Positions 1-64,000 of a DNA stretch of 64,000 bases are shown in pieces. The stretch covers positions 58,528,001-58,592,000 of the forward strand of contig JBNRSN020000019.1 of the NCBI GenBank assembly GCA_051313645.2. The letters run 5' to 3'. The notes beneath the pieces were generated by a model. That model was not told the origin of the DNA. It was given only the letters and a program-made list of their open reading frames with translations, and did not search any database. A program made the position numbers and the translations under genes. The DNA comes from Centroscyllium fabricii (lineage: Eukaryota). Within the stretch, counting starts at the first letter, position 1. Every line of letters starts with the position of its first letter.

Positions 1-262
1 TCGGCCATGTGATCTCCTGGACCAGTTTTCGATCGCCTAGATGGGTCGGAGAGGAATTTCCCAGATTTTTTCTCCCAAATTGGCTACTGGGTTTTTTATC
101 TGGTTTTTCGCCTCTTCCAGGTGATCACATGGGTTTGGGCTGGGTGGAGAGTTAAAATAAAATTGAGGTTAGGATCAGATCAGCCATGATCTTGTTGAAT
201 GGCGGAACAGGCTCAAGGGGCCGATTGGCCTACTCCTGCTCCTATTTCTTATGTTCTTATGT
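1..262 (+). mobile_element. 3' end of a CR1-type LINE (structured 3'UTR plus microsatellite tail), inserted into the Tx1-like LINE
   Basis: Ends in GAATGGCGGAACAGGCTCAAGGGGCCGATTGGCCTACTCCTGCTCCTATTTCTTATGTTCTTATGTT, the same tail type as the other CR1 copies here; a closely similar inverted copy lies at ~32176-32435. Confidence 0.75.
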
Positions 263-269
263 TTAGCAC

Positions 270-1228
270 CCGGAACTTAGTCTCAGCTCCCTTATCCCCT
301 CCATCAACTGCTTTACAGACATCCGTAAACCTTTTGTTTATATTCTCTTCTCGACACCGGTTAGCTACCGCTCTCGATTTCCCATAATGTACCGAGCATT
401 CTTTATTATTTTTAAAATCCCTTCTTTAAAAGCAATTTCTTTCAGGTATTGATTGTTTAAAATCCACACCCCTGAAACAATCTGAACTCTGCTGTTCCTA
501 ATTATAAGAACCAAAGCCAACTGGTCACTAAAAAATACTTTTTTATAATAAATCTCCATCACCTCAGAACTTAACCCTTCCCACATTTAACACAAAATCT
601 ATTCGACTCTGTTTTAAAACATCACCCACCCAACCTGTTCTGGAGAACTCCCTTTTTATGGAGTTTTGGTCCCTCCGTAAGTCTCTCAAATTTAAATTTG
701 CCATCATTTTTACCATCAGCCCTCTGGAGTTATCATCCTTAAAGGTCATCTGGCCTGAAATGTCCATCCAAGATAAAAAATACATTAAAATCCCCCACTA
801 TACAAGGATTTTCCACCTCTGCCACTTCAGTGAATAACCCCTGAAAAACTCACGACACTTGCAATGGTCATTCGGTGCATAGATATTAAAGAGATCGCAA
901 TTAAATTCCTCCATTTTTATTCTTACCGTAAAAATCTCCCCTCAGTGTCCTTGTCCACCAAGGCAACATTCTCTTTTATGGACAGACTCGCCAAAACAGC
1001 CACCCCTCTACGGTTATTGTTTGCAAAACTTGCAAACACCTCTCCCTTCTGAACTCTTTCTAGGATATCCTCATCCCAAAAGGTTTCTTGCAGACACAAG
1101 TCCGTGCCTTTTAAACTCTGCAACAACTGCTGCAATTTCTTCTCACCCCTCAGCCCATTCACATTAATCGAGACCAATGTAATCATGGCTCCAAAGAAGG
1201 GAAGTATGCCTGATAATCTCCCCATCAT
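270..1228 (-). pseudogene. Tx1-like ORF2 N-terminal apurinic endonuclease domain, frameshifted
   Basis: ORFs 923..1228, 564..785 and 365..586 give consecutive APE motifs in different frames. Confidence 0.8.
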
Positions 1229-1429
1229 TTAATCTCTGGCCCTCCCCTCCTCTCATGCTCTTTCCCAACTGTTCGGCCAGCTGTTGCTTTTTCCTGCAGT
1301 CTCCGACTCCTTTTCACCTCCTATTTGAACATTCCCTGCTGTTTCAGCCTCTTCCTTGCATTAAGTTTGGGCCAAGGAGCTGTACTTTCTCGCTCCTTCT
1401 GCCCCTTACTAACCTTTCCCTTTCCACAT

Positions 1430-4400
1430 TGTGGTAACCATATGTATGTATACATTACCACCGTAATATTGGTGCCAATATTACCAGTGTACATAGCGGT
1501 CGGGTGCATAAGATGTTGCGACACTGTCGTGGGGCCAGGTCAGCCACACCTCTAACTCCTCCCCCAGGTGAGGCCCTTTATAGGTGAGGACTGACCGGAC
1601 CCCAGCCATTCTGTACCTGTTGTTCGTTTGGAGTATAGCTCCTATGTAAGTCAATAAAAGCCTGTAGTTAAGGTCACTACTCGTCTTTGACTTTATTGAG
1701 TTAATTGACGATACGTCAATTTTATTGACTTAAAAATTCGAAATGGAGAGCGGCGCGGTAAAACCAGAGAAGCTGGACATCAGTCCACAGGACCCAGCAG
1801 CCGCCACTACCTTCGAACACTGGTTCGGTCTCCTGGAGGCCTACATGGACGCCGCCAAGGCTACAACCGAAGGGAACAAGCTACAGGTTCTCCGGTCCAG
1901 GATCTCCAGCCGAGTATTCTCCCTCATCCGGGACGCCAAAACGTACCCAGTGACGGTGGAGAAACTGCGAAAATGCTACGAGCGCCCGGTCCACATGGTC
2001 TACGCCAGACATGTGCTCACGACCAGACCACAACTACCGGGTGAGTCGAATGAACAGTTCGAGCAGGCGCTCCAAGCCCTGGTACGGGTCTGTGGCTGCC
2101 AACCACGGACAGCAGAGGAGGAGGCGAATCTCCTCGTCCGAGATGCCTATGTAACAGGCCTAAGGTGCGTAGAGGCCCGCCAGCGGCTGCTAGAGAAAGA
2201 CTCCCTAACCCTAGAGGAGGCGATCTCCATCTCGAACTCGGTGGAAGGTGCACGCAACAAGCTGCAGGCGTACAGCGGCACAAACTCGCAGGTCTACGAC
2301 GAGTGGGCAGCACCACAACGGGTCCAGGCCTGGGCAGCACCACAACGGGCCGAGACCCCCACGATGGCAGCGACAGCCGCAAAGACGCAGGCGGACAAAA
2401 AGTGCTACTTCTGCGGCCAGGGATTACATCCACGGGCGAGATGCCCAGCGAAGACCGCGACCTGCGAGAGGTGCTCCAAGAAGGGACACTATGCAAAGGC
2501 CTGCAGATCAGCCCCGGCGCCCAACTCCAGGTACAACAGCGCAGTCTGCGAAAGCTCCACCAGGCCTCAGGTAAGCTGCAATTGGAGCGCGATCCAGCGA
2601 CGGTCCGGGGGTAGAGAAAAAGCACCCCCATCTCCCACCCTGATGCGGCAAAGGCCGGCTGCACCCACGGCACGCAAAGCTCAGCTACGGCCGGCCAGGC
2701 GCGACCCCCCAACGCCGGCATCATGCCCAGTGCGGCCCGCTGCGTGCGAATCACGGGCACCGCCAACCCAACCACCGCGGCTCGCTGCGTGCGAACCATG
2801 GGCACCGCCAACCCAGCCACCGCGGCCCGCTGCGTGCGAACCACGGGCGCCGCCAACGCGCTCACAGTGGTCAGCCGCGTGCGAACCACGGGCGCCGCCA
2901 TCTTGCCTCCAACGGCCCGCCATGTGCGACCCCTCGGCGCCGCCATCTTGTCTCCAGCGGCCCGCCATGTGCGACCACCCGGCGCCGCCATCTTGTCTCC
3001 AGCGGCCCGCCATGTGCAAACCACGGGCGCCACCATCTTGTGTTCAGCCACAACCAGCAGGGGGCCCCCACACACAAACACACACTTTGGCCTCAGCCAT
3101 CCCAAAAGTCGACCAGGCTAGGCCGCACACCCTATCGAACTCGATTATGCCGATTAAAGTCAACGGCCATACTACCAATTGCCTGTTCGACACCGGAAGC
3201 ACAGAGAGCTTCATCCACCCTGATACAGCGCGGCGCTATGGACTGCAGATCCTGCCCACGAGCTACCAAGTCTCCCTTGCTTCACAGTCCCACACCGCGG
3301 ACATCACCGGCTACTGCTCCGTCACGCTCACAGTCAAGGGTTGCGTGTACCGCAACTTTAAGTTGTACATCCTCAAGCAACTGTGCGCCCCAACCTTACT
3401 GGGACTGGATTTCCAGTGCCACCTTAAGAGCGTGACAATGGAGTTCGGCGGGACCCTGCCCCACCTCACCGTCAGTAGCCGGGACAGTCCCTTCCCAAAG
3501 CGGAGCCCGGCCTGCGGCCTCTCCACCCTGAAAATCGACCCCCCCTCACTGTTCGCCAATCTCGACCCCAACTGCAAACCTATTGCTACCAAGAGTCAGC
3601 GGTACAGTGTGGGGGATCGGACATTTACCAGGTCGGAGGTCGGGCGTATGCTGAAGGAGGGGATAATTGAAGCCAGCACCAGCCCCTGGCAGGCCCAGGT
3701 TGTAGTGGTGAAGACTGGCGAGAAACAGCGGCTAGTTATCGATTACAGCCAGACTATTAACCGCTACACCGGGCTCGATGCCTACCCCCTCCCCCGCATC
3801 TCGGACATGGTCAACCAGATCACCCAATACAAGGTGTTCTCCACAATTGACCTTAAGTTGGCGTATCACCAACTCCCAATCCGGAAAGCCGACCGCCCAT
3901 ACACCGCCTTCGAGGCGAACGGTCGGCTCTACCACTTCCTCCGGGTCCCCTTCGGCGTGACCAACGGAGTGTCAGTGTTCCAACGGGAGATGGACCCCAT
4001 GGTTGACCAGAACGGGTTGCAGGCCACCTTCCCCTACCTGGACAATGTGACTATCTGTGGCCATGACCAGCAGGACCACGATGCCAATCTGGCCAAATTC
4101 CTTGACACGGCGAAACGGCTGGATCAAACGTATAACAAGGACAAATGTGTCTTTAATACAGATCGGCTCGCCATCCTCGGATACGTGGTGGAGAATGGGG
4201 TCCTCGGCCCCGACCCACAGCGTATGCGCCCATTGCAGGAACTGCCCCTTCCTTACAACCCCAAAGCTTTGAGGAGATGCCTAGGAATTTTCTCCTATTA
4301 CGCACAATGAGTCCCACAGTTCGCGGACAAGGCTAGACCACTCCTCAAGGCTGCCGCCTTCCCCCTCTCGGTAGAAGCCCAAACGGCATTCGCCCGGATA

Positions 4401-6325
4401 AAGGAAGACATCATCAAGGCGACCATGCACGCCGTTGATGAATCCATCCCTTTCCAGGTGGAGAGTGACGCTTTGGACTTTGCCCTTGCCGCCACCCTGA
4501 ATCAGGCAGGCAGGCCCGTAGCGTTTTTCTCCCGCACCTTACAGGGACCCGAAATTCGCCACTCTGCAGTGGAAAAGGAGGCCCAATCCATCGTGGAGGC
4601 CATGCGCTATTGGCATCATTACCTGGCCGGTAAGCGTTTTACCCTACTCACCGACCAGCGGTCGGTTGCGTTTATGTTTAATAATAAACAAAAGGGTAAG
4701 ATCAAGAATGATAAGATCCTGCGGTGGCGGATCGAGCTCTCGACTTACGAGTACGACATTCTTTACCGACCAGGCAAACTCAATGAACCCCCGGACGCAC
4801 TGTCCAGGGGAACGTGCGCCAGTGCCCAGCTAGACCGGCTGAAGGACCTCCACGATCGCCTCTGTCACCCGGGTGTCACCAGACTCGCCCACTTCATTAG
4901 ATCTCGTAGCCTCCCCTACTCCATCACAGAGATCAAGGCTATGACCCGAGAGTGCCCTGTTTGCGCCGAGTGCAAACCCCAATTTTTCAGGCCAGACACG
5001 GCGCACCTCATTAAGGCCACCCGCCACTTTGAACGTCTAAGCGTGGACATCAAAGGCCCCCTCCCCTCCACCGACCGCAACTCGTACTTCCTCACGGTCA
5101 TAGACGAGTTCTCCCGCTTCCCCTTCGCCTTCCCCTGCCCAGATATGATGAGCGCAACAGTGATAAGGCACTTCACCACGCTGTTCGCCATTTTCGGTCT
5201 CCCCAGCTACATTCATAGCGACCGGGGGTCATCGTTCATGAGCGATGAACTGCGCCAGTTTCTGCTCCAGAAAGGGGTTGCCTCGAGCAGAACGAACAGT
5301 TACAACCCCCAGGGGAACGGCCAGGTAGAAAGGGAGAATGGGATCATCTGGAAGGCGGTCACCCTGGCCCTGAAGTCCAGAGGCCTTCCAGTGTCCCATT
5401 GGCAGGCAGTCCTCCCCGACACGCTGCACTCGATACGCTCTCTGCTGTGTACGGCCACCAACGCCACCCCTCATGATTTATTGTTTTCCTTTCCCAGGAA
5501 GTCGACTTCGGGGACAGCTCTTCCACCGTGGCTCACGACGCCGGGGCCGGTTTTCCTTAGGAAACACGTCCGCGGCCACATGACCGACCCCCTGGTGGAC
5601 AAGGTGCAGCTCCTGCACGCCAACCCACAGTACGCCTACGTGCAGTTCCCGGACGGGCGTGAGGACACCGTCTCCATCAGGGACCTAGCGCCCACCGGGA
5701 GCACCACAACAGAGACACTGGTCGGGCAGCAGCCCGCCCAGCCACGATATTTCGACCACCCCCTGCACCTACAGTGGCCACCAAGGTATCCAGAGCCCCC
5801 GCCGTGGCCAGCCCAAGACCACCATTCGGATGGCTCGGACCAACCACCACCACCAGCATCTGAAGTTTCGGCACCAGCGCCGCTGTCACCACCACCGGAC
5901 CCAAGCGGGACGGATCACACAGAACTTCTGCCAGAGCCCCGGTGGTCCTCCAGACAGACGCGGCCGCCGGACAAGTTAATAATGAACTGCTCTGTCCATT
6001 CACCCCGCCGGACTTAAATTTTCAAGAAGGGGTGAATGTGGTAACCATATGTATGTATAAATTACCACCGTAATATTGGTGCCAATATTACCAGTGTACA
6101 TAGCGGTCGGGTGCATAAGATGTTGCGACACTGTCGTGGGGCCAGGTCAGCCACACCTCTAACTCCTCCCCCAGGTGAGGCCCTTTATAGGTGAAGACTG
6201 ACCGAACCCCAGCCATTCTGTACCTGTTGTTCGTTCGGAGTATAGCTCCTATGTAAGTCAATAAAAGCCTGTAGTTAAGGTCACTACTCGTCTTTGACTT
6301 TATTGAGTTAATTGACGATACGTCA
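1430..6325 (+). mobile_element. Gypsy LTR retrotransposon A, full length, 289-bp LTRs (1430-1718, 6037-6325)
   Basis: TG...CA LTRs with ~4 differences seen; TSD CACAT (1425-1429, 6326-6330); PPT AAGAAGGGGTGAA before the 3' LTR; no TGG-type PBS. Confidence 0.95.
1743..6017 (+). pseudogene. Gag-PR-RT-RNaseH-IN polyprotein of element A, broken by one in-frame TGA at 4308-4310
   Basis: Two CCHC knuckles, LFDTGS protease, YLDN RT motif, RNase H (VESDA...EKEA), HHCC and DDE integrase; ORFs 1743..4310 and 4425..6017 share a frame. Confidence 0.92.
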
Positions 6326-6330
6326 CACAT

Positions 6331-7720
6331 GATGTCACCCCACCCCCCACTTCCATGTCTCTGTCGCCCTCTAATTCCTCACTCTCAAACTCTTCCGTAA
6401 CCCTCTGTGCCTGCTCCCCATCAGACACATAATCCTGCTCCCCGTCAGCTACATCTTCTCCCATAGAGAGTCTTCCTGCTATCGCGGTTTCTCCAACAGT
6501 GTCGCTCTCTTCAACCTCATCTCCACCTCTGACCCTTGCTCTCTGATCCTTCTCTCTCTGGGACAATGGCGCACCAATATTGCTCCCTTCTAGGTTCTTT
6601 GTCTCGCCGCTCCTGTCTTTCTGCCCCTTTAAGACTCCTGCCTCTTGCACCCTCTCCTTGTCTTACCCCCTCCTGCTCACGGAGATGTCTGACTCCCCGT
6701 CTTTCTTTGGAGTACTTACATTTACCACACACCCCGCTCCCGCCTTCTCTCCCCCCACGGACACCAGATTCTTTAGGGAGAGCTGAACCATATTAAGGCT
6801 TGAGTCTGCACTTGACCCTTGCTGCCCGCTGCTGTCTTTGTTCTTTTCTACTGTATTTGGTGTGTTTTCCACCATCTCCATCCTGTTCTCTGCTCCGCAA
6901 TTTTCTGCCTCTTCCTGTGCTCTTTTCTCCTTCAATTTACCAGCTATGTCCTCCGATTGCTCCACTCCTCCGGCCATTCCACTCACACCTCCTGCTCCTT
7001 CTCCTCGTCACTCATAGAGCTTCCTTTTGCCTCACACTCACAGCAGTTGGGGCCTTTGTGCCACACCCCACAGCTCTCCGCCTTGCAGCTCCGAGCGATG
7101 TGTCCAGACTCGCCACAATTATAACAATACAAGTCTGGACAGTTTCTTACAAGATGGTTGTGTCTAAGACAGTAATAACAAACCTTCACTTGGTTATCAT
7201 GCAGTACTCGGAAGTACTGCACTCCTTCCATTGTCTCGAATTTCATGCTGTACGGTAATGACTTCACCCCTCTGGGAACTGCACCTTTACATAACGGGTT
7301 CCATCTGCTGCCCGTGTTCCTGGATAGTATCTCCTCTTTATTGCTGAGCAAATTTAAATGTCCCATGACTCCAATGTTTTGATTAGCTCATCGTCCTCAA
7401 TGTAAACTGGCATGTTTAAGAACGAGACCACCAACTCTTCTGAATATAGCAGAGATACCTCCAAGAACTTATCGCCAACTTTCAAACTGAGTAAAAGTCT
7501 TTCTGCCTCCTCTCGGCCACTGACCGTCACCTCAAACCCAACATTCGGCTTTGGTTGGCAGGCAAAGCAGCTTCCCTCACCACAGTCCTCATGTACCACT
7601 TGGATAATATCCCAAGCTTATATCTCCTTATCCCCGCACTGAACCACCACCGTGTTTTTGTTTCCAAACCTTCTGCGGTCCTGGCCCAAATCTTTGGGCC
7701 TTTTTCTTTCCCTTCCAACC
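6331..7720 (-). pseudogene. Tx1-like ORF1 (gag-like, RRM-like region plus zinc knuckles), frameshifted
   Basis: ORFs 7354..7599 (VSFLNMPVYIEDDEL), 6983..7366 (zinc knuckles), 6663..6986 and 6300..6650. Confidence 0.8.
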
Positions 7721-7918
7721 ATAGTTTCTCCCCTAATTAAATTCATCCTGGAAACACTGTCCTCTGAGGGGCTCAGCACTCCGGACCCTGTTGTTTATGG
7801 GCAAAAAGACCCTAAAACCTGAAAAAAAACACCACCAACTTTTTACAAATTCACTCCAATTTCCCTGCAGCAATCAGGCAACCAGTAACACCTGCTCACT
7901 CCTAGCCCCTCCCACCTA

Positions 7919-7950
7919 GAGAGTGCGACCCACTGAGCCACTGCTGACAC
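7919..7950 (-). mobile_element. Truncated tRNA-derived SINE head (A box) abutting the Tx1 5' end
   Basis: Minus strand GTGTCAGCAGTGGCTCAGTGGGTCGCACTCTC with A box TGGCTCAGTGG. Confidence 0.55.
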
Positions 7951-8555
7951 ACACAACTGAACTACCTGAGGACGACTAACACCTGAGAATTATCATCCCA
8001 GCCTTCAGGAGTGGGAAGGAGAAAAGTGCAAGAGCGATAAAGAATATGCTTCTTCAAAAATTGGACTTGAGTTTCCACTTGTTTCCGCTAGTAATATCAG
8101 CACAATCCAGGCAGAATCAGCCAAACCTGCGCAAAATATCAGGTAATTTTAAACATGTGAGGTTTGCCCAAAGCTACTTACGTTCGTGATTTCCACCATC
8201 TTTTACGTAGGTTTAAGATTGAAATTGCCGGCTCAGGTCCCACCCACAAAAAAAGCCACACCCTCAGGTCAACATTGCCGATTGTGATGGTTCGGAAAAG
8301 CTCTTCAAATTGTGCTCATTTTCTAAGGCATGTTTTAAAAGGTTTTTCTTATCAAAAAATATTTAATTTACTAAGAAACTGATTAGTGTGCAGAAATGAA
8401 AATAGTAAATGGTTCAATGTTGTTTTTTATTATATTTTCAGTGACTTTATATCAGGTTACTCATAGGTGGAGGACTGAACATTTATTAAAAATGTATAGT
8501 TTGCTGATAAACCCATTTTCAGCTGTATTAATAAAACTGCACCAGGTTACCACAT

Positions 8556-8998
8556 TTAGAAACATAGAAACATAGAAGATAGGAGCAGAAGTAGGCCATT
8601 CAGCCCTTCGAGCCTGCTCTGCCATTCATGGAAACATAGAAACATAGAAACTAGGAGCAGGAGTAGGCCATTCGGCCCTTCGAGCCTGCTCCGCCATTCA
8701 ATGAGATCATGGCTGATCATCCAAACCCAGCACCCCGCCCCTGCCCTCTCCCCATATCCCTATCCCCGTAACCCCACATATTCAATCCCCCTAACATTAA
8801 GGGTCAATTTATCCTGGCCAATCAACCTAACCCGCACATCTTTGGACTGTGGGAGGAAAACGGAGCACCCGGAGGAAACCCACGCAGACACGGGGAGAAT
8901 GTAAAAACTCCACACAGATAGTACCTGAGGCTGGATTTGAACCCGGGTCTCCAGTGCTGTAAGGCAACAGTGCTAACCACTATGCTACCGTGCCGCCC
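8556..8998 (-). mobile_element. V-SINE (HE1-like) with tRNA head, V domain and duplicated CR1 tail
   Basis: Minus strand GGCGGCACGGTAGCATAGTGGTTAGC...GGGTTCAAATCC, V-domain GTGTCTGCGTGGGTTTCCTCCGGGTGCTCCG, tail (TTTCTATG)n. Confidence 0.85.
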
Positions 8999-9067
8999 GT
9001 GGTGGTAAAAACGACATTTCAATGGAAAGAAAATTGTGTTCTATTACGATGCCCGATTGCACTCCAT

Positions 9068-9790
9068 GGTCCAGAAATTCCGTTTGCAGCCCTCCTGCAG
9101 GTGGAGGGCTGTGATTTAGAAAAATCTCCGCCTGGTCCGGAGGGCTCCCGCAAGGCGCAAAGATCTGTTGCTGTGCCTCTTCAAACTGCCGGTGTGCAGG
9201 GCACGCGTATCCCAGGGGCGCAGGTAGTTTGCAGCGTCCCTGGGATCACGTGGGCCAATCAAATCAGGGAATCTCCATTCATCGATTTGACAGGAAGACC
9301 TGCCAAATCTATGATTAGAGATCACCCTCAAAACATAAATAAAACTTCAAATAATTTTTTTTTTAAATCACATTCTTAAAATGACTATAAATTACATAAA
9401 TTAACTATTTTAAACAAAAATTGAAATTTTTGAAAAAGATAATTAAAGTTTTTAACAGGGCTAAAAATAAAGTTACCTTTCTTTAAAGTATTTTAAAGTG
9501 ATAAATCAGTGGAAACGTTTTTTTTACTTTCTTCAACTCTTAGCTTGCTTTTACCAGGTGCAAGAATTGGAAATGTTTTCTGCAGGCGTAGGGTCTCCAA
9601 AAAATGGAAATATCCACCCGCAGAGGCCCTGCTCCAGCACAGCTGGAGGATCTGTCAGGAGCTTTCTTGACAGATCGGAAATGCTGGTTTCCAGCGCATG
9701 TGCAGTGCATGCCTGAAAGCAGCATTTCTGTTGGCCCTACGGGTGAGTACACAGCGCGTACACTCCCGTAGGGACCGGAATTTCTGCCTC
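9068..9790. mobile_element. Non-autonomous DNA transposon (Harbinger-type MITE), diverged
   Basis: Terminal inverted repeats CAGAAATTCCG / CGGAATTTCTG around an AT-rich core. Confidence 0.55.
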
Positions 9791-10233
9791 ATGATCTGTC
9801 TTGGGGCATTGTAGAGCAGCGCCATCGAGTGGCGACACTGTGATAGTACACCAATGCTGCTGACCAAAGCCTTTGGCCCAGTTCCCTGTCAAGCTATGGT
9901 TACAGTATTTGTTTATTAGTCCAAGAAAACAACTGTGAAGTAGAAAACAAAACAAAGAAATACTTTAAAACAGTAGGGGATGGGGAGAAACAGAAAAGGA
10001 AAAAGTGAACAGGACAAAAAGAATGAATCAGAAGCAGATAAAAAGATAAAAATAAAAATGGTTGGTAAAGGAAAAGATGTAGCTGAACTGCACAGACTGG
10101 AAGACCATGGACTTGATTCTCAATCATCTACATTGGCTTATCGAACATTGGAAAAGGTAAGAGATGATAAACCAACATGTGTGATGTACAGACAGGCATA
10201 ATGGAAAACATTCAAGTAAAGAGAGGAGCCTAA

Positions 10234-11008
10234 TGGCCCTGTCACACCTTGACGTTTTAGCCAGCGTATGCAAATTTGGCTAAAACGCTGAACTATCGAT
10301 GTTTTTTTCAGTTTTGGGCGTATAATAGCGTATTCATAACGAGTTGGACGTATGCATAACGTATTAGTAACGTACACAGAACGTATCGATAATTTACAGA
10401 TAACTTATACCAACGAATGCTTAGCGTGTTGTCGGCGTTCACAACTTATGCCCAACGATAGTCTAACGTATGCATAGCGCGCGGCAGCGTATCGCCGACG
10501 TTTTAGATAAATTTTGATATGTCGGCATACGCTAGCTAAATCGTCAAGGTGTGACAGGGCATGACAGGGGCATAAGTTCTGTGGTCGTCCGGAAGACGTC
10601 AAATACGTCAATATGCGTTGGAGATACGTTACACATAGGTTCAAAGCACGTTACTCATAGGTTAGAAATAAGTTCCGGGTACGCTAGACATTATCTCGAC
10701 GTATTTTGACTTATGACTAACTTACAAGTAACGTGTGTCGACGTGTGTCAACGATCGCCTAACGTGCCTACAACGTATGGCCAGCGTATGCGGAACGTGT
10801 GAATCATACGCAAGATACGTCGAGAAATTTTGTGCATGCTCAAAATTTCTCGACTTACTCGGAGTACAATGACGTATGCAACTTATGGCCAGCGTATGCC
10901 AGCGTGCTCTTAACGTATACAAAACGTACCCATAATGTATCCGACGTAACCCAGCGTTTTCGCCAAATTTGCATACGCTGGCTAAAACGTCAAGGTGTGA
11001 CAGGGCCT
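10234..11008. mobile_element. PIF/Harbinger MITE, young and CpG-rich
   Basis: ~45-bp TIR GGCCCTGTCACACCTTGACGTTTTAGCCAGCGTATGCAAATTTGGC; TAA TSD (10231-10233, 11009-11011); extra internal TIR-like copy near 10545-10570. Confidence 0.88.
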
Positions 11009-11756
11009 TAAGGGAAGGACTTACTAAAACAGAGGACAAAAAGAAGCAGCGACAAACTGAGAAGTATAAAGAAGACAGCAATAGAAGCAAGAGCCATGCA
11101 AAGTAAAAGAAAGATTAGAAGACAAATCGAAAGACACAGGGACCTGGCACAGGAAATACCGCACTTCAAGTACTCTGCTCTGTCAGTGCAAGGGGCCAGG
11201 AAAATCAGCCTTGCCATTTTCACTTTTGTCCATGAGCAATGCTGTAGGAACTCAATTCGTTTTTAATAACATGTGAAATTACATTTTGCTGAGTCATTTC
11301 TTCAAAGCTGGCAGTTGAATTCCCTCACACCAAAATGACAGCTGGAATGACGATCATTTCATTGTTGCCTTGTATACCGCATTTGGGCAGCTGTCAGCTT
11401 AGCCGAGCGATCCTATATAAATATAAGGATATTCAGTGTCTGCTGTTTATCCACGGAATGCCCCAAATATTTGAACAAATGACCTGCTCTCACCACTGAT
11501 GAACAATTTCCCCACGTTATGTGTGTCAAGTTGAAAATCAGATATTTTTGGCAAAGATGTAAAACCTGAATAATCTGTATCGAATGGAAACTCTTATTGG
11601 TTCCATTATTTCATATTAACAGCAAATGCTTAGCAAAGATCAGGATCAAACATTGTGATCCATATAGCTTGGTGCCACAGTGAATCGACCCACTGAGCGT
11701 CTGGAGCAAGCAAAACATTCCTAATGGTGGAAATAATTATTTTACATTTTGTTTTA

Positions 11757-12546
11757 CATAGAAACATAGAAGGTAGGAGCAGGAGTAGGCCATTCGGCCC
11801 CTCGAGCCTGCTCCGCCATTCGATGAGATCATGGCTGATCATCCAAACTCAGTACCCTGTACCTGCCTTCTCCCCATATCCCTCGATCCCTTTAGCTCTA
11901 AGAAATATATCTAACTCCTTCTTGAATATATTTAATGACTTGGCCTCAACTACATTCTGTGGTAGAGAATTCCACAGGTTCAGCATTCTCTGGGTGAGGA
12001 AATTCCTCCTCATCTCTGTCCTAAATGGCTTACCCCTTATCCTTAGACTGTGACCCCTCGTTCTGGACTCTCCGACCATCGGGAACGTTCTTCCTGCATC
12101 TAGTTTGTCCAGACCTGTCAGAATTTTATAAGTTTCGATGAGAACCCCTCTCATTCTTCTAAACTCCAGCGAGTATAAGCCCAATCGACCCAATCTCTCC
12201 TCATACGTCATTCCTGCCATCCCAGGTATCAGCCTGGTGAATCTTCGCTGAACTCCTTCCATGGCAAGAACATCCTTCCTTAGATAAGGCGACCAAAACT
12301 GCACACAATACTCAAGGTGTGGTCTCACCAAGGCCCTGTACAACTGAAGCAGGACATCTTTGTTCCTGTATTCAAACCCTTTCGCTATGAAGGCCAACAT
12401 ACAATTTGCCTTCTTAACCGCCTGCTGCACCTGCATGCTTACCTTCAGCGACTGGTGCTCAAGGACACCCAGCACCCAGGTCTCGTTGCACTTCCCCTTC
12501 TCCCAATCTATTGCCATTCAAATAATAATCTGTCTTCCTGTTTTTA
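11757..12546 (-). mobile_element. 5'-truncated CR1 LINE (RT C-terminus and tail)
   Basis: ORF 11849..12517 with LYRALVRPHLEYCVQFWSP, RRMRG and RTRGH; CR1 tail. Confidence 0.92.
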
Positions 12547-12707
12547 ATGTGGCAGAACCTGGAGCAGATGGAGTTGGGTGAGTATATTAGTTAAGAGAAG
12601 GCACAAACCTTAGTGGCAAAACTTAATGACTAAGTAAGTGGTTGCTGTAACTTTATATTGTATAAAATAGGACTGGCACAGACTATATAATGGTTGTAAT
12701 ACTCTCA

Positions 12708-13660
12708 GGGCACGAAATTCGTGAGCGCACGGATTGGGCGCTAAATTTGGAGATGTGCTCAAATTTAACGCCGGCGCTAAATTAGCGCCGAGGCGGCCGA
12801 TATTGGCGCTAGCGGTGGCCTTGCAGATTTTGGCGTGAATTCACGCCTTGCACGGCTTCCAGGCGGCCAATATATTGCCGCTAATGGCTGTTCCCGGGCG
12901 CAGCGCTCCCTCACTAACTGCTTGCTTCCCCATGGCCTCTGCAGCCAATTAGCCCTTAAAGGGGAAGCAGAGCAGCCTCTTTCCCTCCCGTTCTCTAATC
13001 ATCTGCCAACCATGGGCCGTCAGCAGTCGCAGCTATCCCTTCCCCGATCTCCGATCAGCAGTCGCGGCCATCCCTTCCCCCCTCCCCGATCAGCAGTCGC
13101 GGCCATCCCTTCCCCCCCCCCGCTCTCCGATTAGCAGCCGATCTCCTCCCCCCACCCCCGCTCTCCGAATAACAGCCGATCTCCTCCTCCCCTCCCCGCT
13201 CTCCGATTAGCAGCCGATCTCCTCCCCCCCCCGATCTCCGATTAGCAGCCGATCTCCTCCTCCCCTCCCCGCTCTCCGATCAACTGGCCCATCGGGACGC
13301 CTCCCCCGCTCTCTGAGCAACTGGCCGATCTCAGGCCGAAGAGGGAGGGTGGCCCTTTTAGCAGCGCTGCAGCGGCCACTCAAACCCGCTGCAGCGCTTT
13401 CAAAAGCTGCCGCTGATCGTGTGGGGGCGGTGGAAAGGCGCTAAGCCCAATATCAAGCGCAGCTCGCCGGGCGGGCGTTGCACACACATTGTCACGACAA
13501 TCGGTGATCGTCAGGCGGCGCAGCGCTAATGTTTAGCGCCGGCGCTAACCACTAGACCAATTTAGCGCCCGCCGCTAATTTGGGCACTACGTCGGCGTTG
13601 GCCCATTAGCGCCGATTTTCTGCGCTAATTGGCCAGCGCTAAGGCGCCAATTTCGCGGCC
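12708..13660. mobile_element. Harbinger-type MITE with internal GC-rich minisatellite (copy 1)
   Basis: TIR GGGCACGAAATT / AATTTCGCGGCC; 3-bp TSD TCA; repeated TAGCGCC subterminal motifs; homologous to 36823-37688. Confidence 0.8.
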
Positions 13661-15358
13661 TCAGGGTTCTGGAGGATAATTTTCAAAGTATTGTAAGGTC
13701 GCAATATTCCCTGTTAAATCGGATCCACAAAGACCAGAAACGAAGGATGGAGTATACACATTTTATTTTATTTGGACAATGGCAGACAAGACAGGCTGCG
13801 GCCTGATCAGAGAAAAGGGGCCTCCAAGATGGCCGCCGGACCACATGGCACAGTACAAACCGAAACCAAAAACCCAACTCGAAAAGCCCGCGAAGAAACC
13901 AGACATAAAGGCGCTGTTAAACCTGGAAATAAATAGCCTGCCTTTTAGAAACCGATTAGCCCGACAAAGAAATGCACCCAGTTTAAATAATCACCCAAAA
14001 CAACTGCAGAAACGAAGCAGCTGGTCCGTTCAGCCAGCTACAGAAATTGTATACCCTTCCAGCAGAAAGCGATTAGCACCCTTAAAAACAAAGGAGAGCT
14101 CTAATGGAGAAGTTAGAGCCACCATCAAACTATTACCGGCAGGCTTGGCTGGACAAAAGGGGTGCAATAACCGCTTTCCACACACAATACAGGCTCTAAT
14201 GGGAAAGACATTAGGCAGTTCGACTTTGGGGTATAACTGGCAGCACATTTCTAGAATTCTCTCTCTTGTAACAGACTCTCTGGAAAATCTCTTCTCATCT
14301 GTGGGCTCTCTGGAGAGGGCTCTCTGGTAGAATCTCTCTTGGAAAAATAGCTGAAGGAAAGAGCTCTTAGAGAAGGCTCTTGGAATCGACTCGTGGAGGC
14401 GACCTCTTGAAGCGGTGAGGTCTAGCAGTGACTTTGGGTGGGCTGTCTTTCTCGAAGACTCCAGTTCAGTTTTCTGGGTGCAGGGCAAGCAGGGTGCAGG
14501 CTCTGGCAGGACAGCAGAGTTGGGTCATTAGCGAAGCAAATATTCAAAGTGAGTGAGTTAGAAAAGGCTGGTTGCAGTTGCATTCGAAGAGTGGGAGAAC
14601 AATTAGGCTAGCAGCCCGTTACAGTTCGGCTTGAGAGGGCAGGATCGGCATACCCCAGGGTCCGGTTCAGCCAGGGAGACGGTGCGGTTGGTGTGAGAAG
14701 GTAGAGCAGCCTCGAGGAATCCGTCCGGGACCAGCCCGAGCAGGAGCGACCGCCGCCCAAAGGGAGAAAACAACGAGTGGACTCCCGAATCTTCCACAGC
14801 CACGTGACGACCGACGCTGCAGCCGAAGAAACGAGGGACTTCGTAGCAGAACCCGAGTATTACCGAGTGGTGAGCATGTGCATTGATCCTACACACCTGG
14901 ACATAGCTAGGCAATAGAGGGAAGGGTGGTTCGTTTGGGGTGTAATTTTAGAGTCATTGCCCCGATTTACGATGTGTCGTGCGTTCCCCATCCTATGAGT
15001 TGTTTGTGTATGTGCATATATATATATATCTATTTGGGAACAATTGTTGGTGTTCCATACTGTGTTGACCCGAGAAAACACCATCTAACTGCTGTAAATA
15101 TATCTCTTGATGTAATAAAATCTTCCAACTTTGCAAACTTTTATTCGAGTCAATAGTCTGAGTCCAATCGGCATCCATCTCGTCTCTCTCTCTCTCTCTT
15201 CCTGCACCTAAGTCCAGCGTCTAGAACCGTAAAGAGTGAGCGATTCGAACCGCTCGCGGGGGAGGAGGTTATTGCGCGAGGCCTAGCGGACTGCTAGCGC
15301 AAGGCAATAACGGACCCCAAGTCGTACAGTAAAATATACGGCGCACGCTCCTTACAGA

Positions 15359-17281
15359 ATGGCAACCGCGGCAGGACGCTGGCAGCAGGAGAGAGATCTA
15401 TTGGACTCAGCTTTGAATAAAAGAAGCGTAATGGAGGAAAGGATTGCTGACTATGTATTTAGTAAAGTAAATTTAACAAAGCAGTGGATTGGGGACCTGT
15501 TGGCAGACAAACGCCCACTGGATGCAGCTATCCGTTGGACGGGTAGCAAGGGGCATAAAAAGGCCGTAGAGAAAGCCGTATGGCTAATGTGTTATAAAAG
15601 GCAGGTCCAGCTTTCGGACCAGGTGATTGCGGCGCAGACCGCGCAGATAAAAGGGTTGGTCCTAGAAGTGGAGGAAAAGGTCTCAGGGGGGCAGCGGTTA
15701 ATCACCGCGCTAGAGGCTCTAAATAATGAGCGCCAGGTGAAGACCAACCGCCATGAAGCTAGGGTTGAGCTCCTAGAGAGACAAGTCGTAGAGGCCATGT
15801 CAAGTGAAGGGAAGCTCAGGGAAAGGTGCGTCCGCCTAAGTGGCCAATTGAAGGCACAGGAGGAGGATTTACTGGGGATGAGGGCAGCTTACAAAATGTC
15901 CCTCGAGGCCAAATATGAGGACGCCGATCATAGCGCCTGTTTAAAGGAGATTCAGGACCTCAGGGAGGCCCTGAACAAGTCAAATGGTCTGGTGTGCCTC
16001 ATCGACCCATCGGTGGGTGAGGTAAAGGTAGCTCAGGAACCCCCGAAGCCAAAGTTAAGGAGGAGGGCGCCGGAGGCACCAGCCCCCGCGCTCCCCGCGC
16101 GATCACCCCACTATACGCAAGCATGGGAGAAAGGGGACAGAGAGGAGGTGGCGGCAAAGGTTCCCAAAGTGGGGAATCCAGACCCGGCACCCATGTGTCC
16201 GGTTCGAGAGACGAGGCGGGGTCCCGACACTGCGGCTGGGGATCCCGGGCCCATCCTGAATGAGGTTATAGTGCCCCATAGCTCGCAACAGATAAGGAGC
16301 ATGATAGGGCATTTCAGGAAGCTGTCCGCAGCAGGCGATCCGTCCCTGCATTTTAGGGAGGTCGAACAGGCCGCAGCAATTAACGGCTGTGACGAAGGGG
16401 AGCAAGCCAGGATGTTGCTTTTCTCGTTGGATAGCTCTATCCTTCAGTGTCTCTCCGACGAGAGCAAAAGGGGGGAGAATTGTTATAACGACCTGCGGGA
16501 CGAGGTCCTAGAAATATTAGGGATGGACGATGAAGGTCCGTTTGTAAGGCTGGGTAGGACCGTGCAGATGGAGGGAGAACCCCCACGGGTTTTCGCCGGG
16601 AGGCTGTGGCCTGTGTATCAGCGCAGCTGCCCAGATGTACCTGCACGGGCTGTTTTGCGCGATGCCGGGAGAGCCCAGTGGCTCCGGTGTATCGTTGCCA
16701 ACAGCCTACCCGCCGTTAGAGAGCAGGCGAAGGTGTGGTTTGACCCCACCGATGCTCTAACCACAGAGGAGACGGTCCTCAACCGACTCACGGTTGGGTA
16801 TAAAAATACAAGGAGTTCGGTGATGCACTGCGAAAAGGGGAAGGTGTATGCGACTAACGCAAACGCCCCAGCGCAGAGAGAGTGGTATCAGGAGGGGGGC
16901 AACCCGGGGCAGTCTACATGTCATAGATGCGGGAAGGCAGGCCACTGGCGCAGAGACTGTAGAGCCCCGTGGAGGGAGGTCAAGGAAAGAGCTCCCGCAG
17001 CCCCAGCCCGAGCACCCACTCCCACAGGAGGTGCCGGCGCCACTCTAAGTCCCGAAACAATTGAGTCCATGCTGGAAGCCATGAAGTTTTATATGACTTC
17101 CCAGGGGAAGGTAGCCCCAACCCGAGCACCCGCTCCCACAGGAGGTGCCGGGGCGACCTTAAGTCCCGAGACGATTGAGTCCACGCTGGGGGCCATGAAG
17201 TTGTATATGGCTTCCCAGGGGAAGGCAGCGGTGGCCACCGGTTCCGCAGGCACCGCAGCCCCTCACGTGGAAACCCAATGA
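15359..17281 (+). CDS. gag: Gag of element B (coiled-coil N-region, capsid-like region, one CCHC knuckle)
   Basis: 640-aa open ORF; heptad-rich N-half; Q-x-E-G-E-x-P capsid-like motif; CHRCGKAGHWRRDC. Confidence 0.85.
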   Translation: MATAAGRWQQERDLLDSALNKRSVMEERIADYVFSKVNLTKQWIGDLLADKRPLDAAIRWTGSKGHKKAVEKAVWLMCYKRQVQLSDQVIAAQTAQIKGLVLEVEEKVSGGQRLITALEALNNERQVKTNRHEARVELLERQVVEAMSSEGKLRERCVRLSGQLKAQEEDLLGMRAAYKMSLEAKYEDADHSACLKEIQDLREALNKSNGLVCLIDPSVGEVKVAQEPPKPKLRRRAPEAPAPALPARSPHYTQAWEKGDREEVAAKVPKVGNPDPAPMCPVRETRRGPDTAAGDPGPILNEVIVPHSSQQIRSMIGHFRKLSAAGDPSLHFREVEQAAAINGCDEGEQARMLLFSLDSSILQCLSDESKRGENCYNDLRDEVLEILGMDDEGPFVRLGRTVQMEGEPPRVFAGRLWPVYQRSCPDVPARAVLRDAGRAQWLRCIVANSLPAVREQAKVWFDPTDALTTEETVLNRLTVGYKNTRSSVMHCEKGKVYATNANAPAQREWYQEGGNPGQSTCHRCGKAGHWRRDCRAPWREVKERAPAAPARAPTPTGGAGATLSPETIESMLEAMKFYMTSQGKVAPTRAPAPTGGAGATLSPETIESTLGAMKLYMASQGKAAVATGSAGTAAPHVETQ

Positions 17282-18952
17282 CTAAGACCCGCGCTGCCCA
17301 TTTACCTGTGTCCGCTCCGTTACGATGCATGGAGGAGACCTCTGGTGGAAATGGAGGTGGAGAGACAGGAGGGGAATTATCTGTTGGATACGGGGGCCTC
17401 ATGCACCGTGATCCACACAGAGAAGCCGTTTAATTCCCCAATGTCCACCGGAGTCCCTTTTGCATTAGCCGGGTTTACGGGCAAGGAACAGGGGGGCGCG
17501 CGCTCAGCGGCAGTAGGGGAAGAAGGGGAGATCTTCATCCACAAGGTGAAGGCTCACTCTTCCACGGAACCACGTGGGGGAGGCAATCAGCGGGCGGATG
17601 CGCTGGCCAAGGAGGGTGCTCGTGAAGGCATTTTCTGGGACCCCTACGGGTCCGGACCTGTGGCAGCGATCCGGGATAAGGAGGGGAACCGCCTCAGGGT
17701 ACCCCTGCCTTTGGATCTCAAAACGGTCCAAAACCAGGATCCCGTTTTAAAAGCTGTCCTCAAAGCTATTAGTGAGGACAAGCAGGTAGAGGGCCCATAC
17801 AATAGGGCGACCCTCTCCGTTAAGGAAGGAATGTTGTTCAGGGAGGAACAGTGGGTTGTGCCGCAGCAGCACAGGAGGGAATTTCTCCAATTGGCCCACG
17901 AGGGTCCAGGAGCAGGGCACCCCGGGCCAGAGGTTACGTGGCAACGGGTGGATATAAACCAGTGTAAGAGGTATAAGTCGGGCACGCAGGGGTCGACCAC
18001 AGGGGCAAGCCCTGTGAGTGGGAACGCCCAGCCAAGTGCAGGACCACAGGTCGCGCAGGCAGGCAAAGTAGCCTGCGTGAAAGGAGAGGCCCCGATGGAG
18101 GAGAGGAGGGTCTCTCGTGCTGTGTGGGATTCGGATGGGGAGGAGCCGGACCAACACGACCAAGTGTTGGATCCGATGGACCAACACGACCAAGTGTTGG
18201 ATCCGAGTGGCCAACCCGACCAAGGGTTGGACCTGATTGACCTATGCGACCCAGTGCTAGAGTCAATCACAGGGGAGGAGGAGGGGTCGGAGGACGGGGG
18301 TTCCGTTCTCGACTCGAATGCCGACGAGGTAGGGATAGCGGGCGGAGACTCACCACCTGAGGAGATAGGTGAGGTGAGGTCAGAAGCCGCAAGAGATCCC
18401 AGTCCCGGGGAAGCGAAGCTGAAGGAGGGAGGGTCGATGCTGGCGGCTGTGAGGGAGTCACAGGCTGCAGCACGATCCGGCCCGGCCTTCAGTTCGTCGA
18501 CGAGGCGAGAGGAGGGAGCGTCGATGCTGACAGATGTGACGGGGTCACAGGCTGTAGCACGACCTGGCCCGGTCCTCAGGTCGTCGACCCAGGGGGCTCT
18601 CGGTCCCAGGGAGGCGAAGCTGGAGGGAGAGGGGTTGGTGCTGGCAGATGTGACGGGGTCACAGGCTGCAGCACAACCTGGCTCGGTCCTCAGTTCGTCG
18701 GCCCAGGGAGCAGTACCTAAAGGCACCCTCCGTCGATCGGATAGGATACCCCCGCCCAGGAAAGCTTGGCCAGAACCGTCATATGCCCTCAGGTATAGGA
18801 AAAGCCCCCGCAAAAGGATAATTATCCACCCCCGACAAGCAGCACCAGGCTGCGGAGAATCAAAGGCAGCGACAGGCTGCGGGGAACCAAAGGGAAGGGT
18901 CAGCAAGGCACCGCCACGGGGAGCGGCCCACTACGACCCTGACAGGGGATAG
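17282..18952 (+). CDS. Internally deleted Pol of element B (protease N-half, RNase H C-end, integrase HH, integrase C-end, acidic tail), in frame with gag across TGA
   Basis: YLLDTGAS; IHKVKAHS...GNQRADALAK; LAHEGPGAGHPG; DINQCKRY; no RT or DDE motifs. Confidence 0.8.
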   Translation, partial: LRPALPIYLCPLRYDAWRRPLVEMEVERQEGNYLLDTGASCTVIHTEKPFNSPMSTGVPFALAGFTGKEQGGARSAAVGEEGEIFIHKVKAHSSTEPRGGGNQRADALAKEGAREGIFWDPYGSGPVAAIRDKEGNRLRVPLPLDLKTVQNQDPVLKAVLKAISEDKQVEGPYNRATLSVKEGMLFREEQWVVPQQHRREFLQLAHEGPGAGHPGPEVTWQRVDINQCKRYKSGTQGSTTGASPVSGNAQPSAGPQVAQAGKVACVKGEAPMEERRVSRAVWDSDGEEPDQHDQVLDPMDQHDQVLDPSGQPDQGLDLIDLCDPVLESITGEEEGSEDGGSVLDSNADEVGIAGGDSPPEEIGEVRSEAARDPSPGEAKLKEGGSMLAAVRESQAAARSGPAFSSSTRREEGASMLTDVTGSQAVARPGPVLRSSTQGALGPREAKLEGEGLVLADVTGSQAAAQPGSVLSSSAQGAVPKGTLRRSDRIPPPRKAWPEPSYALRYRKSPRKRIIIHPRQAAPGCGESKAATGCGEPKGRVSKAPPRGAAHYDPDRG

Positions 18953-21900
18953 GTAGGCCGCCCGGGAGAGGCGGCACTGTATATAATGAAAATAATAAGT
19001 TTGGTAGTGTTAAGGGAGTAGCCCGAATTAAGTGTTGAATTTTGTTAAAGGTGAAGGGGAATGTTTAGGTAATATGGGATCTGTCCAGGAGGCGTGCACA
19101 TCTCACCACAGCCAGGCGCTCTTGGGAGGCCGGCAACCCCTTTGTTTGATTACAGAACCCAGAGAGGCGGGGATTCTGATGACGTGTGCGGGCATCAAAG
19201 ATGGACTGGCCTGCCGGGGCCACACCGGGGAGTACGGACGGCTGGGAACGGACCCAATGGAGCATCCCAGCACGTCGGAATCTGCTTGTGGAGAGACTTG
19301 GTTTTATGTGCCCCGGATCAAGACCATCGCACCCAGGACCGGCGCTATCATCGGTAAAAGGACTTACCTTGTTGAGGGATAGGAAGATCCCAGCGAGCCG
19401 ATGGTGGTGGCTGCAGAAGACCGCCAGAACACTGTACAAACTTTGGGGACAAATGGGGGGATTGGTGAAGGGGAATGTGTGTGTTTATATGTTCCGGATG
19501 GTTGTGTGATGTTTTTCAAGTTAATAAATGATGTAAACAGGTGGAGACGAAGGCATCGGCCTGGCAGACGTGGAAGGAACCAGGAGGTGTAAGCCATGGT
19601 TGTGTAAATATACGATTGCCCAGGGTAAAGGCAATGCGAGGTTGATCAAAGGGAATGGGAACCGCATGTGTCATGGGGCAAGAGTTAATTTAGGTAACCA
19701 GGAGAGTTGAGGTGTGGAGAATCGGGAATCTTGCTCAACCTTTCTTAATTGATTCGCTAAGCAGGGTTATGCTAATCAACAGGAGGGACTGTAAGGTCGC
19801 AATATTCCCTGTTAAATCGGATCCACAAAGACCAGAAACGAAGGATGGAGTATACACATTTTATTTTATTTGGACAATGGCAGACAAGACAGGCTGCGGC
19901 CTGATCAGAGAAAAGGGGCCTCCAAGATGGCCGCCGGACCACATGGCACAGTACAAACCGAAACCAAAAACCCAACTCGAAAAGCCCGCGAAGAAACCAG
20001 ACATAAAGGCGCTGTTAAACCTGGAAATAAATAGCCTGCCTTTTAGAAACCGATTAGCCCGACAAAGAAATGCACCCAGTTTAAATAATCACCCAAAACA
20101 ACTGCAGAAACGAAGCAGCTGGTCCGTTCAGCCAGCTACAGAAATTGTATACCCTTCCAGCAGAAAGCGATTAGCACCCTTAAAAACAAAGGAGAGCTCT
20201 AATGGAGAAGTTAGAGCCACCATCAAACTATTACCGGCAGGCTTGGCTGGACAAAAGGGGTGCAATAACCGCTTTCCACACACAATACAGGCTCTAATGG
20301 GAAAGACATTAGGCAGTTCGACTTTGGGGTATAACTGGCAGCACATTTCTAGAATTCTCTCTCTTGTAACAGACTCTCTGGAAAATCTCTTCTCATCTGT
20401 GGGCTCTCTGGAGAGGGCTCTCTGGTAGAATCTCTCTTGGAAAAATAGCTGAAGGAAAGAGCTCTTAGAGAAGGCTCTTGGAATCGACTCGTGGAGGCGA
20501 CCTCTTGAAGCGGTGAGGTCTAGCAGTGACTTTGGGTGGGCTGTCTTTCTCGAAGACTCCAGTTCAGTTTTCTGGGTGCAGGGCAAGCAGGGTGCAGGCT
20601 CTGGCAGGACAGCAGAGTTGGGTCATTAGCAAAGCAAATATTCAAAGTGAGTGAGTTAGAAAAGGCTGGTTGCAGTTGCATTCGAAGAGTGGGAGAACAA
20701 TTAGGCTAGCAGCCCGTTACAGTTCGGCTTGAGAGGGCAGGATCGGCATACCCCAGGGTCCGGTTCAGCCAGGGAGACGGTGCGGTTGGTGTGAGAAGGT
20801 AGAGCAGCCTCGAGGAATCCGTCCGGGACCAGCCCGAGCAGGAGCGACCGCCGCCCAAAGGGAGAAAACAACGAGTGGACTCCCGAATCTTCCACAGCCA
20901 CGTGACGACCGACGCTGCAGCCGAAGAAACGAGGGACTTCGTAGCAGAACCCGAGTATTACCGAGTGGTGAGCATGTGCATTGATCCTACACACCTGGAC
21001 ATAGCTAGGCAATAGAGGGAAGGGTGGTTCGTTTGGGGTGTAATTTTAGAGTCATTGCCCCGATTTACGATGTGTCGTGCGTTCCCCATCCTATGAGTTG
21101 TTTGTGTATGTGCATATATATATATATCTATTTGGGAACAATTGTTGGTGTTCCATACTGTGTTGACCCGAGAAAACACCATCTAACTGCTGTAAATATA
21201 TCTCTTGATGTAATAAAATCTTCCAACTTTGCAAACTTTTATTCGAGTCAATAGTCTGAGTCCAATCGGCATCCATCTCGTCTCTCTCTCTCTCTCTTCC
21301 TGCACCTAAGTCCAGCGTCTAGAACCGTAAAGAGTGAGCGATTCGAACCGCTCGCGGGGGAGGAGGTTATTGCGCGAGGCCTAGCGGACTGCTAGCGCAA
21401 GGCAATAACGGACCCCAAGTCGTACAGTAAAATATACGGCGCACGCTCCTTACAGTATGTGCTGTCGACAGGGAACCCTGCAAGCTGGTAGCGCATATCG
21501 GAGATCTTTCATACACTGACATCAATTTTATTTGTGCCTGTTTATATTTCTGATGGAACTTAACTTGCACAGAGGGCAGAGCGGTCTGTCAGCTGCTTGC
21601 TGTGGAATTGAGGACTGATTTTGTTTTACTTTCCTTCCATATATCACGGTTTCTGCTTCTCTTTGTCAGCAACTATTTATGTCCTATGAGGTAACTTTAA
21701 CTTTTGGCAGTAGTGTAAAACCGGCAATATCAGATTGGCCGCCCGTTAAACATCTCTCCCCATTTTTCTTTCTGTTGACTTCGAAAATTGGGAGCAGTGT
21801 ATAACGAGCGGCCAATCCGACCCATTTGACATCCCCATTGTATCATCGACTCTTTTTCAGTGTTTCTCTGTACCACCATTCCTTGATGTGTTTCCCAATG

Positions 21901-22293
21901 ATCCCTTTCTACAGTAGTTCTCCTCTGTTTCAGGTTTTCCCCAACCCATCATATACATACAGCATTTTTTATACAACTCTTCTTTGTTTCTTTCTATTAA
22001 GTCCGCGCTATCAAGGATTAATAACGACAGACTCGACATTAAAGGTACAACTCAAGGTGATGTTTACTGGTCATAGTAAATCTGGAACTAACCTGTAGCA
22101 CTCCTCGTGCTTACATGAGTGGTGAACCGCAGTACTGCAATGTACTGACGTGCACAAAGTAGTGCCCAATGATAATTAAGCATTTCACTATGTACATACA
22201 CCACATTCCTCCCCACTTAATTAACCTTTACGGTACATTATTCAGTATAGGGTGAGGACTAGCAAAACTATATACACATGATAATATTTACAA

Positions 22294-25200
22294 TTACAAG
22301 TCCAGTCTCTGTGGAGGCCGGCGGTCTCTCGCTGGGTATCGTCTTCCGATGTTTAGTGAGGAAGTAGTCTCAGTAGACTGGCCGTCTAACTCGGCCTCTG
22401 AAGAGTCTTCATCAGGCGTTGATTCGGCTGGAAGATTGTCCTCTGGTTGTGGCACCTCATTACTGGCCACTGTGTCCCTCACGATCTGATCCATATGCCT
22501 CCTGATTTGTCCCTCCGGTGTGTCCACCGTGTATGTCTGCTGCCCTTGCCATTGGCTGATAACTTCAGCCTGCCACTTGTCTCGTCGGTAGTCTCTCACG
22601 AGTACCTCTTGGCCTACGTCAAAGTCCCTGGGTTTCCTATCTGCAGTCTTTCGAAACATCTTTCCCTCGACATCTCGTAGTATGTTCGTCTGCAATAGGT
22701 CCAACCAGCTTCCGTAATCTCCTGTTGAAGAACAACACTGATGGGGCCTGGTTAGTGGTCGCATGTGTGTCATTTTTATAGGCAAAAGAGGAAGTTGTCA
22801 ATTTAATGTTGCAGATTTAACTTTCCTCCCTCCATGGCTTTGATAGCCTTTTTAAAGGTTTCTACAAACCGTTCTGCCAACCCATTGGTGGCTGGGTGGT
22901 ATGGTGCCGACTTGTAATGTCGGATGCCGTTTCGTTTGAGGAACATGCTAAACTCCTCCGACACAAACTGGGGACCATTGTTGGAACAGATCTGTTCCGG
23001 TATACCATTTCCGGCAAAAATGGTTCGGCGTACTGAGATTGTCTTCTCAGTTGTAGTGGAGGACATTCGTATCACTTCTGGCCACTTGGAATGGGCGTCA
23101 ACGACAATGAGAAACATTGCGTCCATAAAGGGTCCAGCAAAGTCAATATGAATGCGTTGCCACGGTGATAATGGCCACTTCCAAGGGTGCAAGGGAGCCT
23201 GGGGCGGTGAGTTTTGGACCATTTTGCACCCTGTGCATTCGCTGGCCAACTGCTCTATCTCTTTATCAATCTTGGGCCACCATACGTATGCCCGAGCCAG
23301 TGATTTCATTTTTACCCCACCCAGATGCCCCTCATGGAGGTCTGCCAAAATCTGTTTCCGTAGCTTCATGGGAGTCACTACCCGACCCCCGCACATCAGC
23401 GTGCCCCAACGGACCGACAACTGGTCCTCCCTATTGGCGTACTCAGGCCAGTGTTAAAGGTCCTCTCTTAACCATCCATTGACTACAATGGTGAAAATTT
23501 TTGCCAAGCAGGGATCATTTCTGGTCTCCCTCTCAATTTGCTGGCTGGTGGTTGGTAGTTGCTCAATCACTGCTGTGTGGTACAGTTCCAGGGGATCCTG
23601 TTGACCCCCCTCTCCTGTTTCTGGGAAGGGTAAGCGAGACAGTCCGTCTGCATTACCATGCCTTTTTGTCCCTTTGTGTTCTATGGTGTATTTATGTGCA
23701 CCCAAGAACAGTGCCCATCTTTGCAGCCTTTGTGCTGTCATCTGGGGTACCCCTTTTTCTGGGTGGAAGATGGAGACCAGTGGTTGGTGGTCTGTGAGGA
23801 GTGTGAATTCTTGACCGTGTAGGTAATGGTGAAACTTTTTCACCCCCCATACCAAGCTGAGTGCTTCACGGTCTATTTGGGCGTAGTTTTTCTCTGCCGC
23901 AGTGAGGGATTTGGAGGCAAAAGCTATTGGTCATTCCGACCCGTCTGAGCATCTGTGGGAGAGGACAGCACCGATACCATAAGGGGAAGCATCACATGCC
24001 AACTTAAGGGGCAGGTTGGGATCAAAATGCATTAGCACCTCCTTCGAGGTGATCATCCGTTTGCTTTTTTCAAATGCATTTTTGCAGGTTTTGTCCCACT
24101 TCCAGGGTGTTCCCGCCTGTAGGTGTGTGTTTAAGGGGTACAAGACTGTAGATAGGTTAGGTAGGAACTTGTGGTAGTAGTTGATGAGCCCTAAAAATTA
24201 CCTTAGTTGATTGACATTTTGTGGTCTTGGGGCATTCACTACCATTGCTATCTTGTCGGGTGATTTGTGTAACCCTTCACTATCGATTTCGTAGCCGCAG
24301 TACGAAATGTGGTTCTTAAAGAATTCGCATTTAAGTTTATTGGCCCTTAGCCCATACTCTTTAAGTCTTTCTAAGACTGTTGCCAAGTTGAATAAGTGTT
24401 CCCCATCTGTTTTACCCATCACCAGGATGTCATCCAGGTAACACTGTGTCCCTGGGATGCCCTGTAGTACCTGGTCCATGGATCTCTGCCGTATGGCTGG
24501 TGCCGATGCAATACCAAAAGTCATCCGGTTATACTGGTACAGTCCTTTATGTGTGTTGATAGTCAGGGGTTTCCTGGACTCCTGCTTCACCTCCATCTGC
24601 AGGTATGCTTGTGAGAGGTCTATCTTGCTGAACCGTTTCCCACCTGCTAAGGAAGCGAAGATATCCTCAATCCTGGGCAATGGGTACTGTACAATTTTCA
24701 AAACCGGGTTAATGGTCATCTTAAAGTCCCCACAAATGCGCACTTTTGTCTTTTCCCCTTCTTTTGTTTGTGTCTTTTTAATGACAGGAATGATGGGCGT
24801 GGCCCATTTACTCCATTCCACTTTGGACAGAACTCCTTCTGCCTCCAGATTCTCAAGTTCTGCTTCCACTGCTGGCCTAACGGCATAGGGTACTGGACAC
24901 ACCTTAGCGAACGTCGGGGTTGCCCCTTGTGTGAGAATTACCTTGGCGTGAAAGTTTTTCAACTTTCCCAGGCCGGGTTGGAAAACCTCTGGGTTTTTTT
25001 TCAAGATTATCTCGACTCTTTTTATGACCGATGTGTCCTCGTTCGTTTTGTCTGCAGTGTCGACATGGTGTATTGTGCCCCAGTCGAGATTAATCCTCCG
25101 GATCCACTCCCTCCCCAGGATTTGCGCTCCACCATCCTTTACGACATATAGGTAAAGACCTTTTGTCTGGTTACCTTGGTATCTGACTGGGACGGGCAAC

Positions 25201-26278
25201 CTCCCCAAAGTCCTAAATTTCTGTCCCGTGTAGGTTTTAAGTATCACAGGGGACTGTTCTAGGGGTATTCCTCTAAATGTCCTTTTGTAGAATTGTTCAT
25301 TTATGACTGATAGAGCTGATCCTGTATCTAGCTCCATTGATATCTCTACCCCTGCCACCTTGAGGGGGATCCATATAACCTCCCGGTCAGTGTGTACGCC
25401 CATGTTGTGGATCTTTAGGCTTCTCAGCCCCCAGTGTTCTCTGCCCTGGTCATCTGGTTTGCTTTCCAAACCGTCTTCTGTGATTTTTGTACCTTTCTGG
25501 GGTTGCCCTGTTTTTGTGGTTCTCTTTGTGACCCCTTGGTTTGTTTCCCTGACCTACAAACTGCCGCAATGTGGCCTATCTTACCACACTGCCTACAATC
25601 TTTATCTTTGGCCCAGCACCTGTTTTGAACATGTGTGGACTTGCCACAGCAGTAGCACTTTTTTGTGCGAGTCGTGATTTTGTGGGTTTCTAGACAACCC
25701 CTGCTGTTTCTTATCTGTGCTGCCCCTGCTGCAGCTGCCTCGTGGGCTGCGGCTGTTTCTAAAGCTTGCTCCAATGTGAGCGTCTTTATAGCCAGCAATT
25801 TCTTCTGAGTGGCATCGTCTAATATGCCACAGACAAATCTGTCTCTTAAATAATTTGCTAGTTTGTCCCCAAACTCGCACTGCTTTGACAAACGTCTAAG
25901 TTCTGTCAGATACTCAGACTGTGACTCGCCTTTTTGCTGTTCTCTTTTGAAAAATTTAAAGCGTTCCCCTATGAAAGGGGATCTGGGGTTTAGATTTTCC
26001 TTTAGAATATCCTTAACTTGTTGGAGTGTTTTATTCGCTGGTCTATCCAGGGATACTAGTGTTCGTAGTAACCCGTATGTTTCGGGTCCTAATGCGTTTA
26101 GTAAAACATTTAGTTTGTTTTCATCTGCTACTGCCTGTACATTGCAGTATATATCAAAATATTCTAAATATGCTTCCCAGTCCTCTTTTTCAGACTGGAA
26201 AACCCCAAACCCGTTTGGTACGGTCCTATTCTGTCTGGCTCTGGTTGCATCTGGTTGTGCGTTTTCCTGTTCCCCCAT
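22294..26278 (-). pseudogene. gag-pol of element C with frameshifts
   Basis: gag 25424..26278 (two knuckles); PR LDTGS and RT YLDD in 24198..25469; RH CDASPYG; IN IHIDFAGP...NGLAER. Confidence 0.9.
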
Positions 26279-26299
26279 CTTTACTGTATGTTATTGGGG

Positions 26300-27035
26300 T
26301 AAGATGGCATCTTGTCCCACCCCTGTGTGTCTCATCCGGCATCTTCCCGCCTTCTTCCCGCGCTAAGATGGCATCTTGTCCCACCCCTGCGCGTCTCTTC
26401 TGGTTTCTTCCCGCGCTAAGATGGTGACTTGTCCCGCCCCTGCGCATCTCTTCCAGCGTCTTCCCGCCCCTGCGCGTCTCTTCCAGCGTCTTCCCACCCA
26501 AACATGGCGTCTCCACGCCTCTGCGTGCCTCTTCCCCACTAGGTCTTAATTCCCCCCGCGGTCTGAGTAACGAATGCGCTCTACCTGGTAGCTGAAATTT
26601 TTTCTTTCTGGTCGGAGGACCACCCCTGATCCTCGACGACCCTTCTGTTGATGCCCTGGATCTTTAGTTCGACCCTGCTGTGGCTGCCTCTGTTGGCTGT
26701 GTCCTGCTCTGTGGCCTTCCTGCCACTGCTGAGCTGGGCACCCGATTGCTGCTGGCTCCTACCATCGATTCCCGTTGGCTGCTGATGCCGATTCCTGCTG
26801 ACTGCTGCTAATGAATTCTGTTGGCTCCTGCTGCCGATTTCTGCTGGTTGCTGCTGCCGAATTCTGCTGGTTTCTGCTGCCGATTCCTGCTGGCTGCTGC
26901 TGTCAAATTCTGTTGGCTCCTGCTGCCGATTTCTGCTGGCTGCTGCTGCCGAATTCTGCTGGTTTCTGCTGCCGATTCCTGCTGGCTGCTGCTGCTGAAT
27001 TCTGCTGGCTCCTGTTGCCAATTTCTGCTGCCTGG
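26300..27035. repeat. Two tandem-repeat arrays in the 5' leader of element C
   Basis: ~26300-26530: units of AAGATGG..TTGTCC / CCCTGCGCGTCTCTTC; ~26745-27030: CTG-rich units such as GCTGCTGCCGAATTCTGCTGG. Confidence 0.75.
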
Positions 27036-28136
27036 AGTGAAGATGCCTCGCCACTCCCGTTGTTGGAGTGTAGGCCTAATGAGTTCCTGCTGTTGGAAGT
27101 CGCTGCCCCTCCCTGGTTTGAGGTGCAGGGTGTGCCTTGGTGGTCGATGGATTAGTTCAAAAAACAACTTTCGTCATTTATCGACGTAGCCGATTGCACA
27201 GCTATGGCTTCGACCGACCTCGTTGCCATTATTATGTCTGCGCTATCAAGGATTAATAATGACAGACTCGACGTTAAAGGTACAACTCAAGGTGATGTTT
27301 ACTGGTCATAGTAAATCTGGAACTAACTTGTAGCGCTCCTCGCGCTTACATATATACATGAGTGGTGAACCGCAGTACTGCAATGTACTGACGCGCACAA
27401 AGTAGTGCCCAATGATAATTAAGCATTTCACTATGTACATACACCACACTTTCATCACAACAATTTCTTACCACTCCAGTATTTCTTTTATGAATGATAG
27501 AATTGGAGTGGATGGAGATTAAGACTTGCTTCCACTTGGTCTCTGGTTGCTCCTGCTTAGTCAGCACAACTTGGCTATTGGGTTCAACAGAGGACTGACA
27601 TTCATAATGTTGCACAACCAATGTTCCCAATAAGAGGGCTGCATTACATTCAAAACAGCGGACTTTGCTGACTGACCCATTGCATTTCCCACATGTTCTA
27701 ATTTTATTGGATATTCCCAGTATGGGTGGTCTTTTTCACTCCTTTATTTTCCACCTATCTGTCCGTTAATGAATGCACAACAATCTCAAAGTGACAGTGA
27801 CATTCCCGGAATGTTAATCTGAAAGTAATTTCCATGTTAAATATAAGCTACTTAGTAGCTCACAAAAACAAACCAACTAATCCTGTGGGGTGATGTTGCC
27901 CACTGACTTATTTTGATATAAATGAACATTACTATCTACATATCTTGGCCTACCAATACCTTTGAATGAGTCTTTACGCCACCACCCCATTCCTGCTATT
28001 CTTGCCTCTGCTCTTAGTACAGGTATAACATTTGTTTCCCCCATGTGATATGTCTGTGTCCAGCAGACTATTGGGGTGATGTCAGAATTAGAAGTTTCTA
28101 TAGATGGTTAGGTGCAATATCAGCAACCAGCAGACC

Positions 28137-28610
28137 TACAACAACAACAATTTGTATTTATATAGCGCCTTCAACATAGTAAAACGCTCCAAGGTGCTTC
28201 ACACGAGTGTTATCAAACAAAATTTGACACCGAGCCGCATAAAGAAATATTAAGGCTGATGAGCAAAATGTTTGGTCAAAGAGGTAGGTTTTACGAGCGT
28301 CTTAAAGGAGGTGAGAGAGGTGGAGAGGCAGAGAGATTTATGGAGGGAATCCCAGAGCTTAGGGCCTAGGCAGCTGAAGGCACGGCCGCCAATGGTGGAG
28401 CGATTAAAATCGGTGATGCTCAAGAAGCCAGAATCAGGAGCACAGATATCGCGAAGGGTTGCGGGGCTGGAGGAGATAACAGAGATAGTGAGGGGCGAGG
28501 CCATGGAGGGATTTGAAAACAAGGATGAGATTTTATAAATCGAGGCATTGCTTAACCGGGAGTCAATGTAGGTCAATGAACACAGGGGGTGATGGGTGAA
28601 TGGGACTTGG
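28137..28610 (-). mobile_element. L2-type LINE 3' fragment
   Basis: GGRAFSCLGPKLW motif (ORF 28250..28576); tail GGCGCTATATAAATAC(TTG)n. Confidence 0.8.
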
Positions 28611-28749
28611 GCAAGTGCAATAAGCCCAAAGTTAAAAAAATATAGATGACTGTATCATTCACTATACTCATGAATCTCACATAAACACAGGTCATTTGGT
28701 TTATCAATCTACTTTCTTATAATTAATTGGGGTACATACAATCTAATCT

Positions 28750-29480
28750 ATTCTTGTATTTTAGGTTCCTATTCTGCAAAGCTTCAGACTATTTGCATCA
28801 TCTTGTCCTAGATTTAATTTAAACCCTCTGCAACTTCTAGTGAAAGAAATCTAGAGTGCACTGAACACACTAGGGGGCAGGTTATTCCACAATTTGATAA
28901 GCTAATGTAAGAAGGCACTTCTAAATTCTTGTTTTTGCTAATGCTTTCTCAAATATGAAACCATTCCCTCTTGTTCTACGTTCGCAATTCAATTAATAGA
29001 ATTTACTGTCATCGCTGTGCATTTGACCTTTTCAGGAGTCCCCAGAGTTTCTGCTTTGTCTACGCATCTCATTAATTTTTAAAAATGTTGTCGGATCTCC
29101 TTTTATCCTTTGTTTTGCTAAAGAAGTAGTCTTTGTTCCTTTAACCTATTTTCAAAGCAATAGCAGTCGAAGTCTGGAGTTCCGCTTCGTTACTCTCCTC
29201 TGCTCTTTCTAATGTATCAATGTCCCTGTGGAGATATAATAACCAAAAGTGACTGCATTACTCTAAATCCTGTCTTTTTAATGCATTGCACCAAGTTAAC
29301 AGAATGTCAGTGGATTGGAATTCTATGTTGCTGGCAATGTGCCCTAACATTCTGTTTGCCTTACTAATTGCCATCTCACATTGAAATGTGAAAGATAACT
29401 ACCTCCAAATTATTTTCTTTAAGGTACAACAATTAATCTTTCATTTAAGATTATCCTTTTGTTTCACCTAAATGTAATCC
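28750..29480 (-). mobile_element. Old, highly decayed CR1 fragment
   Basis: Degenerate similarity to the CR1 RT 3' region (e.g. TTATTCCAC, CCTCTTGTTCTA, CCTAACATTCTGTTTGCCTT). Confidence 0.45.
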
Positions 29481-29636
29481 TTATAATTGCACAAGAAAAC
29501 ATTCTTCTTTTCTTCAGCTTCTACATTGCAATTAAATATCATCACCTCGTAACACTATCCCTTTAAGAAACTTATTCTGAGTGATTAGGTTATCTTCCAC
29601 CACTTTGCTGCATATAAGCCTCATTTTGCAATGTAA

Positions 29637-30302
29637 TGCCCCGCTTTCACTGAGGCTACGAATATCCCGAATCGTCCCGAATCTGAAATTTGTCCGGTTC
29701 GTAGATAATTCTCAAACGTTTCTTGCAGTTCTTAAATGATTCTTAGTTGATTCTTAGTTGATTCCTAAACATTCGTACAGTTCGCGTGAGTTCGTCGATC
29801 CGGCACGAAAGTTTTTGCTTGTCAAAAACTTTCGTGGGAGGGTTCACGAATTTCAAATTCGTACATGCATCGTAAACACTTCGTGAACCTTTCTTATCGT
29901 CCGTAACCGCTTCGTAATCGCTTCTTCTGCATTCTGGCCTATTCTTGGGCATTCGTGACTCCCTCAAATTCGTGGACCCACGCCGAATACATCACGAAAC
30001 AGGCACGAATGTCCAGAATGTATTACGAATCAAGTACGAATCGGTCGTAGTGGATTCGTACAATAATTCGGCACATTCGTAAGTGAGTCGTACCTTATTC
30101 GTTAAATTCTTACCTGATTCTTTGAATTCGTACTTGTTTCTTAAACCATTCTTGACATTCGGCATATCTTTCAAGCCGATTAGCCACGAATAATTCCCGA
30201 ATCTCCACGAAATTTCTCATTTTTTGCCGAATCTCCACGAATTTCGATTCGGGACGATTCGGGACGATTCGGCATATTCGTAGCCTCAGTGAAAGCGGGG
30301 CT
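29637..30302. mobile_element. PIF/Harbinger MITE, young and CpG-rich
   Basis: TIR GCCCCGCTTTCACTGAGGCTACGAATAT; TAA TSD (29634-29636, 30303-30305); internal TTCG/CGAA repeats. Confidence 0.88.
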
Positions 30303-30491
30303 TAATCCGTAGTGTTTTTCTACTTTCATCCGCAGTGGTTGTGTTTGCTGTCCTTCAGAATAGATGTTTGACAAGTTCTGTCCTTTGTCTTGGTTATCCC
30401 GATCAGATTATATCATTAATTAGCGCCCGCTGTTACATGTTAATTATTTCTAGCATTTGGGTGTGCTCAGCAATTCTTTTCTCAGGCTCAA

Positions 30492-31070
30492 TGGCCCTGA
30501 TATTTATGGAGAGGCAGGGAGGGAGCAGGGGCGCATACCTGCGGCCGGGAATCCCAGAAATGCTGGGAACGCAAAGGTCCTGCCAAATTTAACGGCAGGG
30601 CCTCATTAGAATTTGTTTTACTCCGTTTCCCGCCCGACAGCCGGTCAGATTGAGAGGCCGACTGTCTGTCGGGCGGGAAAGTCTGTGCGACAAGGCAACA
30701 GCCGGGGACGGGGGTCAATGTGGGTGGGGGACCCGGATTGCAGGGAGGGAAGAGACCACGGGGGAGGGGGTGGAGTGATCGCCGGGGAGGTGGAGTGATC
30801 CCGGGGACAGGGGGGTCGACCAATCAGGGGAAAGGGGAAGATCGCGGAAGGTTTGCTTGAGGGGCGGGGAAGAAGCACTCTTGCCCCTCCTGGCCCACAA
30901 GCAGTGCTAGATAAGCACTCGCCTCCTGCAGCCAGCAGCAGCTCCCACCTCCCATTAGCTGCTGGGTTACCCGGGCCCTGGGAAACCCGGCCCGCAGCCG
31001 TTATATCCAAATTGTTGACAAAATCTGAGGCACGCAACCTAACTTAAATATTATAGTGACCGAGCCACCT
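30492..31070. mobile_element. Partial Harbinger-type MITE
   Basis: GGCCCTGATATTT terminus; internal CTCCTGGCCCACAAG motif shared with other MITEs in the window. Confidence 0.45.
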
Positions 31071-31138
31071 TTGCAGAGTAGGTTACTAGTCTGAACCCAA
31101 ACCTAGTCATAGAGTCCTAACGGCACAAAAGGAGGCCT

Positions 31139-31403
31139 GATTATAATCGCTCAACCTTTGGTGGTCGTGCCTTCCGTTGCCTCTGCCCTGAGCTCTGGAA
31201 TTCCCTGCCTAAACCTCTCCGCCTCTCTACCTCTCTTTCCTCATTTAAGACACTCCTTAAAACCTACTTCTATGACCAAATCCTGCCCTAATTTCTCCTT
31301 ATGTGGCTCAGAGTCAAATTTGTTGTCTTATGACACTCCTGTGAAGCACCTTGGGACATCTTGCTACGTTAAAGGCGCTATATAACTGCAAGTTGTTGTT
31401 GTT
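31139..31403 (+). mobile_element. L2-type LINE 3' fragment
   Basis: Homologous to the reverse of 28137-28400; ends GGCGCTATATAACTGCAAG(TTG)n. Confidence 0.75.
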
Positions 31404-32175
31404 GAAAAAGGATTTCTTTAGTGTCATGTGCTTGGTATTGAAAATGTATCCCAACAAATTGCCAGTTTTGTTAAGATGGTGGCTTCATTAAAGCCCTCCT
31501 TCCTTTCCTCTCCCCTTCATTCCATAGCCATGTTACTGGTTCAGCTAGACTGTCCCATGGGGTAGCAACCTCAGGCACCAAAGAGACCAGGACAACTTTG
31601 GCATGTTGTCTGACATGAGGAGCTCTTTGACTTAATCCAAACTGCTCAAAGGAAATTTTTCAGAATTCAGACTTCATTAACTTGTCTGAAGAAGAGGAGA
31701 AGAAGAAAGGATCTGAGCGTGGGGCTCACTTTGCAGGAATTGCTTCAGGCACCAGCTTCTGGGATTGAGTATAGGTCTGACTCAGCACAAAACTCCTTTG
31801 ATGAATGCAATGTAAGGATTGTATCCCAGTTGGAGGTCCAACCACAGCTTATCCAGGAATAAGCAAGGATGCTATTATTGACTTAATGACTATTTCTGAT
31901 ACTTATATTTTAACAGGGTTTCAATTACCATCCACTATGTGGACTGTTGTAAAACCAATGTGGGAAAACTTATTCCAAGCAGTGTTTGTTGATTCTTGTG
32001 GCTGATGGGTTCCACTGTGTTCCCATTTCACAATGCGGTTTCTGCTTATGCAACCGACCATCAGCTGGTTTGTTGTCTTTTAAACCCTGAGAAAATACAA
32101 TAACATCCCCAGAGTAAGCGACAATTCATTTTGTAAAGTGCTTGAATACCTTTGCCTATAAACAATGGTGATTAC

Positions 32176-33535
32176 ACAAGAACATAAGAAATAGGAGCAG
32201 GAGTAGGCCAATCAGCCCCTAGAGCCCGCTCCGCCATTCAACAAGATCATGTCTGATCTGATCCTAACCTCAATTTTACTTTTACTCTCCATCCCGCCCA
32301 AACCCATGTGATCACCTGGGAGAGGCGAAAAACCGGATATAAAACCCAGTGGCCAATTTGGGAGAAAAAATCTGGGAAATTCCTCTCCGACCCATCTAGG
32401 CAATCGAAAACTGGTCCAGGAGATCACATGGCCGATCTGAACCTAGCCTCACGTCCACTTACCTGCCCGCTCACCATAACCCCTAATTCCCTGTGAGCCT
32501 ATAACAGAGCTGCACTATTTCTTGTATGGCAGAGGAACACTGTAATACCTCCTCAGGCCACCTAGTATAAATAGCACGGTACTGCAAGCTGTATTCAGGT
32601 TTCCCCCTGAACATTGACGAGTAAAGACCTTTTGTTCCTGTGACCCTGTGTCCGAGTTCTTATTAAGTGTCCACCTAACACTGACAACGAGGTGTTTAGG
32701 CTAGGACACAATAAAGCCCCTTCACAATCTTAAATGTTTCAATAAGATCGGCTTTCATTCTTCTGAACTCCAATGAGTAGAGGCCCAATCTACTCAACCT
32801 CTCGTCATATGTTTGCCCCCTCATCCCCGGAATTAACCTCGTGAACCTTCTATGCACTGCCTCGAGAGCAAGTATGTCCTTTCTTAAATATGGATACCAG
32901 AACTGCACGCAGTACTCCAGGTGTGGTCTCACCAATACCCTGTACAACTGCAGCAAGACCTCTCTGCTTTTATACTCCATCCCCTTAGCAATAAAAGCCA
33001 ACATTCCATTGGCCTTCCTGACCACCTGCTGCACCTGCGTACTAACCTTTTGTGTTTCCTGCACCAGGACCCCCCAGATCCCTTTGCACTGAAGTACTTT
33101 CCAGTTTCTTTCCATTTAGATAATAACTTGTTCTATTATTTTTCCTGCCAAAGTGCATAACTTCACACTTTCCAGTATTATATTCCATCTGCCAAATCTC
33201 TGCCCACTCACTTAGCCTATCTATGTCCTTTTGCAGGTTTTTAATGTCCTCCTCACTCATCACACTCCCTCCCATCTTTGCGTCATCCACAAACTTTGAA
33301 ATGTTGCACTTGGTCCCTTCCTCCAAATCATTAATATAGATTGTAAAGAGTTGGGGTCCCAGCACCGACCCTTGCGGAACATCACTGACTGCCAGTCTGA
33401 GAACTAACCATTTATCCCAACTCTCTGTTTTCTGTTAGAAAGCCAATCCTCCACCCATGCCAGAATATTACCCCCAACCCCATGATTTTTTATCTTGAGT
33501 AATAATCTTTTGTGTGGCACCTTGTCAAATGCCTT
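32176..33535 (-). mobile_element. CR1 LINE fragment (RT C-terminus 32696-33535, tail 32176-32435), split by an LTR fragment
   Basis: LGPQLFTIYINDL, KFVDDAK and VRPHLEYCVQFW; tail matches 1-262. Confidence 0.88.
32492..32692 (+). mobile_element. Truncated LTR with Mag-type PBS remnant
   Basis: TATAAATA box, AGTAAA, then ...CTAACA followed by CTGACAACGAGG, resembling TGGCAACGAGG of element C. Confidence 0.5.
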
Positions 33536-33622
33536 CAGAAATAATTCATTGGCTGTGAAATATAAGAACTAAAGAAACACTGAAAGGTGCAATGTAAATT
33601 AAAGTTCTTTCTTTTTCAGCTC

Positions 33623-33852
33623 TGTCGTAAAACACAACTTCTGAAATAACTTAGGAAAAGTTACTGGTCGGCCAGCTGAAGGCGCCGACCAGGGAGTATA
33701 AATACTGGGGCCTCGGCCCACCTTGGACAGAGACAATCTGGCACCAGGAAGCTAGTGACTGTAAACTAGCTCTCTCTCTTTATGTTGTGTTATAAGTTGA
33801 ATAAAGCCTTGCTTTATATTCACCAAGAGCTTAGTAAGTTTTTATTATGTCA
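33623..33852 (+). mobile_element. Solo LTR (230 bp)
   Basis: TG...CA termini; TSD AGCTC (33618-33622, 33853-33857); TATAAATA and AATAAA. Confidence 0.85.
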
Positions 33853-34013
33853 AGCTCTAAAGGATTTTTTTTGCAAAGTGACCTTGCACTTATAAATCAT
33901 GTTGGATTTTATAAACGATTAGCTTCCTATTCCTATTTCTCTACATTACAAGAGTGGCTACACTTTAAAAGTACTTCAATGGCTGTGAATTTCCTGAGGT
34001 CATGAAAGACATT

Positions 34014-34767
34014 GGCCCAGAAATTCCCGTTATCGCATATCGGGTTTAAGCTCTGGTGCGGGCGCACCAGAGCTTAAACCCGCAGGAAGGAGCCGGTGCG
34101 CACGTTTCAGGACTTCCTGTGCCGCCCAGCGGGGGGGTCACTGCTCCCTGCGAGGTCCATCGCAGGGAGCATCGCACTACAGGACCGCCCAGACATCCCG
34201 ATGTTTTTATTTTATTTTTCAGCGCACCAAGAGAAGAGAAATCAACGCTGGAAAAAAGCAGTCATTAACACCCGTTTTCCTCTGGTAAGTGTATATTTTA
34301 TTGATTTTAATTGTTGATTTTTCAGGTTTTTAATTGTTGATAACTTTAAAGACAGGTAAGTATTTTTTTAGACCTGTTTGAAGTTAAATAAAATTTCTGC
34401 AAATTTTTATTTTTTCTTTAAAATAGGTTATTTTTGTTAGTTGGGGTAATGTTTAAAAAATGTGGTGTTTGTAAAATTTTATTTTTGTGTTTAAGTGTCT
34501 TTTGAGAATCTCTCCATTCAAAACTCGCACAGATTTCTCTGTGGAAGTTTTGAACGGAGAATTCCTTCCACTGATTGGCTCCCTGCCAATCAGCTGGTCT
34601 CAAAAGCCACTTCGCAGTAATTACGCCCTTCAGATCCCGCACGGAGCTTTGACAGGCAGGGGTAATGGGAATTTCTCTGTGCAAAAAATCAAAAGTGAAT
34701 ATGGGCAATTAAAGTGCGTTAAGCAGCTCTGCACCCGCATGAAAGGCGCCACTGCAATTTCTGGCCC
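34014..34767. mobile_element. Harbinger-type MITE
   Basis: TIR GGCCCAGAAATT / AATTTCTGGCCC. Confidence 0.6.
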
Positions 34768-35145
34768 ATAAAATGCAAGTTTTTTTCTTTCTATTAAATT
34801 TTACTAGCTCCTGAATTGTTTCTTTTATAACAATCGCTAGCACTTTGGCTGCTATTGGCCTCAGGATAACTAGCTCATAATTTACTTAATTCAAACAATA
34901 TCTACCAGTTGAATTGTAGGGTGCATTGAGACTGCAGTTGCCAGTTGTGAGACACCACACACTTACACACGTGTAGAGCGCCTCTCCTAGCAATTTGATT
35001 TTAAACAGTTGGACAATGTGAGTGACATCAACCAGATTGATTAAGCATTTAACTTAATTTTAGTTAGCTGAAAAAGGTGGTGCAAGGGACCACTTGACCA
35101 CATTTTACATGTAGCTGGACACCATACTGGAGTTACAGTCCATGA

Positions 35146-35350
35146 AAGAAAGGAAAGAAAGACTTGAATTTATATAGCGCCTTTTTCATCCTCAGGACGT
35201 CCCAAAACGTTTTACAGCCAATGAAGTGCTTTCTGAAGTGGGGTCACTGTTGTAATGTAGGAAACGTGGTAGCCAATTTGTGCACAGCAAGCTCCCACAA
35301 GCAGCAATGTGGTGACCAGATAACCTCGTTTTTGTGATTGAGGGATAAAT
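35146..35350 (-). mobile_element. Deu-SINE (SacSINE/AmnSINE-like) 3' part with L2-like tail
   Basis: TTGCTGCTTGTGGGAGCTTGCTGTGCACAAATTGGCT...CCTACATTACAACAGTGAC...GGCGCTATATAAAT. Confidence 0.7.
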
Positions 35351-35917
35351 CACACAATTCAAAATAAGTCATGTTACTTCCAATAGTTTTTTTCTAAATG
35401 TGTTATTTTACAGGAAAAAATTGTATTAAATGGTTTAATTAATTTACACAGGTACCTGTACCTCAATTTTGAACAAAGGAACTACGATAGCAAGCCTGCC
35501 ACTGAAAGGCAATCAGCCATTGAAACTTTGGAATCTTTATGGCATTTCAACTCAAATGTCATCACAACAAATTCCAGTTAAGTTATTCATTAAACCCAAG
35601 CAATTAGCAACTTGGAGTTATTGAAAATTCCAATGTAGGCTATATATTGTGACTATGCCTTGATGTCACATGTTCCCTAAATATTCTTTCTGCAATGTTT
35701 GCCAGCTCCTGACTTTCTTCAACACTCAATAATAGTCATTCTTTTTTAATCCAACCCACGTGTATATAGGAAAAGCAGGGGGAAGAATCTTGGACAGCTA
35801 GGAAATCAAAGCTACAGGAAGGCTGCTTGTGGTTTCTGACTCATTGGTGCAGTAGTTGAATTACTAAATCGAAAACTCTTCAATGTTCGTCAACGTGGAA
35901 TTACAGCTGTACAAATA

Positions 35918-36232
35918 CGGGTTGAGCACCGGTAATCCGGCACCCTCAGGACCAGGCCGGTGCCGGACCACTGAAAATTCCAAACCACTGAAGGTTCGGG
36001 GGGAGCGCGCGGTACAACACTCCCCAGGAGGGAGCCCAGGGATAGAACACTTACAAAACCTAAAAAAACAGCAACCGAAATGCCCGATGCCTTTGGCGCT
36101 CGCTCACCCTTCCCGGGAAACGGTGGCGCCGCTGAGCGGCTGCTCCGCAAAATGAAGAGCGACGGTTTCGATTCGTGCCGAACCACTGAAGCTGCCGGAC
36201 CATCGGGTGCCGGATTACCGGGGCTCAACCTG
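35918..36232. mobile_element. Tc1/mariner (Tigger-like) MITE
   Basis: TIR C(A/G)GGTTGAGC(A/C)CCGGTAATCCGGCACCC; TA TSD on both sides. Confidence 0.85.
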
Positions 36233-36822
36233 TAGTTGCAAATCCACACTTCTCTCGCACTCGTGATTAAAATACCCTGTACAAGGAAAAGCTTGAAGAG
36301 TGATATTTCTCACTTTGTCTCAAATTCACAATATTTCAAACTGTGGAGCTCCCATAGTCTTTTCTCCTTCCTAAAATCTGCAGGCTTTTAAATCTTTTAG
36401 CACGGCACCACCTAGCCACCATTATAGCACAACTGAAAGTTAGTAAAGATTTTAGTATGCACAGACCAGAAAGACAGCAGGTGGAACTTTCTAACGCTGC
36501 GTGCCTCTGGCAGAGCCTTACGCACAGCGGATGACTTATTGAAAAATTGCGCGTGCGTGTCCCATGATTTTCTGTCCTCTGACATTAGTAGATGAAAAAT
36601 CACAGGCAACGCACTGCTGATTTTCCGATAAGAAAAGGGCCGAAGAAAAGTTACATGCAACATAGCTACAAAATTCATGATCCAGGTGGGATAAATCCTG
36701 AAGGAATTCTTTGCTTGACATTTTTCAGAGTTCCTAAATATTGTAGAAGTTGCCAGGGATTGGAGGATGGCAAATGTTGAATAAGACACAAACCTCATAT
36801 TTCTTTGACTCATAGAAACATA

Positions 36823-37688
36823 GGGCGCGAAATTCATGAGCGCACGGATTGGGCGCTAAATTTAGCGATGTGCTGAAATTTAGCGCCGAGGCGGCCGATA
36901 TTGGCGCTAGCGGTGGCCTTGCAGATTTTGGCGCGAATTCACGCCTTGCACGGCTTCCAGGCAGCCAATATATTGCCACTAATGGCCGTTCCCGGGCGCA
37001 GCACTCCCTCACTAACTGCTTGCTTCCCCCTGGCCTCTGCAGCCGATTAGGCCTTAAAGGGGAAGCAGAACAGCCTATTTCCCTCCCCGTTCTCTCATCA
37101 TCTGCCAACCGCGGGCCATCAGCAGTCGCGGCCATCCCTTCCCCCCTCCCCGCTCTCCGATTAGCAGCCGATGTCCTCCCCCACTCCCCGATCTCCAATT
37201 AGCAGCCGATCTCCTCCCCCGAACTCTCCAATTAGCAGCCGATCTCCTCCCCCCCCAACCATCTCCGATTAGCAGCCGATCTCCTCCCCCCCTCTCCGCT
37301 CTCCGCTCAACTGGCCCATCGGGACGCCTCCCCTGCTCTCTGAGCAACTGGCCGATCTCGGGCCGAAGAGGGAGGGTGGCCCTTTTAGCAGCGCTGCAGC
37401 GGCCACTCAAACCCGCTGCAGCACTTGCAAAAGCTGGCGCTAATATGGCGGGGGGCGGTGGAAAGGCGCTAAGCCCAATATCGGGTGCAGCCCGCCGGGC
37501 AGGCATTGCGCACGCATTGTCATGACGATCGATGATCGCCAGGCAGCGCAGCGCTAACGTTTAGCGCCGGCGCTAACTGCTAGGCCAATTTAGCACCCGG
37601 CGCTAATTTGGGTGCTACGTCGGCGCTGGCCCATTAGCGCCGATTTTCAGCGCTAATGGGCCAGCGCTAAGGCGCCAATTTTGTGGCC
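36823..37688. mobile_element. Harbinger-type MITE (copy 2 of the 12708-13660 family), inserted in a CR1 tail microsatellite
   Basis: End-to-end homology with copy 1; TSD ATA; flanked by CATAGAAA repeats. Confidence 0.82.
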
Positions 37689-38380
37689 ATAGAAACATAG
37701 AAGATAGGAGCAGAAGTAGGACATTCGGCCCCTCGAGCCTGCTCCGCCATTCAATGAGATCATGGCTGATCATCCAAACTCAGTACCCTGTCCCTGCCTT
37801 TTCCCCATATCCCTTGACCCCTTTAGCCTTAAGAGATATATCTAACTCCTTCTTGAATATATTTAATGAATTGGCCTCAACTGCCTTCTGTGGTAGAGAA
37901 TTCCACAGGTTCACCACTCTCTGGGTGAAGAAATTCCTCCTCATCTCTGTCCTAAATGGCTTACCCCTTATCGTTAGACTGTGACCCCTGGTTCTGGACT
38001 CCCCCGCCTTTGGCAACATCCTTCCTGCATCTAGTCTGTCTAGTCCTGATAGAATTTTATAAGTTTCAATGAGATCCCCTCTCATTCTTCTAAACTTCAG
38101 CGAGTATAAGCCCAATCAACCCAATCTCTCCTCATACGTCATTCCTGCCATCCCAGTTATCAGTTTGGTGAATCTTCACTACACTTCCTCCATGGCAAGA
38201 ATATCCTTCCTCAGATAAGGCGACCAAAACTGCACACAAGATGTGGTTTCACCAAGGCCCTGTACAACTGCAGCAAGACATCCTTGTTCCTGTACTTGAA
38301 CCCTCTCGCTACGAAGGCCAACATACCATTTGCCTTCTTAACCGCCTGCTGCACCTTCAGTGACTGGTGCACAAGGACAC
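37689..38380 (-). mobile_element. 5'-truncated CR1 LINE
   Basis: ORF 37780..38115 (RRMRGDLIETYKI, RTRGH); homologous to 11757-12470. Confidence 0.9.
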
Positions 38381-40041
38381 TCAGCTCGCAAAGCATCCCA
38401 GCATACAGGCACCCATGGATACCTGGTGGTGTGGCTTGTACCCAGACTCCCATTGACCAGAGGTAGGCTGAAGATAGGCAAGTAAGTTTTTGTGTTTAAT
38501 TTAACTCCCCACCATCCCCACTCCACCACCATGCTCGCATGATTTGAGTCTCTTGGGCCTTCTGGCTGCTAATCTCCAGAGGAAAATGTGTCCTTAGTCC
38601 TGTTGAATGTGAGAGTCACCAAGGTGCCTGGCATTTCTACTGTGAGATATTGTGGCAACATCTACCAACTGCTTTGCCATCAACAGGAAGGAAATCAGCT
38701 GGCTAGTCAGTGACATCCCTGGCCAGTCTTGTTTTGGAACAATGTCCATAGTTCCTCAGCCCTGATTGTGATTCTATTTTATCTACACAAGAGAAAAGGC
38801 AAAAAAATCAACATCTTGGCAGAATCACGTCAGGAGCCAGATTACTACCAACAATAAAGTACTCATGGTAACTGTGAAAAGATGAAGCATTTTTGTCTAT
38901 GATGTATTATGATATGGGTTTACTTCTTTCTTGTTGTGGTATGTGCAGGGTTAACATTGCCAAAGGTGGTGTGTAAATAGGGTCAATTGCATTTCAATTC
39001 CATTTCCAGACCCCAGAACCTGATGATTTTGGATCTGAATTGCAGTTCTCAGATCACAGTGTAAATGAAGTCTTCTAAATTTAGGTCTCAAAGGGCAAAA
39101 GGGTAACTTTTTAAATATTTCAGATTGTTCCCTGATTAGTTGTCCCTCCCAGAGATAATAAGGCGAAAAATACGTTTAATTGCTTGAAACTGTTTTTGTT
39201 CACATGCAGCGTGACATCATAACATCATCACATTAATAAGTCTCTAAGGGTTTGGAGGCGCCAGTGTGAATGCCCTCACTAAAATCAAAGCAAATGCTTG
39301 AGTGGTCTGCACTGAGTTCGCCCAATGGAGACTAAATATACCATTTAAAAAATGACCCAATGTGACTGGTGCCCATCAGCACAAGAACTGAGATGCTGCA
39401 TCTGTACTTCGCTGTAATATAATAAAAGGTAGTCTTAATATGCTATTACTTGTTAATTGCAAAGATATTAACATTGGTCTATCCCACAAAGCATTTCCCA
39501 ATACCTATCTGCTTAGATATTGGTCTATTTAATCTGGCTAACTGTCAGTTTGACATCGCGGTTCAATAGGGACAGACCGAGAGATCAGTTGGATGTCTTT
39601 GAACACTAATGTAAGTGGCAGCTGTGTGTGTGCTTGTGGGTAAACATTGTTTTAATTCGCTTTTGTTCTAGGAAATTAGGGAAGATTTGAGTCAAGTCTA
39701 TGTGGGGGGGAAGCTCCATGGTTCTCTGTTAATTTCATGTGCTGCTCTGTAGCCGTTCAGAAGCTGCTCACTGGGGCTTTATATTTGGCAATTCACACCC
39801 AGCCTATCAATCCTTCTGAAGCTATCAGAGAGAGAGAGAGACAGGAGCTCCTCGGATAAGGTTCTCATCAAGGACTTTGCTTTATGTCCAGTTTTAATTT
39901 GAGTTTTAGTGCAGGAGACATGACTGTTTATTATTTTCTATATTCTGAGGAGTAATGCTAAGTCTATGGGGGTGAAATTGGTGAACACCTGTAGCACAAA
40001 GTGGGCTGATAATGAATCGGCAGCCCATTTTATACCACGTC

Positions 40042-40324
40042 TGATGTGCCTTCAATAACTACAAAACTAGAAGTTATAGACTTAAACAGAAAGGCTTTTA
40101 ATCACTAAGAATTAGAGCTCACATCTCAATGGGCCGGCTGCCACACAGGAATGAGTTATACAGATCCTGGATCTTTATGTAAGGTAAGCCAGGGGCGGAG
40201 CCAAAGCCAATTCCTGGAATCTCCCAGGTTTAGTCAGGAAACAGGAAGTGAAACTATACACAGTGGGGGAGGGTAATATACATGGGTGCAAAACGAATAC
40301 ATACAGACAACAGATTTCATTACA
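40042..40324 (-). mobile_element. Solo LTR (283 bp) inserted in an old palindromic MITE
   Basis: TG...CA termini; flanks ACGTC and GCATC are consistent with a CpG-decayed GCGTC TSD; minus-strand ATTAAAAGCC as in elements A and F. Confidence 0.65.
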
Positions 40325-40401
40325 GCATCCAATTTTCTTTTCCATTGACTTCCAATGTCCCGTCAATCTCATTAACATACACCTAATGTAAAAATGGATG
40401 T

Positions 40402-43400
40402 TGTAGCGCCGGCAGGGCCTAGAAACCACGCGTGAGCCAGAGAGCTAGAGAAAACACTTCTTTAATGCAGTTGAGTTAAACAGGAAAGAGAGTGAACCAC
40501 TCACAACAAGCTTATTTAAACTGCCCGCCGTTGGTGACGTCATCACGCAGGTAGACGTGGTGACGTCGTCGCGTCACCCGGATGAGCGGGGCTCTGCTCT
40601 GCGGAGTTCCCGTGGCGGATTCGGTGTCCCAGTGGGCGTGCCGCCACACAGCTCCGCCCAGAATCCATCCGGGAGTAATATAAAAGTGTCTATGTGAGCC
40701 GCTGGGGTGGCCGGATGATGCGGCCGGCCCGTGTTGCGTGTTGCTTCTGGTTCTGCGGTGGAGCGTGGGCAGGTGTTGTTGCGGGAGGGCGTCCGCGTTG
40801 CGGTGGTTGTGCGGGGACTGTCGTCTCACCCGCTATAACGTGTGCCGGCTTGAGCCGGTCTATTGTAACAGTTTCTGTCCTGTTGCCCATTTGCAGCTGG
40901 AAAGCTTTAGCTCCCGCCCGAAGCACTCTATAGGGGCCATCGTATGGTGGCTGTAGTGGAGATCGGTGTCCGTCGCACCGGACGAACACGAATTTTGCCT
41001 TTTTGATGCCGTCCGGTACTCGTGCTGCCGGCTCTCCGTGCCGGGCCACTGGCAGTGGCTGGAAAGCTTGTGCCGGGTTGGCAAAGTCTTTTAAATACTG
41101 GTCGGCTGACCAGGGAGCGTTTGGTTCGGCTAAAAATTTGCCCGGCACTGTTAGGGCTTGGCCGTAAACGAGTTCTGCTGCCGAGGCGTTTAGGTCCTCT
41201 TTGACTGCCGAGCGCAGCCCGAGGAGGACCCATGGGAGACGGTCAGTCCAAGACGCGTCCTTGAGGGTGGCTCGCAGTGATGCCTTCATCGATCGGTGGA
41301 ACCGTTCGCAGAGCCCGTTCGCTTGTGGGTGGTATGCGGTGGTTCGATGTAAGGTTACCCCGAGGTCGCGGGCGATGGCCGCCCATAGTGCTGACGTGAA
41401 CTGGGGTCCTCTGTCGGAGGTGATGTCGGTGGGCACGCCGAAGCGGGCGACCCAGGTGGCGATGAACGCCCTGGCCAGGTCTGTGGTGCCGGTGGCAGCG
41501 AGGGGGACTGCTTCTGGCCAGCGAGTGTTGCGGTCGACCATGGTCATTACATGCGTGTGGCCCCGGGATGGCGGTAGTGGCCCGACGAGATCAATGTGGA
41601 CGTGGTCAAAACGTCTGGCCGGCACTTTAAATGCTTCCAGCGGTGCCCTGATGTGCTTATGCACTTTGGAGCGCTGGCAGGCAATGCAGGAGTTGGCCCA
41701 GGCGCGGACGTCTTTGCGCAGGCCGCGCCATACGAACCGGGCCGAGATGAGTTTAATCGACGCGCGGGTGCCGGGGTGGGACAGGTCATGGAGGGTCTTA
41801 AAAATGTGTCGCCTCCAAGCATGGGGGACGACGGGCCTGGGCTGCGGCAGGGACACGTCGCAGCAGACGACGGTGGCAGCGGGGCCATGCACGATGTTGG
41901 CCAAGTGGAGGCCGGGGAGAGTTGCTGCTAAGTTGAGCAGGTCCGGGTCGGCCAGCTGGTCAGCGGCCAGCTGGGCGTAATCGACCGCCATTTGGGCGGC
42001 GTTAATGGTGGGGCGTGAGAGGCAGTCAGCGACCACGTTGTCGCGGCCGGAGATATGCTGAATGTCGGTCGTGAACTCCGACACGGCCGCGAGCTGGAGC
42101 TGCTGCCTGGCCGACCAGGGTTCGGCGACCTTAGCTATCGCGAAGGTGAGTGGCTTATGGTCGACGAAGGCTGTGAAATGGTGGCCCTCCAGGAGGAAGC
42201 GAAAATGTCGCACTGCCAGATGGAGAGCGAGTAGCTCCCTATCGAAAGCACTGTACTTGACCTCTGGGGGCCGGAGCTGCCGGCTGAAAAAGGCTAGGGG
42301 CTGCCACGAGTTGCCGGTCCACTGCTCAAATACGGCCCCGACCGCGTGGTCTGAGGCGTCGGTGGTGAGGGCTACTCTGGCGTTGGGCCTAGGGTGGGTT
42401 AGGAGGGTGGCGTTAGCCAGGGCGGTTTTAGTTGCGGTGAAGGCGGTGGCGGCATCGGCCGTCCACTCGACCGCAGCCTTGTTGGACTGCCCGCGTGTGG
42501 CCTGGTATAAGGGGGCCATGAGAGCGGCTGCTCCCGGGATAAAGCGGTTATAAAAATTGACCATCCCCAGAAATTCCTGCAACCCCTTAATGGAGCGCGG
42601 GCGGGGGAATTCCTGGACCGCCTGCACCTTGGCGGGCAGGGGTATGGCCCCGGTTTGGGAAATGCGGTGGCCGAGGAAGTCAATGGTTTCGAGGCCGAAT
42701 TTACACTTGGTCGGGCTTAATATAAGGCCGTGTTCGACCAGGCGCTGGAACAGGGTCCTGAGGTGCAGGAGGTGTTCCTGGGGGGAGGTGCTGGCCACGA
42801 GGATGTCGTCTAAGTAGACGAAAATGAACTTCAAGTCCCGTAGGACCAAGTCCATGAGGCGCTGGAAGGCCTGGGCCGCGTGTTTAAGGCCGAAGGGCAT
42901 CCTGAGGAACTCGAAGAGCCCGAAGGGAGTGATCACGGCCGTTTTGGGAATGTCCGCCGGGTGCACGGGAACCTGGTGGTAGCCACGCACCAGGTCGATC
43001 TTGGAGAAGATCGTGCAGCCCGCTAATCTGGTGGAAAAATCCTGGATGTGGGGTACGGGGTACCTATCCGGGGTAGTGGCATTATTAAGGTGGCGGTAGT
43101 CGCCGCAGGGGCGCCAACCCCCGCCCGACGTAGGGGCTATGTGGAGAGGAGAGGCCCAGGGGCTGTTGGAGCGGCGGATTATACCGAGTTGCTCCATGGT
43201 GCGGAACTCGGTGCGCGCGATCTCCTGTTTGGCCGGGTCGAGCCTGCGGCCGTGGGCATGGACGGGAGGGCCTGTGGTGGTAATAAAGTGTTCTACCCCG
43301 TGTTTGGCCCGGCGGGCGGTGAACGTGGGGTTGGTTAGGGCGGGGAACTCAGCTAGGAGTGTGCCATAGGCATCGGAGTTCCGAGAGCGGCATTGGGCTG

Positions 43401-44826
43401 CCGCGTGGGCCAGGAGTGCGGGCCCTGTGGAGCATGGGATGGTCGACATGTTATTAATGTTGACCAAGCGGCGCCGGGTCACATCGACCAGCAGGCCGTA
43501 GGCGCAGAGGAAATCTGCCCCGAGGAGGGGTGAAGTGACCTGGGCTGTGACGAAGTCCCAGGTATACGTGTGGCCTGCAAGTGTAATTATGAGCTTGCGG
43601 GTGCCGTACGTTTTAATATTGGAGCCGTTGGCCGCTGCGAGTGGCGGGCCCCGGGTGCCTTGTTTGGTTTCTGCAGGGGAGGCTGGCACGATGCTGTGCT
43701 GCGCGCCTGTGTCGCAGAGGAACCTGAGTTCTGTGCCTCTGTCTGTAACAAAGAGCAGTGCTCCTGTGTGTCCTACAGACATAGTGGGGGCTGGGGTGGG
43801 CCGTGGCTTAAATGCGCATGGCTGGACGCAGCGGTGCGCTTTACTATCGAACCGCGTGTGGTAGTAGCACCAGCCGGTGCTAGAGGGACGCGGTTGCCTG
43901 GGTGGGCGCGGGGCCCTAGGTTCAGGCGTAAAGTTAGGCCTGGGGGGTGATTGGTTGCGCTCTACCGATGCGGAGTTAGGGTCGCACGTGGTTGAGCGGA
44001 TGCGCTGTGCCTCCATGAGCCTGTCGGCTTCCTCAGCGAGCTCGTCGTCGCTCCGTTGGCCAAGGGCCGCCAAGGCCGGTCTGATGGAGCGGGGCAGTTT
44101 AAGGAGGAAGACGGTGCGGAACAGGGAGGCGGGATTGGCTGTAAGCGCTTGCATCTGACCCAAAAGGTCCGATGGGTCTGCGTCCCCGAGTTCGGGGAGG
44201 TCAAGGAGCTGGCAGTCGCGCTCAAATTGAGAGGGGGTAAAAAAAATTATAAGCGCGGCCTTAAGGGACTCGTACCTGTCTGTAGTGGGCACACGCTGTA
44301 TTTTTGACCACATCCGATCGATCGGCGACTGCGGTAGGGCTGAGAAGACCAGGTCGTAGCGGTCGTCCTCCTGGATGCCATGTGTGCGGCAGCTGGTCTC
44401 GATGCACATAAACCAGGCCGCTAGCCGTTGCTCCCAGAACTCTGGCAGTGTAAGTCTGTGCCCGAAGTTCTGGCCAAGTCCTTGGGTTCGTGGAGCTTGG
44501 TTCCTTGCTCTTGACATGTTTTCCCTTTTAAATTGTTCTTTGGCTGGTGATCCTTGATCCTGCGGCAGCTTTTTTTCTTTGGAAGTCGTTCCAATTCGGG
44601 GTCACCACTGTAGCGCCGGCAGGGCCTAGAAACCACGCGTGAGCCAGAGAGCTAGAGAAAACACTTCTTTAATGCAGTTGAGTTAAACAGGAAAGAGAGT
44701 GAACCACTCGCAACAAGCTTATTTAAACTGCCCGTCGTTGGTGACGTCGCGTCACCCAGATGAGCGGGGCTCTGCTCCGTGGAGTTCCCGTGGCGGATTC
44801 GGTGTCCCAGTGGGCGTGCCGCCACA
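40402..44826 (-). mobile_element. CsRn1-type Gypsy element D, full length; LTRs 44609-44826 (5') and 40402-40648 (3')
   Basis: TSD ATGT; PBS TGGTGACCCCG (tRNA-Trp type); LTRs differ by a ~29-bp indel. Confidence 0.93.
40690..44517 (-). CDS. Intact 1275-aa Gag-PR-RT-RH-IN polyprotein of element D
   Basis: WCYYH...C..PC gag motif, LCDTGA, YLDD, TDAS...DREL, HHCC, HIDLVGP/TSDRG/NGLCER, GPY. Confidence 0.93.
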
Positions 44827-45468
44827 ATGTAAACATGTGACAATCAGCATAAACAAACGGTGCTAAGCTCAGAACTCACTCCATATATTCTCTCTCTTTA
44901 AGTATGACAATTATAGTTTCCAGTCATCTAACCATTGTTCATGCACATTAGGCACAGCATGTTTATGAAAATGCAATCAATTTTTAATGTGACATAACTG
45001 ATGCCATAATAATGTATCTAAGGAAACAAAATACAGAGCAGATAGATCTCAGTGAGGATTTAAAAAATCAAATGCTCAAAATAGCAGTAAGGCAACAGAA
45101 AAATGATTTGGGGCTAGAAATGTGTTATAGCCAAAGAATGGACAGTGTCAGTTGAAAAGTAGAAGAATTGGCGCCAGGCGTAAATGCTTTAGACTGCACG
45201 CAAAATTCATCCTCACTGCTCAATAAAATGATTGGAGTCCTAAATCAAATCTTAAAACCCAAGCTTATTGGCGTTAGACTTAAAGGGTGGACCAATATTG
45301 GGTTCAGTCTAATCGCAACTCATCATCGCCACAGGCTTTTTTCACTACTTAAAGGGGAGGCTCATTGATGCTGCAGCACCTCATTCTCAGCATTGCTGGC
45401 GGTGTAGCTACCTCAGCAAGCATAAGTAGAACAAGGAGAAGGAGCCGGAGGACTGAACCAGGTGTGCT

Positions 45469-45710
45469 CATGGCAGATCCATGCCCAGAGAGAGAGCCCG
45501 CAGATTCTCCAATGAAGCATTGGAGGCATTGGTTTTCGCTATGGAGAGACGGAGAGCGGTGCTCTACCCGGCAAGTGGCAGGAGGCACTCCCCACAAGTC
45601 TTCCACACCATGTGGAGGGAGGTAGCGCACCACATCTGAGGCAGCATGTGGTCCCCAGGACCCACACACAGTGCTGGAAAGAATTTAACAACATCACTCG
45701 GGTGGTCAGA
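45469..45710 (+). pseudogene. Harbinger Myb/SANT-like DNA-binding protein remnant
   Basis: Manual translation RARRFSNEALEALV...WREVA...RTHTQCWKEFNNITR, followed by a GTGAGT donor; contains a stop and a frameshift. Confidence 0.72.
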
Positions 45711-45999
45711 GTGAGTCAGTGCTTCAAAAATGCAACATGCCACCATCTGAACCACAATCTTCACACACTGCCCAAAGCACCACACCCCCAGCACTCACCC
45801 ACCAACAATCTCTACCTAGCAACACTCGCACACACATCTCACACCTTGCACACAAGGACAGCTATTCAAATATGGAAGGCACAAGTGTCATTAGCTATTA
45901 TAATTCATGTGATATGTATGATAATTTTATAGATAAATTTATTAATGGTCTTTGGAATATTTTGTGTCTCTCTCATTTCACATTTACGCCCAGGATACG

Positions 46000-46776
46000 C
46001 TGTGATATGCCATGAGACAGGGATTGTATGATGGGGATGTGGTGAGCTACAGGGATCTGGGGTTTCATTCATGTAAATCGGAATCTGATGAGCTGGCAAC
46101 GGACAGCCCATCCATAATGTCGACTGTCTCGCTGCCTCCTTCCTCCCTCCTGTTCCTCTCCCTCCTCGTCCTCTTCCTCCTTATCCTCCTCCTCCTCATC
46201 ATCCTCCAGGATTGTTATGCAGTGCTTGCAAAGCCACGTGGGTACAGTCGATGGTACCCTGCACCATGGGGAAGCCTGCTATGCTAGCAAAGCCACATGC
46301 ACTCTCATCCTGTTTTTCTCTGGTGATCGGGAAGCCAATGTAATCCCTTCTCCTGCTGCAGAGAGCCTCGGTGGTTCCCGGCTGCAGAGATGGACGGCGA
46401 ACTGTGAGATGTTAGCTATGTCTCCTGCTGCAGACTGGAAGGATCTGCTGGTGAAGAAATTGAGGGCCACAGTGACCTTGACTGCCGTTGGGAGAGCTGT
46501 GGTCATCTTGGTCTGAGGCTGGAGGTCTGGTTGCAGGAGGTGGCACAGTTCAGTGACCACCTCCTTGGTGAAGTGGAGCATTCTAATACACTGCTCCTCG
46601 CTTAGTTGGAGGTAGGAGAAGTACTCTTGGAATACTCTCAGAGGGTAAGGCCTCCTGTTGAGAGCCGTCATGGCCCTCCTCCTCCCTCAGGACACATGTT
46701 CCAGATTTCTCGCTGCCTCCGCTCCCTCCTCTGTAGATCCTGGAGGGCAAGGTTGATTGCCGGTACAGCCCCCATT
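46000..46776 (-). pseudogene. HARBI1-like transposase remnant
   Basis: LSEEQCIRMLHFTKE...LCHLL...ALPTAVKVTVALNFF...SFQ...GDIANISQ; DDE core not seen. Confidence 0.78.
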
Positions 46777-47376
46777 AATGTTACCAAGTGTGGTAGTTTA
46801 ATAAATGTCGCTACTTTTTAGTTGCTACAACACTCCTGATACAAAATAACCTTGAAATTACTGAATTAAACTGCTGGACCATGTGAAACTGACAAGAAAC
46901 CATTGAAACTGCAGTAACTTGACAGCTGTGAGTCATTATTGATGATCCCTTTAAATAACGTCTCTGGGGCCAGCTTCCTGGTGCTTCATGCCAGCTCTCC
47001 CTGTCGGTGTTTACTCCAGGCACTAAGGTAGGTGCCAACAATCAATTTTGCAGATTGGGCAATAAGTGAGAGTTTTACACTCACTGACATCACGATCCTG
47101 CTGCCGTTAACATTCCCGGTGATACCTCTTTCCGGCAGCTCTACGGGCCGGGGGGTTGGCAGGATTTTGCGTGTGGTACTGGATTCACCTCACCCTGGTG
47201 ATACTGCTCTGGCGCCCCATTTGCACCATCTGCTGGTGCTAACGGGAGGCGCTAAGGGGACAAATTTTTCCCCGTTTGTTCCTGCTGTGCCTAAAATTCT
47301 GGACTTAATTTTACATCATTTTGCACCAGTGTAGTTATACGAAAGTCACATGTATGACTCGTTAACCTATGTGCAG

Positions 47377-50300
47377 TGTAAGGGATCGGTTTAGGACCCA
47401 AACGCAGAAACACCGGAAGTCCGTAAACAGACACAAAATACCTTTATTCCCAGAACAAAATCTATATATATATATATAACGATATGATAACCACAGTGTA
47501 ATAAACAATGAATGAATATAGTCAATCACAAAGAAAGCAATAGTCCAATGTCCCGAGAGCCGGTAAGCAGGAGTTCAATAATCCAAACCCTAAGTGTTGG
47601 TAGATTGAAGAACAAGGCCCAAAATCTGGTGCAGAAGTACTTCCAGTCCCAACTGTCCAGGGAAGATGGCTCCTGTTGTGAGCACAGCAAGTAATCCAAC
47701 TTGACCGAAACAGGTAGTCCAAAAGCAAACTCGAATAGAAACTTAACAGTAATATATATCAAATAATCAGGATGAAGAAAACAATAGAACACTCTTACTC
47801 TCACAGCACCAGAAACCAAAACGAACTGGCAATGAACAGGTGAAGACTGGAGGCTAATAACCCTCTCCAGCTAATTGTATAATAGGGGCTAACCAATCCA
47901 GAGAAGGACATGATAATTGGAGTCACGACTCAATAAGCTGAAAGGAACCCCTATGAACTTAAAGGGACAGTCCCAAAACCCTAAAGAAACCTCTATAAAC
48001 TAAAAGGGACAGTCCACCCCATGACAGAACCCCCCCCTCAAGGGGGCGACTCCTGATGTCCCAAAGCCTCAAATGCCGGATCAGGCGGGTAAAGAAGTGT
48101 GGAGGGGAACCAATAGTCCTCGAAACACTCTTCTATGTCTGTTCCATAATCGGACTGAGAAGAATCCTCCTCGTCGGCAGATTCCCACTCATCATCAGAT
48201 TCCTCCTCCTTGGTCAGGCTCTCCTGTAACTGAATGGCTCCGATGACTTGCCTAGATCTCTCAAGAGTCGAAGTCTCCTTGTCTGGCTGGTCGAGGTGGC
48301 TCGAATGGGAGTCGCTAATGGGTTGCGTCTCCCTTATATCTTGAGTAGGACACGAAAACCTCTCCGCTGGGTCATACTCCCTCTGCCCAACCTGTCTCTC
48401 TGGAGACCCAGAACGACTATAGTTGGCAGCAGGCGGGTCTTGGTCCATCGCGCGAAGACCAGAAATCTGAGCCCGTCTCAGACAGCCCTGGTGACAGGAA
48501 AGGTTCCAGCCCAGAATATCTCCGGTGTTCCAATCAATGTGCGGGTTGTGGCGACGAAGCCAAGCGTGTCCAAGAATCAACGGAATCTGTGGTGATCGTA
48601 AAATGTGGAACTGGATACTCTCCTGATGGTCTCCAGACATCAGCATCAGCACAGGTGAGGTCTGGTGTGTCACCGTTCCCAAAAGATGACCATCAAGGGC
48701 ATGGACAGGATACGACTGTGGTAGTGGCTCCTGGTCAATCCCCAGTTGCGTGACCAAATCCTCATCAATTATATTCATGTCCGCTCCAGAGTCAATACAT
48801 ATAATGATGCTCTGGGATCCCCTGGGGAGAAGAAATCTTGCTTGACACAAGGGTCGTGGGTTGGAAGAGAAACCATCAGGAGCTCGGCTCATCATAACGA
48901 CTCCATTGGTAGGTGAGTGCGGTCCCTTATACCTTGCTGGCCGAAACCCGGTGCGGCCCAGCTGCATAGGCTCAGGACCCCCTGGCTCTACCCCTGCTGC
49001 AACCGTCTCTCTGGATGGCCCGAATCTTCCTTGGTTGCGACCCCATTGCATTGATTCGGGGGCCACTCGCTCTGACCTAGCAGTCGCAGTCCCCCTGGGT
49101 GTCATGAATACCTCTGGAGTTTGACTTGGAGGATGTCGACCAGACCCTCCCAGACGTCTCTCACGTCGACGCGCCTGGATGCGAAGATCGATCCGGGTGG
49201 TCAGATAAATGAGTTCATCTAGGGTGAGAGGAAGGTCGTAGGAGACCAGGTCATCCTTGATATACTCGGACAGGCCATGAATAAACACCTCCCTTAAAGC
49301 GGCCTGATTCCACTCACTCCGACGAGCCCTGATACGAAAATCTATAGCGTAATTCGCCACCGTCCCGTCTCCCTGGCACAGACTCATGAGTCCCTGAGCT
49401 GCTTCAGAGTCGAATCTTACCCTGCCAAACACCCTTCTCAATTCAGTGGAGAACGCCTCAAAAGAAGAACAAGCCAGGGTATTTCTCTCCCACTCGGCGG
49501 TTCCCCAAAGCCGGGCCCTATCTGTCAGGTGATTAATTACAAAGGCTACCCTTGTCCTCTCATTGGCAAAGGTGTGGGGCTGTAACGAAAAAAGTATGGA
49601 GCAGCTGGTGAGAAAAGGCTCACACTGCTCGGGATCACCGGTATATCGCTCTGGTACCCCGACACGGGGTTCGAGTGCGGGAGCTATTAGTTGATGCATG
49701 GGTGCTAGCCCCCCCTCTGAATCCGTGTGTGGTGGAAGCGAGACCCCTGCCGACTCCGACGCTTCCCGCTGGTTCCAGACGGCAGTCAACCGCTCTATCT
49801 TGGAAATCACTTCCCCCAAGGCCAGACCTTGGTGTGCCAGGGCCCCCTCCACATGTATCAGACGTTTCAGTGCCTCTGCTGGGTCCATGGTGGCCAGTTC
49901 GTTCTGTAAGGGATCGGTTTAGGACCCAAACGCAGAAACACCGGAAGTCCGTAAACAGACACAAAATACCTTTATTCCCAGAACAAAATCTATATATATA
50001 TATATAACGATATGATAACCACAGTGTAATAAACAATGAATGAATATAGTCAATCACAAAGAAAGCAATAGTCCAATGTCCCGAGAGCCGGTAAGCAGGA
50101 GTTCAATAATCCAAACCCTAAGTGTTGGTAGATTGAAGAACAAGGCCCAAAATCTGGTGCAGAAGTACTTCCAGTCCCAACTGTCCAGGGAAGATGGCTC
50201 CTGTTGTGAGCACAGCAAGTAATCCAACTTGACCGAAACAGGTAGTCCAAAAGCAAACTCGAATAGAAACTTAACAGTAATATATATCAAATAATCAGGA

Positions 50301-50554
50301 TGAAGAAAACAATAGAACACTCTTACTCTCACAGCACCAGAAACCAAAATGAACTGGCAATGAACAGGTGAAGACTGGAGGCTAATAACCCTCTCCAGCT
50401 AATTGTATAATAGGGGCTAACCAATCCAGAGAAGGACATGATAATTGGAGTCACGACTCAATAAGCTGAAAGGAACCCCTATGAACTTAAAGGGACAGTC
50501 CCAAAACCCTAAAGAAACCTCTATAAACTAAAAGGGACAGTCCACCCCATGACA
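47377..50554 (-). mobile_element. Sushi/Tf1-group non-autonomous LTR element E; 650-bp LTRs (49905-50554 5', 47377-48026 3')
   Basis: Near-identical LTRs; 6-bp direct repeat GTGCAG flanks; PPT GAGGGGGGGG; self-priming-type PBS. Confidence 0.93.
48038..49888 (-). CDS. Gag-protease fusion (PEG10/RTL-like gag) with acidic tail; no RT or IN
   Basis: MDPAE start, PERYTGDPEQCEPFL, L-x-Q-G...V..YA..F, PEPMQLG, CIDSGA, ILGHAWLRRHNPHIDW; 616 aa open. Confidence 0.88.
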   Translation of the reverse strand: MDPAEALKRLIHVEGALAHQGLALGEVISKIERLTAVWNQREASESAGVSLPPHTDSEGGLAPMHQLIAPALEPRVGVPERYTGDPEQCEPFLTSCSILFSLQPHTFANERTRVAFVINHLTDRARLWGTAEWERNTLACSSFEAFSTELRRVFGRVRFDSEAAQGLMSLCQGDGTVANYAIDFRIRARRSEWNQAALREVFIHGLSEYIKDDLVSYDLPLTLDELIYLTTRIDLRIQARRRERRLGGSGRHPPSQTPEVFMTPRGTATARSERVAPESMQWGRNQGRFGPSRETVAAGVEPGGPEPMQLGRTGFRPARYKGPHSPTNGVVMMSRAPDGFSSNPRPLCQARFLLPRGSQSIIICIDSGADMNIIDEDLVTQLGIDQEPLPQSYPVHALDGHLLGTVTHQTSPVLMLMSGDHQESIQFHILRSPQIPLILGHAWLRRHNPHIDWNTGDILGWNLSCHQGCLRRAQISGLRAMDQDPPAANYSRSGSPERQVGQREYDPAERFSCPTQDIRETQPISDSHSSHLDQPDKETSTLERSRQVIGAIQLQESLTKEEESDDEWESADEEDSSQSDYGTDIEECFEDYWFPSTLLYPPDPAFEALGHQESPP

Positions 50555-50776
50555 GTGCAGAGCCATTATAACAAGGTTCCCACCTGTTTCGGGTGGGAGC
50601 CCTGGTCTCCCTTTTTGAGGCCTGTTTGAAAATCAAGTCAGGCGGGTCTCAGGTGTTTTTTCTCTAAATTTTCTTCTCCCTAAATCGCTTGATTTTTCAG
50701 TGTGAACAGTGCAGTAGGCAGATGAAAATTGCCCCTGAGAGTCCTCTTTGAGCTCAGCATTGCTTTAACATTAAGA

Positions 50777-51607
50777 GGGGTGATTTTCATTGACCCGTGG
50801 AGTGGTGATTGGAGGCGTGCAGGTGGTTAAAGTCCCGAATTCGGGGGTCCCGACACCATCTCGTACCCAACCCGCCTCCATGTCAGTTTCAAAGGAGGCA
50901 TGCACCTGCCCCGCACTGGGACCCACCTCCCCGAGGCGGGAAGGGATTAGTGCCAATTAACAGGCAGTTAACAGGCAGTTTTTAGCCTAATCCCTATTTT
51001 AAGCATTGAAGTGTGAGTTTCCCGATGGCTCCAAATCATGCCAAGTTAGAGGAGTCAGGCCGTCGGGTTGAAGGACTTGGAGGGGTCGAGATGTCAGTGT
51101 TCAGGTGAGTGATGTGTGCATGAGTGCAAAGGTAAGTGTGTTTGGTGTGTGTAAAGTGATTAAATAAGTTTAACATACCTTTTCTTACCTTTTTAGCCTT
51201 CCTTCCTTTAGGCTTCGGGAGTGCCTCATCCAACCAGCACAGAAAGCAGAATGGCTGCGATCTGTCAAAAGTGACAGCCTGCAGCTTTCTGTGCCGGTGA
51301 GATTTCTAACTGAGTCTGTGTAGAAGGACTCAGGTTAGAAGTAAGACTGTCAGTGTTTGACAGCTTCAAACAGCTGTGAAACGCTGATACTTCATCTGTC
51401 AAGACGTCTTGATAGACGCAATTTCAGTCTGTGACGTCACCTGTTGCCGGGTGGCCCTTAATTGGCCTGCTGAGCCCCGCTGGGTGGGCTCAACAAGGTC
51501 AATCAAGTTAAAATCACGTGGATTGGCCGCATCTCAATGGAGGCGGGACTACAAGCCTGAAAGTTGTAGTCCCGCCTCCTTCCCAACTTCTCAATGAAAA
51601 TCACCCC
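50777..51607. mobile_element. Harbinger-type MITE
   Basis: Perfect 17-bp TIR GGGGTGATTTTCATTGA / TCAATGAAAATCACCCC. Confidence 0.75.
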
Positions 51608-52035
51608 CTATAGGTTTCATATGGTTCCCAAATCTGCACTAAATACTGTAATGGAAATGCTTGGTAAGGAAATAGTCAAAGAAAGTTATTGGGTATCACT
51701 TCCACTCCACTACTTCTCACAGTGGGTGGATTTTCACTACCTCCACCTGGCACTAACCGGGCAGTAACGGCCTCAAAATAGGGTCAGTAGCCTTATCACC
51801 CCCTTAACCCTTGCGATGCATCTAACTCCATTTTTAAAGGGGTCTACCGCCAGGTGTACAAAGCCCTTAACTTGTTCAGGTGATAGGCCCCTTTTAATAT
51901 GGAAATTGGGGTCCTATGGCAGAAATAGGACTCTGATTGCCATTTTTGGTCGGAACTAGTTGGAGCCTGCCCAGTGCACTCTACAACCTCGAGCAATGAA
52001 TCCGAAGAGGCCCGCCAAAGGCGGGTGTTGAATTA

Positions 52036-52298
52036 GGGAGCTAAGCAGAGCCAGGCCTGGTTAGTACTTGGAAGGGTGACCACCAGGGAATACCAGGTGC
52101 AGAAGGTCACGAAAGGAGCCCCAGGGAGGGGCGGTTGGCTGAAGGTTGTCGGAATGATGGAAAGATGGAATGGCGGCGCGCACAGACGCAGCGGCTTTGC
52201 TGGACTCTTGGGAGCTTGCAAGATCACATTTCATTGTTCATGTACCTGTACATTGTATAATGACAATAAAGTTGAATTATTATTATTATTATTATTAT
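52036..52298 (+). mobile_element. 5S rRNA-derived SINE (SINE3-like), 5'-truncated, with LINE-type tail
   Basis: AGCTAAGCAG...GGCCTGGTTAGTACTTGGA...GGGAATACCAGGTGC matches the 5S internal control region; tail TGACAATAAAGTTGAA(TTA)n. Confidence 0.72.
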
Positions 52299-52535
52299 AA
52301 ACAGAAATTACTGGAAATACTCAGCAGGTCAGACAGCATCTATGGAGAGAGAAACAGAGTTAACGTTTCAGGCCGAAGACCTGAGTGTTGAATTATCTTT
52401 GGTGAAATATTATTGGGAAAACTATTTGGTGATAAGAAAAAGATTCTGATGAAGGGTTTCAACTCAAAACGTTAACGTGTCTTTTCTCTTTTTAGCTGCA
52501 GATGTGTGCATTGCCAGCTCTTTCAGTTTTTATTT
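52298..52535. mobile_element. Palindromic Penelope-derived repeat with decayed hammerhead-like core
   Basis: Inverted arms GAGTTAACGTTTCAGG / CAAAACGTTAAC; CTGATGA core at ~52446. Confidence 0.5.
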
Positions 52536-53446
52536 GAGAATTGTTCCGGGATGATGACTGAAAAGAGGGAAAAGCATCAGAGTTTAGACTGCAGGTTTGT
52601 ATTGTACTCTGTTGAGAGTCAGTGATATGAGAGGGAGAAGAAAAATCATTGGGAGAAATTTTCAATGTCACTGCCTGCGTGGTAACAGAGCGGATTGGGT
52701 GGCTCGTCTGATACAGAACCCGTCTGATTTCAACGGGACAAAAATTGGACGGTTCCTACAATGAGCGGGCAATCTGCTCTGCCAACTTAACACCCAGGTG
52801 GCAAAGTTGAAAATGATCCCCACAAAGTGCTATAAATATTAAGCTAGTATGGCACGTTGGAGCACCAATACAGGCACAAAATCCTTCTTTATATTTCTTC
52901 CTTTTTCAACCCATGCAGATCTAATTAACATCTCCTCCTGTCAGGTGGGTGGGCAGCTAACCTGGTCCCAAGTCTTTGCCAATGCCACCCTGCAGTTTCT
53001 ACGTGATATATAACAGCAGCAAGCAACAGACCTCCTTCCAATTTGCCCTTCTCATAGCAGCATGGCTGAGTTTAGCATTACAGCAGCATGAGGGAAATCA
53101 AATGGTGCCCAACCCAATTTGCTGTGTTCCTGCCCTGATGCTCCACCACTCATCGTCTTGCCACTTAGACCAAGCACACTTTAAAATGAAAGAAGTGATT
53201 TTAAGGATTGCATAAAAATGCGATGTCAGCATGTGGCAGCTCCTCTGTTCACACAAACTGATGTCCAAAGCAACACCAATCACAACTTCAGTTCCCTTTG
53301 TATTAATCACTTCCCTTCAGTACCACATAGTTTTCCATTCAGAAGCAAAATATTCACTGCTCCAACAAAAATAGGTTGGATGGATACATTACACAGAAGG
53401 TTTGCAAGGGCTGTGGGTACCTAATTACACTATTGGAAAACATTAG

Positions 53447-54184
53447 GGCCAATTTTAACTCTCGGCAGGAGTGGATGGGAATCCTGCACAGGAAGCCCCG
53501 ATTTTAACCTAGAGTAGGATTTAGGCAAGCGGGAGGGCTAGGGGCAAGGTGAGTGCCAACCCTCCCTCTTCCACCCCCCCACCCCCGCCCCCGCATCCCC
53601 CATGACCCCGGCAGCATGAGGCCCCGGCCTTTTAACTCACGATCCTTAACTACATTTCTTCTTTCTTTCTTTCTTACATGCCACCGGTCAGCTGCCTTCC
53701 CAAAACAGGCAGGAAGCGACAGCTGGCTAGCAGGCTGAAATGACACTTCAGGCGGGAGAAGGTTACCAGCCGGCACTAAAGGGAGGTTGGCTGAAACGCG
53801 GGAGGGTCTCGCTGGAGGGAAGGGGGAGCTGGGGCAGGGAGGCCTGAACTTTTCTTGTGGGGCCTGAAGGAGTGCGGCTGCTCATCCTGGTCCCACAAGA
53901 AAAGTAAAAATAAATGACCTTAAATGGCCTCATTAGGTGTCAGCTCCTCATCTCAGTGTCTTCACCTGCTGGAAAAGCCACAACAGCTTCCCTGCTCAGA
54001 CCACTGATTATTTAGAGAAGGATCCCCCTGGCGGTCCCTGATGGGTGTCCTTGCCACCTGCTCAGAAGGATAAAATCGCAGACAGCGGGATCCATGTGGG
54101 ACTAGGATGGGTAAGTCACCCAGCTGATTTTAACTGCCCATTTGCCTGGTTTTTGCCTTTGCGGGTAGAGTTAAAATGAATGCC
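53447..54184. mobile_element. Old Harbinger-type MITE
   Basis: Inverted termini ATTTTAACTCT / AGAGTTAAAAT. Confidence 0.5.
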
Positions 54185-54260
54185 ATGGTTTTGAATGCAA
54201 GTGGTCAGCTGTTCACCCATTTTAGTCAGCAGGTGGAGATGAACATCAGGCTGAGCAGAG

Positions 54261-57200
54261 TGTGGTAACCCTTATATGGGTAACCCTTATATGGGTTACC
54301 ATTGTTGTATACCTGTGTGCTAAGATGTTACTGGGAGCCAGGTCAGCCACACCCCGACTCCTCCCCCCAGGTGGGAGCACTATAAAGGTGTGGTCTGACC
54401 CAGCCCCTTTCATTCCTGTATGTAATCTGCTGAGGAGATACCTCCATTCTTTATTAATTAAAAGCCTAGTATTAACGGTAACTACGAGTCGTCTTTAATT
54501 AAGTTAGCGACCATGCTACAATTTTAATTAATAATTTTACAATGGAGAGCAGCACGGTAAGGCCTCGGGAGCTGGACATTAGCCCCCGGGATGCCGCGGC
54601 ACCGATCACCTTCAAGCTCTGGTTCAAAGTGCTAGAGGCCTATATGGCAGTCGCCAAGGCTGAAACGGATGCACAAAAACTGCAAGCACTGCTATCAAAC
54701 ATCTCCAGCAGGGTTTTCACCCTCATCAAGGACCATACAACATACGTGGAAATGGTGGTGACCCTCAAGAGGTACTACGTCTGGGCCGCGACCCAACAGG
54801 CACCACGGATTGAGAGCCCCACCATGGCCGCGACGGCCACCACGGACACTAAGCATAAACATTGCTATTTTTGCGGCAAAGGATTGCACCCCAGGGCAAA
54901 GTGTCCAGCCAAGACGGCGACCTGTGACAAATGCTCCAAAAAGGGACACTTCTCAAAGGTCTGCAGATCCAATCCAGCACCAAAAAGGTACAACAGAGCC
55001 TGTGAAATCAACCAGCAGGTAAGCTGCATTTGCAGTGAAATCCAGCGACGGCAAGCAGCCTGTGAAATCAACCAGCAGGTAAGCTGCACTTGCAGTGAAA
55101 TCCAGCGACGGCAAGCAGCCTGTGAAATCAACCAGCAGGTAAGCTGCATTTGCAGTACTACTCACCGACGGCAAGTGCCCCCTTCCCCCATCCTGATGCG
55201 ACCGGCCAAACGCGATACTACAACGCGGTCCGCTGCGTGCGAATCACGGGCGCCGCCAGCACGTTCACTGCGGTCCACTCCCATCCCGATGCGACCGGCC
55301 AAACGCGATACTACAACGCGGTCCGCTGCGTGCGAATCACGGGCGCCGCGGTCCGCTCCCATCCCGATGCGACCGGCCAAACGCGATACTACAACGCGGT
55401 CCGCTGCGTGCGAATCACGGGCGCCGCCAGCAGCACGTTCACTGCGGTCCGCTCCCATCCCGATGCGACCGGCCAAACGCGACCCTCCTACGCGGCCGGC
55501 TGCGTGCGAACCACGGGCGCCGCCAGCGCCTTCACCGCGGTTCGCTGCGAGCGGATCGTGGGCACCGCCAGCCCGCCAGCAAACTGAATCTTGTCTTCCC
55601 CCAGGTCCATCCATGTGCGAGCAAGGGGGGCGGCCATCTTGTCTTCCCCCAGGTCCCTCCATGTGCGATCAAGGGGGGCGGCCATCTTGTCTTCACCCAG
55701 GCCCCCCCATGTGCGAACCAGGGGGGCGGCCATTTTGTGGGGGGCGGCCATTTTGTGGGGGGCGGCCATTTTGTCAGGTCCCCTCCACGTGCGAGCCAGG
55801 GGGGCGGCCATTTTGTATACAGGGCCCCTCCATGTGCGAGCCAGGGGGGCGGCCATTTTGTTTTCAGGGCCCCTCCATGTGCGAGCCAGGGGGGCGGCCA
55901 TTTTGTCAGGTCCCCTCCACGTGCGAGCCAGGGGGGTGGCCATTTTGTTTTCAGGGCCCCTCCATGTGCAAACCAGGGGGGCGCCCATTTTGTGCGCAGC
56001 TCCCTTCAGCAGGGGCTGCGGCGACCGGACCTACAGTTAGCCAGGACAAGCCCCACACCCTGTCTAACTCCATAAGGCCAATCAAGATCAACGATCACAC
56101 GGTCAACTGCCTTTTTGACACGGGCAGCACCGAGAGCTTTATCCACCCTAATACAGTGCGGCGCTTCGGACTGCAGGTCCTGCCCACTAACTACCAAGTC
56201 TCATTAGCTTCACAGTCCCACACCGCGGACGTCACCGGCTACTGCTCCGTCATGCTCACCGTCCAGGGACGCGTGTACCGTAATTTTAAATTGTATACCC
56301 TCCAGCAGTTGTGTGCCCCAGCCTTACTAGGTCTGGACTTCCAGTGCCACTTCAGGAGTGTGACAATGGAGTTCGGCGGGACCCTTCCCCCACTCACCCT
56401 CAGTAGCCGGGACAACCCCCTCCCAAAACGGACCCCGGCCTGCGGCCTCTCCACCCTGAAAATCGATCCCCCCTCGCTGTTCGCCAACCTCGATCCGAAG
56501 TGCAAACCTATCGCCACTAAGAGTCGGCGGTACAGCGAGGGGGACCGCACGTTTATCAGGTCGGAGGTCGGGCGGATGCTAAAGGAGGGGATTATTGAAG
56601 CCAGCACCAGCCCCTGGCGCGCCCAAGTTGTAGTGGTGAAGTCTGGCGACAAACACCGGCTGGTTATCGATTACAGCCAGACTATCAACCGCTACACCGG
56701 GCTCGACGCCTACCCCCTTCCCCGCATCTCGGAAATGGTCAATCAGATCGCCCAGTACAAGGTGTTCTCCACGATCGACCTTAAATCGGCGTATCACCAG
56801 CTCCCGATTCGGAAAGCTGACCGCCCCTACACCACCTTCGAGGCGAACGGTCGGCTCTATCACTTCCTCCGGGTCCCCTTTGGCGTGACCAACGGAGTGT
56901 CAGTGTTCCAGCGGGAGATGGACCGTATGGTTGATCAAAATGACTTGCAGGCCACCTTCCCTTACCTGGACAACGTGACCATCTGCGGCCACGACCAGCA
57001 GGACCACGATGCCAATCTGGCTAAATTCCTCGACACGGCGGCTAAGCTGGACCTTACGTATAACAAAGACAAATGTGTCTTTAATACAGACCGGCTCGCC
57101 ATCCTCGGATACGTGGTGGAGAACGGGGTCCTCGGCCCCGACCCACAGCGTATGCGACCCCTGCTAGAACTGCCCTTACCTAACAACCCCAAAGCCTTGA

Positions 57201-59172
57201 GGAGAAGTCTAGGATTTTTCTCCTACTATGCACAATGTGTCCCGCAGTTCGCAGACAAGGCTAGACCACACTTCAAGGCTGCCGTCTTCCCTCTTTCATT
57301 AGAAGCTCAAACGGCATTCGAAAAGATAAAAGGAGATATTATCAAGGCGACCATGCTCGCTGTTGATGAATCCATCCCTTTCCAGGTGGAGAGTGACGCT
57401 TCGGACTTTGCCCTTGCGGCCACCCTGAATCAGGCAGGCAGGCCCGTAGCGTTTTTCTCCCGTACCTTACAGGGACTCGAAACTCGCCACTCAGCAGTGG
57501 AAAAGGAGGCCCAGGCCATTGTGGAGGCCGTGCGCTACTGGCGTCATTACCTGGCCGGTAAGTGTTTTACCCTGCTCACCGACCAACGGTCGGTGGCGTT
57601 TATGTTTAACAATAAACTACGGGGTAAAATCAAGAATGATAAGATCATGCAGTGGCGGATCGAACTCTCGACTTACGAGTACGACATTCTTTACCGACCA
57701 GGTAAACTCAACGAACCCCCGGACGCACTGTCCAGGGGAACGTGCGCCAGTGCCCAGCTAGACCGGCTGAAGGAACTCCACGACCGCCTTTGCCACCCGG
57801 GTGTCACCAGACTCGCCCATTTTGTCAAATCTCATAACCTCCCCTACTCCATCACGGAGATCAAGGCTATGACCCGCGATTGCCCTGCCTGCGCCGAGTG
57901 CAAACCCCACTTTTTCCGGCCAGACACGGCGCACCTCATCAAGGCCACCCGCCCCTTTCAACACCTCAGCGTAGACTTCAAAGGCCCCCTCCCCTCCACT
58001 GACCGCAACTCATACTTCCTCACGGTAGTGGATGAGTTCTCCCGCTTCCCCTTCGCCTTCCCCTGCCCAGACATGACGAGCGCAACGGTGATCAAACACT
58101 TCACCACGCTGTTCGCCATTTTCGGTCTCCCCAGCTATATCCATAGCGACCGGGGGTCATCGTTCATGAGCGATGAACTGCGCCAGTTTCTGCTCCAGAA
58201 AGGGGTTGCCACAAGCAGAACGACCAGTTACAACCCCCGGGGGAACGGCCATGTAGAAAGGGAGAATGGGATCATTTGGAAGGCGGTCACCCTGGCCCTC
58301 AAGTCCAGAGGCCTTCCAGTGTCCCATTGGCAGGCAGTCCTCCCAGACGCGCTGCACTCTATTAGGTCGTTATTATGTACAGCTACTAATGCCACCCCGC
58401 ACGATCTTGTGTTTTCTTTCAACAGGAAGTCAACTTCGGGGACGGTGCTCCCACCATGGCTGACGACCCCTGGGCCAGTGCTTCTTAAGCGGCACGTTCG
58501 GTGCCACAAGATGGACCCCCTGGTGGACAAGGTACAGCTCCTACACGCCAACCCGCACTATGCCTTTGTGCAGTTCCCAGACGGGCGTGAGGACACCGTG
58601 TCCATCAGGGACCTGGCCCCGGCCGGCACCACCGCCACAGCGCCTCCTGCTGGCCAGCAGGTCGACCTACCATCAAACACAAGATGGGCCCCGAGTTTCC
58701 CCGCCGATGCACCAGACGAGGTTCAGCAGAACCCACCACGTCCTGAAACTACAGCACCGACGGAGGCGGACTATTCGGCCACGGGGGCATCACCACCAAC
58801 TTCGGAACCCCGGCGGTCCGCCAGACAAACGCGACCGCCGGAGAGACTTATCACGAACTGTTCGATATATTCACCCCCCCCCCGGACTCAAAGTTTTTAA
58901 CAAGGGGTGAATGTGGTAACCCTTATATGGGTAACCCTTATATGGGTTACCATTGTTGTATACCTGTGTGCTAAGATGTTACTGGGAGCCAGGTCAGCCA
59001 CACCCCCGACTCCTCCCCCCAAGTGGGAGCACTATAAAGGTGTGGTCTGACCCAGCCCCTTTCATTCCTGTATGTAATCTGCCAAGGAGATACCTCCATT
59101 CTTTATTAATTAAAAGCCTAGTATTAACGGTAACTACGAGTCGTCTTTAATTAAGTTAGCGACCACGCTACA
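54261..59172 (+). mobile_element. Gypsy element F (relative of A); LTRs 54261-54520 and 58912-59172
   Basis: TSD CAGAG; TG...CA termini; PPT AACAAGGGGTGAA; pol closely similar to element A; no tRNA PBS. Confidence 0.95.
54542..58900 (+). CDS. 1452-aa open Gag-PR-RT-RH-IN polyprotein of element F (gag internally deleted, linker repeat-expanded)
   Basis: Two CCHC knuckles, LFDTGS, YLDN, ESDASD, HHCC, DDE. Confidence 0.92.
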   Translation: MESSTVRPRELDISPRDAAAPITFKLWFKVLEAYMAVAKAETDAQKLQALLSNISSRVFTLIKDHTTYVEMVVTLKRYYVWAATQQAPRIESPTMAATATTDTKHKHCYFCGKGLHPRAKCPAKTATCDKCSKKGHFSKVCRSNPAPKRYNRACEINQQVSCICSEIQRRQAACEINQQVSCTCSEIQRRQAACEINQQVSCICSTTHRRQVPPSPILMRPAKRDTTTRSAACESRAPPARSLRSTPIPMRPAKRDTTTRSAACESRAPRSAPIPMRPAKRDTTTRSAACESRAPPAARSLRSAPIPMRPAKRDPPTRPAACEPRAPPAPSPRFAASGSWAPPARQQTESCLPPGPSMCEQGGRPSCLPPGPSMCDQGGRPSCLHPGPPMCEPGGRPFCGGRPFCGGRPFCQVPSTCEPGGRPFCIQGPSMCEPGGRPFCFQGPSMCEPGGRPFCQVPSTCEPGGWPFCFQGPSMCKPGGRPFCAQLPSAGAAATGPTVSQDKPHTLSNSIRPIKINDHTVNCLFDTGSTESFIHPNTVRRFGLQVLPTNYQVSLASQSHTADVTGYCSVMLTVQGRVYRNFKLYTLQQLCAPALLGLDFQCHFRSVTMEFGGTLPPLTLSSRDNPLPKRTPACGLSTLKIDPPSLFANLDPKCKPIATKSRRYSEGDRTFIRSEVGRMLKEGIIEASTSPWRAQVVVVKSGDKHRLVIDYSQTINRYTGLDAYPLPRISEMVNQIAQYKVFSTIDLKSAYHQLPIRKADRPYTTFEANGRLYHFLRVPFGVTNGVSVFQREMDRMVDQNDLQATFPYLDNVTICGHDQQDHDANLAKFLDTAAKLDLTYNKDKCVFNTDRLAILGYVVENGVLGPDPQRMRPLLELPLPNNPKALRRSLGFFSYYAQCVPQFADKARPHFKAAVFPLSLEAQTAFEKIKGDIIKATMLAVDESIPFQVESDASDFALAATLNQAGRPVAFFSRTLQGLETRHSAVEKEAQAIVEAVRYWRHYLAGKCFTLLTDQRSVAFMFNNKLRGKIKNDKIMQWRIELSTYEYDILYRPGKLNEPPDALSRGTCASAQLDRLKELHDRLCHPGVTRLAHFVKSHNLPYSITEIKAMTRDCPACAECKPHFFRPDTAHLIKATRPFQHLSVDFKGPLPSTDRNSYFLTVVDEFSRFPFAFPCPDMTSATVIKHFTTLFAIFGLPSYIHSDRGSSFMSDELRQFLLQKGVATSRTTSYNPRGNGHVERENGIIWKAVTLALKSRGLPVSHWQAVLPDALHSIRSLLCTATNATPHDLVFSFNRKSTSGTVLPPWLTTPGPVLLKRHVRCHKMDPLVDKVQLLHANPHYAFVQFPDGREDTVSIRDLAPAGTTATAPPAGQQVDLPSNTRWAPSFPADAPDEVQQNPPRPETTAPTEADYSATGASPPTSEPRRSARQTRPPERLITNCSIYSPPPRTQSF

Positions 59173-59297
59173 CAGAGGCCATCTGCCAGCACAAGAGGAG
59201 GCTACCGGCAACAAAGTATTTTCAAGGGAGGTGTTGTGAGGTTCTCGCAACTGGAGGTGGGGGGGGGGGTGGGGGAACCCCAGGTCAGCAGAGGCTT

Positions 59298-60141
59298 GGG
59301 GGAGAAATTCGGTATTGCTCCGTTTGGGGCGCAATTATCGGCTGCGCGCAAAGCGTAGTGCCTGGCGCTAATTATCGCCTCTGACTGCAAACTTGGCTTC
59401 TATCGTCCCTGGAGGTGATTGGAGCGCTAATTCAGGCATTACACACCTCTCTTAAGGTGCTAACGCCGAGGAGCGAGGCGCTACCTCAGAGCGCTGGCGA
59501 AGCTCATGTGATGTCAGTCAGCAATGGAACACAGCGCCAGCCAGTTCTTAAAGGGGAGGGTTGATCTTGCTCCCCATCCACATCCTGCTCATTGCAGCCT
59601 TGAATCTCGGCCTGGAGAGACCTGTACATCAAATCTGCTGGAAAGAGGCCCAGGGAAAGAGATCAGAGTGCAGCCCCCACAGTCTCTTCTAAATCGATGC
59701 AAGGAAACTCAAATCAAAATGAACCTGCAAAGTGCTGCTCAATACCCAAAGCTCCTTCACACAGCGTTGAATCTCTCCAGAAGTCTCTCTCGTGGTGCAA
59801 AAATGTCGCCGACAAAAAAAGGCAGGAAGTGGACGCCTTTAAATAGCGCTCCCCCAGTCCCTTCCCGACTGCAAAACACTCCCCTCAACCTGTCGTGGCT
59901 AGAGGCAGGCGGTAAGGCAGGGGGCGCCACTCAATATCCTGTCCGGGGTGCTACCGAGACATTGCACACTCGACTGACGTCACGATCTGCAGGCGCAGAA
60001 GATCGTGGTGGTAGTGTTTAGCGCTGCCGCAAAATGTCTGGTCAATTTCATGAGTGGCACAAACATCGCCGCGCCTGGGCACTAGTTCCTTTGCACCCCA
60101 TTATGCTAATAGGAGGCGCAAAGCAACCAAACTTTTCCCCC
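59298..60141. mobile_element. Old Harbinger-type MITE
   Basis: Termini GGGGGAGAAATT / AACTTTTCCCCC with AGCGC-rich subterminal motifs. Confidence 0.5.
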
Positions 60142-61098
60142 TTGAACTTTACTTGTGGGGCCCAGTGGAGCACTGTTGCTCCCTCTGGTCCCACTAAGGA
60201 AAGTTTTTATATTTAAGTTTCTCTCCACCCTCAAGTTATAGCATTGATGAACAACACGATTGCACTGGCTTTCCTAGCACTCAGTGACAGGCTGCATATT
60301 CTTGTCACTCACATGCCCGTCAAATATACCCACCCTTATTTGGTTGGACAATTTCAACGTTTACCATCACATCTGGTAGACAATTCCAGAAGTTGTGAGG
60401 GAGAGCAGGAAGCCAGCAGAGTGTTTCCTGAAGAATTTCTTACCCCTGTCCTCTGGATTTACACTGAGGAGCCGATATATCTCCAGTGGAAAATCCATCC
60501 TCAGATCTCTGCTTTGCAGATAATCACTGGCAAAATACCTAATGACAATGGTGGAAAGCTTGAAAATCCTTAATATAAGTCGTCTGGGATGGAAAATGCT
60601 TATTTAGAAGAAAGAAAAGTAGAAAAAATAAAATGTTAGCAAACCCTTTAGCCACAAATGTTTTGTGGCCTGAACGTGTATAGGGACTGATACAGCAATT
60701 GGGACCACAGAGATGGTTCCATTTATTATAGTTTATTCTATTGCTTTTGTAAGTTTTTTTAATTGTTAAAGGTTTGCGTGGTTGAATTTTTTTATTATGC
60801 AATAATAGTTTGACATACCAACTACCAGTGATGTAGGTGGTAAATCAGGTGAGATTGAGTTTTAGGTAAGTGATTGGTTGGCAAGTATTTCTCTCTTTTT
60901 AAAATTAAACTCGGTTTATAGTTTGTTTGTAAACCAGAGCCCTTAAAAATAGCATTTAGTTGTAAGGTAACTTCAATTCTGTGGTTTATATTTTCTAGGG
61001 TCTCTGTGGTATAGCGGGGACTTCTGCCATACAAGCTCCCTAGAGTATATCTTTAATTGGTGGTATTGAGTTAATCTAAATTAATTGAAGGGTAAGTC

Positions 61099-64000
61099 AT
61101 GGCAGGACAGCTCAGACCCGTGGTATGCTCCTCCTGCTCTATGTGGGAAATCAGGGACACTTCCTGTGTCCCTGACAAACATGTGTGCGGGAAGGGTATC
61201 CAGCTGCAGCTACTAACAGACCGCGTTGTGGCACTGGAGCTGCGGTTGGATTCATATTGGAGCATTAGCAATGCTGAGAACATCGTGGATAACTCATTTA
61301 GTGAGTTGGTCACACCGCAGATCAAGGGTGTACAGGCAGGAAGGGAATGGGTGACCATCAAGCAGAGTAAGAGGTGCAGGCAGGTAGTGCAGGGATCCCA
61401 TGTGGCCATCCCCCTCTCAAACAGATATACCACTTTGGATACTGTTGGGGGGTTGACTTATCAGGGGTAGGCAGCAGCAGCCAACTTCATGGCACCATGA
61501 GTGGCTCTGCTGCACAGGCTGGGAGGAAAAAGATTGGAAGGGCTATAGTGATAGGGGACTCAATTGTAAGGGGAATAGATAGGCATTTCTGCGGCTGCAA
61601 ATGAGACTCCAGGATGGTATGTTGCCTCCCTGGTGCAAGGGTCAAGAACACCTCGGAGCGGCTAGAGAACATTTTGGAGGGGGAGGGCGAACAGCCAGTT
61701 GTCGTGGTGCACATAGGCACCAACAATATAGGTAAAAAATGGGATGAGGTCCTAAAAGCAGAATATAGGGAGTTAGGAGGTAAATTAAAAAATAGGACCT
61801 CAAAGGTAGTAATCTCAGGATTGCTACCAGTGCCACATGCCAGTCAGAGTAGAAATGGGAGGATTTTTCCAATGAATACGTGGCTAGAGGAATGGTGCCA
61901 GGGGGGAGGGTTTCAAATTCCTTGGACATTGGAACCGGTTCTGGGAGAGGTGGGACCAGTACAAACGGGGCGGTTTGCACCTGGGCAGGGCCTGGACCAA
62001 TGTCCTTGGGGTGGTGTTTGCTAGTGGTGTTGGGGAGTGTTTAAACTAAAGTGGCAGGGGTTGGGAACCTGAGCAGGGCGACAGAGGAAAGTGAATCAAG
62101 GATAAAAGCAAAAGACAAGAAGGAGAAAAACAAAATTGGAAGGCATGAAACTCAACAGTGTATATCAAACATGGTCACAGTAAATAATAATTCATATAGG
62201 TCAGAGAGCGTTAAAAAAACAAGCCTGAAGGCTTTGTGTCTTAATGCAAGGAGCATTCGGAACAAGGTGGATGAATTAGCTGTGCAAATAGAGGTAAACA
62301 AATATGATTTGATTGGGATTACAAAAACATGACTCCAAGGTGGCTAAGACTGGGAACTCAACATCCAGGGGTATTCAATATTTAGGAAGGTAGGCAAAAA
62401 AGAAAGGGAGCTGTGGTAGCACTGCTGGTTAAAGAGGGGATTAACACAATTGAAAGGAAGGATATTAACTCTGAAAATGCAGAATCTGTATGGGTAGAAT
62501 TGAGAAATATCAAGAGGCAGAAAACATTAGTGGGAGTGGTATATAGACCTCCAAACAGTAATACGGAGGTTGGGGATGGCAATAAAAGGGAAATTAGAGA
62601 AGCATGCAGTAAGGGCACAGCAGTCATCATGGGTGACTTTAATTTACATATAGATTGGGCTAGCCAAATTAGTAAAAATACTGTGGAGGAGGAATTCCTA
62701 GAATGTTTAAGGGATGGTTTTCTGAAACAATATGTCAAGGAACCAACCAGAGATCAGGCCATCTTAGATTGGGTATTATGTAATGAGAGAGGATTAATTA
62801 GCAATCTTGTTGTATGAGGCCCCTTGGGTCAAAGCGATCATAATATGATAGAGTTCTTCATTAGGTTGGAGAGTAAAGTAGTTGACACAGAGACTAGGGT
62901 CCTGAATTTAAATAAAGGAAACTACGATGGTATGAGGCACGAATTGGGTAGGATTGATTGGGGAATGTCACTCAAAGGATTGACTGTTGATAGGCAATGG
63001 CAAACATTAAAAGACCACATGGATGAACTACAGAAGTTGTTCATCCCAGTATGGCATAAGAATAAAACAAAAAGGGTGACTCAACCATGGCTAATGAGGG
63101 AAATTAGGGATAGCATAAGATCCAAGGAGAGGGCATATAAACTGGCCAAAAAAGCGGTAACCCTGAGGATTGGGAGCAGTTTAAGATTCAACAAAGGAGG
63201 ACAAAGGGATTAATTAAGAAGGGGAAAATAGAATATGAAAGTAAGCTTGCAGGGAACATAAAAACTGACTGTAAGAGCTTTCATAGATATGTGAAGAGAA
63301 AAAGATTAGTGAAATCAAGTGTAGGTCCCTTGCAGTCAAAAGCAGGGGAAGTTATGTAAAAGTTCGCAATTACCGCGATTCAATAACAACAGGAGAAAAG
63401 CCAGTTTAATTGAACATTTTATTAGACAAAATGGCTGCAACACAGAAAAGGGCTGCGGCTCTTTGAAAGAGAGAGAGAGGGGCCTCTAAGCTGGCCACCA
63501 GACCCCGTGACCAACCGACCAGAACTTTCCAGTACATCTCCCGAGTTACAGTAACTGCCGTCCAGACAGCATTATGTATTGGCTTTGCAAAAGCCCGCGA
63601 AAACTTGCCAGCGCCCAGACATGGAGGAACCCCTTACAGTTATAATGGGGAACAAAGAAATGGCAGACCAGTTAAATGCATATTTTGGCTCTGTCATCAC
63701 AAAGGAGGACACAAATAACCTCCCAGAGATGTTGGAGAACAGAAGGGCTGATGAAAAGGAGGAACTAAAATAAATCAGTATTTGTAGGGAAATGGTGTTA
63801 AGGAAATTGACGGGACTGAAGGCTGATAAATCACCAGGGCCTGATAATATACATCCTAGGGTACTTAAGGAAGTGGCCCTAGAAATAGTAGATGCATTAC
63901 TGATCATCTTCCAACATTAGCTGGAATCTGGAACTATACCCATGGATTGGAGGGTAGCTAATGTTACCCCACTATTCAAAAAAGGTGGTAGAGAGAAAGC
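61099..64000 (+). mobile_element. CR1 LINE with ORF1 (Cys zinc finger/leucine zipper plus SGNH esterase) and ORF2 (APE, into RT), decayed; runs off the window
   Basis: CSSCSMWE, IVIGDSIVR, CCLPGARV, VHIGTN; LCLNARSI, GVVYRPPN, MGDFN, SDHN, KSPGPD..HP. Confidence 0.92.
63355..63638. mobile_element. 284-bp solo LTR-like insertion in CR1 ORF2, related to the start of the element B LTR
   Basis: TGTAA...TTACA termini; TSD GTTA (63351-63354, 63639-63642); shared motifs with 13692-13900. Confidence 0.82.

Follow-up and report, generated by a model that had tools for sequence, protein, structure and literature searches.

A provirus-like element lies at positions 13692..21454 on the forward strand of the window, i.e., the whole 64-kb stretch of DNA that was analysed, and presents the hallmarks of an endogenous retrovirus (ERV): two long terminal repeats (LTRs) with TG..CA ends, a target site duplication, a candidate primer-binding site and a purine tract. 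Its features, from left to right, are the following:

13688..13691 (+), left target site duplication, 4 bp
13692..15356 (+), 5' LTR, 1665 bp, TGT...ACA
15017-15028 (+), TATA-like run in the 5' LTR
15114 (+), AATAAA in the 5' LTR
15359..17281 (+), gag, 640 codons, with an N-terminal likely coiled coil, a capsid-like middle and one CCHC knuckle
15360..15377 (+), likely primer-binding site, starting with TGG three bases past the 5' LTR and overlapping the gag start codon
17279..17284 (+), gag stop UGA-CUA, with its TGA at 17279-17281 in frame with pol
17282..17505 (+), N-terminal half of the protease with DTG motif and flap, cut off at deletion 1
17506..17952 (+), RNase H end (~40 residues), linker and N-terminal HH of the integrase, the segment between deletions 1 and 2
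17953..18952 (+), end of the integrase C-terminal domain and a 324-codon low-complexity tail, the latter also part of the undeleted form
18953..19789 (+), 3' internal region lacking env, 837 bases from the pol stop to the 3' LTR
~19778-19788 (+), purine tract
19790..21454 (+), 3' LTR, 1665 bp, TGT...ACA
21455..21458 (+), right target site duplication, 4 bp

The two LTRs, described as almost identical in the first-pass annotation, indeed differ at a single position in 1665 bp and are flanked by the 4-bp target duplication. The accompanying description of the element as very young is best replaced by an estimate: about 1.4 My (95% range 0.04-7.6) with the shark rate assumed in PMC4422223, and 0.14 My if a mammalian rate is used instead. 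The insertion is nested inside another repeat, in a window dense in transposons. A second, unrelated young LTR element in the same window has an open capsid-protease frame and neither reverse transcriptase (RT) nor integrase, so elements of such a kind are not rare here.

The gag gene is intact, as first described, with its 640 codons and a CCHC knuckle (Gag residues 520-535), and its C-terminal part contains a 114-bp duplication. Evidence for the capsid is modest, consisting of Atlas features of 0.92-0.93 to Retrotrans_gag clusters and of matches to the MLV capsid profile at E 0.3-0.9 only. The gag start codon overlaps the likely primer-binding site, which may resemble a vertebrate arginine-tRNA primer site. 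An N-terminal MATAAG is common to the window Gag and its relatives P0005, P0011 and P0014 (~34% Gag identity), so that a gag start placed on the primer site is a trait of the family. The exact Gag was absent from the protein collection searched, where the named relatives (Heptranchias, Scyliorhinus and Heterodontus) point to a shark as the likely host, and none of four pattern matches in viral contigs or 44 in metagenome contigs was confirmed.

Gag and Pol had been considered one fully open frame, a claim that does not stand, as the in-frame TGA at 17279-17281 parts gag from pol. The hexamer UGA-CUA is of the type II readthrough kind (PMC13517186), and no stable stimulatory RNA fold was found downstream of it (z -0.12). 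The pol frame that follows (17282-18952, forward strand) is stop-free over 556 codons and in the same frame as gag. Its structure can be read against P0002, the closest full Pol, a 1145-aa protein from a Logan contig with RT, tether, RNase H, H2C2 and rve: window residues 24-75 match the P0002 protease start, and residues 76-224 match P0002 residues 733-883 at 74% identity. Deletion 1 (17505/17506) leads from residue 75 in the protease flap to P0002 residue 733, leaving out about 680 residues, i.e., half of the protease, RT, tether and most of RNase H. Deletion 2 (17952) follows residue 224, in the integrase HH, and leaves out about 310 residues (the integrase core): in P0001, at 72% identity, the match breaks off at residue 219 and resumes near residue 530.

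Base-level confirmation of both joints comes from public contigs that depart from the window sequence exactly there; together with the P0002 and P0001 alignments, these bear out the two frame-preserving pol deletions as originally mapped. Exact homology at the joints is only 0 and 1 base. Splicing was considered as the origin of the deletions and rejected, the removed parts being without GT..AG ends on either strand (by eye). None of the four enzymes (protease, reverse transcriptase, RNase H and integrase) is encoded in full by the element, which has retained its cis signals and lost its enzymes. No helper Pol is present elsewhere in the window, where P0002 matches distant Gypsy Pols only (24-30% identity), and no protein of the same deleted layout was found in the collection, one of 2002 candidates being returned, P0001, with a whole integrase.

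The end of pol had been described as an acidic open tail of about 330 residues. It is open, over 324 codons, but acidic only in the first 143 (32 D+E vs 7 K+R); a repeat-rich part follows, then a basic one, with 19 K+R vs 6 D+E in the last 81 codons, and the tail has no Pfam or Atlas match. In the 3' internal region the longest stop-free stretch is 116 codons, indels occur among copies and no Pfam match was obtained. An env gene is absent from the window by frame scan and Pfam search, and none was seen in the undeleted form among the loose contig ends listed.

The undeleted form comes from public sequencing runs. The stretch or part of it is contained in 20 of the 23 runs listed (14 with half or more of its words; 10 studies), the best run sharing 0.85 of the sampled words and no run having all. 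Contigs of four of these 23 runs, from four organisms (X9, X15, X1 and X6), were aligned to the element, and those of X9, X15 and X1 continue past the joints undeleted. In X9 (49 contig records aligned, eight listed), record 29 extends 843 letters beyond 17505, record 30 spans 17506-17952 with 443 and 39 further letters beyond its ends, and record 31 meets the window at 17952, following 439 letters of other sequence, and overlaps 684 bases of the tail, which therefore belongs to the undeleted form and was not invented by the deleted copy. Translated by eye, the loose letters of X9 give the protease, RNase H and integrase parts that the element lacks. Over four X9 coding pieces, 19 of 2560 bases depart from the window (99.3% identity). 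The undeleted continuation is found in X15 in record 15, with loose ends at 17949 and 17952, and the X15 records listed run unbroken past the joints into parent sequence; X1 has at least 11 such contigs at 17505, and X6 none among the loose ends listed. An undeleted form about 99% identical to the element exists, then, in public runs of other samples; extrapolated from P0001 and P0002 it would be about 10.7 kb long, and it could act as the helper from which the first-pass annotation had supposed the enzymes to be borrowed.

The search for copies with identical junctions had a different outcome: among the listed records of the four runs no contig bridges a deleted junction; for X1 and X6 this scope excludes a further 40,902 pieces and 1,612 loose ends. 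The three undeleted X9 records suffice to give the depth bins around the joints in that run (12.9, 11.7, 11.4 and 11.6), so X9 contains no bridging contig. A 26-base pattern for junction 1 had no match in JGI metagenome contigs, a collection without any Gag relative and hence uninformative. On 6.4 kb there are 29,363 contig records in X1 and 11,288 in X6, numbers that indicate a highly repeated family and are not a copy number. Letters 14369 and 15307, rare or absent in the four runs, are present in both LTRs and so are either older than the window insertion or specific to the host species; such private letters may be species differences.

The lineage can be traced mostly through P0002, which has a dual RNase H (tether plus RNase H) in the order PR-RT-RH-IN and is 74% identical to the window element, itself keeping the RNase H end only. 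This supports the assignment of the element to a retroviral, dual-RNase-H type, as judged from sequence. Its RNase H had been called retroviral or lokiretroviral, and the first of these terms is the one that holds. Counted by hand on the RT alignment given as supplement 2 of PMC9040795, P0002 shares ~101 of 227 positions with snakehead retrovirus (SnRV, ~44%) and ~74 of 227 with Loki-Lch (~33%), and the block conserved in Loki and Odin RTs after motif B is absent from it (by eye, not a tree). In the published RNase H alignment KVKAH occurs twice, in SnRV and Xen-1, and KVKGH ten times, those shown being Odin. A lokiretroviral identity was rejected on these grounds and on the absence from the window of any frame for a lokiretrovirus-type, Mononegavirales-fusion-protein-like env. 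PDB searches put P0002 at a similar distance from the RTs of Ty3, MLV/XMRV and foamy virus, and foamy virus has the integrase most like that of P0002, whose nearest relatives in the collection are frog and coelacanth "NYNRIN-like" Pols (41-45% identity). An RT tree of 20 rows without named reference viruses places P0002 in a 100/100 clade of nine rows, apart from 11 Gypsy-type rows, and as sister to the frog and coelacanth Pols (support 97/95). Membership of ERV3 or ERV4 was also rejected, since these have, according to Table 1 of PMC4299795, target duplications of 5 bp and a Gag lacking the zinc finger, and the element has 4 bp and a CCHC.

An affiliation with SnRV-like ERVs, i.e., clade Huo of Xu et al. 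2018 (PMC6001957), is therefore likely for the lineage. That clade is already reported in cartilaginous fish, from the elephant shark (CmiERV lineage I, PMC4422223), and the likeness extends to the RT of the closest Pol (hand count), the dual RNase H, KVKAH and a single-frame gag/pol with a readthrough-type stop. Some SnRV/Ovex1-related ERVs are described with a Gag zinc finger and a GPY/F motif (PMC4299795), and here the window Gag has the CCHC and P0001 has GPY. In contrast with SnRV, the gag stop is UGA-CUA rather than UAG-GGC and, in contrast with these SnRV-like ERVs, no env is seen, the duplication is 4 bp, the LTRs are 1.67 kb, gag starts on the primer site and the low-complexity tail is long. 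The insertion is also young, whereas the dated CmiERV is given an age of 75 My (PMC4422223). Lokiretroviruses and Odin share with this lineage the dual RNase H and relatives annotated "NYNRIN-like", and Odin is described as env-less as well (PMC7947760, PMC9040795), while P0002 differs from them in its greater closeness to SnRV and its missing RT block, and the window in having no fusion-glycoprotein env.

Two in-frame cuts would arise by chance in one case in nine, and the pol frame would escape any new stop with a probability of 0.58 at 1% divergence (transition weight 6) and of 0.98 at the LTR-derived age; the open frame therefore needs no selection. Classing of 25 coding rows among the 40 differences listed of 422 gives, among those listed, 11 of 15 gag variants synonymous vs 30% expected (p 6e-4) and six pol-frame variants synonymous and four not (p 0.05), which shows purifying selection on the replicating family. 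Near-private internal letters, i.e., those at which at least 90% of the X1 depth differs from the window, number seven, around the upper bound (about 7) for changes arising after insertion. Four of the seven are non-synonymous, three of these in the pol remnant, and one of the three synonymous letters lies in the primer site; from these small and selected numbers, no constraint is apparent on the window copy itself. At the joints, a four-letter word common to both parental ends lies one base off joint 1 and four bases off joint 2 (by eye), and clean joins through these words would shift the frame at either joint. Simulation gives such an arrangement a chance of ~7% per joint and 0.5% for both, under a criterion set post hoc and with parental ends from other organisms, so that the junction anatomy is a post-hoc hint of frame selection. 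The first-pass annotation had proposed that the open frame may be selected: this hint speaks for the proposal, and the chance figures do without it. The frame is mostly inherited from a recent intact parent and otherwise due to chance, and its selection appears possible but rather doubtful.

On balance, the element is an internally deleted provirus, probably copied and inserted by enzymes supplied in trans from full-length members of its own highly repeated family. RNA would be made from the 5' LTR, translation of Gag would begin at the ATG that overlaps the primer site, and a minority of ribosomes would read through UGA-CUA into the enzyme-less remnant; the deleted RNA would be packaged together with helper Gag-Pol and then be reverse transcribed and integrated. 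Copying in trans is supported by the normal integration footprint around an enzyme-less body, with TGT...ACA ends, a 4-bp duplication and one LTR difference in 1665 bp. Both deletions likely stem from earlier copying rounds, by template switching, a pair of large, separate deletions being easier to explain by sequential events in an insertion this young, and the presence of 14369 and 15307 in both LTRs suggests that the donor was a distinct lineage before the window insertion. Against this explanation stands that a second copy of either deleted junction was not seen in the listed records of the four runs, and a multiplying satellite family descended from the deleted form is unproven.

The undeleted form being the only one among the listed records of X9 and X15 would fit a one-off wreck, in which both deletions arose in a single reverse-transcription round, or by DNA repair after insertion, and left no descendants, the frame being open through chance and youth. 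This has a substantial chance of being correct, though it is not the explanation that we favour. The chance figures for the frame accommodate it, the near-private non-synonymous letters look as if constraint were relaxed, and XtERV-S is reported to have single deleted copies and an in-frame pol deletion (PMC8278194). It requires, however, two separate kilobase deletions in one round or a short time, and a random window would be likelier to catch a doubly deleted young copy if the type were repeated.

Copying in trans also has a stronger form, whose probability falls within it: an amplifying deleted sub-family whose frame is kept through readthrough that shields the RNA from nonsense-mediated decay (NMD), or through a cis-acting fusion. 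Avoidance of NMD appears mechanistically sound by analogy with MoMLV, whose RNA is reported to be stabilised by readthrough (PMC7566565), and the retained UGA-CUA context (PMC13517186), the cis action of the mouse IAP 1Δ1 fusion (PMC7411935, PMC6466679) and the two in-frame joints, with neighbouring shared words that would have shifted the frame, point the same way. In contrast, the joint criterion was set after the event, copies of the junctions are missing from the listed records and the remnant bears no sign of amino-acid constraint, and we consider this stronger form unlikely. That the copy is retained for a benefit of Gag or the Gag fusion to the host, whether in development or as a dominant-negative decoy, as proposed for zebrafish BHIKHARI (bioRxiv 10.1101/2024.03.25.586437), is very improbable: gag is open with a likely coiled coil, but in an insertion this young an open gag is no sign of selection, and the copy sits within another repeat among many transposons. 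Least probable of all is an assembly artefact in which collapse of the repeat family produced the joints, for although the family is highly repeated and no listed public contig bridges them, the target duplication is intact, there are no gaps, and the near-absence of homology at the joints is unlike overlap-driven collapse.

A provirus mobilised in trans has close parallels. Mouse IAP 1Δ1 is likewise described as lacking env, as keeping an open frame across an internal deletion and as relying on full-length relatives, but there a single 1.9-kb deletion fuses gag to pol and Gag is needed in trans, whereas the window element has a whole gag and two deletions inside pol; for IAP 1Δ1, moreover, amplification as a sub-family is proven and a role of the fusion in cis is shown (PMC7411935, PMC6466679), whereas any amplification of the two-deletion form here is hypothetical. 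The zebrafish BHIKHARI elements Bik-1 and Bik-2 are also young, with a long open gag (617 aa, N-terminal coiled coil), no enzymes and inferred trans complementation; they are reported as lokiretroviral, without pol components and with a helper missing from the reference (bioRxiv 10.1101/2024.03.25.586437), in contrast with the SnRV-like affinity, pol remnants and observed undeleted form here. Bovine ERVK D-type is a further precedent (PMC10924933), and in XtERV-S the in-frame pol deletion is accompanied by 19 deleted copies (PMC8278194). Neither the window family, with its very long LTRs and its gag starting on the primer site, nor a pol-deleted satellite of SnRV-like type was found described in the literature searched; a description may exist in Repbase, Dfam, subscription journals or bioRxiv supplements.

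As it stands, the window element adds another to the defective ERV copies of a familiar type, and borrowing relatives' enzymes in trans is a strategy already known from defective retroviruses. The element also points to an SnRV-like family in cartilaginous fish that is highly repeated, recently active and apparently without env. A shark satellite with its own capsid and four borrowed enzymes, twice trimmed into frame for readthrough-dependent RNA stability or packaging, is improbable on present evidence; if true, it would be a natural experiment in which selection acts on the act of translating pol, and not on its product, in an env-less SnRV-like family. Should the joints prove common to many loci and in frame, the IAP 1Δ1 result, i.e., that cis translation drives non-autonomous spread, would extend to a distant lineage, and readthrough-linked RNA protection would become testable by population genetics.

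Besides the main element, an enzyme-stripped retrovirus-like provirus (13692–21454, plus strand), the window contains a further young enzyme-less element, which is unrelated to it and whose repeats, about 650 bp long, differ at a single position. This second element has one open frame of 626 codons, comprising a Ty3-type capsid, a protease and an acidic tail, and lacking reverse transcriptase, RNase H and integrase. The features discussed here are:

1430–6325, plus strand, Gypsy-type element
12701–13691, repeat at the left flank of the main insertion
13680–14330 and 19694–20428, stop-free frame of >200 codons in the first third of the main element's LTR
~22800–26290, minus strand, Gypsy-type element
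36822–37688, second copy of the left-flank repeat
40693–44601, minus strand, Gypsy-type element
47377–50555, minus strand, second LTR element, 3.2 kb
54503–58897, plus strand, Gypsy-type element

Long open Gag-Pol frames (1303 and 1465 codons) are present in two of the four Gypsy-type elements; the element near 1.4 kb is related to the one near 54 kb, and both have 45-bp repeat arrays inside gag. The left-flank repeat, which contains tandem units of 35–38 bp, is 82% identical to its second copy.

At 15357–15377 in the main element, the likely primer-binding site and the start codon of gag overlap, thus placing the entire leader inside the LTR and letting the primer site set the first Gag residues; relatives at ~34% identity have retained this Gag N-terminus. 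The LTR stop-free frame, which has no Pfam match, is probably non-coding, since copies among public sequencing-run contigs differ by single-base indels there.

Sequence near-identical to the main element occurs in public runs from several coded organisms (A–G, shares 0.34–0.85) and likewise from fish gut metagenomes, suggesting either a family common to related species or the presence of host DNA in those samples.
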